The notes under the pieces are model-generated. The model had not been told where the DNA came from, searched no databases, and worked only from the letters and a program-made list of their open reading frames with translations. From an uncultured Elusimicrobia bacterium (GTDB taxonomy: Bacteria > Elusimicrobiota > Elusimicrobia > UBA1565 > UBA9628): a stretch of DNA of 64,000 bases. Positions 1-64,000 of the stretch are shown here, piece after piece. The stretch spans positions 19,823 through 83,822 of the forward strand of contig CAIKVT010000026.1 in the NCBI GenBank assembly GCA_903830945.1. Reading direction: 5' to 3'. How positions within the stretch are numbered: position 1 is the stretch's first letter; every line of letters begins with the position of its first letter. The position numbers were made by a program, and so were the translations under genes.

Positions 1-443
1 AGCTGCCAGACCTCGGTCTCGGAAAGCGACTTACCGAAAGCAGGCATGCCCGTCAGCCGGATGCCGTGGGAAACGACCCAATAACTGCGGCCCTCGGGAT
101 CATCCTCGACGCCATCCTGGGCCAACTGGGGGGGCTTCTGGTAGAGGCCGCCGGCGATATGCGAGGGCCGGGCGTCGGCGGCACCGTGGCAGACGACGCA
201 CTCGGCGGCGTAGAGCCGGACTCCGGCGCGCAGGTTTTCGTCGGTGAGCGGCACGGTGACAGGCCCGCTCGGGGCCTCGCGACGGATGGCGGCGCGCAGC
301 GACTTGCGCGCCGCCCACATCTCCAGGCGGCCCGGCTTACCGTCCGCGTTGGCCGGCAAAACTCCCGCGGCGATGAAGACATAAGCAGCAACGGCGCCCG
401 CGAGCGCGGCGGCCACGGCTCCGACCAGTATCCCCTTGACCAT
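1..443 (-). CDS. c-type cytochrome, membrane-anchored (partial; runs off the window start)
   Basis: Hand translation of the minus strand from ATG at 443 gives MVKGILVGAVAAALAGAVAAYVFIAAG... (N-terminal TM helix) and a heme-binding CXXCH motif (AAECVVCHGA). No stop before position 1, and it is absent from the ORF track because it is edge-truncated. The track ORFs 53..457(-) and 66..536(+) are other frames or antisense of this gene. Confidence 0.6.
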   Translation of the reverse strand, partial: MVKGILVGAVAAALAGAVAAYVFIAAGVLPANADGKPGRLEMWAARKSLRAAIRREAPSGPVTVPLTDENLRAGVRLYAAECVVCHGAADARPSHIAGGLYQKPPQLAQDGVEDDPEGRSYWVVSHGIRLTGMPAFGKSLSETEVWQ

Positions 444-567
444 GCGGTCTCTCCCACGACGCCGGTGGAGCCGGCTCTCCGAGTACTAAAATACCAAATA
501 GCAGAGCGCCCTGGACAACCCCACGGCCGGATTTAGCAGGAAATAATTCCTATAATCTGAAAGGCTT

Positions 568-1494
568 ATGATCCTGGCGAAGAATCTCACCAAGCGCTTC
601 GGCGACCGCACAGTAGTCGACCATATCAACTTCGACATCCCGCAAGGCCAGGTCGTAGGATTCCTCGGCCCCAACGGCGCGGGCAAAACCACGACCATGC
701 GCCTGCTGACCGCTTATCTGCCCGCCGACGAAGGTCAAGCCGAACTCGCTGGTCTGAACGTCTTCAACCAGCCCCTGGCCGTGCGCCGCCGCCTGGGCTA
801 CCTTCCAGAGGATAACCCACTCTGGGAAGACCTTGAACTCACCGAAGCCCTGCATTTCGCCGGCCGCCTGCGCGGCCTCACCGACGACGCATCCCGCGCC
901 GCCCGCGTAAGGGCCGTGGTCAAGTCCTGCGGCCTGCGCCGCGAGATCGGCACCAAAGTCGGCGAGCTCTCCAAGGGCTTCCGCCAGCGGCTGGGCCTGG
1001 CCGCGGCCATCATCCACGACCCCGAGATCCTTATCTTAGACGAGCCCACCTCCGGCCTCGACCCCAACCAGGTCTTGGAGGTGCGCGACCTCATCTACGA
1101 ACTGCGCACCCATAAGACCGTGTTGATCTCAACCCACATCCTGCCCGAGGTGACCGCCACCTGCGACCGCGTCATCATCATCAACGCGGGCAAGATCGTC
1201 GCCGACGGCACGCCTGCGGATCTGGCCGGAGACATGGCGGACAAGAACCGCCTGCACGTGGAGCTCAAGGGTCCCAAAGACGACATCCGCCGAGCCCTGG
1301 CCGGCCTCCCCGGCGCATCCCAAATCGTCGCGGACGAGATCGAAGGGAGCTTCATCGTCGAGTCTGCAGCTGGAGCCGACCTGCGCGAAGGTGTCTTCCG
1401 TCTGGCCGCGCATAACGATTGGCCCATCCTGTCCTTGCGTCAGGAACGGCTCAGCCTAGAAGAGATCTTCCGCGCCCTAACTCAAAACCCATGA
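568..1494 (+). CDS. ABC transporter ATP-binding protein (ABC-2 / GldA-like)
   Basis: Walker A GPNGAGKTT, ABC signature LSKGFRQR, Walker B ILILDEPTSGLD and an H-loop. First gene of a 4-gene operon with overlapping start/stop codons. Confidence 0.9.
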   Translation: MILAKNLTKRFGDRTVVDHINFDIPQGQVVGFLGPNGAGKTTTMRLLTAYLPADEGQAELAGLNVFNQPLAVRRRLGYLPEDNPLWEDLELTEALHFAGRLRGLTDDASRAARVRAVVKSCGLRREIGTKVGELSKGFRQRLGLAAAIIHDPEILILDEPTSGLDPNQVLEVRDLIYELRTHKTVLISTHILPEVTATCDRVIIINAGKIVADGTPADLAGDMADKNRLHVELKGPKDDIRRALAGLPGASQIVADEIEGSFIVESAAGADLREGVFRLAAHNDWPILSLRQERLSLEEIFRALTQNP

Positions 1495-2255
1495 TGGAAT
1501 GTCAAATATCAAACCCTAGCCCCCGCGGAGTCTTTCAGGCCCACGCGGTCAAAGCCCTCGCGGCTCGGACCTTGCGCTCGTACTTCGAGTCGCCCACCGC
1601 CACCGTGACCCTCTTCGTCTTCTACCTACTCACCGGCTATCTCTTCGCCGCGCCGCTCTTCCTCGTCAAGATCGCCAGCCTCCGCGGACTCATCGATTTC
1701 GTGCCTTTGCTGCTGGCCTTCTTGGTTCCGGCCTTGACCATGGGCCTGCTCGCCGAAGAGCTCAAGTCCGGAACCTTTGAGACCCTGGCGACTCTACCCC
1801 TGGAAGACTGGGACATCGTTCTGGGCAAATATCTGGGGTTCGCGGCCCTGCATCTGGTCTGTATAGCCGGTCTGATTTTCTACGTCCTGGTCCTGGCGCT
1901 GTGCGCCTCGCCGGCTGGTCTGGATTGGGGGGAGATGCTCGGAACCTTGCTGGGCCTGGCTTTGACCGGCCTAGCTTTCGGCGCGATCGGCATCTTTACC
2001 TCATCGTTGGGAAAAAACCAAGTCGTGGCCTTCGTGATGGCTTTTTTGGTCTGCTTCGTGCTCTTCATCCTGGGCAAGACCGCCGGACTCTTGCCCGGAG
2101 GCCTCGGAAGCGTCGTTGAGTATATCGGTCTCGACGCCCATATGGATAACCTAGCCAAGGGCGTGTTGGACTCGCGGGACCTGGTCTATTTCGCCAGCCT
2201 GGTCTTCACTTTCCTCTATCTGACCGTGCAGCGCCTGCAGGCCCGGAGATTCTGA
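1491..2255 (+). CDS. ABC-2 family permease (GldF-like)
   Basis: Polytopic membrane protein. The ATG at 1491 overlaps the upstream TGA (ATGA coupling). The track start at 1419 overlaps the ATPase gene and was rejected. Confidence 0.75.
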   Translation: MMECQISNPSPRGVFQAHAVKALAARTLRSYFESPTATVTLFVFYLLTGYLFAAPLFLVKIASLRGLIDFVPLLLAFLVPALTMGLLAEELKSGTFETLATLPLEDWDIVLGKYLGFAALHLVCIAGLIFYVLVLALCASPAGLDWGEMLGTLLGLALTGLAFGAIGIFTSSLGKNQVVAFVMAFLVCFVLFILGKTAGLLPGGLGSVVEYIGLDAHMDNLAKGVLDSRDLVYFASLVFTFLYLTVQRLQARRF

Positions 2256-2256
2256 G

Positions 2257-3816
2257 ATGGAGCAGCGAATGCGCAGACAAGCGAAGGTCTTCTCTTGGAC
2301 CGGGGCCGCAGTCCTACTGACGGCGCTGGCCGCGGCCAACCTTCTCTCCTACCTCCTGTTCGTACGCGTGGACCTATCGGCCCACCAGGCGTATTCCATA
2401 TCGAGCGGGACCAAGAATCTCTTGCACGGCCTTAAAGACACCCTGACCATCAAGGCTTATTACACCGCGGGCCTGCCCCCGCCCTACGGCCTCGACAGGC
2501 AGTACCTCCGGGATCTGCTCGCCGAATACAAAAGCGCCGGCCGCGGCCGGATCCAGTTGGAATTCATCGACCCCTCAAGCGAGAAGCGCCGCCGCGAGGC
2601 CCTGGCGGCCGGCGTGGCGCCGCTGCAGCTCAGCGTGACCAGCCACGAGAAGTTCGAGGTCAAGGAATCCCTCATGGGCGTGGTCTTCCTCTACCGGGGC
2701 CAGACCGAGGTCATCCCGGCCATCAACGGCGTCGCAGACCTCGAGTACGACCTCACCAGCCGCATCAAGAAGCTGTCCTCCGCAGATACCAAGACCGTAG
2801 GCTTCATTACCGGCCACGGCGAGGCCGCGCCCGACAACCCGGCCAACGAGCCGCTCTTCGCCCAAGTCTCGGAGCAGATGAAGGCGAAAGCCGTATCCCT
2901 GGACCAGCCCGTGCCCGCGGATGTCGACGCCCTCTGGATCTGGGGCCCGACCTCGCCTTTCAAGCCCGCGGAACTCGAACGCCTCAAGGCCTGGCTCAGC
3001 TCCGGCGGGTCTCTGGGCTTGCTGCTCTCCCGCCGGGAAGTGGATCTGCACCGCTTCACCGCGCGCCCCAATGCCACGGGCCTGGAGCCGCTGCTGGCGC
3101 AGTGGGGGCTGGACGTGCCGGAAAGCTTCGTCGCCGACGCCCAGTGCGAGAAGATCCAGATGGAGCAGCCTTACGGGCCGTTCCGCTCCGTCATCGTCGT
3201 GGATTATCCCTTCATCCCGGTCGCCTCGCACTTCGACCGCAGCCATCCCGCGGTGCGCGGCCTGGACGCCGTGAGCTTCCCGTTCGTAAGCCCCATCAGA
3301 GTCAAGGCGGGCGGCCCGACCAGCCTGGTCTACACATCGCTCGTCGATTCCACCAGGACGAGTTGGCTGCGCTCCCAGCCTTCGGTCACTCCCACGACTC
3401 CCATCGAAGAGCTCGTCACCAAGGACCAAGGCCCCTTCTCTTTAGCCGGAGTCCTGCAGGGGGACTTCTCCAAGGTGACGCCTGCCGCAGGGCCGGTCAC
3501 GACGCCGCGCATCGGCCATCTCATCATAGTCGGGACCGCCCAACAGGTCCGACCGCAGTTCGCCGGCAAGCAAGCCAACGCGATCTTCCTGATGAACCTC
3601 CTAGAATGGTCGCTCCAGGACGAGACCTTGCTCTCCATCCGGTCCAAGTCCGCGGCCTACCGACCTTTACGTCCACTGCCCCTGGCGGCAATCCTGACGG
3701 CCAAATACTCGCTGATCCTCTTCCTGCCCCTGACCCTGATCGCGGCGGGACTATGGTACTACGGCCGGAGGAAAGCGCAACGGCGGGAACTAGCGCGGGA
3801 TTTCGATGACGCCTAA
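2257..3816 (+). CDS. GldG-like ABC-type auxiliary / substrate-binding component
   Basis: N-terminal TM, large extracytoplasmic domain and C-terminal TM anchor. It starts 1 nt after the permease stop, the typical GldA-GldF-GldG gene order. Confidence 0.7.
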   Translation: MEQRMRRQAKVFSWTGAAVLLTALAAANLLSYLLFVRVDLSAHQAYSISSGTKNLLHGLKDTLTIKAYYTAGLPPPYGLDRQYLRDLLAEYKSAGRGRIQLEFIDPSSEKRRREALAAGVAPLQLSVTSHEKFEVKESLMGVVFLYRGQTEVIPAINGVADLEYDLTSRIKKLSSADTKTVGFITGHGEAAPDNPANEPLFAQVSEQMKAKAVSLDQPVPADVDALWIWGPTSPFKPAELERLKAWLSSGGSLGLLLSRREVDLHRFTARPNATGLEPLLAQWGLDVPESFVADAQCEKIQMEQPYGPFRSVIVVDYPFIPVASHFDRSHPAVRGLDAVSFPFVSPIRVKAGGPTSLVYTSLVDSTRTSWLRSQPSVTPTTPIEELVTKDQGPFSLAGVLQGDFSKVTPAAGPVTTPRIGHLIIVGTAQQVRPQFAGKQANAIFLMNLLEWSLQDETLLSIRSKSAAYRPLRPLPLAAILTAKYSLILFLPLTLIAAGLWYYGRRKAQRRELARDFDDA

Positions 3817-4696
3817 AAAGATCGCCCTCTCGGCTTTGGTCGCGGCCGTGCTGGCCGGGGCCGCGGCGCTCTTATTCTGGCTCCAGAAACCGACGGAGCC
3901 GTCCCAACCTCTGGCCAAGCTCCGCGCCGGGGACCTGAGCCGCATCGAGCTGGACCACAACGGCGCGCATGTGGCTTTGGAGATGCGGGCCGGAACTTGG
4001 CGGCTGACCTCCCCGGTCCAAGACGACGCGGACGACAGCGCCGTTGACGGCCTCTCCCGGAGCCTGCGCGGCCTCGCTTTAGGCTCGGAGGTCTCGCGCG
4101 ACCCCGCGGGCTATGGGGACTACGAAGTCAACGAATCGAGCGCAACCCGGGTGCGGGTCTACTCCCGCACGAGCGCGGCGCCGGTGCTGGATGGCTACAT
4201 CGGAAAAACGGCCGTGGGGGACTCGGTCTATTTCCGGCCCGACCGCGAAGCGGCGGTCTATTTGGCGGAGGGGGTCGGGTCCTACGCCCTGCGCCAAAGC
4301 GCCGAAGACCTGCGCAGCAAGGCCGTATTGTCCATCTCCGCGGGAGACCTCCAGAGCCTGAAGTTCACGGGGCCAGACGGCTTCTCCCTGACCAGATCAA
4401 GCGAGGTTTGGCTGGCCTCAGGCCGAAATCTCTCCGCCGACCAGGCGGCGGAGCTCGTCCTCTCCGCGACGTCCCTGCGCTTCATGGGCTTTGCCCCCGC
4501 GGACACGCCGGCCGGAAAGGCGGGCTTTGACAAGCCGGCCGTGGACATGATCGGCAAAGATGCGGGGCACAGCGAGCGCGTCCTCATCGGCCGAGAAGAT
4601 ACCGGGCGCCGCTACGCCAAGGCTGAGCGGGGGACCGTGGGCTTCGTGCCAAGATCCGACGTGGATTCTCTGCTCAAACTACTCAAGCGACGATAG
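3806..4696 (+). CDS. DUF4340-like protein (commonly follows GldG-like genes)
   Basis: Signal/TM N-terminus. Overlaps the GldG stop by 11 nt. Family assignment is from recall of genomic context and sequence style only. Confidence 0.5.
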   Translation: MTPKKIALSALVAAVLAGAAALLFWLQKPTEPSQPLAKLRAGDLSRIELDHNGAHVALEMRAGTWRLTSPVQDDADDSAVDGLSRSLRGLALGSEVSRDPAGYGDYEVNESSATRVRVYSRTSAAPVLDGYIGKTAVGDSVYFRPDREAAVYLAEGVGSYALRQSAEDLRSKAVLSISAGDLQSLKFTGPDGFSLTRSSEVWLASGRNLSADQAAELVLSATSLRFMGFAPADTPAGKAGFDKPAVDMIGKDAGHSERVLIGREDTGRRYAKAERGTVGFVPRSDVDSLLKLLKRR

Positions 4697-5840
4697 GCAG
4701 ATCCCGCAGGGCCTGCCAGACCTCATCGACGGACACCTTACGCTCCCCGGCGTCTATGACGCGGTGGCCAGGAAGATGGCCATAGCCGTAGCGCCACGGC
4801 TCACTGCTCCATGTCGCACTGCCCAGGAAAAGCTCGACGGTTGACACGCCCAACGCCACGGCTAGATGCATGGGCCCGGTGTCCGCCGTGACCACGGCCC
4901 GGGACTGGGACAGGACCGAGGCGAAGCGCCGCAAAGGCAGGGAAGGCGCCATAACAAGACCGTCCGGGAGACGGAGTCCTGAAAGCAGGAACTTCTCGGC
5001 GGGACCCGCGAAGAGAACGCAACGGCGGCCCTGGGCCAGGATGCGACGCGCCAGCTCGAGGAACGACGAAAGCGGCCAGCGCTTCTCCGCGCGCGCGCCC
5101 ACGAAGAGGGCGACGCTGTCACCCTCCAGCCCCCAGGAGGACCAAAGGACCTCTCCGTCGGCGCGCTCCTCTACGCTGAGATGGCACTCCGGCTGGGCCG
5201 ACTCCGGCTCCTCCATGCCCACGGCGACGAGATGCCTGAGCAGGCCAAGCTGTATCTGCGTCTCATGCAGCGGCAGAGCCGGCTGGGGCACCAGTTCGTT
5301 GAGGAAGACCTTGGCGTCGCCACGGTCGAAGCCCACGGTCCGCCGCGCGCCGGAGAGCGCGGTGATGATCGCGCTGGAAAGTGAGAAGGCATGCATGGCC
5401 GATGCGTCGAAGGCCACATCGTAGCGATTGCCGCGCAAGGTCCGCAGCAGCCGCACGGGGAGCGTGGGGTCCGGCCAAAGAATCTCCTTGGGCAGGACGA
5501 ACTGTTCGTGGACGTTGGGATCTCCACGCAGGATCTCGCCGTAGGCATCGGAAACCAGGATGTCGGTGACGGAGGCGGTGAAGGCCGCCCGCAGGGCTTT
5601 CAGCAGGGGGGTCAAGAGGAGAAGGTTTCCCAACCGGCTGTCCTGCCGGACAATGAGCACCCGCCGCACGGAAGCGGGCTCGAGCCTGCCCATCTCCGGC
5701 TTGGGCCGGGGCAAGAACGCGCGCAGAAGGCCGCGCAATGCCCCGCTGCCGGCCCGCTCGAACCTCTTGGCGCCGTCCTTGAACCTGCCCATCCTGGCCG
5801 TTTCCTCCCGGAGCATCATCTTAGCAAACTGCCCGCTCAC
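4683..5840 (-). CDS. Glycosyltransferase family 9 (ADP-heptose:LPS heptosyltransferase-like)
   Basis: 385 aa with typical GT9 C-terminal motifs (VTADTGPMHLAVALGVSTVELF) and a GT-B fold pattern. Confidence 0.75.
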   Translation of the reverse strand: MSGQFAKMMLREETARMGRFKDGAKRFERAGSGALRGLLRAFLPRPKPEMGRLEPASVRRVLIVRQDSRLGNLLLLTPLLKALRAAFTASVTDILVSDAYGEILRGDPNVHEQFVLPKEILWPDPTLPVRLLRTLRGNRYDVAFDASAMHAFSLSSAIITALSGARRTVGFDRGDAKVFLNELVPQPALPLHETQIQLGLLRHLVAVGMEEPESAQPECHLSVEERADGEVLWSSWGLEGDSVALFVGARAEKRWPLSSFLELARRILAQGRRCVLFAGPAEKFLLSGLRLPDGLVMAPSLPLRRFASVLSQSRAVVTADTGPMHLAVALGVSTVELFLGSATWSSEPWRYGYGHLPGHRVIDAGERKVSVDEVWQALRDLPIVA

Positions 5841-5866
5841 GAAGAATCAAATAAGCTGGAATCTTC

Positions 5867-5896
5867 TTGCCAGTATGCGGTTTCCCATGCTAGCAT
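5867..5896 (+). promoter_or_regulatory. Candidate sigma70-like promoter for the hybrid HK (TTGCCA - 18 nt - TAGCAT)
   Basis: AT-richer divergent intergenic region between the GT9 gene and the HK. Hexamers found by eye; nothing else supports it. Confidence 0.2.
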
Positions 5897-5927
5897 AGGG
5901 CATCGAGGGACTTCCCTCGCCACCCTA

Positions 5928-8900
5928 ATGAAAAAGCCCGCTCGCCGGCCCAGCAAGAAGCGCCTGTCCCGCAAGATGGGCCCGGTCAGGACCACGGATG
6001 CGATGCCCAACGCTCCGATCAAAAAACACCACCAGACCGAAAAAACGCTGAACGAATCCAAAGGCAAGCGCAAAGCCATCTTCCATGCTGGCATCAAGTC
6101 CAGCCCGCTCGTTATGGGCGGGCGCGCCCACATCACAGGCGTCTTCACGGACAGCACCTCGCGCCAAGAGAACAAGCGCTCCTTGCGCTTGATGAAATGC
6201 GTGATGGAGCGCACTTCAGACGCGGTCTTATTTGTCGATGGAAACGGCCGGATACGCTACGGCAATCCGGCCGCCTGCCGGCACCTCGGCTACGATAAAG
6301 AAGAGCTGCTTCGACTGTCGATTTGGGACATCGACCCGGCTTTCCCTCCGGACAAAAGAAAAAAGCTGCTCTGGGCCAATCTCAAGGCCGGGGATACGAC
6401 GCATTTCGAGACCACCCATCGCGTCAAGGACGGACGCCTCGTGCCCGTGGAAGTCACCATCAACCACATCACATTCGAAAACAAGGGACTCAACATCTCC
6501 TTCTGCCGCGACATCAGCGCGCGCAAGCAGGCGGAGGAGACCCGGCATCGCCTGAGTCGAGAACTGCGAGCCCTCAGCAACTGCAACCAGACCTTATTGC
6601 GGGCTAAGGACGAACAGACGCTGCTCAACGACGTCTGCCGCATCATCTGCGACGAGGCTGGCTACCGCTTGGCCTGGATAGGATATGCCGAGCATGACAA
6701 GGCCAAGACCGTTCGGCTGGCGGCCTGGGCCGGGTTCGAGGACGGCTACGTCACAAACGCCCACCTCTCCTGGGCCGACACGAAACAGGGGCGCGGCCCC
6801 ACCGGAACCACCATCCGGAGCGGAGAGATGGTCTTCACCAAGGATTTCGCCACGGACCCCAAAATGGCTCCGTGGCGCAACCAGGCCTTACAGCATGGAT
6901 ATCGCTCCAGTATCGCTCTCCCACTGAAAGACAAAAACGCAAACACTTTCGGCGCCCTCACTGTCTACTCCACGGAACCCAATTCCTTCACAACAGACGA
7001 AATACGGCTCCTAGAAGAACTGGCGGACGATCTGGCGTTCGGCATCATGGTCCAGCGCGCCCGCATCAAGCACCAGCACTCCAAAGAGGAGCTCGCTTTT
7101 TCCGAGAAAAAATTCTCCCTCGCTTTCAATGTCAGCCCGGACGCGATGGCCATCACCGATCTGGAGACCGCCGACATCGTCGACGTAAACGAGGCGTTCG
7201 TGGCCTGGTCCGGGTACACTCGCCAAGAACTGCTCGGCCGACACAGCAACACCCTCCACTTATGGGTGTCTCCCGAGGAACGCAGCCAAGTCGTGGCAAA
7301 ACTAAAATCCAGCTCCGGCACGGTCAGGATTACAACGTTGGCCAAGGTCAAGGACGGCAGTCTCCGTCACATCGTTTTCTCCGCGAATCTGATCCAAATA
7401 GAGGGCCGGACCTATCTCTTGAGCCTGACACACGACATCACCGAGCGCATAAGGGATGAAGAGGCGCGCGCGTTGAACTCCCAACGCCTGCAGGCGCTGC
7501 TGAAGCTAAACCAGATGACGCAGGCGACGTTGCAGGAGATCACGGACTTCACCTTGGAAGAGGCCGTACGGCTGACCCAAAGCAAAATCGGCTATCTGGC
7601 GTTTCTCAACGAGGATGAGAGCGTCCTCACCATGCACTCCTGGTCGAAATCCGCCATGGCAGAATGCGCCACCAGCGAGACGCCGCTCCGGTATCCTGTC
7701 GCGACCACCGGACTCTGGGGCGAAGCGGTCCGGCAGCGCCAGCCCGTCATCACCAACGATTACACCACCGCCAACCCATTGAAAAAAGGCTATCCTCAAG
7801 GCCACGTGGTCATCAAACGTCACATGAATATCCCCGTCGTCGAGGACTCCCGGATCGTCATTGTCGCGGGTGTAGGCAACAAAACCGAAGAGTACAATCA
7901 AGGCGACGTCCAGCAATTAACCCTGCTGATGGAAGGCATGTGGCGCCTTTTGGAGCGCAAGCGCGCGGAGGAGGAGCACACGCGGCTCCTGGAAGCGGAA
8001 AAGGCGGCCCGCGTCGAAGCCGAGGTCGCCAACAAGGCCAAGGACGATTTCCTGGCCATCGTCTCCCACGAACTGCGCACGCCTCTGACCGCCATCATGG
8101 GCTGGATCTGGCTGCTGCGCTCGGGCCAGCTCGCGGAGGAGGAGCGCCAGAACGCCTTGGACACCATCATGCGCAACATGCAGTCCCAGCGGCAGATCGT
8201 CGAGGACCTCATCGACGTGTCGAGCCTTTCGCGGGGGCAATTAAATTTGAGCCACGACCCCGTGGAATTGAACGCCATATTAGGCTCCGCCTGCGACTCG
8301 CTGGGACAACTGGTGCAAGGCCGCGATATCCGCCTGAGTCGCAAACTGTCGGAACCGGTCGGCGTCTTGGGAGACGCCAGACGGTTGCAGCAAGTCTTCA
8401 CGAACCTCTTGCACAACGCCATGAAGTTCACCCCGAAAGGAGGGGAGATCCGCGTGTCCCTGAACCAGGAAGGCGGCCAGGCCGTGGCCGTGGTGCAAGA
8501 CAGCGGCAAAGGCATCGCGGCTGATTTCCTGCCGCATGTCTTCGAGGCCTTCCGCCAAGGGGAAGACCCTCTCATCCGCGAACACCAAGGCCTGGGCTTG
8601 GGCTTGGCCATCGTCAAGCGTCTCGTGGAGCTCCACGACGGGACGGTGTCCGCGGTGAGCGCGGGCAAGGGCCGCGGCGCGATCTTCACCGTGCGCCTGC
8701 CCGCCGTAACTTGGCCGCCGCTGGGACAAGCCGCTCGCGCCACCCGAAGCGCGCCCGACCGGAGCATCCTCGAAGGCATCAACATCCTGGTCGTCGAAGA
8801 CGAGGCCGACGCGCGACAACTGCTCCAGCAGCTGCTCTCACGCTTCGGAGCCCTGGTCACAAACGTGGCCGACGCCGCCGAAGCCTGGGCGAGCCTGGAA

Positions 8901-9146
8901 CGATCCGTGCCCGACCTGCTGCTCTGCGACATCGCCCTGCCCGGGGAGGACGGCTGTGCACTGATACGAAAGGTGCGCAGCCGCGGCGGCAAGCTCGGAG
9001 CATTGCCGGCGGCCGCGCTGACCGCCATGGCTCAGGAAACCGACCGCGCCCGCGCGCTCAAAGCCGGCTTCCAGGTTTACCTGACCAAGCCCATAGAGCC
9101 GCCACAGCTCTTGGAGACGGTGCGTGCGCTCGTTGGCCGGCGCTGA
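5928..9146 (+). CDS. Multi-sensor hybrid histidine kinase (PAS-GAF-PAS-GAF-HisKA-HATPase_c-REC), cytoplasmic
   Basis: H-box FLAIVSHELRTPLTAI, N/G boxes (LLHNAMKFTP, DSGKGI, GLGLGLAIVKRLVELHDG) and a C-terminal receiver (ILVVEDEADARQ...LLLCDIALPGEDG...LTA...K). Two PAS-like and two GAF-like sensor blocks, no TM segment. The track ORF starts at 5391, but 5391..5927 is antisense of the GT9 gene; the in-frame ATG at 5928 (MKKPARRPSKK...) is the likely start, and ATG near 6192 (MKCVMERTSD) is an alternative. Confidence 0.85.
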   Translation: MKKPARRPSKKRLSRKMGPVRTTDAMPNAPIKKHHQTEKTLNESKGKRKAIFHAGIKSSPLVMGGRAHITGVFTDSTSRQENKRSLRLMKCVMERTSDAVLFVDGNGRIRYGNPAACRHLGYDKEELLRLSIWDIDPAFPPDKRKKLLWANLKAGDTTHFETTHRVKDGRLVPVEVTINHITFENKGLNISFCRDISARKQAEETRHRLSRELRALSNCNQTLLRAKDEQTLLNDVCRIICDEAGYRLAWIGYAEHDKAKTVRLAAWAGFEDGYVTNAHLSWADTKQGRGPTGTTIRSGEMVFTKDFATDPKMAPWRNQALQHGYRSSIALPLKDKNANTFGALTVYSTEPNSFTTDEIRLLEELADDLAFGIMVQRARIKHQHSKEELAFSEKKFSLAFNVSPDAMAITDLETADIVDVNEAFVAWSGYTRQELLGRHSNTLHLWVSPEERSQVVAKLKSSSGTVRITTLAKVKDGSLRHIVFSANLIQIEGRTYLLSLTHDITERIRDEEARALNSQRLQALLKLNQMTQATLQEITDFTLEEAVRLTQSKIGYLAFLNEDESVLTMHSWSKSAMAECATSETPLRYPVATTGLWGEAVRQRQPVITNDYTTANPLKKGYPQGHVVIKRHMNIPVVEDSRIVIVAGVGNKTEEYNQGDVQQLTLLMEGMWRLLERKRAEEEHTRLLEAEKAARVEAEVANKAKDDFLAIVSHELRTPLTAIMGWIWLLRSGQLAEEERQNALDTIMRNMQSQRQIVEDLIDVSSLSRGQLNLSHDPVELNAILGSACDSLGQLVQGRDIRLSRKLSEPVGVLGDARRLQQVFTNLLHNAMKFTPKGGEIRVSLNQEGGQAVAVVQDSGKGIAADFLPHVFEAFRQGEDPLIREHQGLGLGLAIVKRLVELHDGTVSAVSAGKGRGAIFTVRLPAVTWPPLGQAARATRSAPDRSILEGINILVVEDEADARQLLQQLLSRFGALVTNVADAAEAWASLERSVPDLLLCDIALPGEDGCALIRKVRSRGGKLGALPAAALTAMAQETDRARALKAGFQVYLTKPIEPPQLLETVRALVGRR

Positions 9147-9154
9147 AGAGAGGG

Positions 9155-9550
9155 CTACTTCTCCACGGCGGAAGCGACCAAGCCCCGGCCGGCGGCCAGG
9201 ACCGGCTGGTCCCAGAACGCGCAGACCACGGCCGCAAGCAAAAAAACAAAAGCCATGAAGTAATTGAGGCGCAGCCTCTCACCCAGATACAACCAAGCGA
9301 AGGCCACGAAGACGCAGAGAGTGATGACTTCCTGGATGATCTTGAGCTGGTAGCCGCTGAAGTACCCGTAGCCGATTCGATTGGCAGGGACCTGGAAGCA
9401 GTACTCGGCCAGAGCGATGCCCCAGCTCACCAGGATCGCGAGCCCCAAGGGCGAAGCTCGGTACTTAAGATGCCCGTACCAAGCCACGGTCATGAATAGG
9501 TTCGAGACGAACAACAAAAGGATCGTCGTCATGCTTGTTCTCCTGGGCAT
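9155..9550 (-). CDS. Small 4-TM membrane protein, DMT-superfamily-like (DUF486-like)
   Basis: ~125 aa and four predicted TM helices, with the motif FMTVAWYGHLK...QLKIIQEVITL that I associate with DUF486 small DMT-like proteins. Confidence 0.45.
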   Translation of the reverse strand: MPRRTSMTTILLLFVSNLFMTVAWYGHLKYRASPLGLAILVSWGIALAEYCFQVPANRIGYGYFSGYQLKIIQEVITLCVFVAFAWLYLGERLRLNYFMAFVFLLAAVVCAFWDQPVLAAGRGLVASAVEK

Positions 9551-9557
9551 CAGGACA

Positions 9558-9887
9558 TCAGCTCGGTTTCCTCGCGGCCAGGGCGAAATTGAAAAAATAG
9601 CGATTCAGGCCAGCCAAGTCCGTGTGATATTCTTTGCCACCGAACCAAGCGTCGCAAAGCAGTTCACGCGCTCGCACGATCTCCTTGAGACGGTTGCGCC
9701 AGCGCGGGTCTTGAATCGTGAGATCCAAAAGATCGAGCGCCCTGATCATGGCCCGCTCAAAAAGCTGCGGGTCCTTTTTTTCCCAACGCAGCGCCCGGCT
9801 GACCTCGCTGCCCACATTCCCCAACTGCTCCACGAGGGAAAACCTGCCCCAACCGCCGGCCGCCAGAGCGGGATGCTGGGTCTTCAC
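9558..9887 (-). CDS. Hypothetical small all-alpha protein (weak MazG-like NTP-pyrophosphohydrolase resemblance)
   Basis: 109 aa, with acidic-residue spacing (VEQLGNVGSEVSRAL ... ERAMIRALDLLDL) reminiscent of the MazG-type fold. Translationally coupled (4-nt overlap) to the downstream DUF5674-like gene. Confidence 0.35.
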   Translation of the reverse strand: MKTQHPALAAGGWGRFSLVEQLGNVGSEVSRALRWEKKDPQLFERAMIRALDLLDLTIQDPRWRNRLKEIVRARELLCDAWFGGKEYHTDLAGLNRYFFNFALAARKPS

Positions 9888-10240
9888 AGGGATTGAGGCA
9901 GAATCATCTTCTTCACGATATGCAGGATTCGCGTCTGGATTTCCGGATTCTCGACACCCCGCGAACGGTTGTTTTGCGAAGGCCTCACATTGATCATGGA
10001 ATCGAACTCGATCCTATCTTCTGGCGGCTTCTCGGGATAAATATTAATGCCCCACAAATGCTCCTGTTGAGAACCATCCTCCAAGAGCAGGGACTCTTCA
10101 TCGGCATGAAGCTCTCCGCCGATGGCCAGCACTTCCCTCTGCACGTCCACCGCGGCCTTGATCATGTCGCCGAATTGAGCCTGAGCCAACTTCACAACAT
10201 CAGACAAAAAAATCGGATTTTTTATAACGCGTATTTCCAT
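9884..10240 (-). CDS. DUF5674-like small protein
   Basis: MEIRVIKNPIFLSDVVKLAQAQFGDMIKAAVDVQREVLAIGGELHADEESLLLEDGSQQEHLWGINIYP...EFDSMINVRPSQNNRSRGVENPEI matches my recollection of the DUF5674 family. Start set at the ATG at 10240 because the longer track ORF (to 10288) would overlap tRNA-His. Markedly lower GC (~48%) than the flanks. Confidence 0.5.
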   Translation of the reverse strand: MEIRVIKNPIFLSDVVKLAQAQFGDMIKAAVDVQREVLAIGGELHADEESLLLEDGSQQEHLWGINIYPEKPPEDRIEFDSMINVRPSQNNRSRGVENPEIQTRILHIVKKMILPQSL

Positions 10241-10245
10241 AAAAA

Positions 10246-10323
10246 TGGGGTGAGTGAGGGGACTTGAACCCCCGGCCTCCTGGTTCACAGCCAGGCGCTC
10301 TAACCAGCTGAGCTACACCCACC
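10246..10323 (-). tRNA. tRNA-His (anticodon GTG), with G-1 encoded and CCA encoded
   Basis: Reverse complement folds as a cloverleaf: 8-bp acceptor including G-1:C73, D arm GCTC/GAGC, anticodon loop CTGTGAA, T loop TTCAAGT, 3' CCA. Confidence 0.85.
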
Positions 10324-10458
10324 GAAGACCGACATTATAGCAGTTTGCGGCTTTTTGAATCCGCTTCCAGATATAGGTCCTTCGACCCACGAAACGCCAG
10401 GCCCAGCGCCCCTCGCCAAAGGCCCCTACAATGAACATAATATTATCTGCGGAGAGGA

Positions 10459-11706
10459 TTGGCCATGAAACTGACATTTCTGACGACAGCCGGCCTGGTT
10501 GCCTCCCTCCTCACAATAACCCCTCCAGCGACCGCGGCCCCAAGATCCAGGAAAACGGCGGACCGCTCGCCGGTGGTGGCCTTGCTCAAGAAAGGCTTAG
10601 CCGACCTTAACCGGCGCGATTTTGACGCGGCCATCCTGAAGTTCACCAAGGCGACCAGACTCAGCTCCAATTGCCGAGCGCTGTTCCTCCTCGGTTTGGC
10701 CCACTACGAGCGGGGCTCCCAAGGCGGCGACCCCGACACCGCGGACAAGAACGAAGCGCAGGCGGCCGCCGGCGCCTACGCCAAGGCCATGTCCCTCGAC
10801 CCCGGCCTCAAAGCCATCACCGATCCCGCCCGATTCTACAAGAGCCTCGCTTGGTCCTACGAAGTCCTCCGACATTACGACAAAGCCGCCGCCGCCTACG
10901 AGTCGGCCGCCGCCGCCGCGCCCCAGAACCCCATGCTCCCGCTCCAAGCGGCCCGCGTCTACAGCCGCATGGGCGAGCCGGTCAAGGCCGCGCAGAGCCT
11001 CGCCGCCAGCCTCTCGCGGGCGCGGCGGATCAAACAGGAAAGCCTCATCCTCCAAACCGTCCGCAGCAACCCCAGATTATCCGCCATGCTCGCTTATCCT
11101 GACGTCGCAGCCGTTCTCGCTGATCCTACGCCCGTCAAGGATACGCTGGCCCAGGCGGCGCCGCTCTCCAGATCGGAGGAACTGCGCGACGCGGTCTCGG
11201 ACCGGGACCCGACCCGGGCCCAGAAACTGACCGCCGCGCCGCGGCCCAACCCCGCGGCCATAGACGCCCTGGCCGCAGGCGACGATAATTTCAATTTCCG
11301 ACAGTACCGGACCGCCATCAAAGCCTACGGCGAAGCCGCCCGGCTCGACGCCAAGATAAAGACCTTGAGCCCGGTGCAACACACCATCCTCTACGAGCGC
11401 ATGGGAACCTCCTACAACCACCTCGGCTTGGCCGAAGAGGCGGTACTTCCCCTGCAGCGGGCCCTACAGGCCATGCCCAACAACGCCGCCGCCCATTACC
11501 AGCTGGCTCTAGCCTACTCGGTCTCAGGCCGGTTCACCGAATCCCTACGCGCCCTGGCCGGCACCTTCGAGTCCACGCCTTCAAAATCCGAACTGCGCAA
11601 ATATCTGCTGCTGGCCAAAAGCGACTCAGAACTCGAACCGGTCCGCGACCTATCCGGCTTCGCCATCTTGCTGGACCGCTACGAAGAGCAGCTCACCCGA
11701 CGCTGA
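10459..11706 (+). CDS. Secreted TPR-repeat protein
   Basis: Signal peptide MKLTFLTTAGLVASLLTITPPATAAP followed by multiple TPR-like helical repeats. RBS GAGAGGA upstream. Confidence 0.6.
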   Translation: MAMKLTFLTTAGLVASLLTITPPATAAPRSRKTADRSPVVALLKKGLADLNRRDFDAAILKFTKATRLSSNCRALFLLGLAHYERGSQGGDPDTADKNEAQAAAGAYAKAMSLDPGLKAITDPARFYKSLAWSYEVLRHYDKAAAAYESAAAAAPQNPMLPLQAARVYSRMGEPVKAAQSLAASLSRARRIKQESLILQTVRSNPRLSAMLAYPDVAAVLADPTPVKDTLAQAAPLSRSEELRDAVSDRDPTRAQKLTAAPRPNPAAIDALAAGDDNFNFRQYRTAIKAYGEAARLDAKIKTLSPVQHTILYERMGTSYNHLGLAEEAVLPLQRALQAMPNNAAAHYQLALAYSVSGRFTESLRALAGTFESTPSKSELRKYLLLAKSDSELEPVRDLSGFAILLDRYEEQLTRR

Positions 11707-11784
11707 GCGCGATGGCCTTCTCCAAGAGAGAAGCTCCGCAAAGTCAGCGGCTCATCTTAGGCCTGACGAGTTGAAAGACTCCCC

Positions 11785-13029
11785 CTAAGCGGCTGTTTTC
11801 GAAGCGCGCGCCTTGTGCCGAAGCCGCAGATCGGCCTTGACGACCTTGGCCAGCCGCTTGATGCCCTCGTCGATCTGCTCCGGAGTAGGATAGGAGAAGT
11901 TCAGGCGCATGGTGTTCTGCCCGCTGCCGTCGCAATGGAAAGCGGAGCCAATGACATAGGCCACGTTCTCCTTGATGGCCTCGGAGAACAGCTCGTCGGC
12001 GTTCATGTTCTCGGGCAGGCGCACCAAAAGAAACAACCCGCCTTCCGGATTAGTCCAGGTCACGCCCTCGGGCATATAGCGCTCCAGAGCCTGGAGCATG
12101 GCGTCCTTACGGGCCCGATAGAGCTTCTTGACGCCGGCGATGTGCTCGCGCGCGACCCCGGACTTAAGGAACTCCGTGGCCAGCAGCTGATTCAATGACG
12201 ACGTGCATAAGTCCAAAGACTGCTTCAGGATGCCCATCTTCTGGATGATACGCTCGTCGGCCAAGATGTAGCCCAGGCGCAGTCCCGGGGCCAAAGTCTT
12301 GGAGAAGGTGAACAACGAGATCACGTTGTGGGTCGTATCGAGCTTGTAGAGCATGTCCGGAGACTTGCCCTCGAAGCGCACCTCGCGATAGGGGGAGTCT
12401 TCAATGAGCAGGATGTTATAGCGTTCGGATAGTTTGATGAGCTCTAAGCGGCGCTCCTGGGTCATGGTCACACCGCTTGGGTTCTGAAAGTCGGGCACGA
12501 TGTAGACGAACTTATAGTGCTCCTCCTCCTGACGCAGTTTCGCGAGCTTGGCCTCCAGGTCGTCGATGAGCATGCCGTGGTCGTCAGCCTTGATGCCCAT
12601 GATCTTGGCCCCATAGGAGTTGAAGACCTGCAGGCCGCCGATGTAGCTGGGCAGTTCCACCAGGATAGGATCGGAGGGGTCGATGAAGGTCCGGCCTACA
12701 ATATCGAGGGCCTGCTGAGAAGCTGTGGTCACAAGAATGTTGTCCGGCGAAGCGTTGATGCCCTCCTCCTCACGCAGGAGCTTGATGATCTGGGCCTTGA
12801 GCTCGGGCAAACCCTCGGTCGGCCCGTACTGCAGGGCCGTCTTGGAATTGGTCCTGATAATACGCGCGGCCATCTCGGCCAGGGCTTCTGAGGGGAATGT
12901 CTGAGGAGACGGCAGGCCGCCGGCAAAAGAAATGATCTCCGGCTTGTTGGTGAGCTTGAGCAACTCCCGGATGACAGAAGCCTTGGTGCGACGGTTAACC
13001 GTGGCGAGGTTCTTAACGAGGTCGATCAT
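11785..13029 (-). CDS. PLP-dependent aminotransferase, class I/II (2-aminoadipate/aromatic aminotransferase-like)
   Basis: 414 aa with aminotransferase fold motifs (FAGGLPSP, LQYGPTEG, NPSG, FSKTLAPGLRLGY with the PLP-lysine). Confidence 0.85.
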   Translation of the reverse strand: MIDLVKNLATVNRRTKASVIRELLKLTNKPEIISFAGGLPSPQTFPSEALAEMAARIIRTNSKTALQYGPTEGLPELKAQIIKLLREEEGINASPDNILVTTASQQALDIVGRTFIDPSDPILVELPSYIGGLQVFNSYGAKIMGIKADDHGMLIDDLEAKLAKLRQEEEHYKFVYIVPDFQNPSGVTMTQERRLELIKLSERYNILLIEDSPYREVRFEGKSPDMLYKLDTTHNVISLFTFSKTLAPGLRLGYILADERIIQKMGILKQSLDLCTSSLNQLLATEFLKSGVAREHIAGVKKLYRARKDAMLQALERYMPEGVTWTNPEGGLFLLVRLPENMNADELFSEAIKENVAYVIGSAFHCDGSGQNTMRLNFSYPTPEQIDEGIKRLAKVVKADLRLRHKARASKTAA

Positions 13030-13100
13030 CGCTGTTCTCCTTGAAGTCTGATAGGCGCGCGGTGAACGATATTATACATCCCTTTTCCGATTCCAGAGCC

Positions 13101-14798
13101 ATGTATTATAATCTGCTGAAGATCATGGATCGCGAATCGAGACCGGGAAGTACGGGCACGAGCCGCCAGCCCGGACGATGGATAATTTTAGCCGCCCTGG
13201 CTGCAGGCTTGGGCCTCGGCCTATGGTCCATCGCCGACAACGCCCCGACCTTCGACGAGCCCGTGCATCTGGCCAGCGGCTACGCGACCTTATGCGCGGG
13301 GAGCTACCGCTTCGCGGCGCTGCCGCCATTCTCGGAGATGTGGGCCGCCCTTCCCTTGCTGGCGCTCCGGGTCAAAGGATTCCATACGCACCCGGACTTC
13401 GTCAACGGACGGCTCCTCCATTATGCGGACTTCCTCTTGTACCACAATCCGGTCCCAGCCGAGCGCATGCTTGGTGCAGCGAGAGCCTTCGTCCTACTGA
13501 CCATGCTGCCGGTCCTGGTCCTGGTCCTGGTCTCCTGGACGCGCCGCTTGGCCGGGATGGCGGCGGCCTGCGGCGCAGCGGTCGCCCTCGCGCTGTGCCC
13601 GGTCGTCATCTCCAATTTCTCACTGGCCACCGTGGACGCGGTCCCGACGGTGCTGTGGTTCACGACCTTCTGGCTTCTCTCCCGGGCGGCGGCTGGGGCC
13701 GTGACGCTGGGATGGGCCGCCACGGCCGGATGCTGCGCCGGACTGGCTTTAGCCTCGAAGTTCAACATGATCCTGCTGCCTCCCTTGGGCCTAGCGCTCT
13801 TAACCTGGGATTGGGCGCTACGGCCGAGCCCCCGCCCCAAGGTCCCGTGGATGGGCGCGGCGGTCTTCTGCGGCTGCGCCGCCGCGGCCTTGGCGATTGT
13901 TTATCGCTGGACGCATCTTCCGCTCTACTGGGAGGGACTGCGGGAGACGATGACCCAGCTGGAGGGCGGAAGGGCGTCATTCTTATGGGGACGGTATTCC
14001 ACGACCGGCCTGTGGCCGTATTTCCCCGTGACGCTGCTCGTGAAGACGCCGATTCCAATCTTGATCCTCGCGAGCGTCGGCACAGTCTGGTGGCTGAGGA
14101 AAGTCGGCAGAAAAGGACGCCGGCGCGAGAGCCTTTGGATCTTCGGGCCATTCTTGGGTTATCTGGCCGCGGCCCTGGCGTGCCGGACCCAGATCGGGGT
14201 CCGCCATATCCTGCCCGTCATGCCCTTCTTGCTCATGCTAGCGGGCCTCGGAGTCTCCGCGCTGTGGTCCCGGCCGCGAAGCGGGCTCGCTCTGCTGCTC
14301 CTGGGGGTCTGGGCGGTCGTCTCGGTGGGCCGGGTCGGGCCGCACCAGCTGGCTTACTTCAACGAACTGGTCGGCGGCCCGGACCAAGGATACAGGATCC
14401 TCGCGGACTCCAGTCTTGATTGGGGCCAGGACCTCAAAGGCCTGGCGCGCGTGCTGCGGGAGATGGGCAATCCCACGGTCTTCCTTTCCTACTTCGGGAC
14501 CGCGGATCCCGCGGCTTACGGAATGCGTTATATCCCTGTGCTGTGCTCCCCGCACGTGGACCGGCCCGGCAATGCCCCTGGACCGAAGGCCAGGGAGCGC
14601 GTGCTGTTGGCGGTCTCCGCGACCAACCTGCAGGGAGTCTACTTCACAGACCACGATCTATTGGGCTGGCTGAAGACCCGGCAGCCATTAAAAGTCGTGG
14701 GCTATTCGATATTCCTCTACGACCTCACCGAAGACCAGGAAGGCCAGGAGCGGCTGGCCCGGCTCGTAGCGAGGCTGCGGCAGGATGCGCAGGGCTGA
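13101..14798 (+). CDS. GT39/GT83-like (PMT_2 / ArnT-like) membrane glycosyltransferase
   Basis: Polytopic N-terminal domain with a conserved acidic first loop (FDEPVH) and multiple TM helices, then a C-terminal soluble domain. The track start at 13041 lies 11 nt from the divergent aminotransferase start, so ATG 13101 (MYYNLL) or 13127 is more plausible. Confidence 0.65.
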   Translation: MYYNLLKIMDRESRPGSTGTSRQPGRWIILAALAAGLGLGLWSIADNAPTFDEPVHLASGYATLCAGSYRFAALPPFSEMWAALPLLALRVKGFHTHPDFVNGRLLHYADFLLYHNPVPAERMLGAARAFVLLTMLPVLVLVLVSWTRRLAGMAAACGAAVALALCPVVISNFSLATVDAVPTVLWFTTFWLLSRAAAGAVTLGWAATAGCCAGLALASKFNMILLPPLGLALLTWDWALRPSPRPKVPWMGAAVFCGCAAAALAIVYRWTHLPLYWEGLRETMTQLEGGRASFLWGRYSTTGLWPYFPVTLLVKTPIPILILASVGTVWWLRKVGRKGRRRESLWIFGPFLGYLAAALACRTQIGVRHILPVMPFLLMLAGLGVSALWSRPRSGLALLLLGVWAVVSVGRVGPHQLAYFNELVGGPDQGYRILADSSLDWGQDLKGLARVLREMGNPTVFLSYFGTADPAAYGMRYIPVLCSPHVDRPGNAPGPKARERVLLAVSATNLQGVYFTDHDLLGWLKTRQPLKVVGYSIFLYDLTEDQEGQERLARLVARLRQDAQG

Positions 14799-14817
14799 TT
14801 CCTCTCGTCTGACAGCG

Positions 14818-14839
14818 TCGTCATCCAATCGTCAATAGG
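14818..14839 (+). promoter_or_regulatory. Pho-box-like tandem 11-bp direct repeat (TCGTCATCCAA TCGTCAATAGG)
   Basis: Two CGTCA(T)-type half-sites with 11-bp periodicity. They lie ~41 nt upstream of a TATACT hexamer (14881..14886) and 69 nt upstream of the start of the nucleotidyltransferase-phoB-phoR-like operon. The near-identical 10-mer CGTCATCCAA recurs upstream of the PiT operon. Confidence 0.35.
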
Positions 14840-14907
14840 ATTTAACCCCGCCATCATGGTGCTTCGACCGCCGGTTCCTCTATACTCTTGATGCTAAGGA
14901 GGAGAGA

Positions 14908-15852
14908 ATGTTAAACGCCAAAGAGAAGTCGGGGCAGAGATGGGCCGTGATACTATCAGGCGGAGCGGGGGAACGCATGCGCCCTTTCATCACCGATTGG
15001 CTCGGGCATCATCGTCCTAAACAGTACTGCACATTCACGGGCGAGAAGTCCCTGCTGGAAGAGGCCGTAGGCCGGGCCCTCGGGGTCGCGGAGTCCACGA
15101 AGCTCGTGACCGTCGTCGGGAAGGGGCATCGGCAGTACCTCGATGAGCCGCGCCGCCTGGACCTGCCGGGACGCATCGTGGAGCAGCCGGCCAACCGCGA
15201 CACCGCCGCCGGGGTCTTCCTGCCTCTGACCTACGTCCTACGCGAGGACCGCGAGGCCACGGTAGTCTTGCTGCCTTCAGACCATTTCGTAGCCGACCCT
15301 TACCGGTTCCAGAAACACCTGCGCCGAGCCCTCAAGTGCGCCGAGCTCTGTCCTGAGCGGCTCTTCATTCTGGCCGCGGCTCCCGAAGGGCCGGAGCCCG
15401 ATTACGGCTGGCTGAGGACCACGCCCACCGAAGCCGGGGAGAGCCTGCAGGCCGTGTCCGAGTTCCTGGAAAAGCCCGATGCAGAGACGGCTCGCCGCTT
15501 CTACGCCGAGGGCTGCCTCTGGAACACCATGGTGGTGGCGGGCAAGGCCGCGACCTTCTGGGAGCTGGGCTGGCGCCTGATTCCCGAGGTGGTGGCGCGC
15601 CTGGAAGCCTTGCGCGGCGAGCTGGGCACCCCGTTCGAGGAGTCGACTCTGCGCGGCATCTACGCCGACATGCCTGAGGCGAACTTCTCGCGCGACTTCC
15701 TGCAGAAAGTCCCGGAACGCCTGACCGCCGTGGCCATGGAAGACGTGGGCTGGAGCGACTGGGGCAGGCCCGAGCGGGTAATGGAGAGCCTGCGCGATCT
15801 GCGCCTGCAGCCCGCCTTCCCGACGCCGGACGCCGAATTGGCCATAGTCTAG
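14908..15852 (+). CDS. Sugar-phosphate nucleotidyltransferase (mannose-1-phosphate guanylyltransferase-like)
   Basis: N-terminal WAVILSGGAGERMRP...PKQY pattern typical of ManC-type NTP_transferase proteins. 314 aa, no cupin domain. RBS AAGGAGGAG. Confidence 0.55.
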   Translation: MLNAKEKSGQRWAVILSGGAGERMRPFITDWLGHHRPKQYCTFTGEKSLLEEAVGRALGVAESTKLVTVVGKGHRQYLDEPRRLDLPGRIVEQPANRDTAAGVFLPLTYVLREDREATVVLLPSDHFVADPYRFQKHLRRALKCAELCPERLFILAAAPEGPEPDYGWLRTTPTEAGESLQAVSEFLEKPDAETARRFYAEGCLWNTMVVAGKAATFWELGWRLIPEVVARLEALRGELGTPFEESTLRGIYADMPEANFSRDFLQKVPERLTAVAMEDVGWSDWGRPERVMESLRDLRLQPAFPTPDAELAIV

Positions 15853-15897
15853 AATTGACAAGACCACGCCAGTATGGCAAGTTATAAGTAAGCTCTC

Positions 15898-16578
15898 ATG
15901 CCTGAAGCTAAAATACTCGTCGTCGAGGACGAAAAGGCCCTCGTCAAGGTCCTCAAATATAACCTGGAGAAGGCGGGCTATCAGGTCGTCACCGCCAACG
16001 ACGGGGAGGCCGGGCTCTCAGCCTTCCATGAAGAAAAGCCAGATCTCGTCATCCTCGACATCATGCTCCCCAAGAAGGATGGCTTCGAGTTCTGCAAGAC
16101 CGTCCGCCAAGTCTCGCAGACCCCGATCTTGATGCTCACAGCCCGCAAGGACGAGTTGGACCGCGTCCTAGGCCTGGAGATCGGGGCCGACGACTACGTC
16201 ACCAAGCCTTTCAGCGTGCGCGAGGTCCTGGCCCGCGTCAAGGCCATCCTGCGCCGCGCCGCGGACAAGACCGCGCCGCTCATGCTCCGTGCCGGAACGC
16301 TCGAAGTGGACCTGGAGCGCTACGTGATCAAGATCAAGGGCAAGCCGGTCACACTCTCCCCGAAGGAATTCGAGTTCCTCAAGTGCCTTCTAAAGTCCGA
16401 CGGCCGGGCCCTCAGCCGCGACGAGCTCCTGGAAAAGGTCTGGGGTTACGACCGCTCCATGGAGATAGACACCAACACCGTGGACCAGCACATCGCGCGA
16501 CTGCGCAACAAGCTCGGCTCCGAGGCCGAGCGCATCGTCACGGTCAAGAACGTCGGCTACCGCCTCCGGACGGACTAG
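15898..16578 (+). CDS. OmpR/PhoB-family response regulator
   Basis: Receiver domain (ILVVEDE...DLVILDIMLP...LTA...K) plus winged-helix output (VDQHIARLRNKLG...VGYRL). Confidence 0.9.
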   Translation: MPEAKILVVEDEKALVKVLKYNLEKAGYQVVTANDGEAGLSAFHEEKPDLVILDIMLPKKDGFEFCKTVRQVSQTPILMLTARKDELDRVLGLEIGADDYVTKPFSVREVLARVKAILRRAADKTAPLMLRAGTLEVDLERYVIKIKGKPVTLSPKEFEFLKCLLKSDGRALSRDELLEKVWGYDRSMEIDTNTVDQHIARLRNKLGSEAERIVTVKNVGYRLRTD

Positions 16579-17489
16579 TGCCTGTCCTGATCACGGCGCT
16601 GGCGGTGCTGGCCTGCGCATGGCTCCTCGCCCATAAGCAGAACCGCGCCGTGGCGCTCATCACCCGGGCCGCCGAGCGTCTGGCCGCCGGCGACTGGAGC
16701 GCCCGCGTCGGCCCGCTGCGCGACGACGAACTCGGCCGCCTCGGCCGCAGCCTTGACCAACTCGCGGAGAGGGTCCAGAAGGACATCGACCAGCTGCGCC
16801 GCTCCGACCAGGTCCGTAAGGACTTCACGGCCAACGTCTCGCACGAGCTGCGCACCCCCTTGGCCGCCATCAAGGCCTTCGCGGAAACGCTTCACGAGGG
16901 AGCAGCCGAGGATCCCGAGCACCGCATGGAGTTCATCCTGGAGATCGAGAGCAACGCCGACCGCATGACCCGCTTGGTCGACGACCTGCTCACCCTCTCC
17001 ACCTTGGATTCCAAGACCCAGCGACCGGCACCGGAATCCATCGACCTCATGCGCGTGGCGGCAGAAGTGACCGCGACCCTCAAGCCACTGGCTAGACGCA
17101 AGGAGCTCGGCCTGCGCCTGGAGCCGTTCCGCGACGTCCCGCCGGTGTGCGGGGACCGCAGCCAGCTCAAGCAGGTGTTCACCAACTTGCTCGATAACGC
17201 GATCAAGTACACGCCGGGCAAAGGGATGGTGCGCGTCAGCGCCTCCTGCGCCGAGGACCGGGTCACCGTATCCGTCCAGGACACCGGCCCCGGCATACCG
17301 GCCGAGGACCTGCCCCGCATATTCGAGCGCTTCTACCGAGTGGACAAAGCCCGCTCGCGGGAGCTGGGGGGCACCGGCCTGGGCCTGGCCATCGTCAAGC
17401 ACATCGTGGAGGCTCACGGCGGCAGCGTGGCCGTGGAAAGCCGGCCGGGCGCAGGCTCTACTTTCAGTTTCACCTTGCCCGCCACCTAA
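16578..17489 (+). CDS. Sensor histidine kinase (PhoR-like short membrane-anchored HK, TM + HAMP-like + HisKA + HATPase_c)
   Basis: GTG start overlaps the regulator's TAG stop (TAGTG). One N-terminal TM helix and no periplasmic domain. H-box FTANVSHELRTPLAAIKAF; N/G boxes NLLDNAIKYTP, DTGPGIP, GGTGLGLAIVKHIV. Confidence 0.85.
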   Translation: MPVLITALAVLACAWLLAHKQNRAVALITRAAERLAAGDWSARVGPLRDDELGRLGRSLDQLAERVQKDIDQLRRSDQVRKDFTANVSHELRTPLAAIKAFAETLHEGAAEDPEHRMEFILEIESNADRMTRLVDDLLTLSTLDSKTQRPAPESIDLMRVAAEVTATLKPLARRKELGLRLEPFRDVPPVCGDRSQLKQVFTNLLDNAIKYTPGKGMVRVSASCAEDRVTVSVQDTGPGIPAEDLPRIFERFYRVDKARSRELGGTGLGLAIVKHIVEAHGGSVAVESRPGAGSTFSFTLPAT

Positions 17490-17501
17490 CGCGCCACGAC
17501 G

Positions 17502-17523
17502 GCGTCATCCAACGGTCATCCGG
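17502..17523 (+). promoter_or_regulatory. Pho-box-like tandem 11-bp direct repeat (GCGTCATCCAA CGGTCATCCGG)
   Basis: GTCATCC is repeated with 11-bp spacing. ~40 nt further on is a TATCAT hexamer (17564..17569), and the PiT start lies 70 nt downstream. Spacing and core sequence match the site at 14818..14839. Confidence 0.35.
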
Positions 17524-17592
17524 GCTTTACCTCGCCACTATGGGCCCGCGCGATCCCGGCTGATATCATATCGATGAAGGAAAGGCGGACCC

Positions 17593-18576
17593 ATGACCCC
17601 ATCGATCATCCTGCTCATCGCGCTAGCCCTATTCTTCGACTTCATCAACGGCTTCCATGACTCGGCCAACTCAATTGCCACCGTGGTCTCCACGCGCGTG
17701 CTCTCGCCCCGCGCCGCGGTGATCTGGGCCGCCTTCTTCAACTTCATCGCCTTCCTCATATTCCCTCTACATATCGCCGCCACCATCGGCAAAGGCATCA
17801 TCGACCCAGCCATCGTGGACCCGCGCATCATCGCTGCCACCTTGACCGCAGCCTGCGCCTGGGACCTGCTCACCTGGTACTGGAGTCTTCCCACCAGCTC
17901 CTCCCACGCGCTCATCGGCGGCTTCATCGGCTCAGCCTTGGTCAAAGTCGGAGTCGGCGCTCTGATCTGGAGCGGCATCATCCGCACCGTGGTCTTCATG
18001 GTCCTGGCCCCGTTTTTGGGCCTGGCCATGGGCCTGGCCTTTGGCGTGGCCGTGGCCTGGCTGTTCCGCAGGACCACGCCTCACCGGGTCGACTTCCTGT
18101 TCCGCAAGGGTCAGCTGTTCTCAGCTGCCCTCTACAGCCTGGGCCATGGCGGCAACGACGCGCAGAAGACCATGGGCATCATCGCGGCCCTCCTGTTCTC
18201 CGCGGGCGTCTTGGGACCGACCTTCCACGTCCCGACCTGGGTGGTCCTGTCCTGCCACGCGGCCATGGGCCTGGGCACGCTCTTCGGCGGCTGGCGCATC
18301 GTCAAGACCATGGGCCAGAAGGTGGCCAAGCTCCGGCCCGTGGACGGCTTCTGCGCCGAAACCGGCGGGGCCATGACCCTATACCTCGCCTCAGCCCTGG
18401 GCGTGCCGGTCTCCACCACGCACACCATCACCGGAGCCATCATGGGAGTAGGCTCGCTCAAAAGGCTCAGCGCGGTGCGCTGGGGAGTAGGAGGAAACAT
18501 CGTAGCCGCCTGGCTCTTGACCATACCGGCCTCGGCGCTGATTGCAAGCCTCTCCTATTGGCTCATGACGCTTTGA
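17593..18576 (+). CDS. Inorganic phosphate transporter, PiT family (copy 1)
   Basis: Duplicated PHO4 signature GFHDSANSIAT ... LGHGGNDAQKTMG ... STTHTITGAIMGVG; ~10 TM helices. Confidence 0.9.
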   Translation: MTPSIILLIALALFFDFINGFHDSANSIATVVSTRVLSPRAAVIWAAFFNFIAFLIFPLHIAATIGKGIIDPAIVDPRIIAATLTAACAWDLLTWYWSLPTSSSHALIGGFIGSALVKVGVGALIWSGIIRTVVFMVLAPFLGLAMGLAFGVAVAWLFRRTTPHRVDFLFRKGQLFSAALYSLGHGGNDAQKTMGIIAALLFSAGVLGPTFHVPTWVVLSCHAAMGLGTLFGGWRIVKTMGQKVAKLRPVDGFCAETGGAMTLYLASALGVPVSTTHTITGAIMGVGSLKRLSAVRWGVGGNIVAAWLLTIPASALIASLSYWLMTL

Positions 18577-18644
18577 TATCATCTCTGTCCAGGCTCCCCT
18601 CGACCGGCCAACCACGGACCTGGGAAAAGGGATAGAATAGACCC

Positions 18645-19637
18645 ATGCCGCTTAGCATCATCCTGATCATCGCGCTGGCCCTGGCCTTCGACTTCATCAA
18701 CGGCTTCCACGATTCGGCCAGCGCCATCTCGACGGTGGTCTCGACGCGCGTGCTCTCGCCCCGGGCCGCGGTGATCTGGGCCGCCTTCTTCAACTTCGTC
18801 GCATTCCTCATCTTCCCGCTGCATATCGCCAACACCATCGGCAAAGGAATCATCGACCCGGCCATCGTGGACCCGCGCATCATCGCGGCGACCCTGATCG
18901 GCGCCTCGGTCTGGGACCTGCTCACCTGGTACTGGGGCCTGCCCACCAGCTCCTCCCACGCCCTCATCGGGGGCTTCATCGGCGCGGCGATGATTAAAGT
19001 GGGGGCCAGAGGCCTCATCTGGAGCGGCATCATCCGCACCATGGTCTTCATGGTCGCGGCGCCGATCCTGGGCCTCATCCTGGGCCTCACTTTCGGCATC
19101 GCTTTGGCTTGGATGTGCCGTCGAGCGACTCCCCAAAGAGTAGACACCCTGTTCCGCAAGGGACAGCTCATCTCTGCGGCCCTCTACAGCCTGGGCCACG
19201 GCGGCAACGACGCGCAGAAGACCATGGGTGTCATCGCCATCCTGCTTTTCTCAGCCGGTCTCCTAGGCCCGACGTTCCACATCCCGACCTGGGTCGTCCT
19301 GTCCTGTCAGGCAGCCATGGGCCTAGGGACCCTCTTTGGCGGCTGGCGCATCGTCAAGACCATGGGTCAGAAAGTAGCGAAACTCCGCCCCGTGGACGGG
19401 TTCTGCGCCCAGACGGGAGGGGCCTTGACCCTTTACATCGCCTCGGCCATGGGCGCGCCGGTATCCACCACGCACGTCATCACCGGCGCCATCATGGGCG
19501 TGGGCTCGCTCAAGAGGCTCAGCGCGGTGCGCTGGGGCGTGGGGGGGGAGATCGTGACGGCGTGGCTATTGACCATACCGGCCGCAGCCCTCATCTCCAG
19601 CCTCTGCTACTGGCTCATGGCCCTTTGGCCCCGGTAA
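18645..19637 (+). CDS. Inorganic phosphate transporter, PiT family (copy 2, tandem paralog)
   Basis: ~85% amino-acid identity to copy 1 over the full length. Confidence 0.9.
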   Translation: MPLSIILIIALALAFDFINGFHDSASAISTVVSTRVLSPRAAVIWAAFFNFVAFLIFPLHIANTIGKGIIDPAIVDPRIIAATLIGASVWDLLTWYWGLPTSSSHALIGGFIGAAMIKVGARGLIWSGIIRTMVFMVAAPILGLILGLTFGIALAWMCRRATPQRVDTLFRKGQLISAALYSLGHGGNDAQKTMGVIAILLFSAGLLGPTFHIPTWVVLSCQAAMGLGTLFGGWRIVKTMGQKVAKLRPVDGFCAQTGGALTLYIASAMGAPVSTTHVITGAIMGVGSLKRLSAVRWGVGGEIVTAWLLTIPAAALISSLCYWLMALWPR

Positions 19638-19642
19638 CCCGC

Positions 19643-20437
19643 ATGGACGAAGCCACCCGCGCGCTCTGCCGCCGCCTGAGCGTCGAGGACCCCCTACACA
19701 TCGAGATCGAATCAAAACGCCGCGTGCGCGCCTCACAGGCCGAAAACCTGCGCGAGCATCTCTTCGGACTCAAAGGCGTCCGGCACACGCGCGAGAGCGC
19801 CTTCTTCGACCAGTACCTCGACACACCCGAGCTCTCGCTGCTGCGCGCCGGGGCCAGCCTGCGCCTGCGCTACAAAGGCGACGGAACCTACGTCTACCTG
19901 CAGTACAAAGGGCCCGGGTTCCATGAACAAGGGGCGCTGTTCCGCTCGGAGTTCAGCTCGGATCGGCTGGCCAGCGCCGTGCGCGGGGAGAGCCACCACG
20001 ACATCGTGCACTTCGCGGACATCTCCGTGACGGACATCCTGCGCCGCCACGCGGATCCGGCCATGTCCGGAGCCATGCGCCGGCACCTCGGAGACAAGAC
20101 CATCGCCCGCGTCAACCGCGGCGTCATCCTCTGCCTCTACCGCAAGGATAAGTTCCGAGTCAAGCTCAAGGGCGGGTTCCTGGAGCCTTCTCTCGACAAG
20201 CTGTGCGCCTTCCACATCCGGCCCACCGGCCTGCATCCCCTGTCGACTTTCTGGGAATTCGAGAACGAGATCAAGTCCGAGGACATCGCCTTCAAGCTGG
20301 AGCACATCGGCGAGATGCGCAAGTTCGACACCCGCCTGGCGCGGCGCTTCGACCTGCCCGCAGAGAAGCTGGACAAGTACCACCGCTGCGCCGCGCACTT
20401 CCACGCGCAGGCTCTCTGCCCAAGAAGGACTGGCTAA
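19643..20437 (+). CDS. CYTH-domain protein (triphosphate tunnel metalloenzyme family)
   Basis: N-terminal ExExK motif (IEIESKRRV) and beta-strand-rich pattern (RLRYKGDGTYVYLQYKG) typical of CYTH. Starts 5 nt after the PiT-2 stop. The track ORF start at 19109 overlaps PiT-2 in another frame and was rejected. Confidence 0.6.
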   Translation: MDEATRALCRRLSVEDPLHIEIESKRRVRASQAENLREHLFGLKGVRHTRESAFFDQYLDTPELSLLRAGASLRLRYKGDGTYVYLQYKGPGFHEQGALFRSEFSSDRLASAVRGESHHDIVHFADISVTDILRRHADPAMSGAMRRHLGDKTIARVNRGVILCLYRKDKFRVKLKGGFLEPSLDKLCAFHIRPTGLHPLSTFWEFENEIKSEDIAFKLEHIGEMRKFDTRLARRFDLPAEKLDKYHRCAAHFHAQALCPRRTG

Positions 20438-20447
20438 TATTCGACTG

Positions 20448-21077
20448 TCAGGTCGCGAAAAGACGGTCGCCCGCGTCGCCGAGGCCGGGCATGATGAACC
20501 CGAAGCGATTGAGGTTGGTGTCCACGCCCGCCAAGTAGATCGGCACATCCGGGTGCTCACGCTGCACCCGTGCCACCCCGGCCTTGGCCGCGATGAGACT
20601 GACCAGCACGATCTGCTTAGCCTTGTCGGTCTTGAGGATATGCAGGGCCTCCACCGCCGAGCCTCCGGTCGCGAGCATCGGGTCGCAAAGCACCACGAAG
20701 CAGTCCCGAATATTCTTGGGCAGGCGCACGTAGTAGCGCACCGGGTTCAAGGTCTCCTCGTTGCGGTAAAGCCCGATGTGACCGATGTGAGCCTGGGGTA
20801 GAAGGTGCTGGAGGCCTGGGAGCATGCCCAGGCCCGCGCGCAACACGGCCACGAAAGCCACGGGCTGAGTCGTGACCACGGCCGGCGACTTGCCCAGGGG
20901 GGTGCGCACCGTGGTCTTCCTGGTCTTGACGCCGCGCAGGGCTTCGGCGCCCAGCAGGCTCGAGACCTCCGCCATGGTGCGGCGGAAGTCCTCATGGTCG
21001 GTGCGCCGGTCGCGCAAGGTCGACAACTTCTCCTGAATAAGCGGATGGTCGCAGATGAAAAATTTACCAGCCATCAT
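20448..21077 (-). CDS. upp: Uracil phosphoribosyltransferase
   Basis: 209 aa with the PRPP-binding motif VVLCDPMLATGGS and UPRTase length and pattern. Confidence 0.9.
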   Translation of the reverse strand: MMAGKFFICDHPLIQEKLSTLRDRRTDHEDFRRTMAEVSSLLGAEALRGVKTRKTTVRTPLGKSPAVVTTQPVAFVAVLRAGLGMLPGLQHLLPQAHIGHIGLYRNEETLNPVRYYVRLPKNIRDCFVVLCDPMLATGGSAVEALHILKTDKAKQIVLVSLIAAKAGVARVQREHPDVPIYLAGVDTNLNRFGFIMPGLGDAGDRLFAT

Positions 21078-22387
21078 TTCACCACCTGCCGGATGACCGG
21101 CATGAGCTTGGGTTTCTTGCCCTCGATCTTAAGCGCGGTCAAGAAGTACGCCGCGGCCTCTTCCATCTTGGCCCCGTCGCTGCCGTGGATGCGGGCCACG
21201 CATTCGCCCTTCTTGACCCGGGCCCCGACCTTCTTATCCAGCACGAAGCCGGCCCCGTAGTCAAGCTTGGAATCCTTATTCGCGCGGCCTGCGCCCAGGA
21301 TCACCGCGGCCTCGCCCACCTTGCGCGCGTCGAGCCAGGTGACATAGCCGGCCTTGGGGGCCAGGATCTCGCGCTCCTTAGCGGCCCTGGGAAGGCGGTC
21401 CAGGTCGCAGACCACGCGCGGGTCGGCGCCGTGCGCCTCGACCATCTTCTGAAAAGACTCCAAGGCCGCCCCGGAACGGATAACGGATTCCAGCTTAGCC
21501 GCTCCTTCCTTGGGGTCCTTGGCCTTGCCGCCCAGATGCATCATCCAGCCGCCCAAAGTCAGCAGGCATTCCGCATAGTCCGCGGAGGTGAAATCACCGC
21601 GCAGGATCTCCACGGCCTGGATGACTTCCAAGGAGTTTCCCACATAGCGGCCCAGGGGCTGGTCCATGGCGGTCAAGACCGCCACGGCTTTCAGGCCCAG
21701 CTTGCGCGCGGTTTTGACCAAGGCCCGAGAGAGCTCTTGGGCCTGCTTGGGGTTCTTGAAGATGGCGCCGGATCCGATCTTCACGTCGAGGACCAGGGCG
21801 TCGAGGTCCTCGGCGAACTTCTTGGAGAGGATGCTGGCCACCACCAGGGGCACGGACTCCACCGTCGAGGATGCGTCGCGCAAAGAGTAGAGCGTCCGAT
21901 CGGCCGGGGCCAGGTCCTGAGTCTGGCCGAACATGCACACGCCGATGCGGCCCAACTGGGACGTGATCTCGTCGATGCCCATGCGCACGCGGAAGCCCTT
22001 CATGGCTTCAAGCTTGTCCAAAGTCCCGCCGGTGTGGCCGAGGCCGCGGCCTGACATCATGGGCACGACCAGACCCGCGGCGGCCATGAGCGGGGCCAAA
22101 GCCAGTGAGATGCCGTCGCCCACGCCGCCGGTGGAATGCTTATCCACCTTGGGCGCGCGCAGGCGCTTGAGGTCAAGGCGCCGTCCGGAGAGCGCCATGG
22201 CCCGAGTCAGGGCCGCGGTCTCGATCTCGTCCATGCCGCGGCAGCACACGGCCATGAGCCAGGAGGTGAGCTGGTAGTCGGGCACCCCGGCCTTGGGGTC
22301 CGAGGCGACTTTGACGACGAAGGCGATCTCCTCTTCCGTATGCTTGAAGCCTTGGCGCTTCCTGGCGATGATGTCGAGCATGCGCAT
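21074..22387 (-). CDS. pdp: Pyrimidine-nucleoside (thymidine) phosphorylase
   Basis: 437 aa; motifs DKHSTGGVGD, GHTGGTLDKLE, and a C-terminal domain. Confidence 0.9.
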   Translation of the reverse strand: MRMLDIIARKRQGFKHTEEEIAFVVKVASDPKAGVPDYQLTSWLMAVCCRGMDEIETAALTRAMALSGRRLDLKRLRAPKVDKHSTGGVGDGISLALAPLMAAAGLVVPMMSGRGLGHTGGTLDKLEAMKGFRVRMGIDEITSQLGRIGVCMFGQTQDLAPADRTLYSLRDASSTVESVPLVVASILSKKFAEDLDALVLDVKIGSGAIFKNPKQAQELSRALVKTARKLGLKAVAVLTAMDQPLGRYVGNSLEVIQAVEILRGDFTSADYAECLLTLGGWMMHLGGKAKDPKEGAAKLESVIRSGAALESFQKMVEAHGADPRVVCDLDRLPRAAKEREILAPKAGYVTWLDARKVGEAAVILGAGRANKDSKLDYGAGFVLDKKVGARVKKGECVARIHGSDGAKMEEAAAYFLTALKIEGKKPKLMPVIRQVVK

Positions 22388-22405
22388 GGAGGGGCCTCCT
22401 GAAAG

Positions 22406-23237
22406 TCAGACGATCTTGATGAAGTCGTTAAGGACGAGGCGCAGGCCCTCGGAGACCTTGGCGCCGAGCTCCAGGACCTCGCTGTGGTTCAAAGAGGCGC
22501 CCTTCATGCCGCTGCACATGTTGGAGATCCACGTCAGCGCCGTGACCTTGATGCCCATCTGCCGGGCCGGAATGACCTCCGGGACCACGGACATGCCCAC
22601 CACGTCGCCGCCCCAGGCGCGAAAAGCGCGGATCTCCGCGGGCGTTTCGTAAGAAGGACCGCACACGGCGGTATAGACGCCCTCGTGCACGGAGAGCTTG
22701 CGCTTGCGGCAGATAGAAACGATCTGCTTGCGCAGATCCGCGTCATAAGCGTTGATAAGGTCCGGGAACATCTCGCCGCACTCACTTTCGTGGAAGGCGC
22801 GCAGGGGGTTGCGGCCCATGAAATTGATGTGATCCGTGATGACCACGAAATGACCGGGCTTGATCGCCTCGCGCACCGAGCCCACGGCCGCGGTGAGAAA
22901 CACCGTCTTAAGACCGAGATATTCGAGCATACGCAGAGGCAAGGCGATGCTCTCCATGGAATGCCCTTCGTAGTAGTGGAAGCGACCCTGCATGACGGCC
23001 ACGCTCTTGCCATGGAGCCGGCCCAGGATGAGCTTGCCCATGTGACCGGCCACGGTGGTGCGGGGAAACCCGGGGATGTCTCTATAGGGGATGACAGTGG
23101 CCTTTTCCAGAATGGGCACGGCTTTGGCCAGACCTGAGCCCAAGATGATAGCGACCTGGGGGGAGAAACCAGGAACCTTGCTCTTGACGTAGTCGGCGGC
23201 TTTACGCACAGCTCCGATGTAGGTCTTTATCTCCATA
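22406..23237 (-). CDS. punA: Purine nucleoside phosphorylase, PNP family 1 (PunA-like)
   Basis: Motifs AIILGSGL, HMG, GPSYETPAEIRA, MSVVPE. Start taken at the internal ATG (MEIKTYIG...) rather than the track start. Confidence 0.85.
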
Positions 23238-23292
23238 TGGCGGGCTCCTTGCTGTTGCTCGATTCTACCACATTTAGATAAAATGCGGCTTA

Positions 23293-24102
23293 ATGGAAGA
23301 CCTCTCAAGTCAGACGAAAGAACTGCGCGCGGACATCATCCGCATGATTACGGCCGCCGGCTCGGGCCATCCGGGGGGGTCACTCTCCGTCATCGACCTA
23401 TTGGCCGTGCTTTACGCCAAGCATCTGCGCCACGACCCAAAGAAGCCGGACTGGCCGGGCCGCGACCGATTAGTCCTCTCGAAAGGCCACGCCTGCCCCG
23501 CCCTTTACGCGGTGCTGGCGCACCGAGGTTTCTTTCCTCAGGAGGAGTTGATGACCCTGCGCAAGCTGGGCTCACGCCTGCAGGGGCATCCAGAGCGACA
23601 CCGCCTGCCGGGCATCGAGGCTGCGACGGGGTCATTGGGCCAGGGACTTTCCATGGGTCTAGGCATGGCCTTGGCCGCGAAGATGGACGGCGCGGATCAG
23701 AGGATCTTCGTGGTGACGGGCGATGGGGAAATGCAAGCAGGCCAGGTCTGGGAAGCTTTGATGGCGGCGCCCAAGTTCAAGCTGGACAATCTGACGTTGA
23801 TCGTGGACTGCAACAACGGGCAGATCGACGGGCACGTCAACGAGATCATGGCTCTGGATCCGCTGGCCGAGAAGCTCAAGAGCTTCAACTGGGACACTCG
23901 GACGATAGACGGCCACGATCTGGCCGCCATCGACGGCGCATTGAGCGCCGTGAAGACGGTGAAGGGCAAGCCGCAGGCTATCGTAGCCAGGACGATAAAG
24001 GGCAAGGGCGTCTCCTTCATGGAGGACAACATCGCCTGGCACGGCAAGGCTCCCAACCAGGAAGAGTGCGAGCGGGCGCTCAAGGAGATCCTCCATGGCT
24101 AA
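23293..24102 (+). CDS. Transketolase, N-terminal (TPP-binding) subunit of a split transketolase
   Basis: GHPGGSLS, GDGEMQAGQVWEA, thiamine-PP motif; 269 aa. Confidence 0.9.
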   Translation: MEDLSSQTKELRADIIRMITAAGSGHPGGSLSVIDLLAVLYAKHLRHDPKKPDWPGRDRLVLSKGHACPALYAVLAHRGFFPQEELMTLRKLGSRLQGHPERHRLPGIEAATGSLGQGLSMGLGMALAAKMDGADQRIFVVTGDGEMQAGQVWEALMAAPKFKLDNLTLIVDCNNGQIDGHVNEIMALDPLAEKLKSFNWDTRTIDGHDLAAIDGALSAVKTVKGKPQAIVARTIKGKGVSFMEDNIAWHGKAPNQEECERALKEILHG

Positions 24103-25036
24103 GGCGACCCGGGAAGCTTTCGGAGAGGCGCTGGTCTCACTGGCGGAGAAATTCCCTCAGATGGTGGTCCTGGACTCGGACCTGTCCAAGTCCACGATGA
24201 CCGTAGATTTCGCGAAGAAATATCCACAGCGGCACTTCGAGTTCGGCATCGCCGAGTCGAACATGATCGGCGCGGCCGCGGGCCTGGCCTTGTACGGCAA
24301 GGTGCCGGTGTGCACGAGCTTTGCCTGTTTCCTGATCGGCCGGCTGGAGACCATCCGCGTGGCCGTGACCTTAAATGGGGCCAACGTCAAGCTGGTAGGC
24401 ACGCACGCGGGCCTGGGCATCGGAGATGACGGGGCCTCGCAGATGGGGCTGGAGGACGTGGCCGCGATGCGGTCTCTTCCCGGGATGACCATCCTGCAAC
24501 CGGGAGATGCTTTAGAGGCTCGCCAGGCCGTCGAATGGATGCTCCAGCACCGGGGGCCTGTCTACCTGCGCTTGACGCGCCAGAAGCTCGACGACGTTCA
24601 CAGGCCGGACTACAAGTTCGAGTGCGGCAAGCTGGACATCGTCTGGGAGCCTGAGCCAAAGGCGAAGCATTTCCAGGCCACGGTACTGGCCTCGGGCGGG
24701 ACTGTGGGGGGAGCGGTCAACGCCGCCAAGGAGCTATTGCCTAAAGGCTTTGCGGTGCGGGTAGTCAACGCCGGGACGCTCGCGCCTTTTGATGTGGATT
24801 CGGTGGAAGATTTCGCCAAAGACAGCGAGCGGTTCGTGACGGTGGAGGACCACAATATCGTGGGTGGTCTGGGCAGCGCGGCCTGCGAGGCGGCTGCTTC
24901 TCTTGGCATGGGCAAGCCGGTGGTGTGTCTGGGAGTGCGCGAGACAGGCGAGTCGGGCTTGGCGGCCCAGCTTTACGACAAGCACGGCCTGAGCGCGCCG
25001 CATATCATGGAAGCCTGCATCAGGAACCTCTCTTGA
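24095..25036 (+). CDS. Transketolase, C-terminal (pyrimidine-binding/C-terminal domain) subunit
   Basis: FGIAESNMIGAAAGLA, THAGLGIGDDGASQM; overlaps the N-subunit gene by 8 nt. Confidence 0.9.
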   Translation: MAKATREAFGEALVSLAEKFPQMVVLDSDLSKSTMTVDFAKKYPQRHFEFGIAESNMIGAAAGLALYGKVPVCTSFACFLIGRLETIRVAVTLNGANVKLVGTHAGLGIGDDGASQMGLEDVAAMRSLPGMTILQPGDALEARQAVEWMLQHRGPVYLRLTRQKLDDVHRPDYKFECGKLDIVWEPEPKAKHFQATVLASGGTVGGAVNAAKELLPKGFAVRVVNAGTLAPFDVDSVEDFAKDSERFVTVEDHNIVGGLGSAACEAAASLGMGKPVVCLGVRETGESGLAAQLYDKHGLSAPHIMEACIRNLS

Positions 25037-25464
25037 TCTCAGCTGCGACTCTGACCTTCCTGACCCTCTTCGTCGTGGCCATGGGCGCAGCCGCGATCCT
25101 GGATAAGCTGGCGCTGGGCCGTCTGGGCGCCAACGAAGTTTTCGTGGTGCGCATGGGCGTCAACGCCGCGATCTGCCTGTTGCTGTTCTTGGCGGGATGG
25201 CTGCCGGCGAAGGCGGCGGTGGCGCAAGCCGGGAAGGTGCCCGTAGCGCTGATCACTTTAAGCCTGGTGGTGACGATGGGGGGAGTCTTCTGCTACATCA
25301 AGGCTTTATCCGGGGCGGAGGCGTCGAAGGTGATACCGCTGAGTTCGGTATATCCTCTCGTGACCTTCTTATTGGCCTTGGCGTTTCTGGGCGAAAGGTT
25401 CAGTTTGGCGAAGCTGGCGGGAACGGTGTTGATCTGCGCCGGGGTCGGGCTGCTCGCCTTCTAG
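25033..25464 (+). CDS. Small EamA/DMT-family membrane protein (4 TM)
   Basis: Hydrophobic ~140 aa protein with an EamA-like half-transporter pattern. Candidate TTG start overlaps the tktC stop; alternative ATG at 25081. Confidence 0.45.
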   Translation: MISAATLTFLTLFVVAMGAAAILDKLALGRLGANEVFVVRMGVNAAICLLLFLAGWLPAKAAVAQAGKVPVALITLSLVVTMGGVFCYIKALSGAEASKVIPLSSVYPLVTFLLALAFLGERFSLAKLAGTVLICAGVGLLAF

Positions 25465-25495
25465 CGGCGCCAGGCTTTCACGATTGACTGTAAAG

Positions 25496-25525
25496 TTGGT
25501 GAAGGCCTGACCCCTTTGATACAAT
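25496..25525 (+). promoter_or_regulatory. Candidate promoter for the glgM-like operon (TTGGTG - 18 nt - extended -10 TGaTACAAT)
   Basis: Hexamers found by eye in the 83-nt intergenic region; RBS AGGAGG 6 nt before the ATG at 25548. Confidence 0.25.
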
Positions 25526-25547
25526 CTGGCCGATCAGGAGGCGGGCC

Positions 25548-26747
25548 ATGAAAGTCGTCTTCTACACCAACGAATACCCTCCCCACACCTACGGCGGCGC
25601 CGGCGTCGCAGTCGAGTACCTCACCCGCGAGCTCATTAAGCTCATGGACGTCGAAGTCCGCTGCTTCGGCGACCAACGCTCCAGAGGATCCCGCCTCCAG
25701 GTCACCGGCTTTAAGCCCTGGAAAGAGCTGGCCAAGGACGCCCACAAAGACTACGGCAAGGCTCTCGAAGCCCTCAGTGTCAACCTCCAATTCTGCAAGA
25801 ACAACTCCGCCGACATCGTCCACTGCCACACCTGGTACACCAACCTCGGCGGATTCTTCGCCAAGATCCTCCATAAGATCCCCTTCGTCATGACCACTCA
25901 CTCGCTCGAGCCGCTGCGTCCCTGGAAGCGCGAACAGCTCGGCAACGCCTATGACCTCAGCAGTTGGATCGAACGAAATGCCGTCCAGGCCGCGGACGCC
26001 ATCATCGCCGTGTCCGGCGGCATGAAAGATGACATCCTCTCTTGCTACGACATACCCGCCTCAAAAGTCCACGTCATCCACAACGGCATCGACCTCCAGG
26101 AATATCGGCCCAGCGCCTCAAGCCGCGCCCGCCGGCAGTGGGGCATCAGCCTCGATAAACCCTACGTGCTCTTCGTGGGCCGCATCACCCGACAAAAAGG
26201 CATCATCCACCTCGTCAATGCTTTACCCCATATCGACCCCTCGGCCCAGATCGTGCTCTGTGCCGGGGCGCCAGACACCCAGGCGATCGCCGCGGAGATG
26301 GAAGCCGCCGTCGCCCGCATCCGCCGGACCCGCAAAAACGTCATCTGGATACAGAAGATGCTTCCCAAGCCGGACGTCATCGAACTCTACAGCCACGCCG
26401 CGGTGTTCTGCTGTCCATCGATCTATGAGCCCTTCGGCATCATCAACGTTGAAGCCATGGCCTGCGGCGCGCCGGTCGTCGCCTCGGCAACAGGCGGCAT
26501 ACCCGAGGTCGTAGTGCCCGGCAAGACCGGCCTGCTCGTCGGCCTCACGCCGCGCCAAGACGGCACCTACGAGCCAAAAGATGCCCGCAAATTCTCACGC
26601 GACCTGGCCGCAGCCATCAACCGCATCCTGCGCGACCCCATGCTCCAAAAGCGCTTCGCCTGTGAAGGCAGACGCCGCGTTGAAGCGCATTTCAGCTGGG
26701 CCGGAGTCGCACGCAAAACTTTACAGCTCTACCGGAGCTTAGTTTGA
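25548..26747 (+). CDS. GT4 glycosyltransferase, GlgM-like (alpha-maltose-1-phosphate synthase / actinobacterial 'GlgA'-type)
   Basis: Near-collinear similarity, from memory, to mycobacterial GlgM (Rv1212c): YPP..YGGAG...HCHTWYT..., GIPEVV, 399 aa. Confidence 0.75.
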   Translation: MKVVFYTNEYPPHTYGGAGVAVEYLTRELIKLMDVEVRCFGDQRSRGSRLQVTGFKPWKELAKDAHKDYGKALEALSVNLQFCKNNSADIVHCHTWYTNLGGFFAKILHKIPFVMTTHSLEPLRPWKREQLGNAYDLSSWIERNAVQAADAIIAVSGGMKDDILSCYDIPASKVHVIHNGIDLQEYRPSASSRARRQWGISLDKPYVLFVGRITRQKGIIHLVNALPHIDPSAQIVLCAGAPDTQAIAAEMEAAVARIRRTRKNVIWIQKMLPKPDVIELYSHAAVFCCPSIYEPFGIINVEAMACGAPVVASATGGIPEVVVPGKTGLLVGLTPRQDGTYEPKDARKFSRDLAAAINRILRDPMLQKRFACEGRRRVEAHFSWAGVARKTLQLYRSLV

Positions 26748-28603
26748 CGGAGGGAGTCTTGAACCGCTCAAAGCCGGCGGGGCTGGGCAGCCGTTTTATT
26801 GACCCGGAGCGTTGCGAGTTCCTAGTCTGGGCGCCATCGGCGCGCAAAGTCGAGCTGCGCCTGCTGTCGCCTAAGAAATCCTTGGCCCCCATGGAAACCG
26901 ACGGCTCCGGCTATCATTGGATTGTGCTGCCGGGCATCCGCCCCGGGACCGGATATCTCTACCGCTTGGACGGCAAGACAGAGAGGCCTGATCCCGCCTC
27001 GCGCTGCCAACCCTATGGAGTTCACGGCCCATCGACAGTCGTAGACCCGACCTTCACCTGGCACGACCGGAACTGGAAAGGTCTTCCCCTGGAGCGACAT
27101 GTTATCTATGAACTCCATGTCGGCACCTTCTCCAAGGCAGGGACCTTCGCCGGCGTCATCCCTCAGCTCGACGCCATCGCAGACATCGGCGCCACCGCCC
27201 TGTGCCTCATGCCCGTAGCCCAGTGTCCGGGCAGCCGCAACTGGGGCTATGACGGAGTCTACCCCTTCGCCACGCAGGATTCCTACGGCGGGGTTACGGG
27301 CTTAAAGCGCCTCATAGACGCCGCCCACCGGCGCGGCCTGGCCATAATGCTCGACGTGGTGCACAACCACCTGGGCCCTGAGGGCAACTATCTTCGCGAC
27401 TTCGGCCCCTATTTCGCCGGCAAGACTCCCTGGGGCGAAGCCATCAATCTCGACGGCCCCGGCTCGGATGAGGTGCGCCGCTTCTTCATCGAGAGCGCCT
27501 GCCGCTGGCTCGACGAGTTCCACGCGGACGGCCTGCGCCTCGACGCGGTGCACGCCCTGCGCGATTTCTCGGCGCGGCCTTTCGTCGAGGAGCTCACTCA
27601 GGCCGCGCACGGCATCGGGCAGGCGCAGGGCCGCAACATCAACATCATCGCGGAGAGCATCCTCAACGACCCGCGCGTGGTCCAGCCCAGCGCAGCCGGC
27701 GGCTGGGGCTGCGACGGCCAGTGGAGCAAGGATTTCCACCACTCTTTGCACGTGGCCCTGACCGGCGAGCGCGCCGGCTTCTACGCGGACTACTCCGGGC
27801 TCTCCGACCTGGCCCGCGCCTACAAGGACGCCTTCGTCTACGTCGGCCAGTACTCCTCCTGGAGACGCCGCAGCCACGGACGCAGCGCGCAGGGGCTGCC
27901 CGCGTCCCGCTTCGTGGTCTACTCTCAGGACCACGACGAGACCGGCAACCGGCCCCGGGGCGAGCGGCTCGCCGCTCTAGTGGACTTCGAGGCCCTCAAG
28001 CTCGCAGCCGGGGCCGTGGCCCTATCGCCCTACATCCCCTTGCTCTTCATGGGTGAGGAATACGAGGAAAAGGCGCCATTCTATTATTTCACCAGCCATG
28101 CCGACCGCAGGCTGGCGGCCGCGGTGCGCCGCGGGCGGCGCCAGATGTACGACGGCCATGGCTGGCCGGACCGCTCATCCCCGGACCCTGATTCGCCCGC
28201 CGCCTTCACTCGCAGCAAGCTTGACCACAGCCTGCGGCACAAGGGCCGCCACGCGCTCCTGCGGGGCTTTTACCGCAGCCTCTATGCCCTGCGCCGCGAA
28301 CACCCGGCTTTGGCCCCACGGGACCGGGAGAACCTCGATGTTGAGCTCAACGAGAAATTCCAGGCGCTGGCCGTACGCCGCCGCGCCGGCAGCGAAGAAT
28401 CATTCTTCATCCTGCATTTCGGCAAAACCACCGACCGCCTGCGCCTGGAATTGCCCGGAGGCAACTGGACCAAGCTCCTGGACTCGGCGCAGCCCCAATG
28501 GGGGGGGCCCGGCAGCCCGGCCGCAGATCGGCTGGCCGGGGGGCCCGTGGAACTCGACTTGGCGCCGCTTTGCGTTGTAGTCTACGGAAAGAGCGCACAC
28601 TAG
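26744..28603 (+). CDS. GH13 alpha-amylase-family enzyme, malto-oligosyltrehalose trehalohydrolase (TreZ)-like
   Basis: N-terminal E-set/CBM48 region (FLVWAP), then YELHVGTFS, GYDGV, RLDAVH and a GH13 catalytic core. TTG start overlaps the glgM-like stop. Confidence 0.7.
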   Translation: MTEGVLNRSKPAGLGSRFIDPERCEFLVWAPSARKVELRLLSPKKSLAPMETDGSGYHWIVLPGIRPGTGYLYRLDGKTERPDPASRCQPYGVHGPSTVVDPTFTWHDRNWKGLPLERHVIYELHVGTFSKAGTFAGVIPQLDAIADIGATALCLMPVAQCPGSRNWGYDGVYPFATQDSYGGVTGLKRLIDAAHRRGLAIMLDVVHNHLGPEGNYLRDFGPYFAGKTPWGEAINLDGPGSDEVRRFFIESACRWLDEFHADGLRLDAVHALRDFSARPFVEELTQAAHGIGQAQGRNINIIAESILNDPRVVQPSAAGGWGCDGQWSKDFHHSLHVALTGERAGFYADYSGLSDLARAYKDAFVYVGQYSSWRRRSHGRSAQGLPASRFVVYSQDHDETGNRPRGERLAALVDFEALKLAAGAVALSPYIPLLFMGEEYEEKAPFYYFTSHADRRLAAAVRRGRRQMYDGHGWPDRSSPDPDSPAAFTRSKLDHSLRHKGRHALLRGFYRSLYALRREHPALAPRDRENLDVELNEKFQALAVRRRAGSEESFFILHFGKTTDRLRLELPGGNWTKLLDSAQPQWGGPGSPAADRLAGGPVELDLAPLCVVVYGKSAH

Positions 28604-28618
28604 ACTTTAGGAGAGACC

Positions 28619-30724
28619 TTGGAAAAAAAAGCGACGAGCGCCTCCGAACCTGCCGCGGTCTGGCTGCCAGGGCCCGCCCCCGCTTCCGCTAAGAAAGCGG
28701 AATCAAAGGCCGTGGTGCCCAAAGACGGACCGTCCTCCGCACCCGACAAACGCGTAGTCATCGAAAAGATCCGCCCAGAGCTCGACGGCGGGCGCTACCC
28801 CATCAAGCGGGTCGTAGGCGAGCAAGTCTACGTTGAAGCGGACGTGTTCACGGACGGCCATGACGAGTTGGTGTGCTTTCTGCTCTACCGCAATGAAGAT
28901 GACGCGCAATGGACGCAGGTCCCGATGCGGCCTTTGGGCAACGACCGCTGGCGCGCCGAGTTCACGGTCGCCGAGCTGGGCCAGTACCGCTACACGGTCC
29001 AGGCCCGCCTCGATCCATTTTACACCTGGCTGAGAGACTTGAAGAAGCGCCTGGAAGCGGGACAGGACGTGCGGCCCGAGCTTCCGGTCGGAGCGGGGCT
29101 TGCGGCCACGGCCGCGGGCCGGGCCGAAGCCGCGGGCCAGAAAGCGGAGGCGCGCCGGCTCAAGGAGCTCGCCAGGGACCTGGGGACGCGCGGAGACCCG
29201 CGCGAGAAGGCGGCGCGCCTAGCCGCGCCCGAGCTCACCAGCCTGGTCTCGCAGTGGGGCGACCCGGAGACCTTCGTCCGTCATGGCCAGGACCTGGCGG
29301 TCACGGTGGACCGTGTCAAGGCGCGCTTCAGCGCCTGGTACGAGCTTTTCCCGCGCTCTGCCTCGCCCAAGCCCGGGGCGCACGGCACCTTCAAGGATAT
29401 CATCGCACGCCTGCCTTACGTCGCGGAGCTGGGCTTCGACGTGCTCTACCTGCCGCCCATCCATCCCATCGGAAAGACCCATCGCAAGGGCAAGAACAAC
29501 GCGCTCAAGGCCGGCCCCAACGACCCAGGCAGCCCCTGGGCCATCGGCGACGAGACCGGCGGGCACAAGGCCGTCCATCCGGCGCTCGGCACCCTGGAAG
29601 ATTTCGGCAAGCTGGTCTCGCAGGCCCAGGACCATGGCCTGGAGCTCGCCCTGGACATCGCCCTGCAGTGCTCGCCGGACCATCCCTACTTGAAAGAGCA
29701 CCCGGAGTGGTTCAAGGCCCGGCCCGACGGCAGCCTGCGCTTCGCCGAGAACCCGCCCAAGAAATACGAAGACATCTATCCGCTGGACTTCACCTGCAGG
29801 GACTTCAAGGCCCTCTGGGAGGAGACCAAGAGCATCTTCGAGTTCTGGATCGCACAAGGCGTGCGCATCTTCCGCGTGGACAACCCGCACACCAAGCCCT
29901 TCGGGCTCTGGGACTGGCTGATCTCCGAGTTGCGCCGCAAGGACCCGGACCTCATTTTCCTGGCCGAGGCCTTCACCCGGCCCAAGGTCATGGCCCGGCT
30001 GGCCAAGGCGGGCTTTTCGCAGTCCTACAACTACTTTCCCTGGCGCAACTCCAAGTGGGAACTGGAAAGCTACTTCCACGAGCTGGCCCATACCGAGGCC
30101 AAGGAGTTCCTGAGGCCCAACCTCTGGCCCAACACGCCGGACATCCTCACCGAATATCTGCAGTTCGGAGGCCGGCCGGCCTTCCTGGTCCGCCACGTTC
30201 TGGCCGCGACTTTGGGCGCGAGCTACGGCATCTACGGTCCTGCCTTCGAGCTCTGCGAAAACACCGCGCGCGAGCCGGGCCACGAGGAGTACAAGGACTC
30301 CGAGAAATACGAACTCAAGCATTGGGCTCTCGAGCGCAAGGACAGCCTGCGCGCGCACATCGCGCGGGTCAACCGCATCCGGCGCGAGAACCCGGCCCTG
30401 CAGAACGACTCCAGCCTGCGCTTCTTCCGCTCGGAGAACGAGCAGATCATCGCCTACGCCAAGCAGTCCGGCGACAACGTGGTCCTGGTGATCGTCAACC
30501 TCGACCCGAACCACAAACAGGCGGGATGGGTCGAGCTGCCCCTGCAGGAGTTCGGATTGGCCGCGGACAAGCCTTACCAGATGCACGACCTCCTGGCCGA
30601 GCGGCACTACCTATGGCGGGGGCCGCGCAACTACGTGGAGCTCGACCCGAGCGGCATGCCGGCGCACGTCTTCAAGCTGCGCCGCTATGTCCGCACCGAG
30701 CGGGACTTCGACTACTTCCTATGA
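28619..30724 (+). CDS. glgE: Alpha-1,4-glucan:maltose-1-phosphate maltosyltransferase
   Basis: GH13_3 hallmarks WYELFPRS, RVDNPHTKP, and 701 aa length. TTG start preceded by an AGGAGA RBS. Confidence 0.85.
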   Translation: MEKKATSASEPAAVWLPGPAPASAKKAESKAVVPKDGPSSAPDKRVVIEKIRPELDGGRYPIKRVVGEQVYVEADVFTDGHDELVCFLLYRNEDDAQWTQVPMRPLGNDRWRAEFTVAELGQYRYTVQARLDPFYTWLRDLKKRLEAGQDVRPELPVGAGLAATAAGRAEAAGQKAEARRLKELARDLGTRGDPREKAARLAAPELTSLVSQWGDPETFVRHGQDLAVTVDRVKARFSAWYELFPRSASPKPGAHGTFKDIIARLPYVAELGFDVLYLPPIHPIGKTHRKGKNNALKAGPNDPGSPWAIGDETGGHKAVHPALGTLEDFGKLVSQAQDHGLELALDIALQCSPDHPYLKEHPEWFKARPDGSLRFAENPPKKYEDIYPLDFTCRDFKALWEETKSIFEFWIAQGVRIFRVDNPHTKPFGLWDWLISELRRKDPDLIFLAEAFTRPKVMARLAKAGFSQSYNYFPWRNSKWELESYFHELAHTEAKEFLRPNLWPNTPDILTEYLQFGGRPAFLVRHVLAATLGASYGIYGPAFELCENTAREPGHEEYKDSEKYELKHWALERKDSLRAHIARVNRIRRENPALQNDSSLRFFRSENEQIIAYAKQSGDNVVLVIVNLDPNHKQAGWVELPLQEFGLAADKPYQMHDLLAERHYLWRGPRNYVELDPSGMPAHVFKLRRYVRTERDFDYFL

Positions 30725-30738
30725 TGACTGGAGATCAC

Positions 30739-31662
30739 ATGAAAAGACAGATCAAGGCTAGGTCCCTGCGCAATGCCGCCATCCTGCTCGCGCTGGCCGC
30801 GGGCCTTTCCGCCTGCATGGGCCGCAGCGAGTCGTCCATCGGAACGCCCCGATCACCCTTGGTGGTCGTGCTCTCTCCCGCGCATGCCCCGGCCTCGCTG
30901 GAGCCCTTGCGCGAGCTCTCCGAACGGCTCACCTCAGGCTCCGGCCTGACGGTGGAGGTGCGCGCCGCGGCCTCGCCGCTGGACGCCATCGAGCAGTTGG
31001 GCACGCGCAAGGCTGACGCGGGCATCCTGACCCTGGAGGAATTCCTCCTGGCGCACGAAGAATACGAAGTGATCCCGCGCCTCCAGATCCTGCGCGGCCA
31101 GGGCGAGACCCAGTTCGACGGGGTCATCCTGGTCCTGGCCAAGAGCACGGCCAAGAAAACCGCGGACCTTGAGGGCGGAAAGTTCGGCTTCGTGGACCCT
31201 TATTCGGTGAGCGGATTCCTATTGCCCGCGCAGGTCCTCCAGAAGGAGAGGGTCAAGGTCGAGCCTCGGTTCCTGGGGAGCCATGGCAAGGCTCTCGAAG
31301 CCCTGCTCCAAGGGGCTGTCGCGGCCATCGCGACTTACGGGAACCAAGCCGCGGGGCACAAAGACCTGCGCGTCCTGGCGCGGACCGGGACGGTGCCCAA
31401 CGAACCTTTCGTCTTCCGCGAAGGCCTGCGGCCGCAGAAGCGCGAGGCGCTCACCAAGGCGCTCCAGGACCTGATCGGCGACCCGGAAGGCAAGCAAGCC
31501 CTTATGTCCGTGGCCAACATCACGGGCTTCGGCCCGGTCGATGACGAGGCCTATCGTTCCGTCCACGATATCCTGGAAGCAGCGGGGAAATCCGTCTACG
31601 ATATCGTGCCTAAGGGCGCCGAGGTCCGGCGCCTCAACCAGCCCTACATCGACGTGCGCTGA
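30739..31662 (+). CDS. PhnD/SsuA-like periplasmic substrate-binding lipoprotein (phosphonate-binding family), orphan
   Basis: Lipobox LAAGLSAC with PBP type-2 fold motifs (GFVDPYSVSGFLLP). No adjacent ABC permease or ATPase genes. Confidence 0.55.
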   Translation: MKRQIKARSLRNAAILLALAAGLSACMGRSESSIGTPRSPLVVVLSPAHAPASLEPLRELSERLTSGSGLTVEVRAAASPLDAIEQLGTRKADAGILTLEEFLLAHEEYEVIPRLQILRGQGETQFDGVILVLAKSTAKKTADLEGGKFGFVDPYSVSGFLLPAQVLQKERVKVEPRFLGSHGKALEALLQGAVAAIATYGNQAAGHKDLRVLARTGTVPNEPFVFREGLRPQKREALTKALQDLIGDPEGKQALMSVANITGFGPVDDEAYRSVHDILEAAGKSVYDIVPKGAEVRRLNQPYIDVR

Positions 31663-33503
31663 GGCCGGGTGGTCTCTCCGTCCAGTGCCTGCTTGAGCGC
31701 CAGGTCCCTCAGGTCGGCGAATTCATCGTGCCCAGGAGCTAGGAAACGGCGGAAAAGATCCTTATCATCGCCCAACTCCTTCAGAAAATCGGCGATGCTC
31801 CCGCCGCGCCGCCAGCGCTTGGCCAGCAGGCCGTAGCGGTACAGCTCGACATATCGGGCCGCGGACTTATCCCAGGAAGCGTCGGTCGCCATGGCCGCGC
31901 GCATGCGCCTTTCGTGCTGCGTATAGTCGCTGCGGAAGCACCGCAGGGCCTGCTGGATGGCTCCGGAGAAGGCGTCGCACTCGCCCGCGAAGTCGCCGAT
32001 GTCGAGCCAGTCGTAAAGGTAGCCGCAATGCCGGATCTTGGTGAGCCCCCCGATGGCGCGCACGATGGGCAAAGTCCCTAGGAGCGCGCCCTCATAGTCC
32101 ACCAGCCCGCAAGGCTCGAAGCGGGAAGGAATAAGCACGAAGTCCGAGCCGGCCAGGATGAGTTTGGAGAGCGGCTGGTTGAAGGTGTTATTGTAATAGA
32201 CGCGGCCTTTATGGCGGTCCGCCAAGGAGAAGAACCAGCTCTCCAGCCCTTTCTCTCCGTCGTCCGCCGAAGCCAGGATCACGAACCTCGATTGCGGGTC
32301 GAAGGCGAGCACCCGCTCCACGGTCGCGGCGATGGCGCGGAAGTTCTTCTGCTGCGACATCCGGCCCACGGCGCAGAAGAGCGCGGGATAACCCCATATG
32401 TCGTGGCCGAAAGCCTCGCGATAGAGGAGCCGCCGCAGGTCCTGCTTGCGCTCCAGGCGGTCGGCGTCGAAATCATGGTCCTTGGCGAGCATCTCCTCCT
32501 GGACGCCCAGGTCTGAGAAGATCGGAGTCAAGGACTTCCCCTGTAGCGACCGCAGAGCTGCGCAGCGCAGTTCCGGCATGTGCTCTGGCCGGTTCTTGGC
32601 GGACAAGCCGTTGGTGATGCCCGCGACCGGGATCTTCTCGAAGAGGTTCAGGCCCCGATTGGGATGGAATATCTCGATCGGAGAGGCGCCTTTCTGCTGC
32701 CAGGCGCGGCGTCTGAGAGAATCGTAGCTCTCGCGCAGTTCAGCCGCGTAGCCCCAGGTGCCGTCCAAGTCCCCGCTCACCGTAGTGACGCGTCCGCCGG
32801 TCTTATGGACCTTGAGCATGCAGGCCTTGGCGGCGTTGAGACCATTGAAATGATCGAAGTACTCGTGGAAGAGCCGCGCCCCGGGAAGGTTAAGGCGGTC
32901 GAGTGTCTCGTAGCCGCCGCCCATGATATGGCAGGCGCCCTGATGGGAGGCGTTGTGCAGAGTCAAATGGACTGGGACGTCCTTAAGGTACCCGTCGCCC
33001 AAGTAGAGAGGCACGAGGCTGACGTGAGAGTCGTGCAGATGCACGGTCTGGAAATCCCCCTGCCGTATGTAGCCGGCCATGGCCTGGGAGACCGCGGCGC
33101 AGAGCTTCATCATCATCCAAGGGTCGTTGGGATAGACGGCCCGCGCCCCGGTCCAGCCCAGCTGGCCGGAATCCCAAAAATACAGGCTCTTGATATCCAC
33201 CGATCGCTTGCTGCCGTCCGGCCAATCTATCTGGTCCACGAAAACGTGCTCATAGACCTCGAATTCAAAGGCGGCCGCCTCGATGCGCGCGGCAAGGCGC
33301 ATCGGGAGCTTCTTGAGCTGGGACCGGTCGTAATGCGCGAAGCATGGAGATAGGAGCTCTATCTCCAGCGCGAAGCCTTGCCGGGCCGCGGCCTTGATCA
33401 GCTCCGCCGGCAACTCCTCGACCACGCCGCCCAGACCGCCGACCTTGGTGCCGAATCCACTGCGCAGGCGGCCGATCTCCCAGGCGCACAGGGCGATGCG
33501 CAT
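31644..33503 (-). CDS. GT5 glycogen/starch-synthase-like glycosyltransferase (atypical, with insertions and a C-terminal extension)
   Basis: KVGGLGGVV (the K-X-G-G-L ADP-glucose motif) near the N-terminus and a GT-B C-domain (SRFEPCGL). Start set at ATG 33503 (MRIALCAWE...); the track ORF reaches 33605. About 620 aa against ~480 for a canonical GlgA. Confidence 0.65.
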   Translation of the reverse strand: MRIALCAWEIGRLRSGFGTKVGGLGGVVEELPAELIKAAARQGFALEIELLSPCFAHYDRSQLKKLPMRLAARIEAAAFEFEVYEHVFVDQIDWPDGSKRSVDIKSLYFWDSGQLGWTGARAVYPNDPWMMMKLCAAVSQAMAGYIRQGDFQTVHLHDSHVSLVPLYLGDGYLKDVPVHLTLHNASHQGACHIMGGGYETLDRLNLPGARLFHEYFDHFNGLNAAKACMLKVHKTGGRVTTVSGDLDGTWGYAAELRESYDSLRRRAWQQKGASPIEIFHPNRGLNLFEKIPVAGITNGLSAKNRPEHMPELRCAALRSLQGKSLTPIFSDLGVQEEMLAKDHDFDADRLERKQDLRRLLYREAFGHDIWGYPALFCAVGRMSQQKNFRAIAATVERVLAFDPQSRFVILASADDGEKGLESWFFSLADRHKGRVYYNNTFNQPLSKLILAGSDFVLIPSRFEPCGLVDYEGALLGTLPIVRAIGGLTKIRHCGYLYDWLDIGDFAGECDAFSGAIQQALRCFRSDYTQHERRMRAAMATDASWDKSAARYVELYRYGLLAKRWRRGGSIADFLKELGDDKDLFRRFLAPGHDEFADLRDLALKQALDGETTRPQRTSM

Positions 33504-33654
33504 GGGCGCCCCGGAGTGCAGCCGTTCTCCCTTCGTGGAGGGAGCAACGCGCTTCTTGCGCCAGCCCCCCGGGGGCGGCAAAGTCGGAAGCTTCTCGGGC
33601 GCCATACTCAGCTATCCCCCAAGGCAACGCGCACCTTAAGCGCGATGGAAACGG

Positions 33655-34005
33655 TCATGCGGCCCCCGTGGCGTCGAAGGCGGCGGGGATATGGAGGGTC
33701 CCCTGCGGAGAGATCGCCACCACGTCGAATCTCAAGGGGGCGTCCAAGCTCCGGCTCTGCGCGTAGGCTAGCGCAGTGCGGATGATGCGCCGCCGCTTGG
33801 CCAAAGTCACGGTCTCCTGGGGAGTGCCGAAGGCGTCGGAGGAGCGTGAGCGCACCTCCACGAAGACCACGGTCTCGCCGTCCTGTGCCACCAGGTCGAT
33901 CTCGCCGAAGCGGGTACGGAAATTTCGCGCCAGGATGCGCAGGCCGCGCTCCCTGAGGAACTCCTCGGCCTGCCGTTCGGCCCGTGCGCCCGCCTCTCGA
34001 CTCAT
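33655..34005 (-). CDS. yraN: YraN-family (UPF0102) endonuclease
   Basis: 116 aa; GEIDLVA...VVFVEVRSR motif. Confidence 0.8.
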   Translation of the reverse strand: MSREAGARAERQAEEFLRERGLRILARNFRTRFGEIDLVAQDGETVVFVEVRSRSSDAFGTPQETVTLAKRRRIIRTALAYAQSRSLDAPLRFDVVAISPQGTLHIPAAFDATGAA

Positions 34006-34643
34006 GCCAGGATCAGCTGACGGACCGGAGAAAAAGTCCGACGGTGCACCGAAGCCGGACCCAAACGCAGAAGCGCCTCACGATGAATGGCCGTGCCGTA
34101 GCCCTTGTGCCGGGCCAGGCCATAGCCAGGATAGCGGCGATCGAGCCTACTCATCCAGAGGTCGCGCACCACCTTGGCCACGATGCTCGCGCAGGAGACG
34201 GCCAGGGACAATCGGTCGCCGCCCACGACGGTGAGTTGTTCCAGGGAGAGTTCCGGAATGCGACGATTGCCATCGACGACCACGAGGCACCGCCGTGCCG
34301 GAACGCCTGAAGCCGCGCGCCTGACGGCCCTGCGCATGGCGGCCAGGGTAGCGGCGAGGATATCGGTCCTCTCGATCTCGCGAGGATGGGCCCAGGCAAC
34401 GGAAACGGCCGCGGCGCGGGCGCGGATGGCGACACAAAGCGTCTCGCGCCGCGAAGGGGAAAGCAGCTTGGAGTCCCGCGCGGCCAGCAGTTCAATCGGG
34501 ACATTAGAGCCGAGACGGACAGCCGCGACCACGAGCGGTCCGGCCCAGGGGCCCCGGCCGGCTTCATCGACGCCTATAAGCCACCCTGCACGCCGGGAGG
34601 CGCGCAGGGTGGTATCGAACCGATGGCCAGCGGAAGCGGCCAC
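34002..34643 (-). CDS. rnhB: Ribonuclease HII
   Basis: GVDEAGRGP, DSK, and other RNase HII motifs. Confidence 0.9.
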   Translation of the reverse strand: MAASAGHRFDTTLRASRRAGWLIGVDEAGRGPWAGPLVVAAVRLGSNVPIELLAARDSKLLSPSRRETLCVAIRARAAAVSVAWAHPREIERTDILAATLAAMRRAVRRAASGVPARRCLVVVDGNRRIPELSLEQLTVVGGDRLSLAVSCASIVAKVVRDLWMSRLDRRYPGYGLARHKGYGTAIHREALLRLGPASVHRRTFSPVRQLILA

Positions 34644-34651
34644 GGGGGGGA

Positions 34652-35194
34652 CTACTTAGCCGTGGAACCAGCCTTGACCGCGGCTGCTTGGCCCGATTTA
34701 GCATCCGCGGAATGGGACTTATTGGTCTCGCTGCGGGCCGGCACCTGGACGATGGCCACAGCCGGCATGGCCGTCTCCGCGGTCGAAGCCGGATGCGCGA
34801 CCTTCTCAAAGCCGGAGGCCGAACCCTCGGCGGGAGTCACGGCTGCCGGGACGGCCGCGGCACCGCGCTCCACCGCGGCCAGACGCGCCGCGCGGCCGCT
34901 CAAACCCCGCAGATAGTAGAGCTTGGCCCGACGCACCTTGCCGGACATCGTCACCTCGATCTTATCGATGTGCGGGGAGAACAGCGGAAAGGTCCGCTCC
35001 ACTCCCACGCCGAAAGATATCTTACGCACGGTGAAGCTCTCTCCGTCGCCGTGGCCCCGCCTCGCCAAGCACGTACCCTCAAAGACCTGGACGCGCTCGC
35101 TGTCGCCTTCCACGACCTTAATATGCACCCGGATCGTGTCGCCCGGACGGAAATCCGGGAACTGCTTCTTCGCCTGTTCTGCTGCCGCCATCAT
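34652..35194 (-). CDS. rplS: 50S ribosomal protein L19 with an Ala-rich C-terminal extension
   Basis: Conserved L19 core ([16 protein letters not shown]...ERVQVFEG) of ~115 aa plus a ~65-aa low-complexity tail. Confidence 0.9.
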
Positions 35195-35203
35195 AATCGT
35201 CTC

Positions 35204-35881
35204 CTATGCACTAATCTTCAACAGATCCGGACGCTTGCGCCGCGTGACGCGCCTCGCGGCGCACCGACGCCACTGCGCGATGCGTTCGTGGTCTCCGGAA
35301 AGCAGGGCCTCAGGGACCTTGCGGCCCCGCCAGACCCGCGGCCGGGTGTATTGCGGATGCTCCAACAGTCCATCCTCGAAGGATTCCCTGAGCGTCGCGT
35401 CAGCCTTTTTGAGCACCCCGGAGATGAGCCGCGCCACAGCGTCGGCGACCATCATGGCGGGCAGCTCCCCGCCCGTCAGCACGAAGTCGCCGATCGAGAC
35501 TTCCTCGTCGCAGAGGCGCAGGACCCTTTCGTCAAGCCCCTCGTAGTGGCCGCACACCAGCACGAGGTGATCTTCACGAGCCAGCCTCCGGGCCGCGGCC
35601 GCGTCGAAACGCGCACCCTGCGGGGTCAGGCACACGACGCGACTCACCGGCCTGCGCACACTCATGAGCGCACGATAGAGGGGTTCGGCTTTGAGGACCA
35701 TGCCCGCGCCGCCGCCAAAAGGCCGGTCGTCGACGGTCCGGTGCCGGTCCAAGGCGAAGTCGCGAGGGTTGACTGTCCCCAGTTCGAGCAGTCCGCGCGC
35801 ACGGGCGCGACCCACGATGCTCGCGCCCAGCACGGGCTCGAACATCTCCGGGAACAGCGTCACCACGTCGATGCGCATCAT
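35204..35881 (-). CDS. trmD: tRNA (guanine37-N1)-methyltransferase
   Basis: MRIDVVTLFPEMF..., GGGAGMV, SpoU-TrmD fold motifs. Confidence 0.9.
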   Translation of the reverse strand: MMRIDVVTLFPEMFEPVLGASIVGRARARGLLELGTVNPRDFALDRHRTVDDRPFGGGAGMVLKAEPLYRALMSVRRPVSRVVCLTPQGARFDAAAARRLAREDHLVLVCGHYEGLDERVLRLCDEEVSIGDFVLTGGELPAMMVADAVARLISGVLKKADATLRESFEDGLLEHPQYTRPRVWRGRKVPEALLSGDHERIAQWRRCAARRVTRRKRPDLLKISA

Positions 35882-35958
35882 CTTCGTCCTCGCGGCCACT
35901 GGCGCGCGCTAGCGCGCTGACACTGACCGCCCTCAGGAAAAGCGTTGATGGTCATGTG

Positions 35959-36186
35959 CTAGTCGATGTCCACCACCGTCTTCTTCTGCGCCTTGGCCCC
36001 GGCTGAATCTACGAGACAACGGATGGCCTTGATCACCTTGCCCTTCTTGCCGATGATCTTACCCTTGTCCTCCTCAGCCACGACCAGCTTCAAGGTCACG
36101 ACGCCTTCGGATTCCAAGTCCTGCACCGAAGCCTGGTCCGGATGGTCGGTCAGGTTCTTGACCAGGAATTGAGCAAGGTCCTTCAT
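35959..36186 (-). CDS. KH-domain RNA-binding protein (YlqC/UPF0109 family)
   Basis: 75 aa with the GKIIGKKGKVIKAIR KH motif. Conserved neighbour of rpsP. Confidence 0.8.
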   Translation of the reverse strand: MKDLAQFLVKNLTDHPDQASVQDLESEGVVTLKLVVAEEDKGKIIGKKGKVIKAIRCLVDSAGAKAQKKTVVDID

Positions 36187-36470
36187 GGCTTGGGCTCCAC
36201 GGTCTGCGCCTTCAACGCAGCGGGCGACTTCTGGATCTGCTGCATCAATTTCTCCACCGTCACAGACGGCAGGGCGCCGTTCTTGCGCCAGACCTCGTAA
36301 CGGTCCTGACGCACCACCAGCTTCTTATTGATCGTCTCGCCGCGAGGGTTGTAGCTACCCAGGACTTCGATAGGCCTACCCGTGCTGCCCCGGCTGCGCT
36401 CGATGGCAACGACGCGGTAGTACGCCTGCTTAGGTTTTCCCGTCCTCTGCAACCTGATGACTACGGACAT
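36183..36470 (-). CDS. rpsP: 30S ribosomal protein S16
   Basis: MSVVIRLQRTGKPKQAYYRVVAIERSR... canonical S16. Confidence 0.9.
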   Translation of the reverse strand: MSVVIRLQRTGKPKQAYYRVVAIERSRGSTGRPIEVLGSYNPRGETINKKLVVRQDRYEVWRKNGALPSVTVEKLMQQIQKSPAALKAQTVEPKP

Positions 36471-36498
36471 ATGTCTCCTCCTGTTTATCTACTCAAAA

Positions 36499-37254
36499 TC
36501 ATCCCACGCGCCCGGAATAGGCCGCCTGGGCCTTAGCGCGCAAGGTCCGGATGATCCCCGCCGGGTCGGGGTTCCCGAAAACGCCGTGGCCCGCGATCAT
36601 GATCTCGGCGCCGGCGCCGGCCGCGGCCTCCACGGTCTCCAAATTGATGCCCCCGTCCACCTGTAAGCGACACGGCAAGCCGCCTGCGTCGAGAGCCCGA
36701 CGCACCGCTGAGATCTTGGGCAGCATCCCGGAAAGAAACGCCGCCCCGCCGAAGCCCGGCTCCACGGTCATAACCAGAGCGATATCCGCCTCGGCCAAGA
36801 GCTCCATGAGCCCGTCGACCGACGTTGCCGGCTTGACCGCGACGCCGGCCGCCACTCCCTGAGCGCGCAGGGCCCTCAGCAAGGACCGGGCATCGCCGCA
36901 CGCCTCGAGATGAAAGATGATCCGGTCCGCCCCGGCCTTAACGAACCAAGGGGCTACGGTCTCCGGGTTGCTCACCATGAGATGGACGTCCACGCGCAGA
37001 AGGGAGAAGCGCTTGACGAGGCGCACCAGGTCGGGCCCAAAGCTGAGGTTAGGCACGAAGTGACCGTCCATCACGTCCACGGTGACCCACTCGGCGCCGC
37101 CCTCCTGGACCCGGCCCAACTCGACCGGCAGCCGGGACAAGTCCGCCGACAAGAGCGAGGGCACGACCTCCACAGTCCTAGCGGCGGACAAAGACCCGCC
37201 GTCCCTGAAGGACGGCTGTTCTCCTCTCCCGGAAGGGGCCGCAGTCATGATCAC
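36499..37254 (-). CDS. rpe: Ribulose-phosphate 3-epimerase
   Basis: PSLLSADL, DVMDGHFVPN, VDVHLMV, MTVEPGFGG. The ATG overlaps the upstream stop (ATGA). Confidence 0.9.
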   Translation of the reverse strand: MIMTAAPSGRGEQPSFRDGGSLSAARTVEVVPSLLSADLSRLPVELGRVQEGGAEWVTVDVMDGHFVPNLSFGPDLVRLVKRFSLLRVDVHLMVSNPETVAPWFVKAGADRIIFHLEACGDARSLLRALRAQGVAAGVAVKPATSVDGLMELLAEADIALVMTVEPGFGGAAFLSGMLPKISAVRRALDAGGLPCRLQVDGGINLETVEAAAGAGAEIMIAGHGVFGNPDPAGIIRTLRAKAQAAYSGRVG

Positions 37255-38219
37255 ATGTCCCTCTCGTCGACGAGGATCCCATTGAGGAAGATACGCACGT
37301 GCGCCCCGCCCGTCTCTTGGAGCGGCAGGTCGACCTTGGAGCCGGGCCGGCGCAAGCCGTTGAAGAGCTCTCGCTCGCCGTACTTGTCCGAGACCACGAT
37401 ACGCACCAGGCTTTCACTGCCGCCCTGCGGTAGCTCGTAATGAAAATTAGTGACGGCCGGGCCGGCCTCGCCGAGCTTGCCGACCTTGCCGCTGATGACC
37501 ACGGAAACCTCAGAAATCGCGCTCAAAGACGCATCCGGCGCCGGCTCCTGGGACAAAATGGTCCCGTAGGCGAAAGGGGAGGACATGTCCTTGCTCGAGA
37601 CGAGCGTCATGCCCGCGGTGTTGGCCCAAGCCTGGGCCTCCTGGACATTCTTGCGCAGGAAATCAGGCATGAGACTGACCCCGGCCGGCGGCGGTCCGCC
37701 GGAAACCATCACATTAACCAAGGCGTTGCGTTCGACACTGGCCTCGGCCTTAGGCTCTTGGGAAAGGACGGTGCCCTTGTCAAACTTGAGGGAATAATTC
37801 TCATTGGCCTCTCCCAGCACCAGCTGACTCTGGCGCAAGAGCATCTCCGCGTTTCGCAGGGGAAGTCCCACGATGGACGGGGTCAAGACGGTCTCTCCGC
37901 CCTGGCTGACCACGACACGGACGATCTTGCCCTCGCGGACCACGGTCCCGGCTGGCGGGTACTGGCGCAGCACGGAAGCGATGGGGACGGCGTTGTTGAA
38001 CTCGGCGCTTTCCTTGCGCAGGCCGATGTTGAGGGGGGCAAGCATGTCTAAAGCCGCGGAGATGGACCGCCCCTTGAGTTCGGGCATCGTCTGAGTCTGG
38101 CGGTCATGGATCACGCCTGCTATCCCCCATTGCATCAGAGCAAAGACCGCGACCGCAACCGCAAAGCCCACGCCGATGGCTTCCCACGACCGCACCTCCC
38201 CTTTGATATCGAGAATCAT
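37251..38219 (-). CDS. Membrane-anchored PASTA-domain protein (three PASTA repeats, no kinase or PBP domain)
   Basis: N-terminal TM helix then three ~65-aa repeats with a PASTA-like pattern (xPxxxGxxxxxAxxxLxxxGL...) and a C-terminal beta-rich segment. Translationally coupled between fmt and rpe. Confidence 0.6.
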   Translation of the reverse strand: MILDIKGEVRSWEAIGVGFAVAVAVFALMQWGIAGVIHDRQTQTMPELKGRSISAALDMLAPLNIGLRKESAEFNNAVPIASVLRQYPPAGTVVREGKIVRVVVSQGGETVLTPSIVGLPLRNAEMLLRQSQLVLGEANENYSLKFDKGTVLSQEPKAEASVERNALVNVMVSGGPPPAGVSLMPDFLRKNVQEAQAWANTAGMTLVSSKDMSSPFAYGTILSQEPAPDASLSAISEVSVVISGKVGKLGEAGPAVTNFHYELPQGGSESLVRIVVSDKYGERELFNGLRRPGSKVDLPLQETGGAHVRIFLNGILVDERDM

Positions 38220-39253
38220 GCCAAAGACAAAACATCCCCTACGCCGAGACGGAGGCCGTTGAGAAAATCCGCAGCGGCTACCGGCTTTTTACCCTCGGGC
38301 TGAACCGTGAGAAGCCAAAGACTGCTGCAGTCCAAGCATTGTACCAAAATACCGCCGCCGCGTTCAACGCGCGCGATGGTCCCCGGCGCCGCGGGTGCGG
38401 CGCCGCCCTGACGGCCCTCTGGGAACGTGTTGGCCGTCATGGGTGAGCCCGACAATGCCGTCTTAAGGACACGCACACGCCGCGACGCCTGCGGTATCGA
38501 AAGTTCCGCAGGTGCCGGCCGGCCGGATTTCCTTACGGCCGGCGACGGGGCTCTGAGCTCAAAAAAAGCTGTCGGCCATTGCCGCAAACCCCGAACCAAG
38601 TTGTGCAGGTCGCGTGCTCCCCGGGAGAACGAGATACGCCCATCCTCCTTCTTCAGACGGGGAGCCAGACTCGGCTCCCCGATCTGCGGCTCCCGGCGGA
38701 CGCACCCCGCCGCAAGCTCATCGAGGGTCTGCTCCAAGACCTCAAGACCTAGGGCGACCAGGCGCGAGAACAACCCCTCCGCGTCCTCATTCGGACCGAT
38801 ATCGAGACCCCGCTGCAAGAAAATGGGACCAGTGTCGAGCCCTTCAGCGATCCAGAAGACGGTGACCCCGGTGCGCGACTCGCCGCGCACCAAGCTCCAC
38901 TGCACAGGCGCCGCGCCCCGATACTGAGGCAGCAAAGAGAAGTGGACGTTGAGGCTGCCCAGAGCAGGGACCCCCAGCAGATCGGGGGGGATGAGCTGGC
39001 CATAGGCCACAGCCACCGCGAGGTCCGGCCTGAGCTCCAAAAGCTCGGCGACCGCGGCTGTGGGCCGCTCCGGTTGCAGGACCTTCAGCCCCGACTCGAC
39101 CGCCCGGGCTTTGACTGGAGTCGGCTGCACCCGCAGACTCCGGCCGACAGGCTTGTCGGGGCTGGTGAGCACGCCCACGACCGCGCTCTTGCGGACCAAC
39201 AGATCCAAGAACGGGACAGCCAACGCCGGCGTCCCGTAGAAGATGGTCCTCAC
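38216..39253 (-). CDS. fmt: Methionyl-tRNA formyltransferase (with C-terminal extension)
   Basis: MRTIFYGTP...; formyltransferase N-domain motifs and SLLP; 345 aa. Confidence 0.9.
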   Translation of the reverse strand: MRTIFYGTPALAVPFLDLLVRKSAVVGVLTSPDKPVGRSLRVQPTPVKARAVESGLKVLQPERPTAAVAELLELRPDLAVAVAYGQLIPPDLLGVPALGSLNVHFSLLPQYRGAAPVQWSLVRGESRTGVTVFWIAEGLDTGPIFLQRGLDIGPNEDAEGLFSRLVALGLEVLEQTLDELAAGCVRREPQIGEPSLAPRLKKEDGRISFSRGARDLHNLVRGLRQWPTAFFELRAPSPAVRKSGRPAPAELSIPQASRRVRVLKTALSGSPMTANTFPEGRQGGAAPAAPGTIARVERGGGILVQCLDCSSLWLLTVQPEGKKPVAAADFLNGLRLGVGDVLSLA

Positions 39254-39762
39254 GTCCAGTCTCGGCGTAAATCCTTGATCAGGGAAAGGACCTTGAGCTT
39301 CTCTGCAAAGGAAAGGTGATCGATAAAGAGCTTGCCGTCGAGGTGGTCCACCTCGTGTTGGAAGGCCCTGGCTAGAAGCCCCGCGCCCTCCATCTCGAAG
39401 GGACGCCCACGCGCGTCAAGAGCGCGGATGCGCACGCGCGCGTAACGCTTGATCCGGGCGAAGACCCCCGGCAAAGAGAGACACCCTTCCTCCTCGAACA
39501 TGACCCCTTCGCCCGCGACGATCTCGGGGTTAATGAGCACCAGGCGCTGAGCCTTGCCCTCGGGCCGGGCGTCCACGACCGATAACCGCAGATTCAAGCC
39601 CACCTGGGGCGCGGCCAAGCCCACGCCCTTGACCGCGTACATGGTCGTCCACATATCCTTAAGCAGCCTGGGCAGGTCCGGACGCAAGGCCTCGTAGGCC
39701 AAGGGGACGGAGACCTTCTTAAGGATCGGCTCGCCGTGCTTGGTGATGCGCAGGATGGCCAT
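39250..39762 (-). CDS. def: Peptide deformylase
   Basis: GVGLAAPQVG, EGCLS, HEVDHL motifs. Confidence 0.9.
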   Translation of the reverse strand: MAILRITKHGEPILKKVSVPLAYEALRPDLPRLLKDMWTTMYAVKGVGLAAPQVGLNLRLSVVDARPEGKAQRLVLINPEIVAGEGVMFEEEGCLSLPGVFARIKRYARVRIRALDARGRPFEMEGAGLLARAFQHEVDHLDGKLFIDHLSFAEKLKVLSLIKDLRRDWT

Positions 39763-39785
39763 CCGAGGCTCCGCCGTCGACCGGC

Positions 39786-40352
39786 TTACCGGGTCTCCAC
39801 GGCGCGGATGATCGCCAAAGCGGCGGCCGGCTCGAGAGAGGCCGCCAGGTCCGCGATGACCCCGGGCTGGAACAAGGAGGCGACCCCGCGCAGGAGCTGC
39901 AGGTGCAACGGCAGGATCTCCGGCTTGCTGGAGGAGAAGAACAGAAACATAAGTTTGATGGTCAGATCTCCGGCCTGGGGGTCCGCTATGCCCTGAGGGA
40001 CCAAGGCCAGAGCCGCCATGATGCTCCCGATCGAATCCACCCGGGCATGAGGCAGGCTCAGCCCCGTATCCAAGGTGGTGCTGATGCCCTGCTCACGCTC
40101 CAGCACTTTAGCCAAAAAAGGCTTAGGGCTTCCCAGAGCTTTGCGCTCGCAGAGCCGGCCGACCAGTATCTCGATGAGCTCATTCTTGCCCACCCCAAGC
40201 GGAGCCCGGATCACCACATCTTCGCTTAAAATATTTGAAATAGCTATCTTTTTGGGCCGGACCAAGGCCCCGGCTTTATCGGAGAGCTTCTCCAGTCCTG
40301 CCGGCTCGGCCGCTGGTCTATTTTTCTTATCAGGGAAGAACGACAACACCAT
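39786..40352 (-). CDS. PTS EIIA type-2 / nitrogen-regulatory EIIA(Ntr)-like protein
   Basis: EREQGISTTLDTGLSLPHARV (active-site His region) pattern of PtsN/EIIA-Fru family; 188 aa. Confidence 0.6.
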   Translation of the reverse strand: MVLSFFPDKKNRPAAEPAGLEKLSDKAGALVRPKKIAISNILSEDVVIRAPLGVGKNELIEILVGRLCERKALGSPKPFLAKVLEREQGISTTLDTGLSLPHARVDSIGSIMAALALVPQGIADPQAGDLTIKLMFLFFSSSKPEILPLHLQLLRGVASLFQPGVIADLAASLEPAAALAIIRAVETR

Positions 40353-40399
40353 GGGGATTCGCCTTTTTATAGAGGATTTTCAATTATATCATTCGAGAA

Positions 40400-41236
40400 G
40401 TGGACTGTCAAAACAGAGAGTTGGTAAAATACCGGGTGTTTCGCAAACCCCTCACAGGCAGGACCATCCTATTGACGCGGCCAGAAGGCCCGGCCGGCCC
40501 TCTGGCGGACGGCCTGCGGGCGCTCGGCGCGCGCGTCTGGATCGTGCCGGTCATTCGCTTCGCGCCGCCCGCGTCCTGGGCGCGCTTGGACGCGGCGCTG
40601 CGCCGCATGAGACTTTACGACGCCGCAGTCTTCGCGAGCGCACGCGCCGTGGAAAGCGTCTTTTCCCGCGCCTTAGTCCTGGGCCTGATCCTGTCGCCAC
40701 CGCGCCGGGTCTTCGCCGTAGGCCCGGCCACGGCCCGTGCCCTGCGCCGCAGAGGCTGGCGGGCCGCGATGCCCGGCACGCATCGCGCCGAGGACTTGGC
40801 CACGATCACGGGTCAGGTACGAGGCAAAAGGATATTCCTGCCCCGGGCGAAGGAAGGCCGCGATATCCTACCGCGCCTCCTGCGCGCGCAGGAGGCCAGG
40901 GTCGATGTCGTCACCTCTTACCGCACCCTAGCGGACCACAACGGCGCGCGGCGCTTGCGCCGGATCGCGGACTCAGGCCGGGTCCACGCCGTCGCCTTCA
41001 CCTCCGGCTCCACCGTAGATTGCCTTTTAGAGCAGCTTCCCGCGGCTTATCGCCGCCGCCTATTCAACAAGGCGGTGGCCGCCTCCATAGGACCGGCCAC
41101 CAGCGCAGCACTCGAACGCCGGGGAGTCAAGACGGTCATAGAAGCTCCGCGCGCCACAATGCTCTCCCTCTGCGGCGCCATCGCCCGTCATTTCTCCGCG
41201 GCTCCAGGCTTGACCGCATCCGGACGATCCCGATGA
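40400..41236 (+). CDS. hemD: Uroporphyrinogen-III synthase
   Basis: GRTILLTRPEG ... two Rossmann-like halves (VAFTSGSTV); 278 aa. Confidence 0.7.
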   Translation: MDCQNRELVKYRVFRKPLTGRTILLTRPEGPAGPLADGLRALGARVWIVPVIRFAPPASWARLDAALRRMRLYDAAVFASARAVESVFSRALVLGLILSPPRRVFAVGPATARALRRRGWRAAMPGTHRAEDLATITGQVRGKRIFLPRAKEGRDILPRLLRAQEARVDVVTSYRTLADHNGARRLRRIADSGRVHAVAFTSGSTVDCLLEQLPAAYRRRLFNKAVAASIGPATSAALERRGVKTVIEAPRATMLSLCGAIARHFSAAPGLTASGRSR

Positions 41237-42033
41237 AGCCTGGATCCGAACGTGCTGAGTTGCGCCGCATCTTGCAGGAAGCCCTGGACCGGGCCAGCCG
41301 GGTGCTCCGGAGGCGATTCGGCTCGGTGAGCATCCGCTACAAGGGCCGAGCCAACCTCATCACGCAGGCCGACCTTGAAAGCCAGGCGACCATCCTGGCC
41401 CTGATCCGCCGTCGTCTGCCTCTTCATGACTACCGCGCCGAAGAAAAAGCTTGCCGGGATACCGGCTCGGAGTTCGTCTGGATCATCGACCCCCTAGACG
41501 GAACCACCAACTTCGCTCACGGCTATCCGGTCAGTTGCGTGTCCATCGCCCTGCTTCAACGCGGCCGCCCCATACTCGCCGGCATCCACGACCCGTTCCG
41601 CGATGAGCGCTTCCTGGCCGAAGCTGGACGTGGGGCCCGGCTCAACGGCAGACCAGTGCGCGTCTCCTCGGTACCCCGTCTTTCGCAATCCCTGCTCATC
41701 ACGGGCTTTCCCTACGACCGCAACAAACGCCCCGGCTACTACACCGAGTTCTACCGCTCCTTCATGGTCCGCTGCCACGACGTGCGCCGCAGCGGCTCGG
41801 CCGCTCTGGATATGGCCTGGGTGGCGGCGGGACGCGCCGACGGCTTCTGGGAATTCAACCTGAACCCCTGGGACGTGGCCGCGGGCCTGCTGCTTGTGCG
41901 CGAGGCGGGGGGGAAGGTCTCGGATTTCCATGGCCGTCCCTGGGACGGGATCGCGTCTTTCGGCCATCAGACTTTGGCCAGCAACGGCCGCATCCACGAC
42001 GCGATGTTGCGCGTGCTCGGCCCGCGCCTCTGA
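41233..42033 (+). CDS. Inositol monophosphatase family protein (SuhB/IMPase-like)
   Basis: WIIDPLDGTTNFAHG, WDVAAG motifs. ATGA overlap with the hemD stop. The long track ORF 40075..42033 is a fused artefact of two in-frame genes plus antisense. Confidence 0.85.
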   Translation: MKPGSERAELRRILQEALDRASRVLRRRFGSVSIRYKGRANLITQADLESQATILALIRRRLPLHDYRAEEKACRDTGSEFVWIIDPLDGTTNFAHGYPVSCVSIALLQRGRPILAGIHDPFRDERFLAEAGRGARLNGRPVRVSSVPRLSQSLLITGFPYDRNKRPGYYTEFYRSFMVRCHDVRRSGSAALDMAWVAAGRADGFWEFNLNPWDVAAGLLLVREAGGKVSDFHGRPWDGIASFGHQTLASNGRIHDAMLRVLGPRL

Positions 42034-42039
42034 TCCGGA

Positions 42040-42978
42040 TCAGAACCGGAAAGCCAAGGTGAAGCGGTTCTGCATGCCCAGGTCTCCATAGGGGACCCAG
42101 GCATAGTCGAGCCGGAAGCCTCCCAGGTCCAAGCCTCCGCCGGCGCTCATTCCGGCCGCTCCGCCGAGCTCCCGACCGTGGCTCTGGTCGTAGCCGAGGC
42201 GCAGAGAGGCTCCATGCTTCTTCTGGTCGAACCTGTAGGTCGCCTCGACGCCCAGGCTGACGTATGGGGCTTGATCCGAGGGCAAATGCGCGTCGAGACT
42301 CGAGTCGACGGCGGTGGCCATGTGCCACAGGAAGCCGCCCGCGAAAGCGAAAGGCAGCGGGGCCTCCAGGCCGCCGAGCTTGATGGGTGGCCCGAGGTTG
42401 GAGACCTGCGCCCCAAAATCGACGGGACGATCCCCGACCAGGCAGATATCGCTGGCTTGCGCGCCGAAGTCGAGCGCCGCGCTTGTCCCCGACACGTCAG
42501 CCAAGGACGACCGGATCATCTTCACGCTGCCACCCATGGCGAAACCGTCGAACCGGCGCGCGTAGGCCAGGGCTACGGCCAGATCGTAAGGCCGAAAAGA
42601 GCCGACCGCATCCCCCTGTCCATTGTAGGCCGTCAGGGCTCCCTGGGAAAAATACACCAAGTCCACGCCCAATGCGCCAAAGCGCCCCACCGAACGGCCC
42701 CAAGCCGCGGTGCCGAGATAAGAGCTCTCCAGAAGGTTATCGTAGGAGAGGCTCAGTTCGGAGGGGGACTCCGGAAGAAAACTGGAGAGGCCGGCAGGGT
42801 TGGAAAACAAGGCGTCGGCCCCCTGCGCGCCGGCGGCTGACGCACCCCCCAAAGCCGAATCGCGCGCCGAACGGGCAAGCTTGAGGAATGCCGCGCCGGT
42901 CGTGCCTGCGGCTCCGACGGAGAACGCAGAAGGCGCGAACATGCCGCCCCGGACGGGGACCGCGCCGGTCCCAAGCAA
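42040..42978 (-). CDS. PorV-like outer-membrane beta-barrel protein (PorV/PorQ/UPF0164 superfamily), paralog 1
   Basis: N-terminal motif AAFLKLARSARDSALGGASAAG...ADALFSNPAGL and a C-terminal aromatic beta-barrel terminus (...TLAFRF), paralogous to 59260..60246. The annotated TTG start gives a poor signal peptide; a good h-region (RTLVFALILLGTGAV) lies just upstream in frame without a canonical start codon. Confidence 0.5.
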   Translation of the reverse strand: MLGTGAVPVRGGMFAPSAFSVGAAGTTGAAFLKLARSARDSALGGASAAGAQGADALFSNPAGLSSFLPESPSELSLSYDNLLESSYLGTAAWGRSVGRFGALGVDLVYFSQGALTAYNGQGDAVGSFRPYDLAVALAYARRFDGFAMGGSVKMIRSSLADVSGTSAALDFGAQASDICLVGDRPVDFGAQVSNLGPPIKLGGLEAPLPFAFAGGFLWHMATAVDSSLDAHLPSDQAPYVSLGVEATYRFDQKKHGASLRLGYDQSHGRELGGAAGMSAGGGLDLGGFRLDYAWVPYGDLGMQNRFTLAFRF

Positions 42979-43010
42979 GATCAGCGCAAAGACCAGCGTT
43001 CTGCCGTGGG

Positions 43011-43922
43011 CTAGACGGGCCAGACCGGACCCTTGCGCGGCTGGGATGGCTCAACAACCGGTTCCAACGACGGCGCGGGTGCAGGCATGGTGATGGGAGC
43101 TTGTGACAAGGCCTCAATGACCACGACCGCTGCGGGATCCGCCTCAACCTCCACCACCCGGGTCTGGACGGAAGGGACCGACACGGAAGGAGCGGCGGCT
43201 TTCTGGTCATCGGGAAGAGCCGCTGAGGGCATGGGCTCTACGGCCTTAACCGGCGTCGATTCGATGGACTCTCTCGCGGGAGCTTGTTCCGGAGCCGTCT
43301 CCAGAGCAAGCTCGACGGATCGCGCCGCAGCGGGAAGCGCGCTGCGCGGCGAATCACCCGTCTTGAGGCCGTCGGCCAATTCGGAGAGCCTCTGGAGAAC
43401 GAGCTCGCCTTGAGCGGCCTGCTGCGCGGACAAGCCCTTAAGCACCGCGATCTCCTTATCGAATTTCTCCATCTGAGATTTAATGTTCTTTAAATAGACA
43501 ACAGCCGGGCTGATGCCGCCGCTGCTGGTCAAGTCACTCCGGCGGAGCTCCGGCCCCGTGCAGCCCAAGGCGCCGCCGTCCTGACGACCATCAGAAAACA
43601 CGTTGGTCGTCATGGGCGCGCCATCAAGAGTTGCGTTGGACGTCATAGACACCGGGGCGACATCAGGCATGGTCTTGGCCTTTGGCTGGGACACGATAGG
43701 GTCCGCCACCGAAGCCGGGATCAATTCAACGATCACAGGCTTAGCGGACAGCGATCCGCCGGATGTCGATTCCAAAAACGAGGAGCCGGCGTCGCCCTCA
43801 TCGGCCTCCTCGACTGCCGAACGGTACTGGCCCAGCAGATACAGGAACAAAGCGCCGCTGCCAAGGAATCCCAAAGCCGAGATATAGAACCAGCCGTCTC
43901 CCCAAAGACTCGCCACATTCAA
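43011..43922 (-). CDS. Hypothetical membrane-anchored coiled-coil / Pro-Ala-rich protein
   Basis: One N-terminal TM helix (WFYISALGFLGSGALFLYLLG), a central coiled-coil-like segment and a low-complexity C-terminus. Immediately upstream of, and co-oriented with, PorV-like paralog 1. Confidence 0.35.
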   Translation of the reverse strand: MNVASLWGDGWFYISALGFLGSGALFLYLLGQYRSAVEEADEGDAGSSFLESTSGGSLSAKPVIVELIPASVADPIVSQPKAKTMPDVAPVSMTSNATLDGAPMTTNVFSDGRQDGGALGCTGPELRRSDLTSSGGISPAVVYLKNIKSQMEKFDKEIAVLKGLSAQQAAQGELVLQRLSELADGLKTGDSPRSALPAAARSVELALETAPEQAPARESIESTPVKAVEPMPSAALPDDQKAAAPSVSVPSVQTRVVEVEADPAAVVVIEALSQAPITMPAPAPSLEPVVEPSQPRKGPVWPV

Positions 43923-44001
43923 ATCTTATCGGATTGCCCCGCGCCTGTCAAGGCGACCGGGAAATTAGCTATAATATTTTTCTCTGACGATAACCCTAGA
44001 T

Positions 44002-44709
44002 GTTCCCATCGATGACCCCGCCTCCGGATCGGCGACTCTGGAGACCTCGGGAGCCTTCCTGACCGGCTTCTGCCAACCTAACGAAGCGCGCGCACTGGCA
44101 TCGCAGTCATCGCGACGCGCCGGATTCCTCAGCCCGGCAGAGGAGTCACGCTATTTAAGGCTGCGCTGCGAGAAACGCCGGCTGGATTGGCTGGCGGGGC
44201 GCTTAGCCGCCAAGCGAGCCTTGCGCCGATACTTCCGCAAGACCAGCGCCAGCAAGCCGGAACTCGCCGCCCTGGAGATCACCTCCGACGACCGAGGCGC
44301 GCCGCTCTGCGCGGTGCCGAACGCGCCCTTGTTCTCCATCAGCCATTGCGCCGCCGGAGGCCTGTGCGCCGTCGGGCTGTCCGGCCGGCGTGTAGGGGTA
44401 GACTGGGAGATGGTAGCTCCGCGCAGCCGAGAGTTGGCCCAGCTCTTTTCCTGTCCAGGGGAACTCCCGCCGGACCAGGACGACCCGCGCAGCCAGACCC
44501 GACTATGGGCCGTCAAGGAAGCCATCCTCAAGCTGCTGGGCCTGGGCTTGGCGGCCTCACCTCGCGACATACAGACGCATCCGTGGCTATGTCTCACCGG
44601 CCGGGCGCGCGAACGGTGGCTGGAATTGGGCAGCCCGACGCTCTGCCCGGCCGTAACGCAGATCGACGATTCCGTCGTCGCCATCGTCCACACTCAGCCC
44701 AGATCATAG
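44002..44709 (+). CDS. 4'-phosphopantetheinyl transferase (Sfp/EntD-type); N-terminal boundary unresolved
   Basis: Conserved PPTase motifs FLSPAEESRY, SISHC, GVDWE, WAVKEAILK all lie in one frame that is open from 43975, but the first canonical in-frame start is ATG 44221, after the conserved N-terminal motifs. ATGs at 44000 and 44012 are +/-1 out of frame. Confidence 0.6.
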   Translation, partial: VPIDDPASGSATLETSGAFLTGFCQPNEARALASQSSRRAGFLSPAEESRYLRLRCEKRRLDWLAGRLAAKRALRRYFRKTSASKPELAALEITSDDRGAPLCAVPNAPLFSISHCAAGGLCAVGLSGRRVGVDWEMVAPRSRELAQLFSCPGELPPDQDDPRSQTRLWAVKEAILKLLGLGLAASPRDIQTHPWLCLTGRARERWLELGSPTLCPAVTQIDDSVVAIVHTQPRS

Positions 44710-44719
44710 GAGAACTCGC

Positions 44720-46324
44720 ATGGAATCCACGAAGTCGACCCCACCGGAGCACGCCAAGAAAGAGCGGGTTGCGGCCCCGAGCCTGGCTCGTCTGCGCCAA
44801 ATGACTGAGACGGTCCTGCAGGGCGGCGGCGAGAAGGCCATCGCGGCGCAGAAGGGCAAGAATAAATTCACCGCGCGGGAACGCATCGCCTACCTATTCG
44901 ACGAAGGCAGCTTCCAAGAAACGGGCCTGCTGGTCGGCACCCGCTGCACGGATTTCGGACTCAAGGAAAAAAATCCCCCAAGCGACGGCGTGGTAACGGG
45001 CTTCGGCACGATAAACGGCCGGGAAGCTTGCGCGTTCGCCCAGGATTTCACGGTGCTGGGCGGCACGCTGGGACACGCCCACGCCATGAAGATCTGCAAG
45101 ATCATGGACCTCGCGTACGCCAACCGAGTCCCGGTGATCGGCCTGCTCGACTCAGGCGGCGCCCGCATCCAGGAAGGAGTCGAATCCCTCGACGGCTGCG
45201 CGGAGGTCTTCCACCGCAACGTCAAGTGTTCGGGCGTCATCCCGCAGATATCCGTCATCCTGGGCCCGTGCGCCGGCGCCTCGGTCTACTCCCCAGCGCT
45301 CACCGACCTCATCTTCATGGTCGAAGGAATCAGCCAAATGTTCGTGACCGGCCCGGACGTGGTGAAGGCCGCGACGGGAGAAGACGTTACCTTCGACCAA
45401 CTGGGCGGCTGCGCTGCCCACGCAACCAAGTCGGGAGTCTGCCACTTCGTAGCCGCTTCGGAGCAAGATTGCTTCCGGCAGGTGCGCGAACTCCTCTCCT
45501 TCCTGCCTCAGAACCGCTGGGAAAAGCCTCCACGCGTGGCCAACCCGGACCCGGTCAGCCGGGGCATCCCGCTCCTGGAGAAAATGTGTGAGATGGACCC
45601 GCGCAAGCCCTACCGCATCCACCACATCATCTGGCAGATCGCCGACGAACATAAGTTCTTCGAAGTGCACGCGGGCTTCGCCAAGAACATCGTAGTCGGC
45701 TTCCTGCGCATGGGCGGCGAGGCCGTGGGCGTCGTAGCCAACAACCCCGCCCATTTCGCCGGGGCCTTGGACATTAATTCCGCGGACAAGGCGGCGCGCT
45801 TCATCCGCCTGCTCAACGCCTTCAACATCCCCATCGTGACCTTGACCGACGTGCCAGGATACTGGCCGGGCGTAGCGCAGGAACACGGAGGCATCATCCG
45901 CCACGGCGCCAAGCTCCTCTTCGCCTACAGCGAAGCCACGGTGCCCAAGATCGCGGTCGTCATCCGCAAGGCCTACGGCGGGGCCTATATCGCCATGAGT
46001 TCCAAAAGGATGGGCAGCGACTTCAACTTCTCCTCGCCCAGCGCCGAGATCGCGGTGATGGGCCCAGCGGGGGCTATCGAGATCCTCTATAAGCGCGAGC
46101 TGGCCGCGGCCAAAACCGGTGAGGAAAAGGCGGCCCTGCGCGCCAAGCTCACCGCCGACTACAAGGAGCGCTTCGCTTCTCCCTACCAGACCGCGGCGAT
46201 GGGCTCCATAGATGAGGTCATCGAGCCGATCCTGCTGCGCACCAAGATCATCCGGGCCCTGCGTCTCTTGCGCGATAAGCGCATCCCGGGGACCCACGAG
46301 AGCCGGGGGAATATCCCGCTCTGA
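44720..46324 (+). CDS. Acyl-CoA carboxylase carboxyltransferase subunit (propionyl-CoA carboxylase beta / methylmalonyl-CoA carboxyltransferase-like)
   Basis: 534 aa with two crotonase-like carboxyltransferase halves (GGARIQEG..., AYGGAYIAM). Confidence 0.9.
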   Translation: MESTKSTPPEHAKKERVAAPSLARLRQMTETVLQGGGEKAIAAQKGKNKFTARERIAYLFDEGSFQETGLLVGTRCTDFGLKEKNPPSDGVVTGFGTINGREACAFAQDFTVLGGTLGHAHAMKICKIMDLAYANRVPVIGLLDSGGARIQEGVESLDGCAEVFHRNVKCSGVIPQISVILGPCAGASVYSPALTDLIFMVEGISQMFVTGPDVVKAATGEDVTFDQLGGCAAHATKSGVCHFVAASEQDCFRQVRELLSFLPQNRWEKPPRVANPDPVSRGIPLLEKMCEMDPRKPYRIHHIIWQIADEHKFFEVHAGFAKNIVVGFLRMGGEAVGVVANNPAHFAGALDINSADKAARFIRLLNAFNIPIVTLTDVPGYWPGVAQEHGGIIRHGAKLLFAYSEATVPKIAVVIRKAYGGAYIAMSSKRMGSDFNFSSPSAEIAVMGPAGAIEILYKRELAAAKTGEEKAALRAKLTADYKERFASPYQTAAMGSIDEVIEPILLRTKIIRALRLLRDKRIPGTHESRGNIPL

Positions 46325-46349
46325 TGTGGTATAATCCGGCCCTAATACG

Positions 46350-47033
46350 ATGAAAGCTCAAATTTTGGTCGTCGAGGACCAGGCGGCCACCTCCGAGCTC
46401 ATCTGCGAAGTACTCACGGACGAGGGTTGCGAGGTCCAAACGGTCGACACGTTGGCCAAAGCGCGCAAGAGCCTGCAACGCGCGCTGCCCGACCTAGTGA
46501 TCCTCGACCGAGCCCTGCCGGACGGCGAAGGGCTGGACCTGCTCAAGAACCTGCGTGGCGAAGACAGATCGGCGCGGTTGCCCGTCCTCGTCCTCACCGC
46601 CCAGAACACGACCACAGACAAGGTCGTAGGCCTACGCGAAGGGGCAGACGACTACATCACCAAACCCTTCAACACCGAAGAATTGGTGGCGCGCGTGGAG
46701 GCGCTGTTGCGCCGCACCGGGGCGCTGGAAGAGCCGACGACACAGGAATCCGGGGAGCTCAAGCTCGACCGCACCTCACGCAAAGCTTACATCAAGCATA
46801 AGGAAGTCCCTTTAAGCGCCAAGGAATTCGACCTGCTGTGGTTCCTGATGTACCGCCGCAACCGGGTGCTCACGCGCGACTTTCTACTCCAGCATGTCTG
46901 GGGATATGAGCGGGGCCTCGACCTCTCCACCAAGGTCATCGACGTGACCCTCTCACATCTGCGCGACAAGATCGGGCCCTCGGCCAATAAGATCGTGGCC
47001 GTGCGCAGCTTCGGCTATCGGTTCGACGACTAG
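46350..47033 (+). CDS. OmpR-family response regulator
   Basis: Receiver plus winged-helix output; 227 aa. Confidence 0.9.
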   Translation: MKAQILVVEDQAATSELICEVLTDEGCEVQTVDTLAKARKSLQRALPDLVILDRALPDGEGLDLLKNLRGEDRSARLPVLVLTAQNTTTDKVVGLREGADDYITKPFNTEELVARVEALLRRTGALEEPTTQESGELKLDRTSRKAYIKHKEVPLSAKEFDLLWFLMYRRNRVLTRDFLLQHVWGYERGLDLSTKVIDVTLSHLRDKIGPSANKIVAVRSFGYRFDD

Positions 47034-48334
47034 GTTTCCGCGCGCGGCGGACTCTGAGACATCCGCGCTCCGGAGGCATCCTCCTCGGCCACGATCGGCA
47101 GCCGGATAAGGAAGGCGGCTCCCTCACCGCGGCCGGATTGCAGCGCCAAGGACCCGCCGTGGGACTCCACGATCCGACGGCAGACAGCCAAGTCGAGCCC
47201 GGTCCCCTCGCACTCCGATTCGATCATAAAAAACGGCTCCCAGATACGTTCCGCGATCTTAGCAGGGATGCCGGACCCGTTGTCCTCAAAGTTCACGACT
47301 ATTTCACAGGCCTCACGGCGCGTGCTCAACCGGATGCACCCGTCCATGCGGCCCGCGGCGCGGATGGATTGATACGCGTTGGTCAACAGGGTGAAGAGGA
47401 CCTGCTGAAACTCCACCCCCGAGAGCACGGTTTGCGGCAGGTCCGCGGCCAACTCCGCAACGACCTTGAGCCGGTCAAAAATCCAATCATACTCTTTGAG
47501 GACCACGCATTCCCGGATCAGGGCGTTGATATCGCAGAGTTTGCGTCCGCCCGTCTTCTGGCGAGAAAAAGCGAGCATGTCTTGAATGATCCGATCGCAA
47601 CATCTGGCTCTATCCTCGATGCGGCGGAATATCCGCCTGGCCTCGGCCGGGGAATAGTCCTGGTCATGCGCGAGCTCCGCGTAGCCCAGGATGAACGCCA
47701 GCGGCGACTTAAGCTCATGCGCGACGCCGGCCGTGAGCGTCCCCAGAGTAGCGAGACGGTCCATGCGTTGGAGCCGCTCGCGCTCCTGGACCCGCTCGAT
47801 TTCACTGCGCCGCCGCTCCTCTTCGAGGCGAGCCCGCGCCTCGCGTTCGCGGGCCGCGACCCGCATGACCACTATCGCTGAAGCCGTGATGATGGTCGCT
47901 TTAACGAGAAGCTCGATGACGTCGTTCCAGCGCAGCCGGGCCGGGGTCCCGGCATAAAAGGCAACCAGGGGCAGCAGAACCGCCACGAGCGTGACCAGGA
48001 CTCCGCGCCGGCCGAAAGCGAGGCAACCGTTGAATACCGGCAGCAGATAGAGCACCCAGAAATATGATTCCGGACCTCCGGAATAGCGCAGGACAAAGGT
48101 CAAGAAGAATATGTTGGAGGCCACGGCAAAAGCAGCCCCGCGCGGCTGCGCCAGCAGACGGGGCAGGACCGAGACATTGGCAAGATTGAAGGCCAGCAAC
48201 CCCAGGAAGCAGTACAGGACCTCGGGATAAACGAAACGCGGATTCTCGCGGCCCAGGAACGCGGCCACGACCATGATGAGCGCGAAGGCCACGCCGTCGA
48301 TAGACTCGCCGAACCACTCATCACGCTGGGACAT
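47030..48334 (-). CDS. Sensor histidine kinase with polytopic (about 6 TM) N-terminal sensor domain
   Basis: H-box AGVAHELKSPLAFI; N/G boxes (NAYQSIRAAG, DNGSGIP, GTGLDLAVCRRIVESHGG). Convergent with the regulator, sharing a 4-nt CTAG stop overlap. Confidence 0.85.
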   Translation of the reverse strand: MSQRDEWFGESIDGVAFALIMVVAAFLGRENPRFVYPEVLYCFLGLLAFNLANVSVLPRLLAQPRGAAFAVASNIFFLTFVLRYSGGPESYFWVLYLLPVFNGCLAFGRRGVLVTLVAVLLPLVAFYAGTPARLRWNDVIELLVKATIITASAIVVMRVAAREREARARLEEERRRSEIERVQERERLQRMDRLATLGTLTAGVAHELKSPLAFILGYAELAHDQDYSPAEARRIFRRIEDRARCCDRIIQDMLAFSRQKTGGRKLCDINALIRECVVLKEYDWIFDRLKVVAELAADLPQTVLSGVEFQQVLFTLLTNAYQSIRAAGRMDGCIRLSTRREACEIVVNFEDNGSGIPAKIAERIWEPFFMIESECEGTGLDLAVCRRIVESHGGSLALQSGRGEGAAFLIRLPIVAEEDASGARMSQSPPRAET

Positions 48335-48382
48335 GGGTTAATAGTCTAAACTTGCATGCAGCCGCCGTCAAGGCGCCTGAAG

Positions 48383-48886
48383 TCAGCGTTCAGGGACAGG
48401 CACCGCGAAATCAAGCGGCTGCTCGACCTTGAGCTTATATCGCCTCGCCGCGCCGGCCGGCAGCTCCAAAACGTACTGCGCCGGACCCCGGGCCCGCGCG
48501 ACCTCCTCGTCCGTGGTCTTTTCCGTCGAAGGACGCATGCGTTGGTGGATGCGCGTGATTCTCTTGTCCGCGCCGATGAACACGATGTCAAGGCTGACCC
48601 AGGTGTTCTTCATCCAGAAGGTCATGTCCCCGATCTCGATGGGGAAGACGAAGAGCATGCCATAGTCCCTGGGAAGGGACTTGCGGTACATCAGCCCCGC
48701 CTCGCGACTGGCCGGAGTATCCACCACGTCCACCGCCATCTTGCGGCCGGAGGCGAAGCGCAAGTCGGCGCGCCGGGAAACGACTTGCGGCGCGGCAGTT
48801 GCGGCCGCAGCGGCGGCCAGCATCGCAACGGCGCCCAAGACCCACGCGGCCGACACCGCCCGGATCAGTCGGGTTCTTCTCTCCAT
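48383..48886 (-). CDS. DUF192-domain secreted protein
   Basis: Signal peptide and DUF192 hallmark (GLMYRKSLPRDYGMLFVFP...FWMKNTWVSLDIVFI). Confidence 0.65.
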   Translation of the reverse strand: MERRTRLIRAVSAAWVLGAVAMLAAAAAATAAPQVVSRRADLRFASGRKMAVDVVDTPASREAGLMYRKSLPRDYGMLFVFPIEIGDMTFWMKNTWVSLDIVFIGADKRITRIHQRMRPSTEKTTDEEVARARGPAQYVLELPAGAARRYKLKVEQPLDFAVPVPER

Positions 48887-49356
48887 GAAATACTCCTCTT
48901 TCGACGGGGGATCTTCTCCGGGAATCGCGGCAGATACTCGCGGTCCACCACTTCCTCTACGGCCAATGCCGCCTCATGCACGCGGTCGTAATCCAGACCA
49001 TATTCCTTGGCGATGGCGGCCAGCGTCATTCCTCGACGGCGCATCTGCGCGGCTTTCTGCAAGGGCCGTCCCGCCTCCGCGCAGATCAGGACCATATCGA
49101 TGAGCTCCAGCTTATAGAAACCCGCGCGCGCCAGCCGGCTTAGGTCCACGACCTGACCGTTGGTGGATATCTTGACTTGGGCCCAGACCGTGGCTCCGAA
49201 GGCCAGGTCCAAGGCCTGAGCCACGGGCTCCGGCTCAAAAGTCCCATTCTTCTCCCGTGATGAAGACCACAGGTCCTGGGAAGTCCCTAAACCGACGCCT
49301 TGCGCCGGGGCCGGAACCGCGACCGCCAGCCAAAGACCGACCAAACAGACGTTCAT
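48865..49356 (-). CDS. Hypothetical secreted protein
   Basis: Signal-peptide-like N-terminus; no recognisable motifs. Lies between two co-oriented genes, which favours it being real. Confidence 0.35.
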   Translation of the reverse strand: MNVCLVGLWLAVAVPAPAQGVGLGTSQDLWSSSREKNGTFEPEPVAQALDLAFGATVWAQVKISTNGQVVDLSRLARAGFYKLELIDMVLICAEAGRPLQKAAQMRRRGMTLAAIAKEYGLDYDRVHEAALAVEEVVDREYLPRFPEKIPRRKRSISWREEPD

Positions 49357-50942
49357 CGAGCCCCCGCCGTCCCCGCAGAGATAGGCCGCTCTCCTCTCGC
49401 TGGAGGGGACAGTGCCTTAAGATGCCGGATCGCGGCGCGGGCCTCGTCGAGCCAAGCCCGCGTCGACCACGGTCCCAGCCGGCCCCAAAGCGCCCGGCCC
49501 AGGTCATGCACGAAGAGCCCGCGGGCGGGGCCGTCGGAGTAGATGCCGTCGATCGCGCGCACCGTGCGACGGTAGAATTCCTTGGGGCCGTCGGGGCTGC
49601 GTTGGTGCAGGGGCCAGTCGACGACATCTCCCACGATGAGCTGGGCATCACCGCGGGCCACGTAGCGGTGCCAATCCGAAAGCAAGGCCGAGTACTGTTC
49701 CGCGTCGGCCTCATAAAGCATCAACGCCTCGGCGTCGACGCCCGCATCGTTGAACATGACCGCGTCCTGACCATGGTGCCAGCCTTTGTCCCAAGTCAGC
49801 ACGAAAGCCCAGAGCGGCTTGGACCCGCCGACCTCGTCTTTCAGGCGCCGGATGATGCCGGAGACGCGGTGGGCCCGCCACCACTGCCAGGCGTCGATGA
49901 AAGCCATATCCTTACGCATGGCTTTCTTGCGGGCGAAATAGACCATCCGTTCCTCGCGGCTGAGATGCACGAACTCGGCGGGAGCGGACACGACGCCCGC
50001 CATGTCCCGATAGAACTCGTCGACCAGTTCCACGCCGCCAAGTGCGTTGCGGATGTAGTCCACTCCGAGGTAGTCCACTTCAGGGATATCCCGAAAGCGC
50101 TTGAGCAAGTCCGCCACGTCGCGCACGCGCTGGTCCTCGCGCAGGGAGATGCTGCGGGTCGGGACCGTGCGCCCGTCCTGGACCTCCAGGGCGTATTCGT
50201 AACCGGGCAGGCGCGACTGGCCGGACATGGTCAGGAAGCACTGCACGTAGACGCCGAACTTGATGCCGCGACGGCGGCACTCCTTAGCCATCTCAGGGAT
50301 GATCGGCAGGTTGTAGGAAAGCCAGACCTCACCGGACTTCTCCCCCGGCGATCGGCCGCCCAGGACCCAGAAGGCGTCGGCACCCACATACTCGACCCAG
50401 TCCAAGAGTCCACGCCAGTCCTTGACCTTGCCGTCCGGGGCCGAAACCTTGAGACTGGCGAAGGGCAGGTCGCATTCCAAACTCAGCGCCGCCAGGCCTT
50501 GCGGCAGGGCTTGCGGCCGCCGCCTGCCGATGTGAAACGCCCTAGCCCAGAGTCGCTCCCCGGCCACAGCCGAAGAGGAGAGTTCCAGCCGATACTCTCC
50601 CGCCGCGGCGTTCCAGGGACAGGGCCAGCGACCGGACCAGCGACCCGGCCCGTCGGGGCTCAGCCGCAACTCGCGCAAGCCCGCGACCGTGGCCACCGGC
50701 CGGCCTTCCCGGGTGACGATCACCGCGGGCGGCGAAGACCTCCAGGCGTCGGCCAGGGCCGCGTCGCGAGCGCGCAGGCGGATGTCCACGAACTCGTCAT
50801 GCAGGTACTCGGACTTCAAAGCAAAGATACTGACCGGGCGCTGCCAGCTCATCCAGCCCCAACGGCCCAAAAAGAAAACGGCGTAAAACACCGCCAGGGC
50901 GACGAACAGGGTCCGGCCATCGAGACGCTTAAGCCTGGGCAT
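49353..50942 (-). CDS. Membrane-anchored glycoside-hydrolase-like TIM-barrel protein (GHL10/YngK-like, tentative)
   Basis: N-terminal TM then a ~480-aa domain with a (beta/alpha)8-like periodicity (FWVLGG..., GIKFGVYVQCF, YLGVDYIRN). Assignment is tentative. Confidence 0.4.
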   Translation of the reverse strand: MPRLKRLDGRTLFVALAVFYAVFFLGRWGWMSWQRPVSIFALKSEYLHDEFVDIRLRARDAALADAWRSSPPAVIVTREGRPVATVAGLRELRLSPDGPGRWSGRWPCPWNAAAGEYRLELSSSAVAGERLWARAFHIGRRRPQALPQGLAALSLECDLPFASLKVSAPDGKVKDWRGLLDWVEYVGADAFWVLGGRSPGEKSGEVWLSYNLPIIPEMAKECRRRGIKFGVYVQCFLTMSGQSRLPGYEYALEVQDGRTVPTRSISLREDQRVRDVADLLKRFRDIPEVDYLGVDYIRNALGGVELVDEFYRDMAGVVSAPAEFVHLSREERMVYFARKKAMRKDMAFIDAWQWWRAHRVSGIIRRLKDEVGGSKPLWAFVLTWDKGWHHGQDAVMFNDAGVDAEALMLYEADAEQYSALLSDWHRYVARGDAQLIVGDVVDWPLHQRSPDGPKEFYRRTVRAIDGIYSDGPARGLFVHDLGRALWGRLGPWSTRAWLDEARAAIRHLKALSPPARGERPISAGTAGAR

Positions 50943-51032
50943 GATCGCCGGGGAATGATACCAATAATTTGATATACTCCCCAACGTTCGCTGTCGGCGA
51001 GCGAGAATCGCTGTCGCGAGGAGAGAAGGCTA

Positions 51033-51265
51033 TGGTGACGGGACTTGTGCTGGTTCGGCTCATGGCGGGACAAGAGAAGCAGGCCTTGGCCAAGATCAAG
51101 CAGACGGAAGGCGTGGCCCATGTCACCGCGGTCTTCGGCCGCTGGGATCTCGTTCTGGATATCGAAACCAAGGACCTCTTCACCCTTTCCAACGTCATCG
51201 TCCGCGACATCCGCGCCATCCCGGGCGTGATGTCCACCGAAAGCCTCATCACCACGGCGATCTAG
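51033..51265 (+). CDS. Stand-alone Lrp/AsnC ligand-binding (RAM) domain protein
   Basis: 77 aa: VTGLVLVRLMAGQEKQALAKIKQTEGVAHVTAVFGRWDLVLDIETKDL has the RAM-domain pattern. No HTH domain. Confidence 0.5.
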
Positions 51266-51287
51266 ACACAGCGCCGCAAAAAGCGCC

Positions 51288-52865
51288 GTGTCTAACAAAA
51301 AAATCCGCACCCTCAACGACCTCCTGGACGCGGCGGCTGCGCCTCGGTCGCGCCCGGGCGGCTTCATCACACCGAGTGAACACCTGAACTACCGGGACCT
51401 TCGGTCGCGGGTCCTGCAGACGGCCGCCGGGCTGCACGCCGCAGGCATCGACCGGGGCGACCGCGTGGCGCTCGTGCTGCGCAACGACATCTCTTTCATC
51501 GTCTCCTACTTCGCTCTGGCGCGCCTGGGCGCGATAGCCGTCCCCATCAACTTTATGGTCCAGAAGCCGAAGGACCTGGCCTATATGCTGAGCGACTGCC
51601 GGGCAAAAGCGGCCGTGACCCAAACGGAGTTCCTCCCCGGCCTGCGCGCCGCGGCGAAACGGACGCCCTCCTTGCGGACCCTCTGGCTGACGGATTCAGA
51701 GAGCGAAAGTCCCCAAGAGCGGTCCTTCACGGAACTGCTCAGCGGCGGCAGGGAACCCCTGCCTCACCGCGAAATCTCCGAGTCCGACTTGGCCGGCATC
51801 CTCTACACCGCGGGGACCACCGGCGTGCCCAAGGGCGTGATGCTGACGCACCGCAACCTCATCACCAACTGCGCGGCCGCCGCCTCGCACATGGGCCTGC
51901 GCCGCAAGGACGTCATGCTCTGCATCCTGCCCATGTTCCATGCCTTCGCCTGGACCGCCAACGTCCTCGTCCCCATGTGGGGGGGGGTCAAGGTCGTCGT
52001 CGCACCGGGAGTCACGCCGGCCAAGCCGTGGCTCAAGCTCATGGCCCGCCACGGAGTCACGATCTTCACCGCCATCCCGCAACTCTACGCGGTCCTAGCC
52101 AAAGAGGCGGTGGGGGTCAAGCGGTTCGTCCTGAGGTGGTGGTTCTTCCGCCGGGTGCGCATGGCGGTCTCGGGCGCGGCGCCCTTGAACCCCGTGGTCG
52201 CCCGGCGCTTCGAAGCCAGACTCCACGTGCCAATCCTCGAGGGCTACGGCCTGACCGAAACCTCACCCATCGCCACCATCAACCCCCCGGCAGGACGCCG
52301 GCCCGGCACCGTAGGGCTGCCAATCGCCGGAGTGCGCCTCAAAATCGCGGGTCCCGATGGCCGCAGCCAACCGACGGGGAATGACGGAGAGGTCTGCGTC
52401 CAGGGCGACTGCGTGATGCAGGGCTACTACAACCAGCCCGAAGCCACGGCCGAGGTCCTCTCCGCGGAGGGCTGGCTCAAGACCGGGGACGTGGGCAGTC
52501 TCGACGCAGACGGCTACCTGACCATCAAGGACCGGATCAAGGACATGATCATCGTCAAAGGGCTCAAGGTCTTCTCCGCCCAGGTGGAAGCGGCATTACT
52601 GGAACATCCAGCCGTAGCCGAGGCCGCAGTCATTGGCGTTCCCGACGAGATCGGCGATGAGACGGTCAAGGCCTTCATCGTGCTGCGCCGGGGAGTCGCG
52701 GCCGACCGGGCGGCGCTCTTGCGCTTCTGTCAACAACGGCTGGATAATTATAAGCGGCCGCGCGACATCACTATCGTGGAAAGCCTGCCCAAGAACGCCC
52801 TGCAGAAGGTTCTCAAGACGGTCCTGCGCCGGCAGGAGATAGCCCGGCGCCGCGCCCGCACATGA
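51288..52865 (+). CDS. Long-chain fatty-acid--CoA ligase (AMP-binding superfamily)
   Basis: AMP-binding motifs YTAGTTGVPKGVMLTHRN, GYGLTET, and a conserved C-terminal Lys. Confidence 0.9.
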   Translation: MSNKKIRTLNDLLDAAAAPRSRPGGFITPSEHLNYRDLRSRVLQTAAGLHAAGIDRGDRVALVLRNDISFIVSYFALARLGAIAVPINFMVQKPKDLAYMLSDCRAKAAVTQTEFLPGLRAAAKRTPSLRTLWLTDSESESPQERSFTELLSGGREPLPHREISESDLAGILYTAGTTGVPKGVMLTHRNLITNCAAAASHMGLRRKDVMLCILPMFHAFAWTANVLVPMWGGVKVVVAPGVTPAKPWLKLMARHGVTIFTAIPQLYAVLAKEAVGVKRFVLRWWFFRRVRMAVSGAAPLNPVVARRFEARLHVPILEGYGLTETSPIATINPPAGRRPGTVGLPIAGVRLKIAGPDGRSQPTGNDGEVCVQGDCVMQGYYNQPEATAEVLSAEGWLKTGDVGSLDADGYLTIKDRIKDMIIVKGLKVFSAQVEAALLEHPAVAEAAVIGVPDEIGDETVKAFIVLRRGVAADRAALLRFCQQRLDNYKRPRDITIVESLPKNALQKVLKTVLRRQEIARRRART

Positions 52866-54376
52866 CCCTGCGCCCGAACGTCCGTCTACCGAAACCAGCG
52901 CTGGCTCTCTTGCGCGCGGCCGCAATCGACCTGCCCCAGCCCGCCTACCTGGTAGGCGGCGCCCTGCGCGACGCCTGCCTGGGCCGACCCCTGCTGGACC
53001 TGGACTTGACGACGCGCGGCGCGCGAGCCGGGGCCGCACGGCTGGCCCGCAGTCTAAAAGGGAACTTCGTGGTCCTCGACGGAGAGAACGGCGTCTTCCG
53101 CATCGTTCTACCCAAGAACCTAGGCGTGCCGCAGATGGATGTCAGCGAACTGCAGGGCCAGGACATCGCCGAAGACTTGCAGCGCCGCGACTTCACGATC
53201 AACGCCCTGGCCCTGCCGCTGGCGCCGGACCTGCCCGCCAGCGTCCCGACCGCGACGCTCTTGGACCCGCGGGCGGGCTTGGCCGACCTGCAGCAGGGCC
53301 TGCTGCGCTGCGAGGACGAGGACATCCTCAAGGCCGACCCATTGCGCATCCTGCGCGCCTTCCGTCTAGGCGCCCAATTGGGATTCACCATCGAGGCCCG
53401 AACCATGAAATGGCTGCGCTCCCTGCGCTCGCGCCTGAGCCGCAGCGCTCCGGAACGCATCGCCGCCGAGCTCACCCTGCTCCTGGCCGAGCCGGGGTGT
53501 CCGGCCTGGCTGGCCCGCATGGACCACGCCGGCGTGCTGACCGTCCTCTTCGAGGACCTCGAGGCCTCGCGGAAATGCGCGACCTGCTACTACGGCCGCG
53601 GCGGGGTACTTCGCCACACCTTGTACGTGACCGCCCGGCTGGACTTGCTGCTGGCCGACCCGCGGCGAATGTTCGGCGACGCGGCCGGCCCTTTGCTGAA
53701 GTCCTTAGGCGAGCGTCTGCGGCCCGGGCATCCTTGGCGCGCCGCCATGATGCTGGCGGCGCTGTTGCACGACGTGTCCAAGCCCGAGACCGCGCGGCGC
53801 ATGGGGGGCAGACTGCGCTTCTTCGGCCACGACCTGGCGGGCGCGCGGCGTGCGGCAGGCCTGCTCAAGGCACTGCGCTTTCCCAACGAAACCATCGAGC
53901 TGGTGGCGGCCGTGGCCACGCACCACCTGCGGCCGGGCAACCTGACGGCCGGAGGCGTGTTGAGCGACAAAGCAGTGTACCGGTTCTTCCGCGACCTGGG
54001 AGAGCAGGCCGTGGCCGTGCTCCTGGTCTGCTGGGCCGATCATGCCAGCTACCTGCCGCACAGGCAACTCGAACGGCTCCTACCCGAAGCCTCCGCGGAA
54101 CCGGACTCCTACGATATGTCGAAAGTGCGGCCCATGGAGGCGCGCAAGACCCTCAAACACCTGCAGGTCATCGCGCATCTCCTGCGGCGCCGTTTCGACG
54201 CGCGGCGCCAGGCCGTGCCGGACCGGCTGGTGGATGGCCACGCGGTGATGAAGGCCTTAGGCATCCCTCCAGGCCCCCAGGTGGGGCAATTGCTGGAAAA
54301 GCTCCGGGAGGCCCAGGCGGAGGGGAAGGTCAGCACCAAGAAAGCGGCTTTGGACTTTATCAAGAAACTGCAATAA
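52862..54376 (+). CDS. CCA tRNA nucleotidyltransferase / poly(A) polymerase family protein with HD domain
   Basis: GGALRD...LDLDL...RDFTINALA head domain plus HD motif (LLHDVSK). Confidence 0.75.
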   Translation: MTLRPNVRLPKPALALLRAAAIDLPQPAYLVGGALRDACLGRPLLDLDLTTRGARAGAARLARSLKGNFVVLDGENGVFRIVLPKNLGVPQMDVSELQGQDIAEDLQRRDFTINALALPLAPDLPASVPTATLLDPRAGLADLQQGLLRCEDEDILKADPLRILRAFRLGAQLGFTIEARTMKWLRSLRSRLSRSAPERIAAELTLLLAEPGCPAWLARMDHAGVLTVLFEDLEASRKCATCYYGRGGVLRHTLYVTARLDLLLADPRRMFGDAAGPLLKSLGERLRPGHPWRAAMMLAALLHDVSKPETARRMGGRLRFFGHDLAGARRAAGLLKALRFPNETIELVAAVATHHLRPGNLTAGGVLSDKAVYRFFRDLGEQAVAVLLVCWADHASYLPHRQLERLLPEASAEPDSYDMSKVRPMEARKTLKHLQVIAHLLRRRFDARRQAVPDRLVDGHAVMKALGIPPGPQVGQLLEKLREAQAEGKVSTKKAALDFIKKLQ

Positions 54377-54407
54377 CTCTATAACATTTCAAGTATACGC
54401 TTGCGTT

Positions 54408-57400
54408 GTGGCGGAGAAAGAGCGCATGAACCTCCGAAAACTGCCCCTGGCGACATTTCTCCTCATCGTCTTCGCAGCGTCCCGCCTGGATGCGCTGCCG
54501 GTCTGGGACAACTTCCAGATCGAGCACTGCCAAGGCGCCACGGCGACGAGCGACGACCCGACCAATGCCACGGTATACACCACGCAGCCGGCCTGGTACT
54601 TCGACGTGCAATCGGCCTCTCCCGGCCTGATGGGAGGAACTCCCTCCGTCAACCTATCGACGAACACGGCCCCCAATCCCTTCACGGCGACCTCCCACAC
54701 CCAAGCCTTGTTCCACATGGACGATGCCCCGGCGAACGGGACCTTGCTCGACTCATCGTTGAGCGGTCATGTGCTCACCTTGAACAAAACGCAGCCAGTC
54801 ACGCCGATCTTGCCAGACAGCAGCCCGTTCCCATCCGGCGGCAACTACCTTTCCTTCAGCGTCGCCAACTCCTCCTCCCTGATCTCGGGCCTCGACACCT
54901 TCTTCGAGTACGGCTCATTCTCAGTCGAAACCTGGTTCCGGGACCCTCCTGCCGCCAACTGGGGCGGCATCCTGAGTCAGTGCAAGGATACATATAAATA
55001 CCCCGATGAAAAATGCCTGCAAATCCTCGCCAAAGGCAAACAGCTAAGGTTCGGATTCGGCAATAACCATGAGGTGCCAGGGGATATGAGTGGTGATTAT
55101 GGGAGTGGAAAGGGGACTGCGGGCGATTATCTCACAGCCACGACGGGCAACAGCAACGATGGGAATTGGCATTACTTGGCGTGCACATATGACTTCTCCG
55201 GAAGGACATTGCACATCTATGTGGATGGCAACTCGGTCAGCAGCGGTACAACCCCATCAACCATCGTCTACACCGGCACAGGCACAACCCATCTGGGCAC
55301 AGTGCAGGCATACACATCGACCGAGCACTACACCGGCGACTTAGACGAACTCCGAATCCTCAACTACACGCTCAGTCCCACGGAAGTCGCGGCCCATTAT
55401 TTTGGCCAGGCCCATCAGCTTGAGCCAGGCTTGTTCCATAGCGGGCCGTACATTCCCCACGGCATCACCACCAAAGGGCGGATAAGATACAGCTTCGGGG
55501 ACATGACAAAGACCGGCTTCCCCTTCAGCGCCAGCCCCTTTGTGATCGCCGAGGATATCAGCGAGGACCTGGGTGTCCACGATATCCACCTCGCCTACTC
55601 CGGCACCCTGCCCCCGCCGCCCCAGCCCACGGCCACCTTCGTCGGCTACTCATCGATCACATTGGACTGGTCGAGCTACCTCTGCAACACCTATACCTGC
55701 GCAACCCCGCCCTGCTCCCAACACCCCTATGACAACACCACGTACAGGATCACGCCCGGCCCCGGTTCCCCGCAGAGCGTGCCCACTTACACCGCCTCCG
55801 GCTTGACGCCCAACACGCTCCACAGCTTTTCCATCACCGCGACATATACGGACAACGGAGCTTCCGGCGGCACGATCATCTCAAACGCTTCTCCCGCCGC
55901 CATCGTCAGGACCTTGGCCGCGCCGCCCATCGGTTTTTCGACCGCGACTCCCACCGGGCCCACCTCGGTCAACCTCGCCATCAGCATCTACCCCAATCCT
56001 GCCGGCACGCTTTGCGAGGTCTTGGCCAAACAGAACGGCGTCTACACCCCGGTGACTTCTTACCAGCCGATCACCGAGGACGGGGTCCACAACGTCTTGT
56101 CCATCGGCGCTCCTCTGATCACAAAATCGGCCCACTACGTCTTCGCGATCAACTGCAAGAACGACGCTGGCGTCCTCGGGGCCAGAGGCCCCGATTCCGC
56201 CGGGGATCCTCCCGCGAGCCTCGTCTCCCAACCCGACACCCCGACAGGCTTGGCAGGCAACGCGACCGCAGACCCCATCAGCTGCCCCAAAACCTCTATC
56301 AACTGGAGCTGGAACCCAGTAAAGATGGGCAGTGTTTATCCCACTCCCAGCTCGGCCACCACCGCCTACCAGGTGTCCGTGATGAACGCCAACGGCTCCG
56401 TCGGGTCCGTCATGTGCAGCGCCAACTCGATGGCGACTTGCCTCGAAACGGGATTATCGCCCGGGACCAACTATTCACGCGTCGTTCAGGCCCAAGACCC
56501 CGGCGCCTACACGCAGTGGAGCGACACCTCGACAACCACCAGCGCCAGCCCCACCGGGAACTACACCGACGCCCCAACGAACTCATCCGGGACTCCAACT
56601 ACGGCGACCCAGATCCAATGGCACTGGACCCAGCCCCCCAACATCTGCGCCTCGTTCGAATACGACATCATAGACGCGCAGACGGGGACCCCGCTGGCCA
56701 CGGTCGGCGACCGTACCGCGCCCTTTCCGGCGTCTTGCCCCACCAATGCCAGCGGCGGCTGCCCGCCCAATACTTGGACTCAGAACAGCCTCCCGATCAA
56801 CACCTTCCACTCCATCCGAGTGCAGGCCTTGGACAACTACGCCGCCAGCCAACTCTCGCCTTCCGCCAGCGCCTACACCCTGGCCGATGTTCCCACCAAC
56901 CTGACCGCCGCTTATGTCTCCACAGGCTCCTTGCTGCTGCAATGGAACAGCACCAATCCTAACTACACCCGCTTCGAAGTATCCCTGTCGCCGATCAACG
57001 ACCTGGGCCAGCCCGTCTCATTCTCGACTCTCACCCACATCTCCGACAACTGGACGGCGCTCAACCTGCCAATCCACGGCCTCAATGCCGGCTCCACCTA
57101 TTACTTCAGAGTGCGCGCAGCCAACGGCCGCGCCCAAGACAACTTCGGAGGGCTGCTGACCGACTTCGCGATCCTCGCATCAACGATCACCCTGCCGCCG
57201 CCGCCGACTCTGACCGGGACCGGGATGGCTGCCGACACCGTGCAATGGACTTGGAGCACCGTCACCGGGGCCTCGGGATATCGGCTCGTCAACGACGCGG
57301 GCGTGCCGATCCTAGACAATCCCAAAACGGCTCAACTATCCGTCTCCTCCGGCCCGTTCCTCCCCAACGCGACCTGCGGGGCCAAGATCGCCGCCTACAA

Positions 57401-59258
57401 CTCAAACGCCGGCCTGGGGCCCTATTCCGCGCCTGTCTACACCTTCACCTGGGCTGCCACTCCCGGCGCTCCCGGGGTCGTAGGGGTCACCAGCAACACG
57501 GTGAGCCTCTCCTGGAGCCCCAACGGCAACGCCTCCTACACCTTCTATGAGATCGTCCTGGCCACGGACTCCGCTTACGGCGTGGTGGTGACAACGGTCA
57601 ACGTCATGAGCACCACCACCGTCATCGGGGGCCTGTTCCCCAGCGCCACCTATTACGCGCGCGTGCTAGCCATCAATGGCTCGCAACAGGCGACCACTTT
57701 CGTCACGGCGAGCTCGACCTGCACGAATTCCGACCCTGCGGTGACCCGCTCCTCGGCCCCGGCCTCTCCCTACGCGATCGCGCCCGGACTCGTCGGCCTC
57801 TGGCACCTCGACGAGGCCTCCGGGACCTGGGCCGGCGACGCCTCAGCCTGGGGCAACACCGGCCAGCTGACCGGCAGCGCGTCCAACTCGACTCCGACCT
57901 TCACCACGGACGCACCGCTTGGCCTCGGCCACGCGGTCTCCTTCTCGGGCATGCGCAGCTCCCTGCTGAGCATCCCGGACGCAAGCCAATACGACGGATT
58001 GGGCGGCTCGATGACGGTCAGTGCCTGGGTCAAGCCCGCCACCAGCGCGCAGCCCGACGGCACGGGACTCGTCGCCAAAGGGCTCTGGGGCCACGAGTCC
58101 TTCGGCCTCGACCTCGTCTCCGTATCGGGCGCGCCGCGCTACCGCTTCCAGGTGAAGCTCAACGGCGGAGGCACCGCGGCCGCCATCGCCGCCACCCCGG
58201 TCCGAACCGGGCAATGGGACATGGTCACCGGGGTCTTCGACGGCGATGCCGCGGCCAACGTCACGCTCTACATCAACGGCATATTCGCCGGCAGTTCCAC
58301 CACCGGCGGGCTGATGCGCGAGATCAACGCGGAGCCCATCGCTCTAGGCAACCGCAAGGACGCCTCCGCCAACTACAATCTGGGCTTCTCCGGAATCATC
58401 GACGACATCCGCATGGTCAACGGCGCCTTGAATGCCGCGGGAGCCGCGAGCCTCTACCGCAGCTACTTCCCGACCCAGCTCGCGCCGCCCGGAGTCAACA
58501 GCTCCGTCCGGCTGCTCCTGCCTCCCAACGCCTTCCCTTCGGCGGCCAGCATCTATATGAGCGACGATCCCGTCAACCACCCGCTGCGGGTCCCCTACAG
58601 CCTCCTGTCCCAAGCTCTCTTGCGGATGCCCACGGGGCAGATGCTCATGCCGCCCTCCCCGACCTATCCGACCCTGGTGGAGATCGTACCGACCTTGGAC
58701 GGCGTGAACTATTTCAACGGCCCCCTGGGCTCCTCCGCGACATTGTCCTTACCCTACGCGGATGCCGACGGCGACGGCATCCTAGACGGATCCAACCCTC
58801 CGGTGCCGGTGACCAAGCTGCAGCTCTACACCTTGGACGCCTCGGTCCTGGCCTGGAACGCCCTGCCCACCACCGTGGACACGGCGGCCAAAAGGGTCTC
58901 GGCCCCAGTATCTCATTTTTCCATCTTCGCGCTCTTCGGCGCGGCCTCCTTCGGTCAGTCCGCGGCCGATGTCCGGATCTACCCCATCCCCTGGAAATGG
59001 GGCTCCTCAGACCCACGCTTCGGGGCTCCAAAGTTGACCTTCGATCATCTGCCCACCTCGGGATCTATCCGCATCCTGACCCTCTCCGGAGAGAAAGTCA
59101 TCGATCTCCCGATCTCCAGCACGGACGTGCCCCCGGGCACCAAGACCTGGGACGGCCGCAATGCGGCCGGCAAGGCCGTGGCCAGCGGAGTCTATTTTGC
59201 CCAGATCAGGCCGGCGCTGGGCGGCGATCGGATCGTGAAATTCGCGATCGAGAAATGA
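54408..59258 (+). CDS. Large secreted adhesin/lectin-like protein with two Laminin-G_3 (concanavalin-like) domains, multiple FN3/Ig-like repeats and a C-terminal type-IX-secretion (Por_Secre_tail / FlgD-like) sorting domain
   Basis: Signal peptide (MNLRKLPLATFLLIVFAASRLDA; start 54408 or 54426). LamG_3-like blocks: SVETWF...NWHYLACTYD...LHIYVDG...DELRILNYTLS and MTVSAWVKP...WDMVTGVFD...LYINGIF...DDIRMVNGAL. Repeated ~90-aa Thr/Ser-rich beta modules. The last ~85 aa (IYPIPWKW...IRILTLSGEKV...WDGRNAAGKAVASGVYFAQIRPALGGDRIVKFAIEK) match the classic T9SS type-A CTD pattern. Confidence 0.75.
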   Translation: MAEKERMNLRKLPLATFLLIVFAASRLDALPVWDNFQIEHCQGATATSDDPTNATVYTTQPAWYFDVQSASPGLMGGTPSVNLSTNTAPNPFTATSHTQALFHMDDAPANGTLLDSSLSGHVLTLNKTQPVTPILPDSSPFPSGGNYLSFSVANSSSLISGLDTFFEYGSFSVETWFRDPPAANWGGILSQCKDTYKYPDEKCLQILAKGKQLRFGFGNNHEVPGDMSGDYGSGKGTAGDYLTATTGNSNDGNWHYLACTYDFSGRTLHIYVDGNSVSSGTTPSTIVYTGTGTTHLGTVQAYTSTEHYTGDLDELRILNYTLSPTEVAAHYFGQAHQLEPGLFHSGPYIPHGITTKGRIRYSFGDMTKTGFPFSASPFVIAEDISEDLGVHDIHLAYSGTLPPPPQPTATFVGYSSITLDWSSYLCNTYTCATPPCSQHPYDNTTYRITPGPGSPQSVPTYTASGLTPNTLHSFSITATYTDNGASGGTIISNASPAAIVRTLAAPPIGFSTATPTGPTSVNLAISIYPNPAGTLCEVLAKQNGVYTPVTSYQPITEDGVHNVLSIGAPLITKSAHYVFAINCKNDAGVLGARGPDSAGDPPASLVSQPDTPTGLAGNATADPISCPKTSINWSWNPVKMGSVYPTPSSATTAYQVSVMNANGSVGSVMCSANSMATCLETGLSPGTNYSRVVQAQDPGAYTQWSDTSTTTSASPTGNYTDAPTNSSGTPTTATQIQWHWTQPPNICASFEYDIIDAQTGTPLATVGDRTAPFPASCPTNASGGCPPNTWTQNSLPINTFHSIRVQALDNYAASQLSPSASAYTLADVPTNLTAAYVSTGSLLLQWNSTNPNYTRFEVSLSPINDLGQPVSFSTLTHISDNWTALNLPIHGLNAGSTYYFRVRAANGRAQDNFGGLLTDFAILASTITLPPPPTLTGTGMAADTVQWTWSTVTGASGYRLVNDAGVPILDNPKTAQLSVSSGPFLPNATCGAKIAAYNSNAGLGPYSAPVYTFTWAATPGAPGVVGVTSNTVSLSWSPNGNASYTFYEIVLATDSAYGVVVTTVNVMSTTTVIGGLFPSATYYARVLAINGSQQATTFVTASSTCTNSDPAVTRSSAPASPYAIAPGLVGLWHLDEASGTWAGDASAWGNTGQLTGSASNSTPTFTTDAPLGLGHAVSFSGMRSSLLSIPDASQYDGLGGSMTVSAWVKPATSAQPDGTGLVAKGLWGHESFGLDLVSVSGAPRYRFQVKLNGGGTAAAIAATPVRTGQWDMVTGVFDGDAAANVTLYINGIFAGSSTTGGLMREINAEPIALGNRKDASANYNLGFSGIIDDIRMVNGALNAAGAASLYRSYFPTQLAPPGVNSSVRLLLPPNAFPSAASIYMSDDPVNHPLRVPYSLLSQALLRMPTGQMLMPPSPTYPTLVEIVPTLDGVNYFNGPLGSSATLSLPYADADGDGILDGSNPPVPVTKLQLYTLDASVLAWNALPTTVDTAAKRVSAPVSHFSIFALFGAASFGQSAADVRIYPIPWKWGSSDPRFGAPKLTFDHLPTSGSIRILTLSGEKVIDLPISSTDVPPGTKTWDGRNAAGKAVASGVYFAQIRPALGGDRIVKFAIEK

Positions 59259-59259
59259 A

Positions 59260-60246
59260 ATGAAGCGCGCCTTTGCCCTGACGGCGACGTTGGCGCTGGC
59301 CGGAGCGGTCTGCGTCCCTGAAGCAGGCGCCGCGTTCAACAACAACGACGCGGGCACCTCCGCCGCACAGTTCCTGAAGCTCGGCGCCGACGCGCGCTCC
59401 GCCGGGATGGGCCAGGCCGCGCGCGCCCTGTGCGAAGATGCCAACGCCGTCTATTGGAACCCGGCCGGGCTGGCAGCCTTGAGCTACCGCCAAACGACCC
59501 TCACCCACGCCGCCTATTATCAATCCACCTTCTATGAATTTTTGGCCTACGCCCAGCCCATAGACTCGATCTTGGGACGCAACCGCCGTGAGCTGGAGAC
59601 CAACCAGTTGGGCGCCGTGGGCGTGGGCGTGCTCTACCTCAACTCCGGCCAACTCCAAGAGGTCGACAACACGGGCACGGCCACCGGCGGCAGATTCACC
59701 CCACAGGATTTCGCGGCCATGTTGGCCTGGGGCGGGGCCTTGACCCGTGACCTCGACGTAGGGATAGGCGTCAAGTACGTCTCCTCCCGCATCGAGGACA
59801 CCGCATCGACCGGCGCGGCCGACTTCGGCGTCCGGCTGCGTGAGCATCCCGGCGGCATGCCCTACACGATGGCGCTAAGCCTCCACAACCTCGGAGGCCG
59901 CCTCAAATTCAACCTGCAGAGCGACCCGCTTCCCCTACAGCTGGCGTTCAGCCAGAGCCTGCGGCCGACCCGGAACATTTCCTTAAGCATGGACGTGGTG
60001 GCTCCCCGGGACAACCGCGTCTATCCCGCCTTCGGCGCGGAGTTCCGCAGCGCGGTGGGGCCCAACTTGTCGGCCGCGGTGAGGCTGGGCTACGAAGGCC
60101 GGACCATGTCATCGGGTCTATCCTCCCTGACGGGGATGGGCTTGGGCGCGGGACTGGGGATGGCGCGCTTCTCCCTGGATTACGCCTGGATGCCTTACGG
60201 CCTGCTGGGCGACACGCACCGTTTCACGCTCTCCTACCGGTTCTAA
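59260..60246 (+). CDS. PorV-like outer-membrane beta-barrel protein (PorV/PorQ/UPF0164 superfamily), paralog 2
   Basis: Signal peptide MKRAFALTATLALAGAVCVPEAGA, N-terminal motif AAQFLKLGADARSAGMGQAARA...DANAVYWNPAGLA, alternating-hydrophobic beta strands, and a C-terminal ...TLSYRF. Starts 2 nt after the cargo stop. Confidence 0.6.
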   Translation: MKRAFALTATLALAGAVCVPEAGAAFNNNDAGTSAAQFLKLGADARSAGMGQAARALCEDANAVYWNPAGLAALSYRQTTLTHAAYYQSTFYEFLAYAQPIDSILGRNRRELETNQLGAVGVGVLYLNSGQLQEVDNTGTATGGRFTPQDFAAMLAWGGALTRDLDVGIGVKYVSSRIEDTASTGAADFGVRLREHPGGMPYTMALSLHNLGGRLKFNLQSDPLPLQLAFSQSLRPTRNISLSMDVVAPRDNRVYPAFGAEFRSAVGPNLSAAVRLGYEGRTMSSGLSSLTGMGLGAGLGMARFSLDYAWMPYGLLGDTHRFTLSYRF

Positions 60247-60266
60247 ATTAGCTAGAATCATCCGCG

Positions 60267-61241
60267 ATGTCCAAGCGAGTCCTCGTAACCGGCTGCTCCG
60301 GCTATCTGGGACGACTGCTTGTGGCCCGGCTGCTCGAGAACCCCTTGGTGGCTTGCGTCATCGGGATGGATGCGACCGACCCAGGCCTGCCGGCCCATCC
60401 AAAGCTCCGCACCGTGAACGCGGACGTCCGCGACGAATATTTCCTGCGCAACGTCCTAGAGGAGGAATCCGTCGACGCCGTGTTTCACATGGCCTTCCTC
60501 AACGCGGACGACGTCGACGACGTCCGGGCCCGCGAGACCAACGTGCACGGAACCATCGTGGTCCTCGAAGCGGCAGACAAAAGCCCGCGGGTGCAGCGGC
60601 TCGTCATCGCCGGCTCGACTGCGGCCTACGGAGCCCGCCGCGGCAATGTGCGCCTACTGACCGAGACGCACCGCCTGCGCGCCGCGGGTCTGGCCTACGC
60701 GGTGCACAAGCGCCACATCGAGGAGGAGCTGGCCAAGGCCATGCCTCAGGTCCGGAGCAGTCTTCAGGTAGCGGTCTTGCGTCTGTGCACGGTGGTGGGG
60801 CCCGGAGAGCGGCCCGGAGGCCCAGTCCACCGTTTCTGCCGCCTGCCCTTCACGGTATCAGCGCTCGGCCGTCAGGGCGCGCTGCAGTTCCTCAGCGAGT
60901 CCGACGCCTTGGAGGCCTTCTGCCGCGTCTTGGAGGCGGCCCAACTGCGCGGGGCATTCAATGTAGTCCCGGATGATTCGGTCCCCTTTTCGCAGATTTG
61001 CCACGAGCTGGCAAAACTGCGCATACCGGTGCCCCTATCCTGGCTCTGGCTGGGACTTTGGCTGGGCCGGCGGCTCTTCAAGACCACCATCCCCGAGGGC
61101 ATCGCTTCCTATCTGGCCTATCCGGTCGTAGCCTCCAACCAGAAGTTCAAGGAGGCGATGGGCTTTATCCCGGCCCACGGCTCTCTGGAAGCCCTGCTGA
61201 CCTGCGCCAGAGGATTGACGACTCCGCAGGCGATGCAATAG
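60267..61241 (+). CDS. NAD-dependent epimerase/dehydratase family protein (SDR)
   Basis: VLVTGCSGYLG Rossmann motif and a YxxxK-type catalytic region; 324 aa. Confidence 0.8.
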   Translation: MSKRVLVTGCSGYLGRLLVARLLENPLVACVIGMDATDPGLPAHPKLRTVNADVRDEYFLRNVLEEESVDAVFHMAFLNADDVDDVRARETNVHGTIVVLEAADKSPRVQRLVIAGSTAAYGARRGNVRLLTETHRLRAAGLAYAVHKRHIEEELAKAMPQVRSSLQVAVLRLCTVVGPGERPGGPVHRFCRLPFTVSALGRQGALQFLSESDALEAFCRVLEAAQLRGAFNVVPDDSVPFSQICHELAKLRIPVPLSWLWLGLWLGRRLFKTTIPEGIASYLAYPVVASNQKFKEAMGFIPAHGSLEALLTCARGLTTPQAMQ

Positions 61242-61261
61242 AATATGAGTGTCGTACTAAC

Positions 61262-61332
61262 GCGGGCGTGGTTCAATGGTAGAACGGGAGCTTCCCAAGC
61301 TCTAAACGAGGGTTCGATTCCCTTCGCCCGCT
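61262..61332 (+). tRNA. tRNA-Gly (anticodon CCC), CCA not encoded
   Basis: GCGGGCG acceptor, GTTC/GAAC D stem, anticodon loop TTCCCAA, T loop TTCGATT, discriminator T. Confidence 0.85.
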
Positions 61333-61423
61333 CGTTTTCTCTTCGGAGATTGCCTTCCTGACTTAGCCGCACGACGGAGTCTGGATATTTTGTAAAGTCT
61401 GGACATATGGGAGGATTCCATCT

Positions 61424-62002
61424 ATGATTCGCCGGCATGGTGTCTTTGGTGAGCTTGGCTGGCAAGCGAGATCCGTCTGCCTCATCGGTAGTGCGATAGT
61501 GGTTCTGGGTCTCGCCAGCTGCGCCACGTGGCAGGGATTCAACACTCCCACCGGCCAGTCCGGAGTCACGATTCGGGGCGTCACGAAGCAGCAGGTCTCC
61601 GACGTCCTCCAGGAGCGCCTCTTCAATAGGGGCTGGAAGATCGAGACCGTGAACGACCGCACAGTGATCGCATCCAAGCAGAGGAGGAATAACGCCACCG
61701 GATCGCAGATCGGCTCGCGTTCCGATTCCGTCACTGACGGGCGCGTGACTTATAATTTGCTCGATGTTAAGGGCGGCATCCGGGTCGTCGCTAAACTCGA
61801 AATCATCATGAATCCAGGGACGGAATCAGAACAAGTCACGGATGCGACAAATACCGAGTCAGGGGCTAATATGCGGGACACTCTCCGAGAGATATCCGCA
61901 GCACTCTCGGAGAAGCAGGCTGCCACTAAAACGACAGGACTGCCTCGGATTCCGGTCAAGGATGGGACGCTTGAGCTTTCCCCACAAAAAAACACGCCGT
62001 AG
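61424..62002 (+). CDS. Hypothetical lipoprotein (lower-GC gene downstream of tRNA-Gly)
   Basis: Lipobox LGLASC; no recognisable domains; GC ~50% against ~65% in the flanks. Confidence 0.4.
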   Translation: MIRRHGVFGELGWQARSVCLIGSAIVVLGLASCATWQGFNTPTGQSGVTIRGVTKQQVSDVLQERLFNRGWKIETVNDRTVIASKQRRNNATGSQIGSRSDSVTDGRVTYNLLDVKGGIRVVAKLEIIMNPGTESEQVTDATNTESGANMRDTLREISAALSEKQAATKTTGLPRIPVKDGTLELSPQKNTP

Positions 62003-62050
62003 GCCAACGGACTGTCGGGACGACGCAACGGCTTTGCACGCAATCCTATC

Positions 62051-64000
62051 ATGAGCTCGTTTTTCATCACCTTAATCCTCCTCCTCTGGCATGGACCGAC
62101 GCTCTGGGCCGCTGCTCCGGATTTCGAGGCCCCGCCCCACCAACACCAAGACGCGCCGTCCCCGGCTTCCACGACAACGCTCCCCAACCCCCGATCCCCG
62201 GACACCCCAGCCCGTGACTTCCTCCGCCAGCTAAGGCAAGGCCACGCCGCCTATGCCCGAGGAGAATACGCCCCAGCCATCGCGCGCTACGAGGCAGCCA
62301 TCCGCCTCAGCTCCACCAGCGTCCTCCCCTGGCTCAACGGCGCGGCCGTCTGGGACGAGGCCGGCCAGCCGCGCCAGGCGGCACTCTGGTACGGCCGTGC
62401 GGTCCGGCTCGACGCCCTGGACGACGAGGCGCTCTGCGCGCTCGGCTGGGCCCAACTGCGCTCCCATGACACCGCCGAAGCCGCGGCGAGCTTGCGCCGC
62501 GTCCTACAGCACGACCCCGACCATGCCTGGGCGAAATTAGGCCTCGCCCGAGCGGAACTCGCCGCAGCCAAACCCCGGCCAGCCGTGACTTTGCTGACCC
62601 GCGCCGCGGCAGCCGGCCCGACCTCCAACCTCGACGCACTCTTCCTCGGCCGCGCCTACGAGGCGCTCGAAGACCGCGCCAACGCCATCGAGGCTTACCG
62701 CCAGGGCGTGGGCTCCGATTCCTATTTCCTGGAGGCGCGGCAGGCCCTGGGCCGCCTCTACCTTCGCGCCCGCCGGTTCAGCGAGGCCTTCCGGCAGTTC
62801 GCCAAGGTTCTCGAAGCCGATCCCCACAATCCGGAGTTCGCCGCGCTCCTGGCCAAAGTTCAGCCGCTGCTCTCACCGGCCTCCTCCCCGCTGGGCAGCG
62901 TTCGCAGCCCCGTCACCGCAGTCGCTCCGTCTGCGGCATCTCTGAAAGGAGTCCCTGTGCTGCGCATCGGCATCGGCACCACCCCCCTAGGCCGGCCCCG
63001 TGCCCGCCGCTCCGTGGCCTTTTCCGCCACGACGGATTTCATCATCAGCGACGCCAAGACCGGTAAAAGTCTCGCGTCCGTCCGGGCTGACGAGTTCTGG
63101 GTGGCCCGGCTCACGAAGGGACGACGACGCCTGGCGCTGGAGCTCACCGACGGTTCCGGCCGCGTCCGACTCGTCCGGCGCGAGCCATTCCTCATCACGC
63201 CCCAGCCCCGCGACCAGGGCTTAGTCGCGCTCAACCTCAACGGCTCCGGCCAGGCGGCGGCCGCGACCGCCGAGAAGCTCCTGCGCGGCGAAGTGGAGAT
63301 CGCGGTCTGGCGGCGGACCCTGCGCGTGGTCAATCGGATCGACCTGGAGAGCTACACCCACGGCGTGGTCTCCGCGGAGATGCCAATCCGCTCGCCGCTG
63401 GAGGCGCTCAAGGCCCAAGCCGTGACGGCTCGGACGCATGCCCTGTTCATCAAGACGGTCACGCACCGCCACCGCAAGGACGGCTACGACGTCTGCGACG
63501 AGCAGCATTGCCAGGTCTATGCCGGTGCCCGCGCCGAGAGCGAGCGCTCCCGAGCCGTGGTCGAAGCCACCCGCGGCATCATCGTCACCTATCGGGGCCG
63601 CCCGGCCCACGTCATTTATTCCTCAAACTGCGGCGGCCGCACCCAGGACGGCCGCGACCTGACCGGGTGGGGGGACGTCCCTTACTGGACTGGGATATCA
63701 GACAGCCCCGTCCCGGAAGCAGCCCCGGACTCACCCTGGGGCCTGCGCCGATGGCTGACCTCCTCGCCCCTGGCCTACTGCAAAGCATCCAACTTCGTGC
63801 ACCCCTCGCACTTCCGCTGGACCCGCCTCGTGGCTTGGGCCGAGCTCTCCCGCCGCATCGACCTCCGCTACCACACGGGCCGCCTCAAGCGCATCCGCAC
63901 CCTGCGCCGGGCTCCATCCGGGAACATCAACGCCCTGCTCCTGGAGGGGACGCGCCGCCGGGTCAAGATGGACTCTGAAATGGCCATCCGCGGCCTTCCT
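62051..64000 (+). CDS. Secreted TPR-repeat protein with C-terminal SpoIID/LytB domain (partial; runs off the window end)
   Basis: Hand translation gives one open frame from ATG 62051 to the window end: signal peptide, several TPR-like repeats, then the SpoIID/LytB signature (DLESYTHGVVSAEMP...LEALKAQAVTARTHAL...GYDVCDEQHCQVYAG...SSNCGGRTQDG). Absent from the ORF track because it is edge-truncated. Confidence 0.75.
   Translation, partial: MSSFFITLILLLWHGPTLWAAAPDFEAPPHQHQDAPSPASTTTLPNPRSPDTPARDFLRQLRQGHAAYARGEYAPAIARYEAAIRLSSTSVLPWLNGAAVWDEAGQPRQAALWYGRAVRLDALDDEALCALGWAQLRSHDTAEAAASLRRVLQHDPDHAWAKLGLARAELAAAKPRPAVTLLTRAAAAGPTSNLDALFLGRAYEALEDRANAIEAYRQGVGSDSYFLEARQALGRLYLRARRFSEAFRQFAKVLEADPHNPEFAALLAKVQPLLSPASSPLGSVRSPVTAVAPSAASLKGVPVLRIGIGTTPLGRPRARRSVAFSATTDFIISDAKTGKSLASVRADEFWVARLTKGRRRLALELTDGSGRVRLVRREPFLITPQPRDQGLVALNLNGSGQAAAATAEKLLRGEVEIAVWRRTLRVVNRIDLESYTHGVVSAEMPIRSPLEALKAQAVTARTHALFIKTVTHRHRKDGYDVCDEQHCQVYAGARAESERSRAVVEATRGIIVTYRGRPAHVIYSSNCGGRTQDGRDLTGWGDVPYWTGISDSPVPEAAPDSPWGLRRWLTSSPLAYCKASNFVHPSHFRWTRLVAWAELSRRIDLRYHTGRLKRIRTLRRAPSGNINALLLEGTRRRVKMDSEMAIRGLP

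Follow-up and report, generated by a model that had tools for sequence, protein, structure and literature searches.

A strictly paired DUF5674 gene and its basic partner gene behind tRNA-His in an uncultured Elusimicrobia bacterium

Among the type II toxin-antitoxin (TA) systems, toxin-first operons are known, including higBA, hicAB and mqsRA. The gene pair described here likewise consists of two small, co-directional, overlapping and self-contained genes; the downstream gene outlives the upstream gene and not the reverse, and some copies are found on plasmids. However, the pair has no homology to TA families, is very conserved and is largely vertically inherited; its upstream protein is acidic, whereas the downstream protein is basic and has no recognised DNA-binding domain. 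Protein genes inside tRNA operons are also known, for example thrU-tyrU-glyT-thrT-tufB of E. coli. The pair is similarly located directly behind a same-strand tRNA gene and, in the window, lacks a promoter of its own; however, its 5-nt spacer would leave an almost leaderless mRNA after processing, and the pair is linked to at least 10 tRNA contexts and not to one conserved operon. The upstream protein matches the Pfam family PF18924 (DUF5674) over its full length and with a high score. The description of this family gives no assigned function and does not include the obligate partner, the putative leaderless expression or the tRNA linkage, and no mention of DUF5674 was found in the literature searched. 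Other near known systems were also compared, including the MazG-type all-α NTP pyrophosphohydrolases (1vmg, 2p06), which share a small helical bundle and a loosely similar acidic pattern with the downstream protein (p109), the FliS-type helical-bundle chaperones (3iqc, 1orj), and, for DUF5674, the PHPT1/Janus phosphohistidine phosphatase (2nmm; PF05005).

The window is a 64,000-nt stretch of DNA from an uncultured Elusimicrobia bacterium. It contains a tRNA-His gene and three small genes on the same strand (Table 1), at the positions given for them in an earlier note. The identification of DUF5674 and DMT_6 in that note was also correct: the first protein matches PF18924 over its full length (E 1e-33, 116.1 bits against a cut-off of 27; residues 5-112 on profile positions 2-109 of 109), and the third matches PF04342 (E 1e-43, 148 bits against a cut-off of 25). 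The tRNA and the first gene are indeed adjacent, whereas the gap between them had been given as 6 nt and is shorter by sequence. This short spacer leaves no place for a Shine-Dalgarno (SD) site or a promoter before the start codon. Compared with two related loci (L008 and L094), it looks like the result of a 27-nt deletion between TTTAT repeats; the 6-nt spacer of a third locus (L093) has arisen independently. The proposed translational coupling of the first two genes agrees with the overlap of their stop and start codons. No terminator was found between tRNA-His and the pair, and no RNA element other than tRNA-His was found in 8900..10700. The promoter consensus scan returned 2 sites against 0.5 expected, which are pattern matches and not evidence of function; the site in Table 1 is the sole promoter-like site on the minus strand that could drive tRNA-His together with the pair. 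The DMT_6 gene has its own SD site (AGGAG) 8 nt before the ATG at 9532, and gene callers choose this second ATG, giving 125 aa.

Table 1. Coordinates of the features at the tRNA-His locus of the window
Feature	Position	Strand	Details
Candidate sigma-70-type promoter	10437..10465	-	TGGCCA-17-TATTAT; consensus scan; ~115 nt upstream of tRNA-His
tRNA-His(GTG)	10246..10322	-	ARAGORN; Rfam tRNA 70 bits; CCA encoded; G-1 encoded at 10323
Spacer, tRNA CCA end to DUF5674 ATG	10241..10245	-	TTTTT (minus strand); 5 nt, sequence
DUF5674 gene	9884..10240	-	ATG at 10240; 118 aa + stop; Pfam PF18924
Overlap of DUF5674 stop and p109 start	9884..9887	-	GTGA; 4 nt, sequence
p109 gene	9558..9887	-	GTG start at 9887, stop 9558; 109 aa + stop
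DMT_6 (DUF486) membrane-protein gene	9155..9532 (9550 by longest ORF)	-	Pfam PF04342

The combination of DUF5674 with the 109-aa protein had been called uncharacterised in the earlier note, and it proved to be an obligate pair. The p109 gene lies directly 3' of DUF5674 in 79 of the 80 species loci, from more than 12 phyla, and the 80th locus is cut by the contig end. The reverse search found an intact DUF5674 gene at 63 of 70 assessable p109 loci, and 44 of 71 related loci show the 4-nt overlap. There is no third conserved gene: neighbour clusters are shared by at most 4 of the 80 loci, the 145 upstream ORFs belong to 131 different Pfam families (none found in more than three), and synteny with neighbours such as GAPDH, SecA, cinA-ligT or TPR/Asp-protease genes is seen at the lineage level only. 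The true unit is two strongly conserved genes and, most probably, no inserted island. The pair is present in at least 550 GTDB species of more than 12 phyla, including many CPR lineages. The mean column identity of both proteins is 60% across phyla, their pairwise identities co-vary (r = 0.62), and they carry opposite charges family-wide (median pI 4.9 for DUF5674 vs 9.7 for p109). The GC and GC3 of the pair follow those of the host over 71 genomes (r = 0.94 and 0.87, slope 0.93), and the nearest neighbour shares the phylum in 51 of 76 cases, where 8 would be expected. A defence-system or phage gene was also considered and rejected, as no PADLOC, PHROG or phage match was obtained and only one of 2.9 million viral contigs carries the pair.

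The DUF5674 protein of the window is an acidic α/β protein (pI 5.0), and all 61 aligned homologues also match PF18924. The conserved features include an invariant acidic/His cluster and a flexible loop rich in Arg, Asn and Gln; there is no conserved Cys. The p109 protein is a basic five-helix bundle (pI 9.8) with no match in Pfam, NCBIfam or the PDB sequences. Searches with the two proteins returned no characterised family and no solved fold as a match. For DUF5674, a deamidase fold of the CNF1/YfiH/CheD/NTAN1 type gave recurrent weak matches, and was rejected because the alignments span just some 50 residues (TM 0.2-0.3) and no Cys is conserved. A sole domain fusion was observed (P0295, 302 aa), on a single 1.6-kb contig; its extra domain has no Pfam match.

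The loss of the two genes is asymmetric. An intact p109 stands alone at 7 of 70 loci, whereas an intact DUF5674 without an intact p109 was found at 0 of 78 (Fisher p = 0.004); this is a comparison of two collections, GTDB genomes and metagenome contigs, and the events are partly non-independent phylogenetically. The loci with an intact p109 and a deleted or truncated DUF5674 are L093, L104, L108, L123, L144, L153 and L159; L087 is a further case. The orphan p109 of L104 is conserved and in frame over 11 contigs, which suggests that it has a function of its own. In the proposed mechanism, DUF5674 would work only through p109, or p109 would keep DUF5674 in check, and p109 might function or persist alone.

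Promoter positions in the relatives suggest how the pair might be expressed. The distance from the end of a -10 hexamer (TANNNT) to the start codon is exactly 6 nt in 26 of 134 loci; 20 of these have the extended TG. Within 5-9 nt before the start, such a box ends in 42 of the 134 loci, against 22 in the control window of equal size 15-19 nt upstream and 11, 5 and 6 in the others. An SD-like motif is absent in 94 of 116 loci. From the position of the -10 box alone, a leaderless mRNA is implied for many relatives, and the family-wide arrangement would be an operon without an SD leader that is typically transcribed as leaderless mRNA. In the window, no -10 box precedes the ATG, and the tRNA ends 5 nt ahead of it. 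The pair is also associated with tRNA genes elsewhere: 25 tRNA genes are found in 72 kb adjoining pairs vs 14 in 657 kb elsewhere, an enrichment of about 16-fold, counted over loci irrespective of shared ancestry. Of these 25 genes, 22 are on the same strand as the pair, in at least 10 different contexts. One CPR lineage (L156) has the gene order tRNA-Thr, rpmG, DUF5674, p109 and tRNA-Trp. In the Elusimicrobia clade of the window, the leaderless promoter may have been replaced by read-through from tRNA-His, and the 3' processing of the tRNA would release an mRNA with a 5-nt leader.

The reading that we favour, although tentatively and with slightly less than even confidence, is that the two genes form a lineage-native, self-contained operon, the products of which would act together as a complex; the operon would be transcribed by read-through from tRNA-His, and its GC dip would be intrinsic. 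The acidic α/β DUF5674 and the translationally coupled basic p109 would form a 1:1 complex.

The main rival is a TA-like addiction module, in which DUF5674 would be a toxin of new fold and p109 its co-translated antidote; this is possible, but on the whole somewhat unlikely. The two small overlapping genes without a third partner, their variable contexts and the loss of DUF5674 but not of p109 are all expected of such a module, since a toxin may be lost and its antidote not. Several orphan p109 genes also adjoin genes of toxin or addiction type: the neighbours in L104, L108, L123 and L153 are presumably RelE/ParE-, Doc- or addiction-type proteins, judging from the ORF translations, and in L087 a ParE pair was identified by Pfam. 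The phyletic distribution is patchy, and diverged copies are located near IS elements on 33 cyanobacterial plasmids, some of which carry two; one MAG also has two copies (L035 and L072). Plasmid-borne, IS-near and duplicated copies are traits of selfish modules rather than of housekeeping genes. Homology of p109 to the downstream partner on the cyanobacterial plasmids was tried and is not significant (E 0.04-0.07), with the same register each time. The suggested leaderless mRNA might also fit a TA operon, as leaderless transcripts are typical of M. tuberculosis TA operons according to one publication (PMC8485053).

However, the conservation of both proteins greatly exceeds that of typical TA pairs, and the inheritance is mostly vertical with an ameliorated composition. 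The charges are reversed from the usual arrangement, an acidic putative toxin being combined with a basic putative antidote; no HTH, RHH or AbrB domain was recognised in p109. As had been noted from the sequence, the two small proteins fall outside the known TA families: no TA, PADLOC or PHROG model was matched. Among the neighbours overall there is no enrichment of TA or mobile genes, and in L156 the pair is embedded in the rpmG/tRNA operon. The retention of the orphan p109 of L104 also argues against this reading.

The earlier note had read the locus as a low-GC islet of three genes integrated at tRNA-His. A horizontally acquired islet inserted at the 3' side of the tRNA, comprising either the three genes or only the pair, with the low GC as a donor signature, is now improbable. 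The low-GC dip itself is real: with a GC of 0.492, 9890..10245 has the lowest value among the 356-nt windows of the 64 kb, which average 0.640 with an sd of 0.040 (0.009% are as low). The GC is 0.587 for 9155..9890 and 0.561 for 9155..10323, which is among the lowest 0.7% of windows of the same size. At the 1-kb scale the dip is unremarkable, being matched by the bins at 6-8 kb, 12-13 kb and 61-62 kb. The codon usage is unusual in the pair: the GC3 of DUF5674 is the lowest of about 55 genes in the window (mean 0.80, sd 0.057; z = -3.3), and that of p109 is also low (0.71, z = -1.6), whereas the GC3 of DMT_6 is native (0.81). These values would fit a foreign origin. However, the GC1/2/3 of DUF5674 are 0.58/0.30/0.61, so that codon positions 1 and 2, through the conserved amino-acid composition, account for about 8 of the 14 missing GC points, and the low GC3 accounts for about 6. 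The composition of a conserved protein, which the note had considered as a sole cause, thus explains more than half of the deficit and leaves the low GC3 as a remainder.

The low GC3 of DUF5674 is concentrated in the first 25 codons (GC3 0.44). An AT-rich 5' coding end is strong in the window (0.40 vs 0.53) and small in the other high-GC genomes (0.589 vs 0.606); as a family-wide feature it accounts for only part of the dip and was rejected as the full cause. On the favoured reading, the dip would be a property of DUF5674 itself, arising from conserved low-GC amino acids and an AT-rich, structure-poor 5' coding end, together with a GC3 deficit common to its closest homologues. These are L085, L086, L014 and L088 (70-84% identical), which keep a low GC3 (0.59-0.67) in four differing contexts. 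The synonymous third-position identity between the window and L085/L086 is 0.60-0.69, which exceeds the saturation level of roughly 0.5. Both observations are points for acquisition, and they would be compatible with the two-gene cassette having spread laterally among Elusimicrobia, or having replaced a resident allele, in fairly recent times. As a point against the native reading, the differing contexts and the low GC3 of these homologues hint at mobility within Elusimicrobia.

The traces of an integration event were also sought. The 3' end of tRNA-His (28 nt) occurs only once in the 64 kb with up to 3 mismatches allowed, so no att copy was found; there are no relevant direct repeats in 5000..12000, and no integrase or recombinase is encoded within about 9 kb on either side (precomputed Pfam, same-species contig L001). 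The search further out that had been proposed for an integrase or att repeat was thus negative over these ranges. The comparison of the tRNA-His locus, which covers distant Elusimicrobia and not same-genus relatives, showed that the junction tRNA-His/TTTTTAT/DUF5674/p109 is homologous in L007, L008, L093 and L094. Their tRNA-His genes are almost identical to that of the window, and their pairs are 65-70% identical to the window pair, whereas the flanking TPR protein is 33-34% identical. The pair GC3 is host-like (0.82-0.86) in the three intact pairs measured (L007, L008 and L094), and the window pair clusters with Elusimicrobia pairs only, in a pure cluster of 10. The pair therefore appears ancestral at tRNA-His, which the earlier note had named as evidence against acquisition. 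In L087 the pair or a remnant is also located behind tRNA-His, after a 4.4-kb insertion, which shows that insertion at this tRNA-His does occur in a relative. Acquisition would fit only as a homologous exchange of the resident allele, and not as a new insertion. DMT_6 is a neighbour outside the module: it was found at 0 of the 80 DUF5674 loci and at none of the 18 irregular metagenome loci listed, and with its native GC3 and its own SD site the three-gene unit was rejected.

The weakest alternative, an enzyme pair in which p109 would be a degenerate MazG-type NTP pyrophosphohydrolase and/or DUF5674 a distant phosphohistidine phosphatase of the PHPT1/Janus type, is very improbable. In its favour are a resemblance by eye of p109 (L-G-N-V-G-S-E...E-L-L-D) to the MazG helices (EExxE...ExxD) and an hhalign match of DUF5674 that sets only GELHAD against the catalytic AEYHAD of PHPT1. 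The MazG-like fold suggested in the earlier note was rejected as a specific assignment. MazG ranks 46th for p109, behind generic bundles, and none of 84 diverse p109 members has a MazG, PRA-PH or dUTPase_2 model among its matches at E <= 10 (25 families reported). The alignment has G-N at the place of the MazG EE, and E28 alone is nearly invariant; E52 and D55 occur in close relatives, but in the 84-sequence family alignment D55 falls below 90% conservation. The PHPT1-like phosphatase was not supported by a database search, the 27-sequence PHPT1 profile, hhalign or Foldseek. The hhalign probability is 0.2% against human PHPT1 and 0.3% against the profile, PF05005 is not among the families reported at E <= 10 for any of the 61 DUF5674 members, and PHPT1 was not returned by Foldseek.

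Returning to the native two-gene operon, the most likely function would be that of an RNA- or translation-directed enzyme with its partner. This is suggested by the acidic/His cluster and the Arg/Asn/Gln loop in DUF5674, by the basic nature of p109, and by the recurrent units shared with tRNA genes and rpmG. In its broadest form the proposal is rather doubtful: the pair might be a widespread two-protein system, in which a DUF5674 enzyme of new fold depends on the basic p109 and acts on tRNA or the translation apparatus, with its expression tied to tRNA units and leaderless translation. It would then be either a new toxin-antidote class or a translation-associated factor.

The locus also gives a caution, as a tRNA-adjacent GC dip can reflect the composition of a conserved gene and an SD-less 5' end, without integration. 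The island reading was an ordinary one and is largely wrong; however, it exposes a strictly paired and conserved gene couple for which no functional annotation, literature or structural relatives were found. The pair is retained even in the minimal CPR genomes and is found repeatedly in tRNA operons. If it does act on tRNA or ribosomes, or represents a new type of toxin-antidote, it would be a new component for many uncultivated phyla. It would also be an easily testable two-gene system, with plasmid-borne relatives in cultured strains of Nostoc and Anabaena.

The tRNA-His gene and the three minus-strand genes behind it, as reported in the earlier note, were borne out with two corrections: the CCA end of the tRNA lies 5 nt (TTTTT), and not 6, from the DUF5674 (Pfam PF18924) start codon, and the DUF5674 protein has 118 rather than 119 residues. 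Its identifications of the first and third genes, as DUF5674-like and DMT-like, also agree with the Pfam matches. The second gene encodes a 109-aa basic protein, named p109 here, which had zero matches in Pfam, NCBIfam, PADLOC and PHROGs. Its start codon overlaps the DUF5674 stop codon (GTGA).

Features of the tRNA-His locus and of other low-GC sites in the window
Feature	Position	Strand	Remarks
tRNA-His(GTG)	10246..10322	minus	G-1 (10323) and CCA encoded
DUF5674 gene	ATG 10240 to stop 9884	minus	118 aa; Pfam E 1e-33
p109 gene	GTG 9887 to stop 9558	minus	109 aa; ORF without family match
DMT_6 (DUF486) membrane-protein gene	9155..9532	minus	Pfam E 1e-43; own AGGAG 8 nt before ATG
Hybrid histidine kinase gene	5391..9146	plus	large; PAS/GAF domains, C-terminal receiver; convergent with DMT_6, stop codons 8 nt apart; initial ~170 codons of longest ORF seem non-coding; length by gene callers 1072 aa in one contig, 909 aa in others
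Second-lowest 356-nt GC window	40092..40460		GC 0.50; 5' end of the next ORF
ORF	40075..42030	plus	GC3 0.68
tRNA-Gly(CCC)	61262..61333		followed by the next ORF
ORF	61424..61999	same as tRNA-Gly	also a tRNA-adjacent low-GC gene; GC3 0.67, second-lowest in window; 1-kb bin GC 0.573

With each GTDB species represented by one genome, a scan found DUF5674 in at least 550 species, and the loci of the best 80 were compared. A p109 homologue lies directly downstream on the same strand in 79 of the 80, which confirms the co-occurrence that had been suggested for checking; the remaining locus ends at a contig edge. The two genes share the 4-nt overlap in 44 of 71 loci. DMT_6 accompanies the pair in none of the 80 loci, and all-against-all clustering showed no other flanking-ORF family in more than four of them. 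The Pfam scan placed 145 upstream neighbours in 131 different families, none found in more than three loci. Therefore, the actual unit is a two-gene module of DUF5674 and p109; the DMT_6 gene, previously counted in a three-gene unit, is an unrelated neighbour.

Homologues at 60-85% identity are numerous for both proteins, with Elusimicrobia first, followed by CPR and other phyla. The best 80 loci are from Elusimicrobia, Nitrospirota, many CPR lineages, Actinomycetota, Gemmatimonadota, Aminicenantes, WOR-1/3, Methylomirabilota/Rokubacteria, Planctomycetes, Chlamydiae and others, and a profile search of 1.8 billion representatives gave 1650 clusters of the p109 family. No mention of DUF5674 was found in the literature searched. 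For 51 of 76 pairs the closest relative comes from the same phylum (8 expected), and the window pair clusters purely with Elusimicrobia pairs. DUF5674 copies of a diverged subfamily (40-48% identity) are also located on 33 cyanobacterial plasmids (Nostoc, Calothrix, Trichormus and others), sometimes two per plasmid, near IS elements. Three large plasmids were examined, Nostoc punctiforme pNPUN01 (L089), Nostoc cf. commune pANSO36A (L090) and Trichormus variabilis plasmid A (L091); on them each copy is overlapped by a downstream gene for a hypothetical protein of ~118-124 aa; the similarity to p109 is non-significant (E 0.04-0.07), yet the register is always the same. IS4, IS66 or IS630 transposase genes are nearby; on two of these plasmids the next gene is a glutathione S-transferase gene, and L089 alone has ybaK in the vicinity. 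One MAG carries two copies (L035, L072). Phage records contained no DUF5674 copy, and a copy was present on 1 of 2.9 million viral contigs.

Of 116 loci, 94 lack an SD-like motif ahead of DUF5674. Among 134 loci, 26 have a TANNNT -10 hexamer whose end lies precisely 6 nt ahead of the start codon (20 with an extended TG), and 42 have one that ends 5-9 nt ahead of it, compared with 22 (15-19 nt upstream), 11, 5 and 6 in controls of equal size. With this spacing, transcription would begin at the start codon itself, and the mRNA would be leaderless in the relatives with such a box. The window lacks a -10 box ahead of the DUF5674 ATG; the sole promoter-like site on the minus strand of the locus, a candidate by sequence pattern, is upstream of tRNA-His, and no terminator separates the tRNA from the pair. 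Transcription would here read through from tRNA-His into the pair, and tRNA 3' processing would release the pair mRNA with a 5-nt leader.

The immediate surroundings of the pair show a strong excess of tRNA genes. Within ~240 nt of the pairs, 25 tRNA genes occur in 72 kb, versus 14 in the other 657 kb of the same loci (0.35 versus 0.021 per kb, 16-fold; binomial p 3e-16, uncorrected for ancestry). Of the 25, 22 share the strand of the pair; at least 10 tRNA contexts are represented (His, Thr/Trp, Gln, Asp/Val, Asp on the opposite strand, Asn/Ala, Ser, Arg, Lys and Ala). About half lie downstream of the pair, which is at odds with insertion by an integrase at tRNA 3' ends. A CPR-like 181-kb contig (L156:2404-3433) carries, in order, rnc, rpsP, KH protein, trmD, tRNA-Thr, rpmG, DUF5674, p109, tRNA-Trp, with rpmG and DUF5674 1 nt apart; the Thr/Trp flanking also occurs in L113, L127, L128, L129, L136, L138 and L151.

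The two genes are not lost equally. Among 70 assessable metagenome loci retrieved with p109, DUF5674 is intact upstream in 63 and missing or damaged in 7, whereas none of 78 loci anchored on DUF5674 has it intact without an intact p109 (Fisher p = 0.004, or 0.027 counting L013, where a single deletion damaged both genes; the two collections differ and some loss events are related). In L104 (561-917) and L108 (2953-3324), independent in-frame deletions join DUF5674 codons 1 to 8-10 (MEIKI.. and MAVKIVKNPIS..) onto full-length p109, which therefore keeps the DUF5674 translation start. The L104 form is present on 11 contigs, and the ORFs just upstream in L104 and L108 were recognised by eye as RelE/ParE-like and Doc-like. 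Short DUF5674 remnants precede p109 in L123, L153, L144 and L093, and none in L159. In L144 the remnant is the C-terminal 13 codons, and the p109 homologue (L144:2571-2900) is interrupted by an in-frame stop at codon 7 of a frame otherwise intact and conserved; the gene may be a pseudogene or be recoded, or the stop may be a sequencing error. The asymmetry may mean that DUF5674 is harmful without p109, as in toxin-antidote logic, or that it is useless without p109, as an accessory to a core protein.

The two proteins differ in charge, with an acidic DUF5674 (median pI 4.9, charge -6) and a basic p109 (median pI 9.7, charge +4.6), and their pairwise identities co-vary (r = 0.62). Because of the complementary charge, coupling and strict co-occurrence, a heterocomplex is likely. 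Our leading interpretation, held tentatively and at a little under even confidence, is a native co-translated two-protein module in which DUF5674 depends on p109, expressed leaderless or from the tRNA transcript and probably acting on RNA or translation. A new toxin-antidote module, the main rival, seems rather unlikely. Leaderless expression speaks for it, being described as a usual trait of TA operons in M. tuberculosis (PMC8485053). Against it are the extreme conservation and largely vertical inheritance of the pair, its reversed charge pattern and its occurrence in an rpmG/tRNA operon context.

The GC drop flagged over 9890..10245 is real (0.492, the minimum among all 356-nt windows of the 64 kb; mean 0.640, sd 0.040) and unexceptional at 1-kb resolution. 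DUF5674 (GC1/2/3 0.58/0.30/0.61) has the lowest GC3 of ~55 window genes (0.80 ± 0.057; z = -3.3), p109 has 0.71 (z = -1.6), and DMT_6 has a native 0.81. About 8 of the 14 GC points missing from DUF5674 come from codon positions 1 and 2 and the remainder from GC3, whose shortfall is concentrated in the first 25 codons (GC3 0.44); these AT-rich codons are consistent with translation initiating in an unstructured region that lacks an SD. In 71 genomes, pair GC and GC3 track the flanks (r = 0.94/0.91 and 0.87/0.86, slope ~0.93), with DUF5674 on average 4 GC points lower in high-GC genomes.

A tRNA-His gene is immediately upstream of the pair in L007, L008 and L094 and of a truncated copy in L093, and the junctions match the window at every base as far as TTTTTAT. 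In the window, a 27-nt spacer between two TTTAT repeats, seen in L008, L094 and L007, has apparently been deleted (10241..10245 versus L008:3969-4000); L093 has an independent 6-nt spacer and a GTG start. These four hosts are distant (flanking TPR protein 33-34% identical, pair 65-70%), and pair GC3 is host-like (0.82-0.86) in L007, L008 and L094. The Elusimicrobia relative L087 (JGI Ga0103681_1000181; L087:361-5333) keeps the TPR and tRNA-His genes, followed by a 4.4-kb insert with a 228-aa ORF, a TA pair (68-aa ORF and ParE-family toxin), a HEAT protein and two further ORFs; beyond it, the last 34 codons of DUF5674 adjoin an intact p109. In L087, then, tRNA-His was the site of a real insertion, by which most of DUF5674 was lost as well. 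The homologous junction in distant hosts with host-like GC3, and the L087 remnant, indicate that the tRNA-His linkage is ancestral in the Elusimicrobia clade of the window. No integrase was found within ~9 kb on either side, nor a second copy of the tRNA-His 3' end in the 64-kb window. An acquired three-gene islet is thus not upheld, and it survives only as allelic replacement of the pair, which is improbable. The closest homologues (L085, L086, L014, L088; p109 70-84% identical) do lie in four different contexts with low pair GC3 (0.59-0.67) against high-GC flanks, and their synonymous-site identity to the window (0.60-0.69) is above the saturation level of ~0.5. Their low GC3 could reflect subclade-specific codon bias, or fairly recent lateral spread or allelic replacement.

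The AF2 model of p109 is a five-helix bundle (pLDDT 92.5), and an 84-sequence profile found nothing relevant among PDB sequences. That of DUF5674 (pLDDT 86) has the order β-α-β-β-α-β, then a highly conserved, low-confidence loop (S-M-I-N-x-R-P-S-Q-x-N-R-S-R) and a C-terminal helix; K28, D32, H45, E49, W63, N84, P87 and N91 are invariant in 29 sequences including plasmid copies. Enzyme readings are jointly very improbable. For the MazG-like fold proposed for p109, the EExxE motif reads G-N, and no family member matches a MazG-type Pfam model among the families reported at E <= 10. A PHPT1-like DUF5674 finds no support either: a vertebrate PHPT1 profile aligns only at GELHAD/AEYHAD (probability 0.3%). 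One 302-aa protein (P0295, L172:307-1215), known from a single 1.6-kb contig, joins an N-terminal p109 domain to a 190-aa extension with an RQSITH (Rx4H-like) motif and no Pfam match; upstream of it, a truncated DUF5674 gene encodes 44 aa. The flagged islet is itself an ordinary feature; the gene pair that it encloses is a widespread uncharacterised system without clear structural relatives, and is readily testable.

Follow-up and report, generated by a model that had tools for sequence, protein, structure and literature searches.

In a 64-kb stretch of DNA from an uncultured Elusimicrobia bacterium (the whole of which is called the window here), two similar blocks of repeats stand upstream and downstream of the genes for a response regulator and a histidine kinase, and the question is whether these blocks are operators of a phosphate-starvation (Pho) regulon. 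An initial annotation had noticed a tandem 11-bp repeat before each of two operons, likened it to the Pho box of E. coli and suggested that the regulon is autoregulated. A PHO box is made of 11-nt direct-repeat units, each with 7 conserved and 4 variable positions, and both the number of units and their consensus depend on the species (PMC4415409). The PhoP operators of B. subtilis and Streptomyces likewise consist of several 11-nt direct-repeat units, variable in number (PMC4415409, PMC2275107). A search of a limited literature collection found no publication that mentions ‘Elusimicrobia’ and ‘Pho box’ together.

Results

Two four-unit arrays with a common promoter layout

A direct check of the sequence bore out a second half-site 11 bp after the 10-mer at 14818..14839 and again at 17502..17523 (Table 1), and the exact 10-mer, CGTCATCCAA, is found at these two positions only in the 64 kb. 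The tandem repeat described by the initial annotation is real, but it extends over four units and 44 nt instead of two units and 22 nt: positions 14816-14859 and 17500-17543 align over 44 nt without gaps at 73% identity, and the block reads as cCGTCATCC-n2 / nnGTCA-n5 / nnTT(T/G)AC-n4 / nCyA. A PHO box has at least two head-to-tail 11-nt units; here four lie in exact register, with variable spacers.

The two promoters share one geometry, as had been claimed, with 40-41 nt from the two-unit repeat to the −10-like hexamer and 69-70 nt to the start codon. Each four-unit array comes to within 18-19 nt of the −10, and both promoters keep a −35-like hexamer. Shine-Dalgarno-like sequences, AAGGAGG at 14896-14902 and AAGGAAAGG at 17577-17585, precede the start codons at 14908 and 17593, and transcription is predicted to start at about 14893 and 17576. 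A scan of 14400-20600 for consensus sigma-70 promoters called neither operator promoter, because their −35 elements are poor, and a terminator scan of the same region gave no + strand terminator-like site between genes. A sigma-54 or ECF-type promoter, or TTTAC as the −35, was rejected on inspection by eye, since TTTAC lies 32-33 nt from the −10 and GG-N10-GC is absent.

Table 1. Predicted operators, promoter elements and genes, in window positions
Feature	Position	Strand	Remarks
Putative Pho operator 1	14818..14861	+	four 11-nt direct-repeat units
Operator 1, unit 1	14818-14828	+	TCGTCATCCAA
Operator 1, unit 2	14829-14839	+	TCGTCAATAGG
Operator 1, unit 3	14840-14850	+	ATTTAACCCCG
Operator 1, unit 4	14851-14861	+	CCATCATGGTG
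Weak −35-like hexamer	14857..14862	+	TGGTGC; 18 nt before −10; unit 4 adjoins
−10-like hexamer	14881..14886	+	TATACT; 41 nt past end of two-unit repeat
NTP_transferase-family gene	14908..15852	+	314 aa; mannose-1-phosphate guanylyltransferase-like; first gene past operator 1; PF00483, 4.1e-17; N-terminal part of TIGR01479, 2.6e-27, below cut-off
Promoter-like element before regulator gene	15855..15888	+	near-identical in L085, L087, L088, L091
OmpR/PhoB-family response regulator gene	15898..16578	+	226 aa; Pfam Response_reg and Trans_reg_C
Histidine kinase gene	16578..17489	+	303 aa; N-terminal hydrophobic segment, HAMP, HisKA, HATPase_c; GTG start overlaps regulator stop codon (TAGTG)
Putative Pho operator 2	17502..17545	+	four 11-nt units
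Operator 2, unit 1	17502-17512	+	GCGTCATCCAA
Operator 2, unit 2	17513-17523	+	CGGTCATCCGG
Operator 2, unit 3	17524-17534	+	GCTTTACCTCG
Operator 2, unit 4	17535-17545	+	CCACTATGGGC
Weak −35-like hexamer	17541..17546	+	TGGGCC; 17 nt before −10; unit 4 adjoins
−10-like hexamer	17564..17569	+	TATCAT; 40 nt past end of two-unit repeat
PiT-family phosphate transporter 1 gene	17593..18576	+	327 aa; PF01384, 2.8e-92
PiT-family phosphate transporter 2 gene	18645..19637	+	330 aa; PF01384, 5.8e-91
CYTH-domain protein gene	19643..20437	+	triphosphate tunnel metalloenzyme family; PF01928, 1.2e-10; start as in L081

Genes downstream and the possible route to the regulator

The initial annotation had placed the motif before a regulator-kinase operon and before two phosphate transporters. 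The latter holds: site 2 precedes two PiT genes, whose products are 85% identical in pairwise comparison, with the CYTH gene as the last of the operon. Site 1 differs, as the first gene there is that of the NTP-transferase, beginning 69 nt past the end of the two-unit repeat, and the regulator gene follows only from 15898. The NTP-transferase gene adjoins that of a PMT_2/TMEM260-like glycosyltransferase.

The 45-nt gap between the NTP-transferase and regulator genes has no + strand terminator-like site but does carry a conserved promoter-like element, composed of TTGACA (15855-15860) and CAAGTT (15878-15883) at a spacing of 17 nt that includes a TG at 15875-15876, with TATAAG (15883-15888) overlapping. 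In the four related loci listed in Table 1, 7-9 nt separate the element from the regulator ATG. The element escaped the consensus promoter scan, and a Shine-Dalgarno sequence is absent before the ATG at 15898. Since operator 1 precedes the NTP-transferase gene and the regulator has a promoter-like element of its own, autoregulation would depend on read-through. Thus, of the autoregulated regulon first proposed, the operator shared with phosphate genes stands, but the regulator would be reached only by way of read-through past its own element. An operator lies upstream of the regulator gene in the window, L091 and L088 only, and none of at least 8 bits precedes it in L087, L090, L092, L093 and L102-L104; any autoregulation therefore appears to vary between lineages.

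Recurrence in related Elusimicrobiota

Footprinting in relatives, which the initial annotation had put forward as a check, revealed the same motif and geometry before phosphate genes in at least 12 loci. Nineteen further sites of this architecture were found in related Elusimicrobiota contigs, giving with those of the window a table of 21. The related sites are followed by pstS, pstC-pstA, porin-pstSCAB-phoU (Porin_5), PiT, PhoU_div-PiT, ppk or the NTP-transferase ortholog, and in one case by the regulator gene itself. Orthologs of operator 2 precede PiT in L087 and L090 and PhoU_div-PiT in L092, L093 and L103; an ortholog of operator 1 lies at 6123 in L091, before an NTP-transferase that is 79% identical to that of the window. 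As expected of PHO boxes, all 21 sites are intergenic and upstream of phosphate-acquisition or storage genes, the NTP-transferase gene or the regulator gene.

Conservation within the block is confined to particular positions. G0 T1 C2 A3, T12, A14, T22 and A36 are invariant; A occurs at 3, 14, 25 and 36 in 19-21 of the 21 sites, an exact 11-nt period, and T at 1, 12 and 23 keeps an exact 11-nt register, whilst the positions between vary freely. The GTCA cores of units 1 and 2 are invariant or nearly so. Unit 3 reads TT(T/G)AC at every site and never GTCA, and the order of unit types (strong-strong-variant-variant) is the same in 21/21. In the most distant relatives (L102 and L104), unit 4 is TTCAT or ATCAT at three of four sites. 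Counted from the first G of unit 1, the distance to a TAnnnT hexamer is 60-61 nt at every one of the 21 sites; 17-18 nt before this hexamer is a −35-like one that begins T(G/T)G in 17/21 (TGG in 13, TTG in the four of L102 and L104).

Of the 19 related sites, 18 have an ortholog of the window's regulator or kinase (63-92% identical) encoded no more than about 7 kb away, and they often lie directly past the kinase stop codon; the sole exception (L099) is on a 1.8-kb contig. An unbiased pattern scan of public metagenome contigs matched seven stretches, five of which carry six real-looking sites. All six precede porin or pst genes, and two come immediately behind the gene for a regulator or kinase that shares 63% identity with that of the window. 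The remaining matches, L094 and L096, are one sequence within an ORF that, by its N-terminal sequence, probably encodes a LysR-type regulator, with no −10 or gene downstream, and were discarded as chance. Four loci from a look-up of identical regulators (L081-L084) are of the same species with identical sites and so are uninformative on conservation.

Specificity

The initial annotation had named a random-expected frequency as the outcome that would tell against it. In the 64-kb window, SGTCA-N6-SGTCA occurs four times against 0.42 expected, and none of 100 shuffles reaches four. The two occurrences outside the operators, at 22840-22855 and 49757-49772, are both inside long ORFs, the former in a Pfam-confirmed phosphorylase gene, and score below 5 bits with a 44-nt weight matrix, so that they were rejected as operators and put down to chance. 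This matrix was built only from the sites of other genomes, leaving those of the window out. It gives operator 2 50.1 bits and operator 1 28.0 bits, and no other position in the 64 kb reaches 5 bits; the best score was 15.5 bits in 100 shuffles and 18.1 bits in 1.34 Mb of unrelated bacterial loci. This negative control consisted of loci L001-L080, from a scan of species-representative genomes with PiT 1; these were of no use for footprinting because their best PiT 1 matches are 73% identical and none shares the gene order. Four other Elusimicrobia PiT loci (L018, L022, L023 and L066) have no match of 15 bits or more. The 64-kb window, the part of the source genome that was searched, contains no pst operon.

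The regulator and the kinase

The regulator belongs to the OmpR/PhoB family, yet NCBIfam TIGR02154 does not class it as a PhoB equivalog, its score of 234.1 bits being short of the cut-off of 296.2. Its best NCBIfam models, RpaB (237.7 bits), PhoB and YycF (232.4 bits), all remain below their cut-offs. The closest solved relative is RegX3 (2oqr, 3.5e-58), and the receiver domain matches that of B. subtilis PhoP strongly (1mvo, 3.4e-45). Certain residues of the recognition helix and wing of E. coli PhoB reportedly contact DNA. Seven of the ten such positions checked are identical in the window regulator (T194, D196, H198, R201, R203, T217 and Y223), and R219 of PhoB is replaced by lysine. With RegX3, PhoB and B. 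subtilis PhoP as its best matches, the protein appears to be of the kind expected for Pho control, which supports it as the proposed binder of the operators. For the kinase, the best NCBIfam models are PnpS, WalK and PhoR, again all below cut-off; against the PhoR equivalog model (TIGR02966) it scores 282.1 bits with a cut-off of 334.2, the alignment covering the HisKA and ATPase part only. A PhoR would have a PAS domain between its membrane anchor and HisKA; Pfam detects none in the window kinase, and its length leaves no room for one.

Discussion

We estimate a probability of about 85% that both blocks are Pho operators, that is, arrays of four 11-nt units with a weak −35 and a TAnnnT −10. 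The comparative recurrence of the sites, the specificity of the matrix and the linkage to the regulator-kinase pair support this reading, and the Pho-box-like operator that the initial annotation saw as common to both promoters is upheld by the same motif before phosphate genes, by that linkage and by the family of the regulator. Weighing against it are the sub-cut-off scores of regulator and kinase, the missing PAS domain, the greater distance of the strong units from the −10, the separate consensus of unit 3, the four PiT loci without a match, the lack of a pst operon in the 64 kb searched and, for autoregulation, the need for read-through.

The arrangement is like the Pho box of E. coli PhoB in its head-to-tail 11-nt units, its GTCA(T) core, its poor −35 and the presence of sites before pst genes (in the relatives, for the window) and, putatively for the window, before the regulator's own operon. 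E. coli pstS has four units, CTGTCATAAAA, CTGTCATATTC, CTTACATATAA and CTGTCACCTGT, of which the third is of TTAC type (CTTACAT), as in the window, and the helical phase of the units relative to the −10 agrees to 1-2 nt. The earlier match with the E. coli box therefore holds for the GTCAT half-site and the 11-bp period but not for the promoter geometry, for which we used the E. coli phoB and pstS promoters as the comparison. E. coli promoters have, in place of the −35, a box of 18-22 nt whose end is about 10 nt from the −10 (10 nt for the 18-nt Pho box), whereas the best-conserved units of the window end 40-41 nt away. The geometry is thus not that of E. coli, the strong units being two helical turns more distant from the −10. 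In pstS the last unit takes the place of the −35, with its end 6 nt and the first base of its GTCA 15 nt ahead of the −10, while in window-type sites the core of unit 4 is 24-28 nt before the −10 and the T(G/T)Gnnn hexamer is retained, which places the array about one unit further upstream. The four variable nucleotides are GC-rich (TCC...) in the window and A/T-rich in E. coli, the regulator is 39% identical to E. coli PhoB, and the kinase, unlike PhoR, has no PAS domain.

The core binding region of B. subtilis PhoP comprises four TT(A/T/C)ACA repeats, and unit 3 of the window, TTTAC, resembles this half-site. The dominant half-site of the window is GTCA, compared with TTnACA in B. subtilis and GTTCACC in Streptomyces. 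The window kinase is short and without a periplasmic sensor domain, as mycobacterial SenX3 may also be; RegX3 is the nearest solved relative of the regulator by protein comparison, with no shared synteny. SenX3-RegX3 controls phosphate uptake genes (PMC4415409). The organisation of Streptomyces PhoP operators differs from promoter to promoter (PMC4415409), unlike the fixed order of unit types at all 21 Elusimicrobiota sites.

An alternative that we regard as unlikely is that the two GTCA units alone form the regulator site, occupied by one dimer whose centre lies some 62 nt before the start point, with TT(T/G)AC (at about −50) as an UP-element-like site for the alpha subunit and CAT-T(G/T)G (−39 to −33) as a polymerase contact or −35, so that activation would be of class I, in the style of OmpR or CRP, and no four-protomer array would form. 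Class I activators bind at the position held here by the two strong units. The distinct consensus of unit 3, without drift to GTCA at any site, is consistent with such a scheme, as are its being the only T-rich patch in otherwise GC-rich promoters and the T(G/T)G past unit 4, which acts as a −35 hexamer at 17-18 nt from the −10; something other than the regulator might make the contact with unit 3. However, the exact 11-nt register of A and T runs through the variant units, the unit 4 sequences of L102 and L104 come near to GTCAT, and the pstS array of E. coli also has a third unit of TTAC type.

It seems very improbable that the blocks are operators of another factor, such as the second OmpR-family regulator at 46350-47033, their proximity to the first being incidental. 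This second regulator has a kinase in the window too and, to our knowledge, OmpR-type winged-helix regulators all use direct repeats of 10-11 nt, but the linkage at 18 of the 19 related sites is to orthologs of the first regulator or its kinase, and those loci showed no ortholog of the second. It is hardly credible that the shared block acts in transcribed form, as an RNA leader or riboswitch, or that it is a functionless remnant of promoter duplication, even though the two 44-nt blocks are 73% identical and the paired PiT genes show that duplication has taken place in the region. Neither site has an Rfam match, the predicted folds are no stabler than those of shuffled sequences (z = +1.6 and +0.3), and the block lies upstream of a −10 hexamer that is conserved at all 21 sites. 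It stands before non-homologous genes in many genomes, with only specific positions kept and the rest randomised, which argues against a neutral remnant. At permissive E-values, Rfam gave only a sub-threshold ‘skipping-rope’ match at 15918-16003 (E = 0.24), within the regulator coding sequence.

If the blocks are four-unit Pho operators, scarcity of phosphate would lead the kinase to phosphorylate the regulator, which would bind the repeats as tandem head-to-tail protomers, most likely as two dimers, the high-affinity units 1-2 nucleating binding to the weaker units 3-4. Bound regulator would then bring RNA polymerase to the promoter with its poor −35 and turn on PiT-PiT-CYTH and the NTP-transferase gene, and read-through may lift expression of the regulator and kinase above the level given by their own promoter-like element. 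What the sequences show is the motif, with its fixed geometry, specificity and conservation, its place before phosphate-acquisition and polyphosphate genes in the relatives and its linkage to the orthologous regulator-kinase pair. From that linkage we infer that the regulator is the binder; the phosphate signal, activation as opposed to repression, how many protomers bind, the transcription start points and transcription running on into the regulator gene belong to the proposed model.

The sites are a clean but expected kind of regulatory site, leaving the understanding of Pho regulation unchanged, and what is unusual is limited to the displaced position of the array with respect to the −10 and the unvarying order of unit types. 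They do supply a testable, sequence-level definition of a phosphate-starvation operator and promoter layout (a 44-nt weight matrix, −35 and −10 positions and predicted transcription starts) for a clade of the Elusimicrobiota, a phylum represented here by metagenome-assembled genomes only. Pho regulons could be read straight from such genomes, those seen here including pst, PiT, PhoU_div, ppk, porins and possibly glycoconjugate genes, and this would aid the reading of metatranscriptomes from phosphate-poor groundwater and sediments.

More speculatively, and on balance doubtfully, the Elusimicrobiota may have an obligate composite Pho operator of fixed order, one repeat further upstream than the proteobacterial one, and a regulon that reaches beyond phosphate uptake. 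Such an operator would carry two GTCA units, a TT(T/G)AC unit and a CAT unit joined to a −35 that is kept. Its placement would call for another kind of activation contact, for example a filament of four protomers reaching as far as sigma region 4 or, alternatively, a dimer together with the alpha C-terminal domain on the TTTAC patch. A wider regulon, with a sugar-phosphate nucleotidyltransferase beside a glycosyltransferase, would point to remodelling of surface glycoconjugates under phosphate starvation.

As a minor observation on the last gene of the PiT-PiT-CYTH operon, CYTH genes adjoin ppk and PiT in L087, L102 and L104.

Two related promoter blocks in the window

The initial annotation had described a tandem 11-bp direct repeat, resembling a Pho box, shared by two promoters. 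The repeats were found as described, TCGTCATCCAA followed by TCGTCAATAGG at 14818–14839 (site 1) and GCGTCATCCAA followed by CGGTCATCCGG at 17502–17523 (site 2). The exact 10-mer CGTCATCCAA occurs in the 64-kb window at these two sites only, and SGTCA-N6-SGTCA is present four times against 0.42 expected, the two further matches lying inside long ORFs. The shared repeat is confirmed as real and far beyond chance, but the similarity is twice as long as had been claimed: the repeat finder (family D11) aligns 14816–14859 with 17500–17543 without gaps over 44 nt, at 73% identity. Each block is followed by a −10-like hexamer and by a start codon, at 14908 and 17593, with a Shine-Dalgarno-like sequence ahead of it.

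Genes were assigned with Pfam and NCBIfam. The first gene behind site 1 is not the regulator but an NTP_transferase gene that had been missed. The best NCBIfam models for the regulator (RpaB, PhoB, YycF) and for the kinase (PnpS, WalK, PhoR) all score under their equivalog cut-offs; among solved structures the closest to the regulator is that of RegX3, a phosphate regulator of mycobacteria (2oqr, 3.5e-58). The regulator is 39% identical to E. coli PhoB. The kinase has a hydrophobic segment at its N-terminus, and neither a periplasmic nor a PAS domain was found in it. The regulator stop codon and the GTG start of the kinase overlap (TAGTG, 16576–16580), which suggests that the two may be translationally coupled. 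The two PiT transporters share 85% of their amino acids and 86% of the first 300 nt (family D1) and represent a recent tandem duplication; in relatives there is a single PiT, a pair of PiTs with a 461-aa gene between them, or PhoU_div and PiT.

Features of the window and of loci from relatives or metagenomes (L085–L095)
Locus	Feature	Position	Strand	Remark
Window	PMT_2-type glycosyltransferase	13041–14798	+	
Window	Site 1	14818–14861	+	
Window	−10-like hexamer, site 1	14881–14886		TATACT, 41 nt past two-unit repeat
Window	NTP_transferase	14908–15852	+	mannose-1-phosphate guanylyltransferase-like
Window	TTGACA ahead of regulator	15855–15860		
Window	TATAAG ahead of regulator	15883–15888		
Window	OmpR/PhoB-family response regulator	15898–16578	+	
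Window	HAMP-HisKA-HATPase kinase	16578–17489	+	start overlaps regulator stop
Window	Site 2	17502–17545	+	first base just 12 nt past kinase stop
Window	−10-like hexamer, site 2	17564–17569		TATCAT, 40 nt past two-unit repeat
Window	PiT transporter 1	17593–18576	+	
Window	PiT transporter 2	18645–19637	+	
Window	CYTH-domain protein	19643–20437	+	
Window	PhnD-like ORF	28909–31662		917 aa
Window	Inositol-monophosphatase ORF	40075–42033		652 aa
Window	Second OmpR-family response regulator	46350–47033	+	convergent with next, 4-nt overlap
Window	HisKA/HATPase kinase	47030–48334	−	
L085	Weak operator-like site	1581–1640		14 bits
L085	Small ORF	6158–6283		
L085	Glycosyltransferase	7986–9728		
L087	Glycosyltransferase	7919–9688		
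L088	Small ORF	about 6222–6320		
L088	Glycosyltransferase	7916–9640		
L090	Small ORF	about 7170–7318		
L091	Glycosyltransferase	8922–10646		
L095	Weak motif match	9222	−	9.0 bits
L095	Weak motif match	9229	+	11.6 bits
L095	Stronger site	12958	−	27 bits

The motif travels with a predicted phosphate two-component system

Nearly all homologues of the kinase carry an Elusimicrobia or Elusimicrobiota MAG label, and their identities grade from 88% down to less than 60%. For eleven of them the surrounding contigs were retrieved, and in all eleven an orthologous regulator-kinase pair (63–92% identical to that of the window) adjoins phosphate genes, among them PiT, PhoU_div-PiT, Porin_5-pstS-pstC-pstA-pstB-phoU, ppk, CYTH and a PF01663 phosphodiesterase. 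This neighbourhood, found in every contig, is alone sufficient to identify the pair as the predicted phosphate two-component system of the lineage. A plain GTCA-N7-GTCA scan of these loci placed the motif upstream of PiT (L087, of assembly GCA_026388095.1, and L090), of PhoU_div-PiT (L092, L093, L102, L103, L104), of Porin_5-pstSCAB-phoU (L088, L091), of ppk (L102, L104) and of the regulator itself (L088); in L085 it precedes a 454-aa protein with pstS and, separately, pstC. The weight matrix of the motif also found it upstream of the NTP_transferase ortholog in L091 (79% identical), which shows that window site 1, too, is conserved.

A metagenome scan with the DNA pattern CGTCATCC-N4-GTCA-N7-TTWA-N10-ATG returned seven stretches. 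Five of these contain six sites that have a −10 and a Shine-Dalgarno sequence and are followed by a porin-like or pstS gene. The L097 site lies directly behind a regulator, and that of L100 directly behind a kinase, each 63% identical to its window counterpart. The other two stretches share a single sequence, which lies within a probable LysR-type regulator ORF and matches by chance.

With a 44-nt matrix built without the window sites, site 2 scores 50.1 bits and site 1 28.0 bits, against less than 5 bits for the remainder of the window and a top score of 15.5 bits in 100 window shuffles. The full matrix (15 sites, window included) reached at most 18.1 bits in 1.34 Mb of unrelated bacterial loci, and in the ortholog loci all matches that exceed 20 bits fall between genes, with a gene on the same strand downstream.

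Anatomy of the predicted operator

The 21 sites can be aligned over 46 nt without any gap. Numbered from the G (0) of the first GTCA, positions G0, T1, C2, A3, T12, A14, T22 and A36 are invariant and C-1, C6, G11, C13, T23, A25 and T37 nearly so. Adenine recurs with an exact 11-nt period at 3, 14, 25 and 36, and thymine at 1, 12 and 23, while the positions between are free to vary; the block thus reads as four head-to-tail units, cCGTCATCC, nnGTCA, nnTT(T/G)AC and nCyA. Right behind unit 4 lies a hexamer that starts with TGG in 13 of the 21 sites, both window sites included, and with TTG in the four sites of the two most distant relatives (L102, L104). As it stands 17 or 18 nt ahead of a TAnnnT hexamer, it reads as a weak −35. 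All 21 sites place the −10 at 60 or 61 nt from G0; if transcription starts about 7 nt past the −10, the units would begin near −72, −61, −50 and −39, and +1 would fall at about 14893 and 17576.

For the PhoB residues compared below, Blanco et al. in 2002 reportedly described roles in DNA contact. The recognition helix is TNTVDQHIARLRNKL in the regulator and DRTVDVHIRRLRKAL in PhoB; T194, D196, H198, R201, R203 and the wing residues T217 and Y223 of PhoB are retained, R219 is replaced by lysine, and R193, V197 and R200 are not matched. It is plausible that the regulator has kept the same GTCA core as PhoB.

The PHO box is defined as 11-nt direct-repeat units with seven conserved and four less conserved positions, its consensus depending on the species (CTGTCAT in E. 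coli, GTTCACC in Streptomyces) and its number of units being variable (PMC4415409). The motif described here fits this definition. Read directly from E. coli K-12, the phoB promoter has TTTTCATAAAT-CTGTCATAAAT shortly ahead of CATAAT, and the pstS promoter has CTGTCATAAAA-CTGTCATATTC-CTTACATATAA-CTGTCACCTGT, then TTGTCC, then TATTTT. Like the motif here, the pstS operator has four units, the third of TTAC type. The likeness to E. coli that had been proposed does not, however, extend to the geometry: in pstS the final unit ends 6 nt ahead of the −10 and replaces the −35, whereas the Elusimicrobiota array ends 18–19 nt ahead of it and retains a −35-like hexamer. The array thus lies about one unit further upstream, with the helical phase equal to within 1–2 nt.

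Alternative explanations

Could the block be something other than a Pho operator? A neutral remnant of a duplication is excluded, since the block precedes non-homologous genes and its conservation is restricted to specific positions. An RNA element is excluded within the reach of these tools: Rfam gave no match at either site, the predicted folds were not better than those of shuffles, and the conserved −10 comes downstream of the block. The window does encode a second OmpR-type pair (46350–48334) to which the operator might belong, but the motif accompanies orthologs of the first pair, which makes this improbable. The one serious alternative concerns how the block is read. In class I activation, the regulator would occupy units 1 and 2 only, centred about 62 nt upstream, with TTTAC and CAT-TGG serving as polymerase contacts; this view is favoured by unit 3, which is never GTCA. 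A four-unit array is favoured by the exact 11-nt register, by the GTCAT-like unit 4 of distant relatives and by the TTAC-type third unit of E. coli pstS.

With these amendments, the Pho-box interpretation is supported by the presence of the motif ahead of phosphate genes in relatives and by its linkage to the ortholog pair, and we conclude that the shared block is most probably a Pho operator-promoter module belonging to one clade of Elusimicrobiota. No paper on a Pho operator in Elusimicrobiota was found in the literature searched, though the module is an expected member of a well-known class of regulatory sites.

Autoregulation

The regulon had also been proposed to be autoregulated. An operator upstream of the regulator is present in the window, L091 and L088, and the term is plausible for the window's genome. 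Autoregulation does not appear constant in the lineage, as no operator scoring at least 8 bits was found ahead of the regulator in L087, L090, L092, L093 or L102–L104. In the 45-nt gap between the NTP_transferase gene and the regulator, no terminator-like site was found on the plus strand. The gap contains a strongly conserved promoter-like element, TTGACA, then 17 nt including TG, then CAAGTT overlapping TATAAG; the ATG follows 9 nt past TATAAG, without a Shine-Dalgarno sequence. The same element is found in L085, L087, L088 and L091, where TATAG(G/A) stands exactly 7 nt before the ATG. This conserved arrangement suggests that the pair is probably transcribed from a basal promoter of its own as a leaderless or near-leaderless mRNA, with a start predicted near 15890–15898, and that the upstream Pho operator would add induced read-through. 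Three relatives (L085, L088, L090) have a conserved small ORF, starting MLD(L/I)W..Y(M/L).WR, between the upstream promoter and the regulator; in L088 the Pho operator lies on one side of it and the regulator on the other. The window lacks this ORF and has the NTP_transferase gene in its place.

A possible wider regulon

A PMT_2/TMEM260_N-type glycosyltransferase always adjoins the regulator-kinase pair (window, L085, L087, L088, L091). In the four relatives the gene is found downstream of the kinase, encoded on the other strand, and in L087, L088 and L091 it is divergent from a Pho-operator promoter. In the window it shares the strand of the pair and lies upstream of it, immediately ahead of site 1. 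Together with the predicted Pho-controlled NTP_transferase, it hints that glycoconjugate genes may belong to the regulon. Elsewhere in the window, the inositol-monophosphatase domain of the 652-aa ORF is confined to the C-terminal 250 residues, the N-terminal 390 residues having no Pfam match, and the 917-aa ORF ends in a PhnD-like phosphonate-binding domain (PF12974, 1.9e-36), near which the matrix scan of the window gave no Pho-operator match. The weak L085 site (GGTCACCCTATTGTCAGACGATTGTTATCC ... GATACAAT) precedes a large unknown protein and a PF01663 phosphodiesterase, with the small ORF and the regulator-kinase pair located downstream of these. In L095, the stronger site stands ahead of a GNAT-domain gene, and the two weak back-to-back matches have an aminotransferase gene on one side and, on the other, a Metallophos phosphoesterase and MGDG-synthase pair similar to the genes with which other bacteria remodel their lipids under phosphate starvation.
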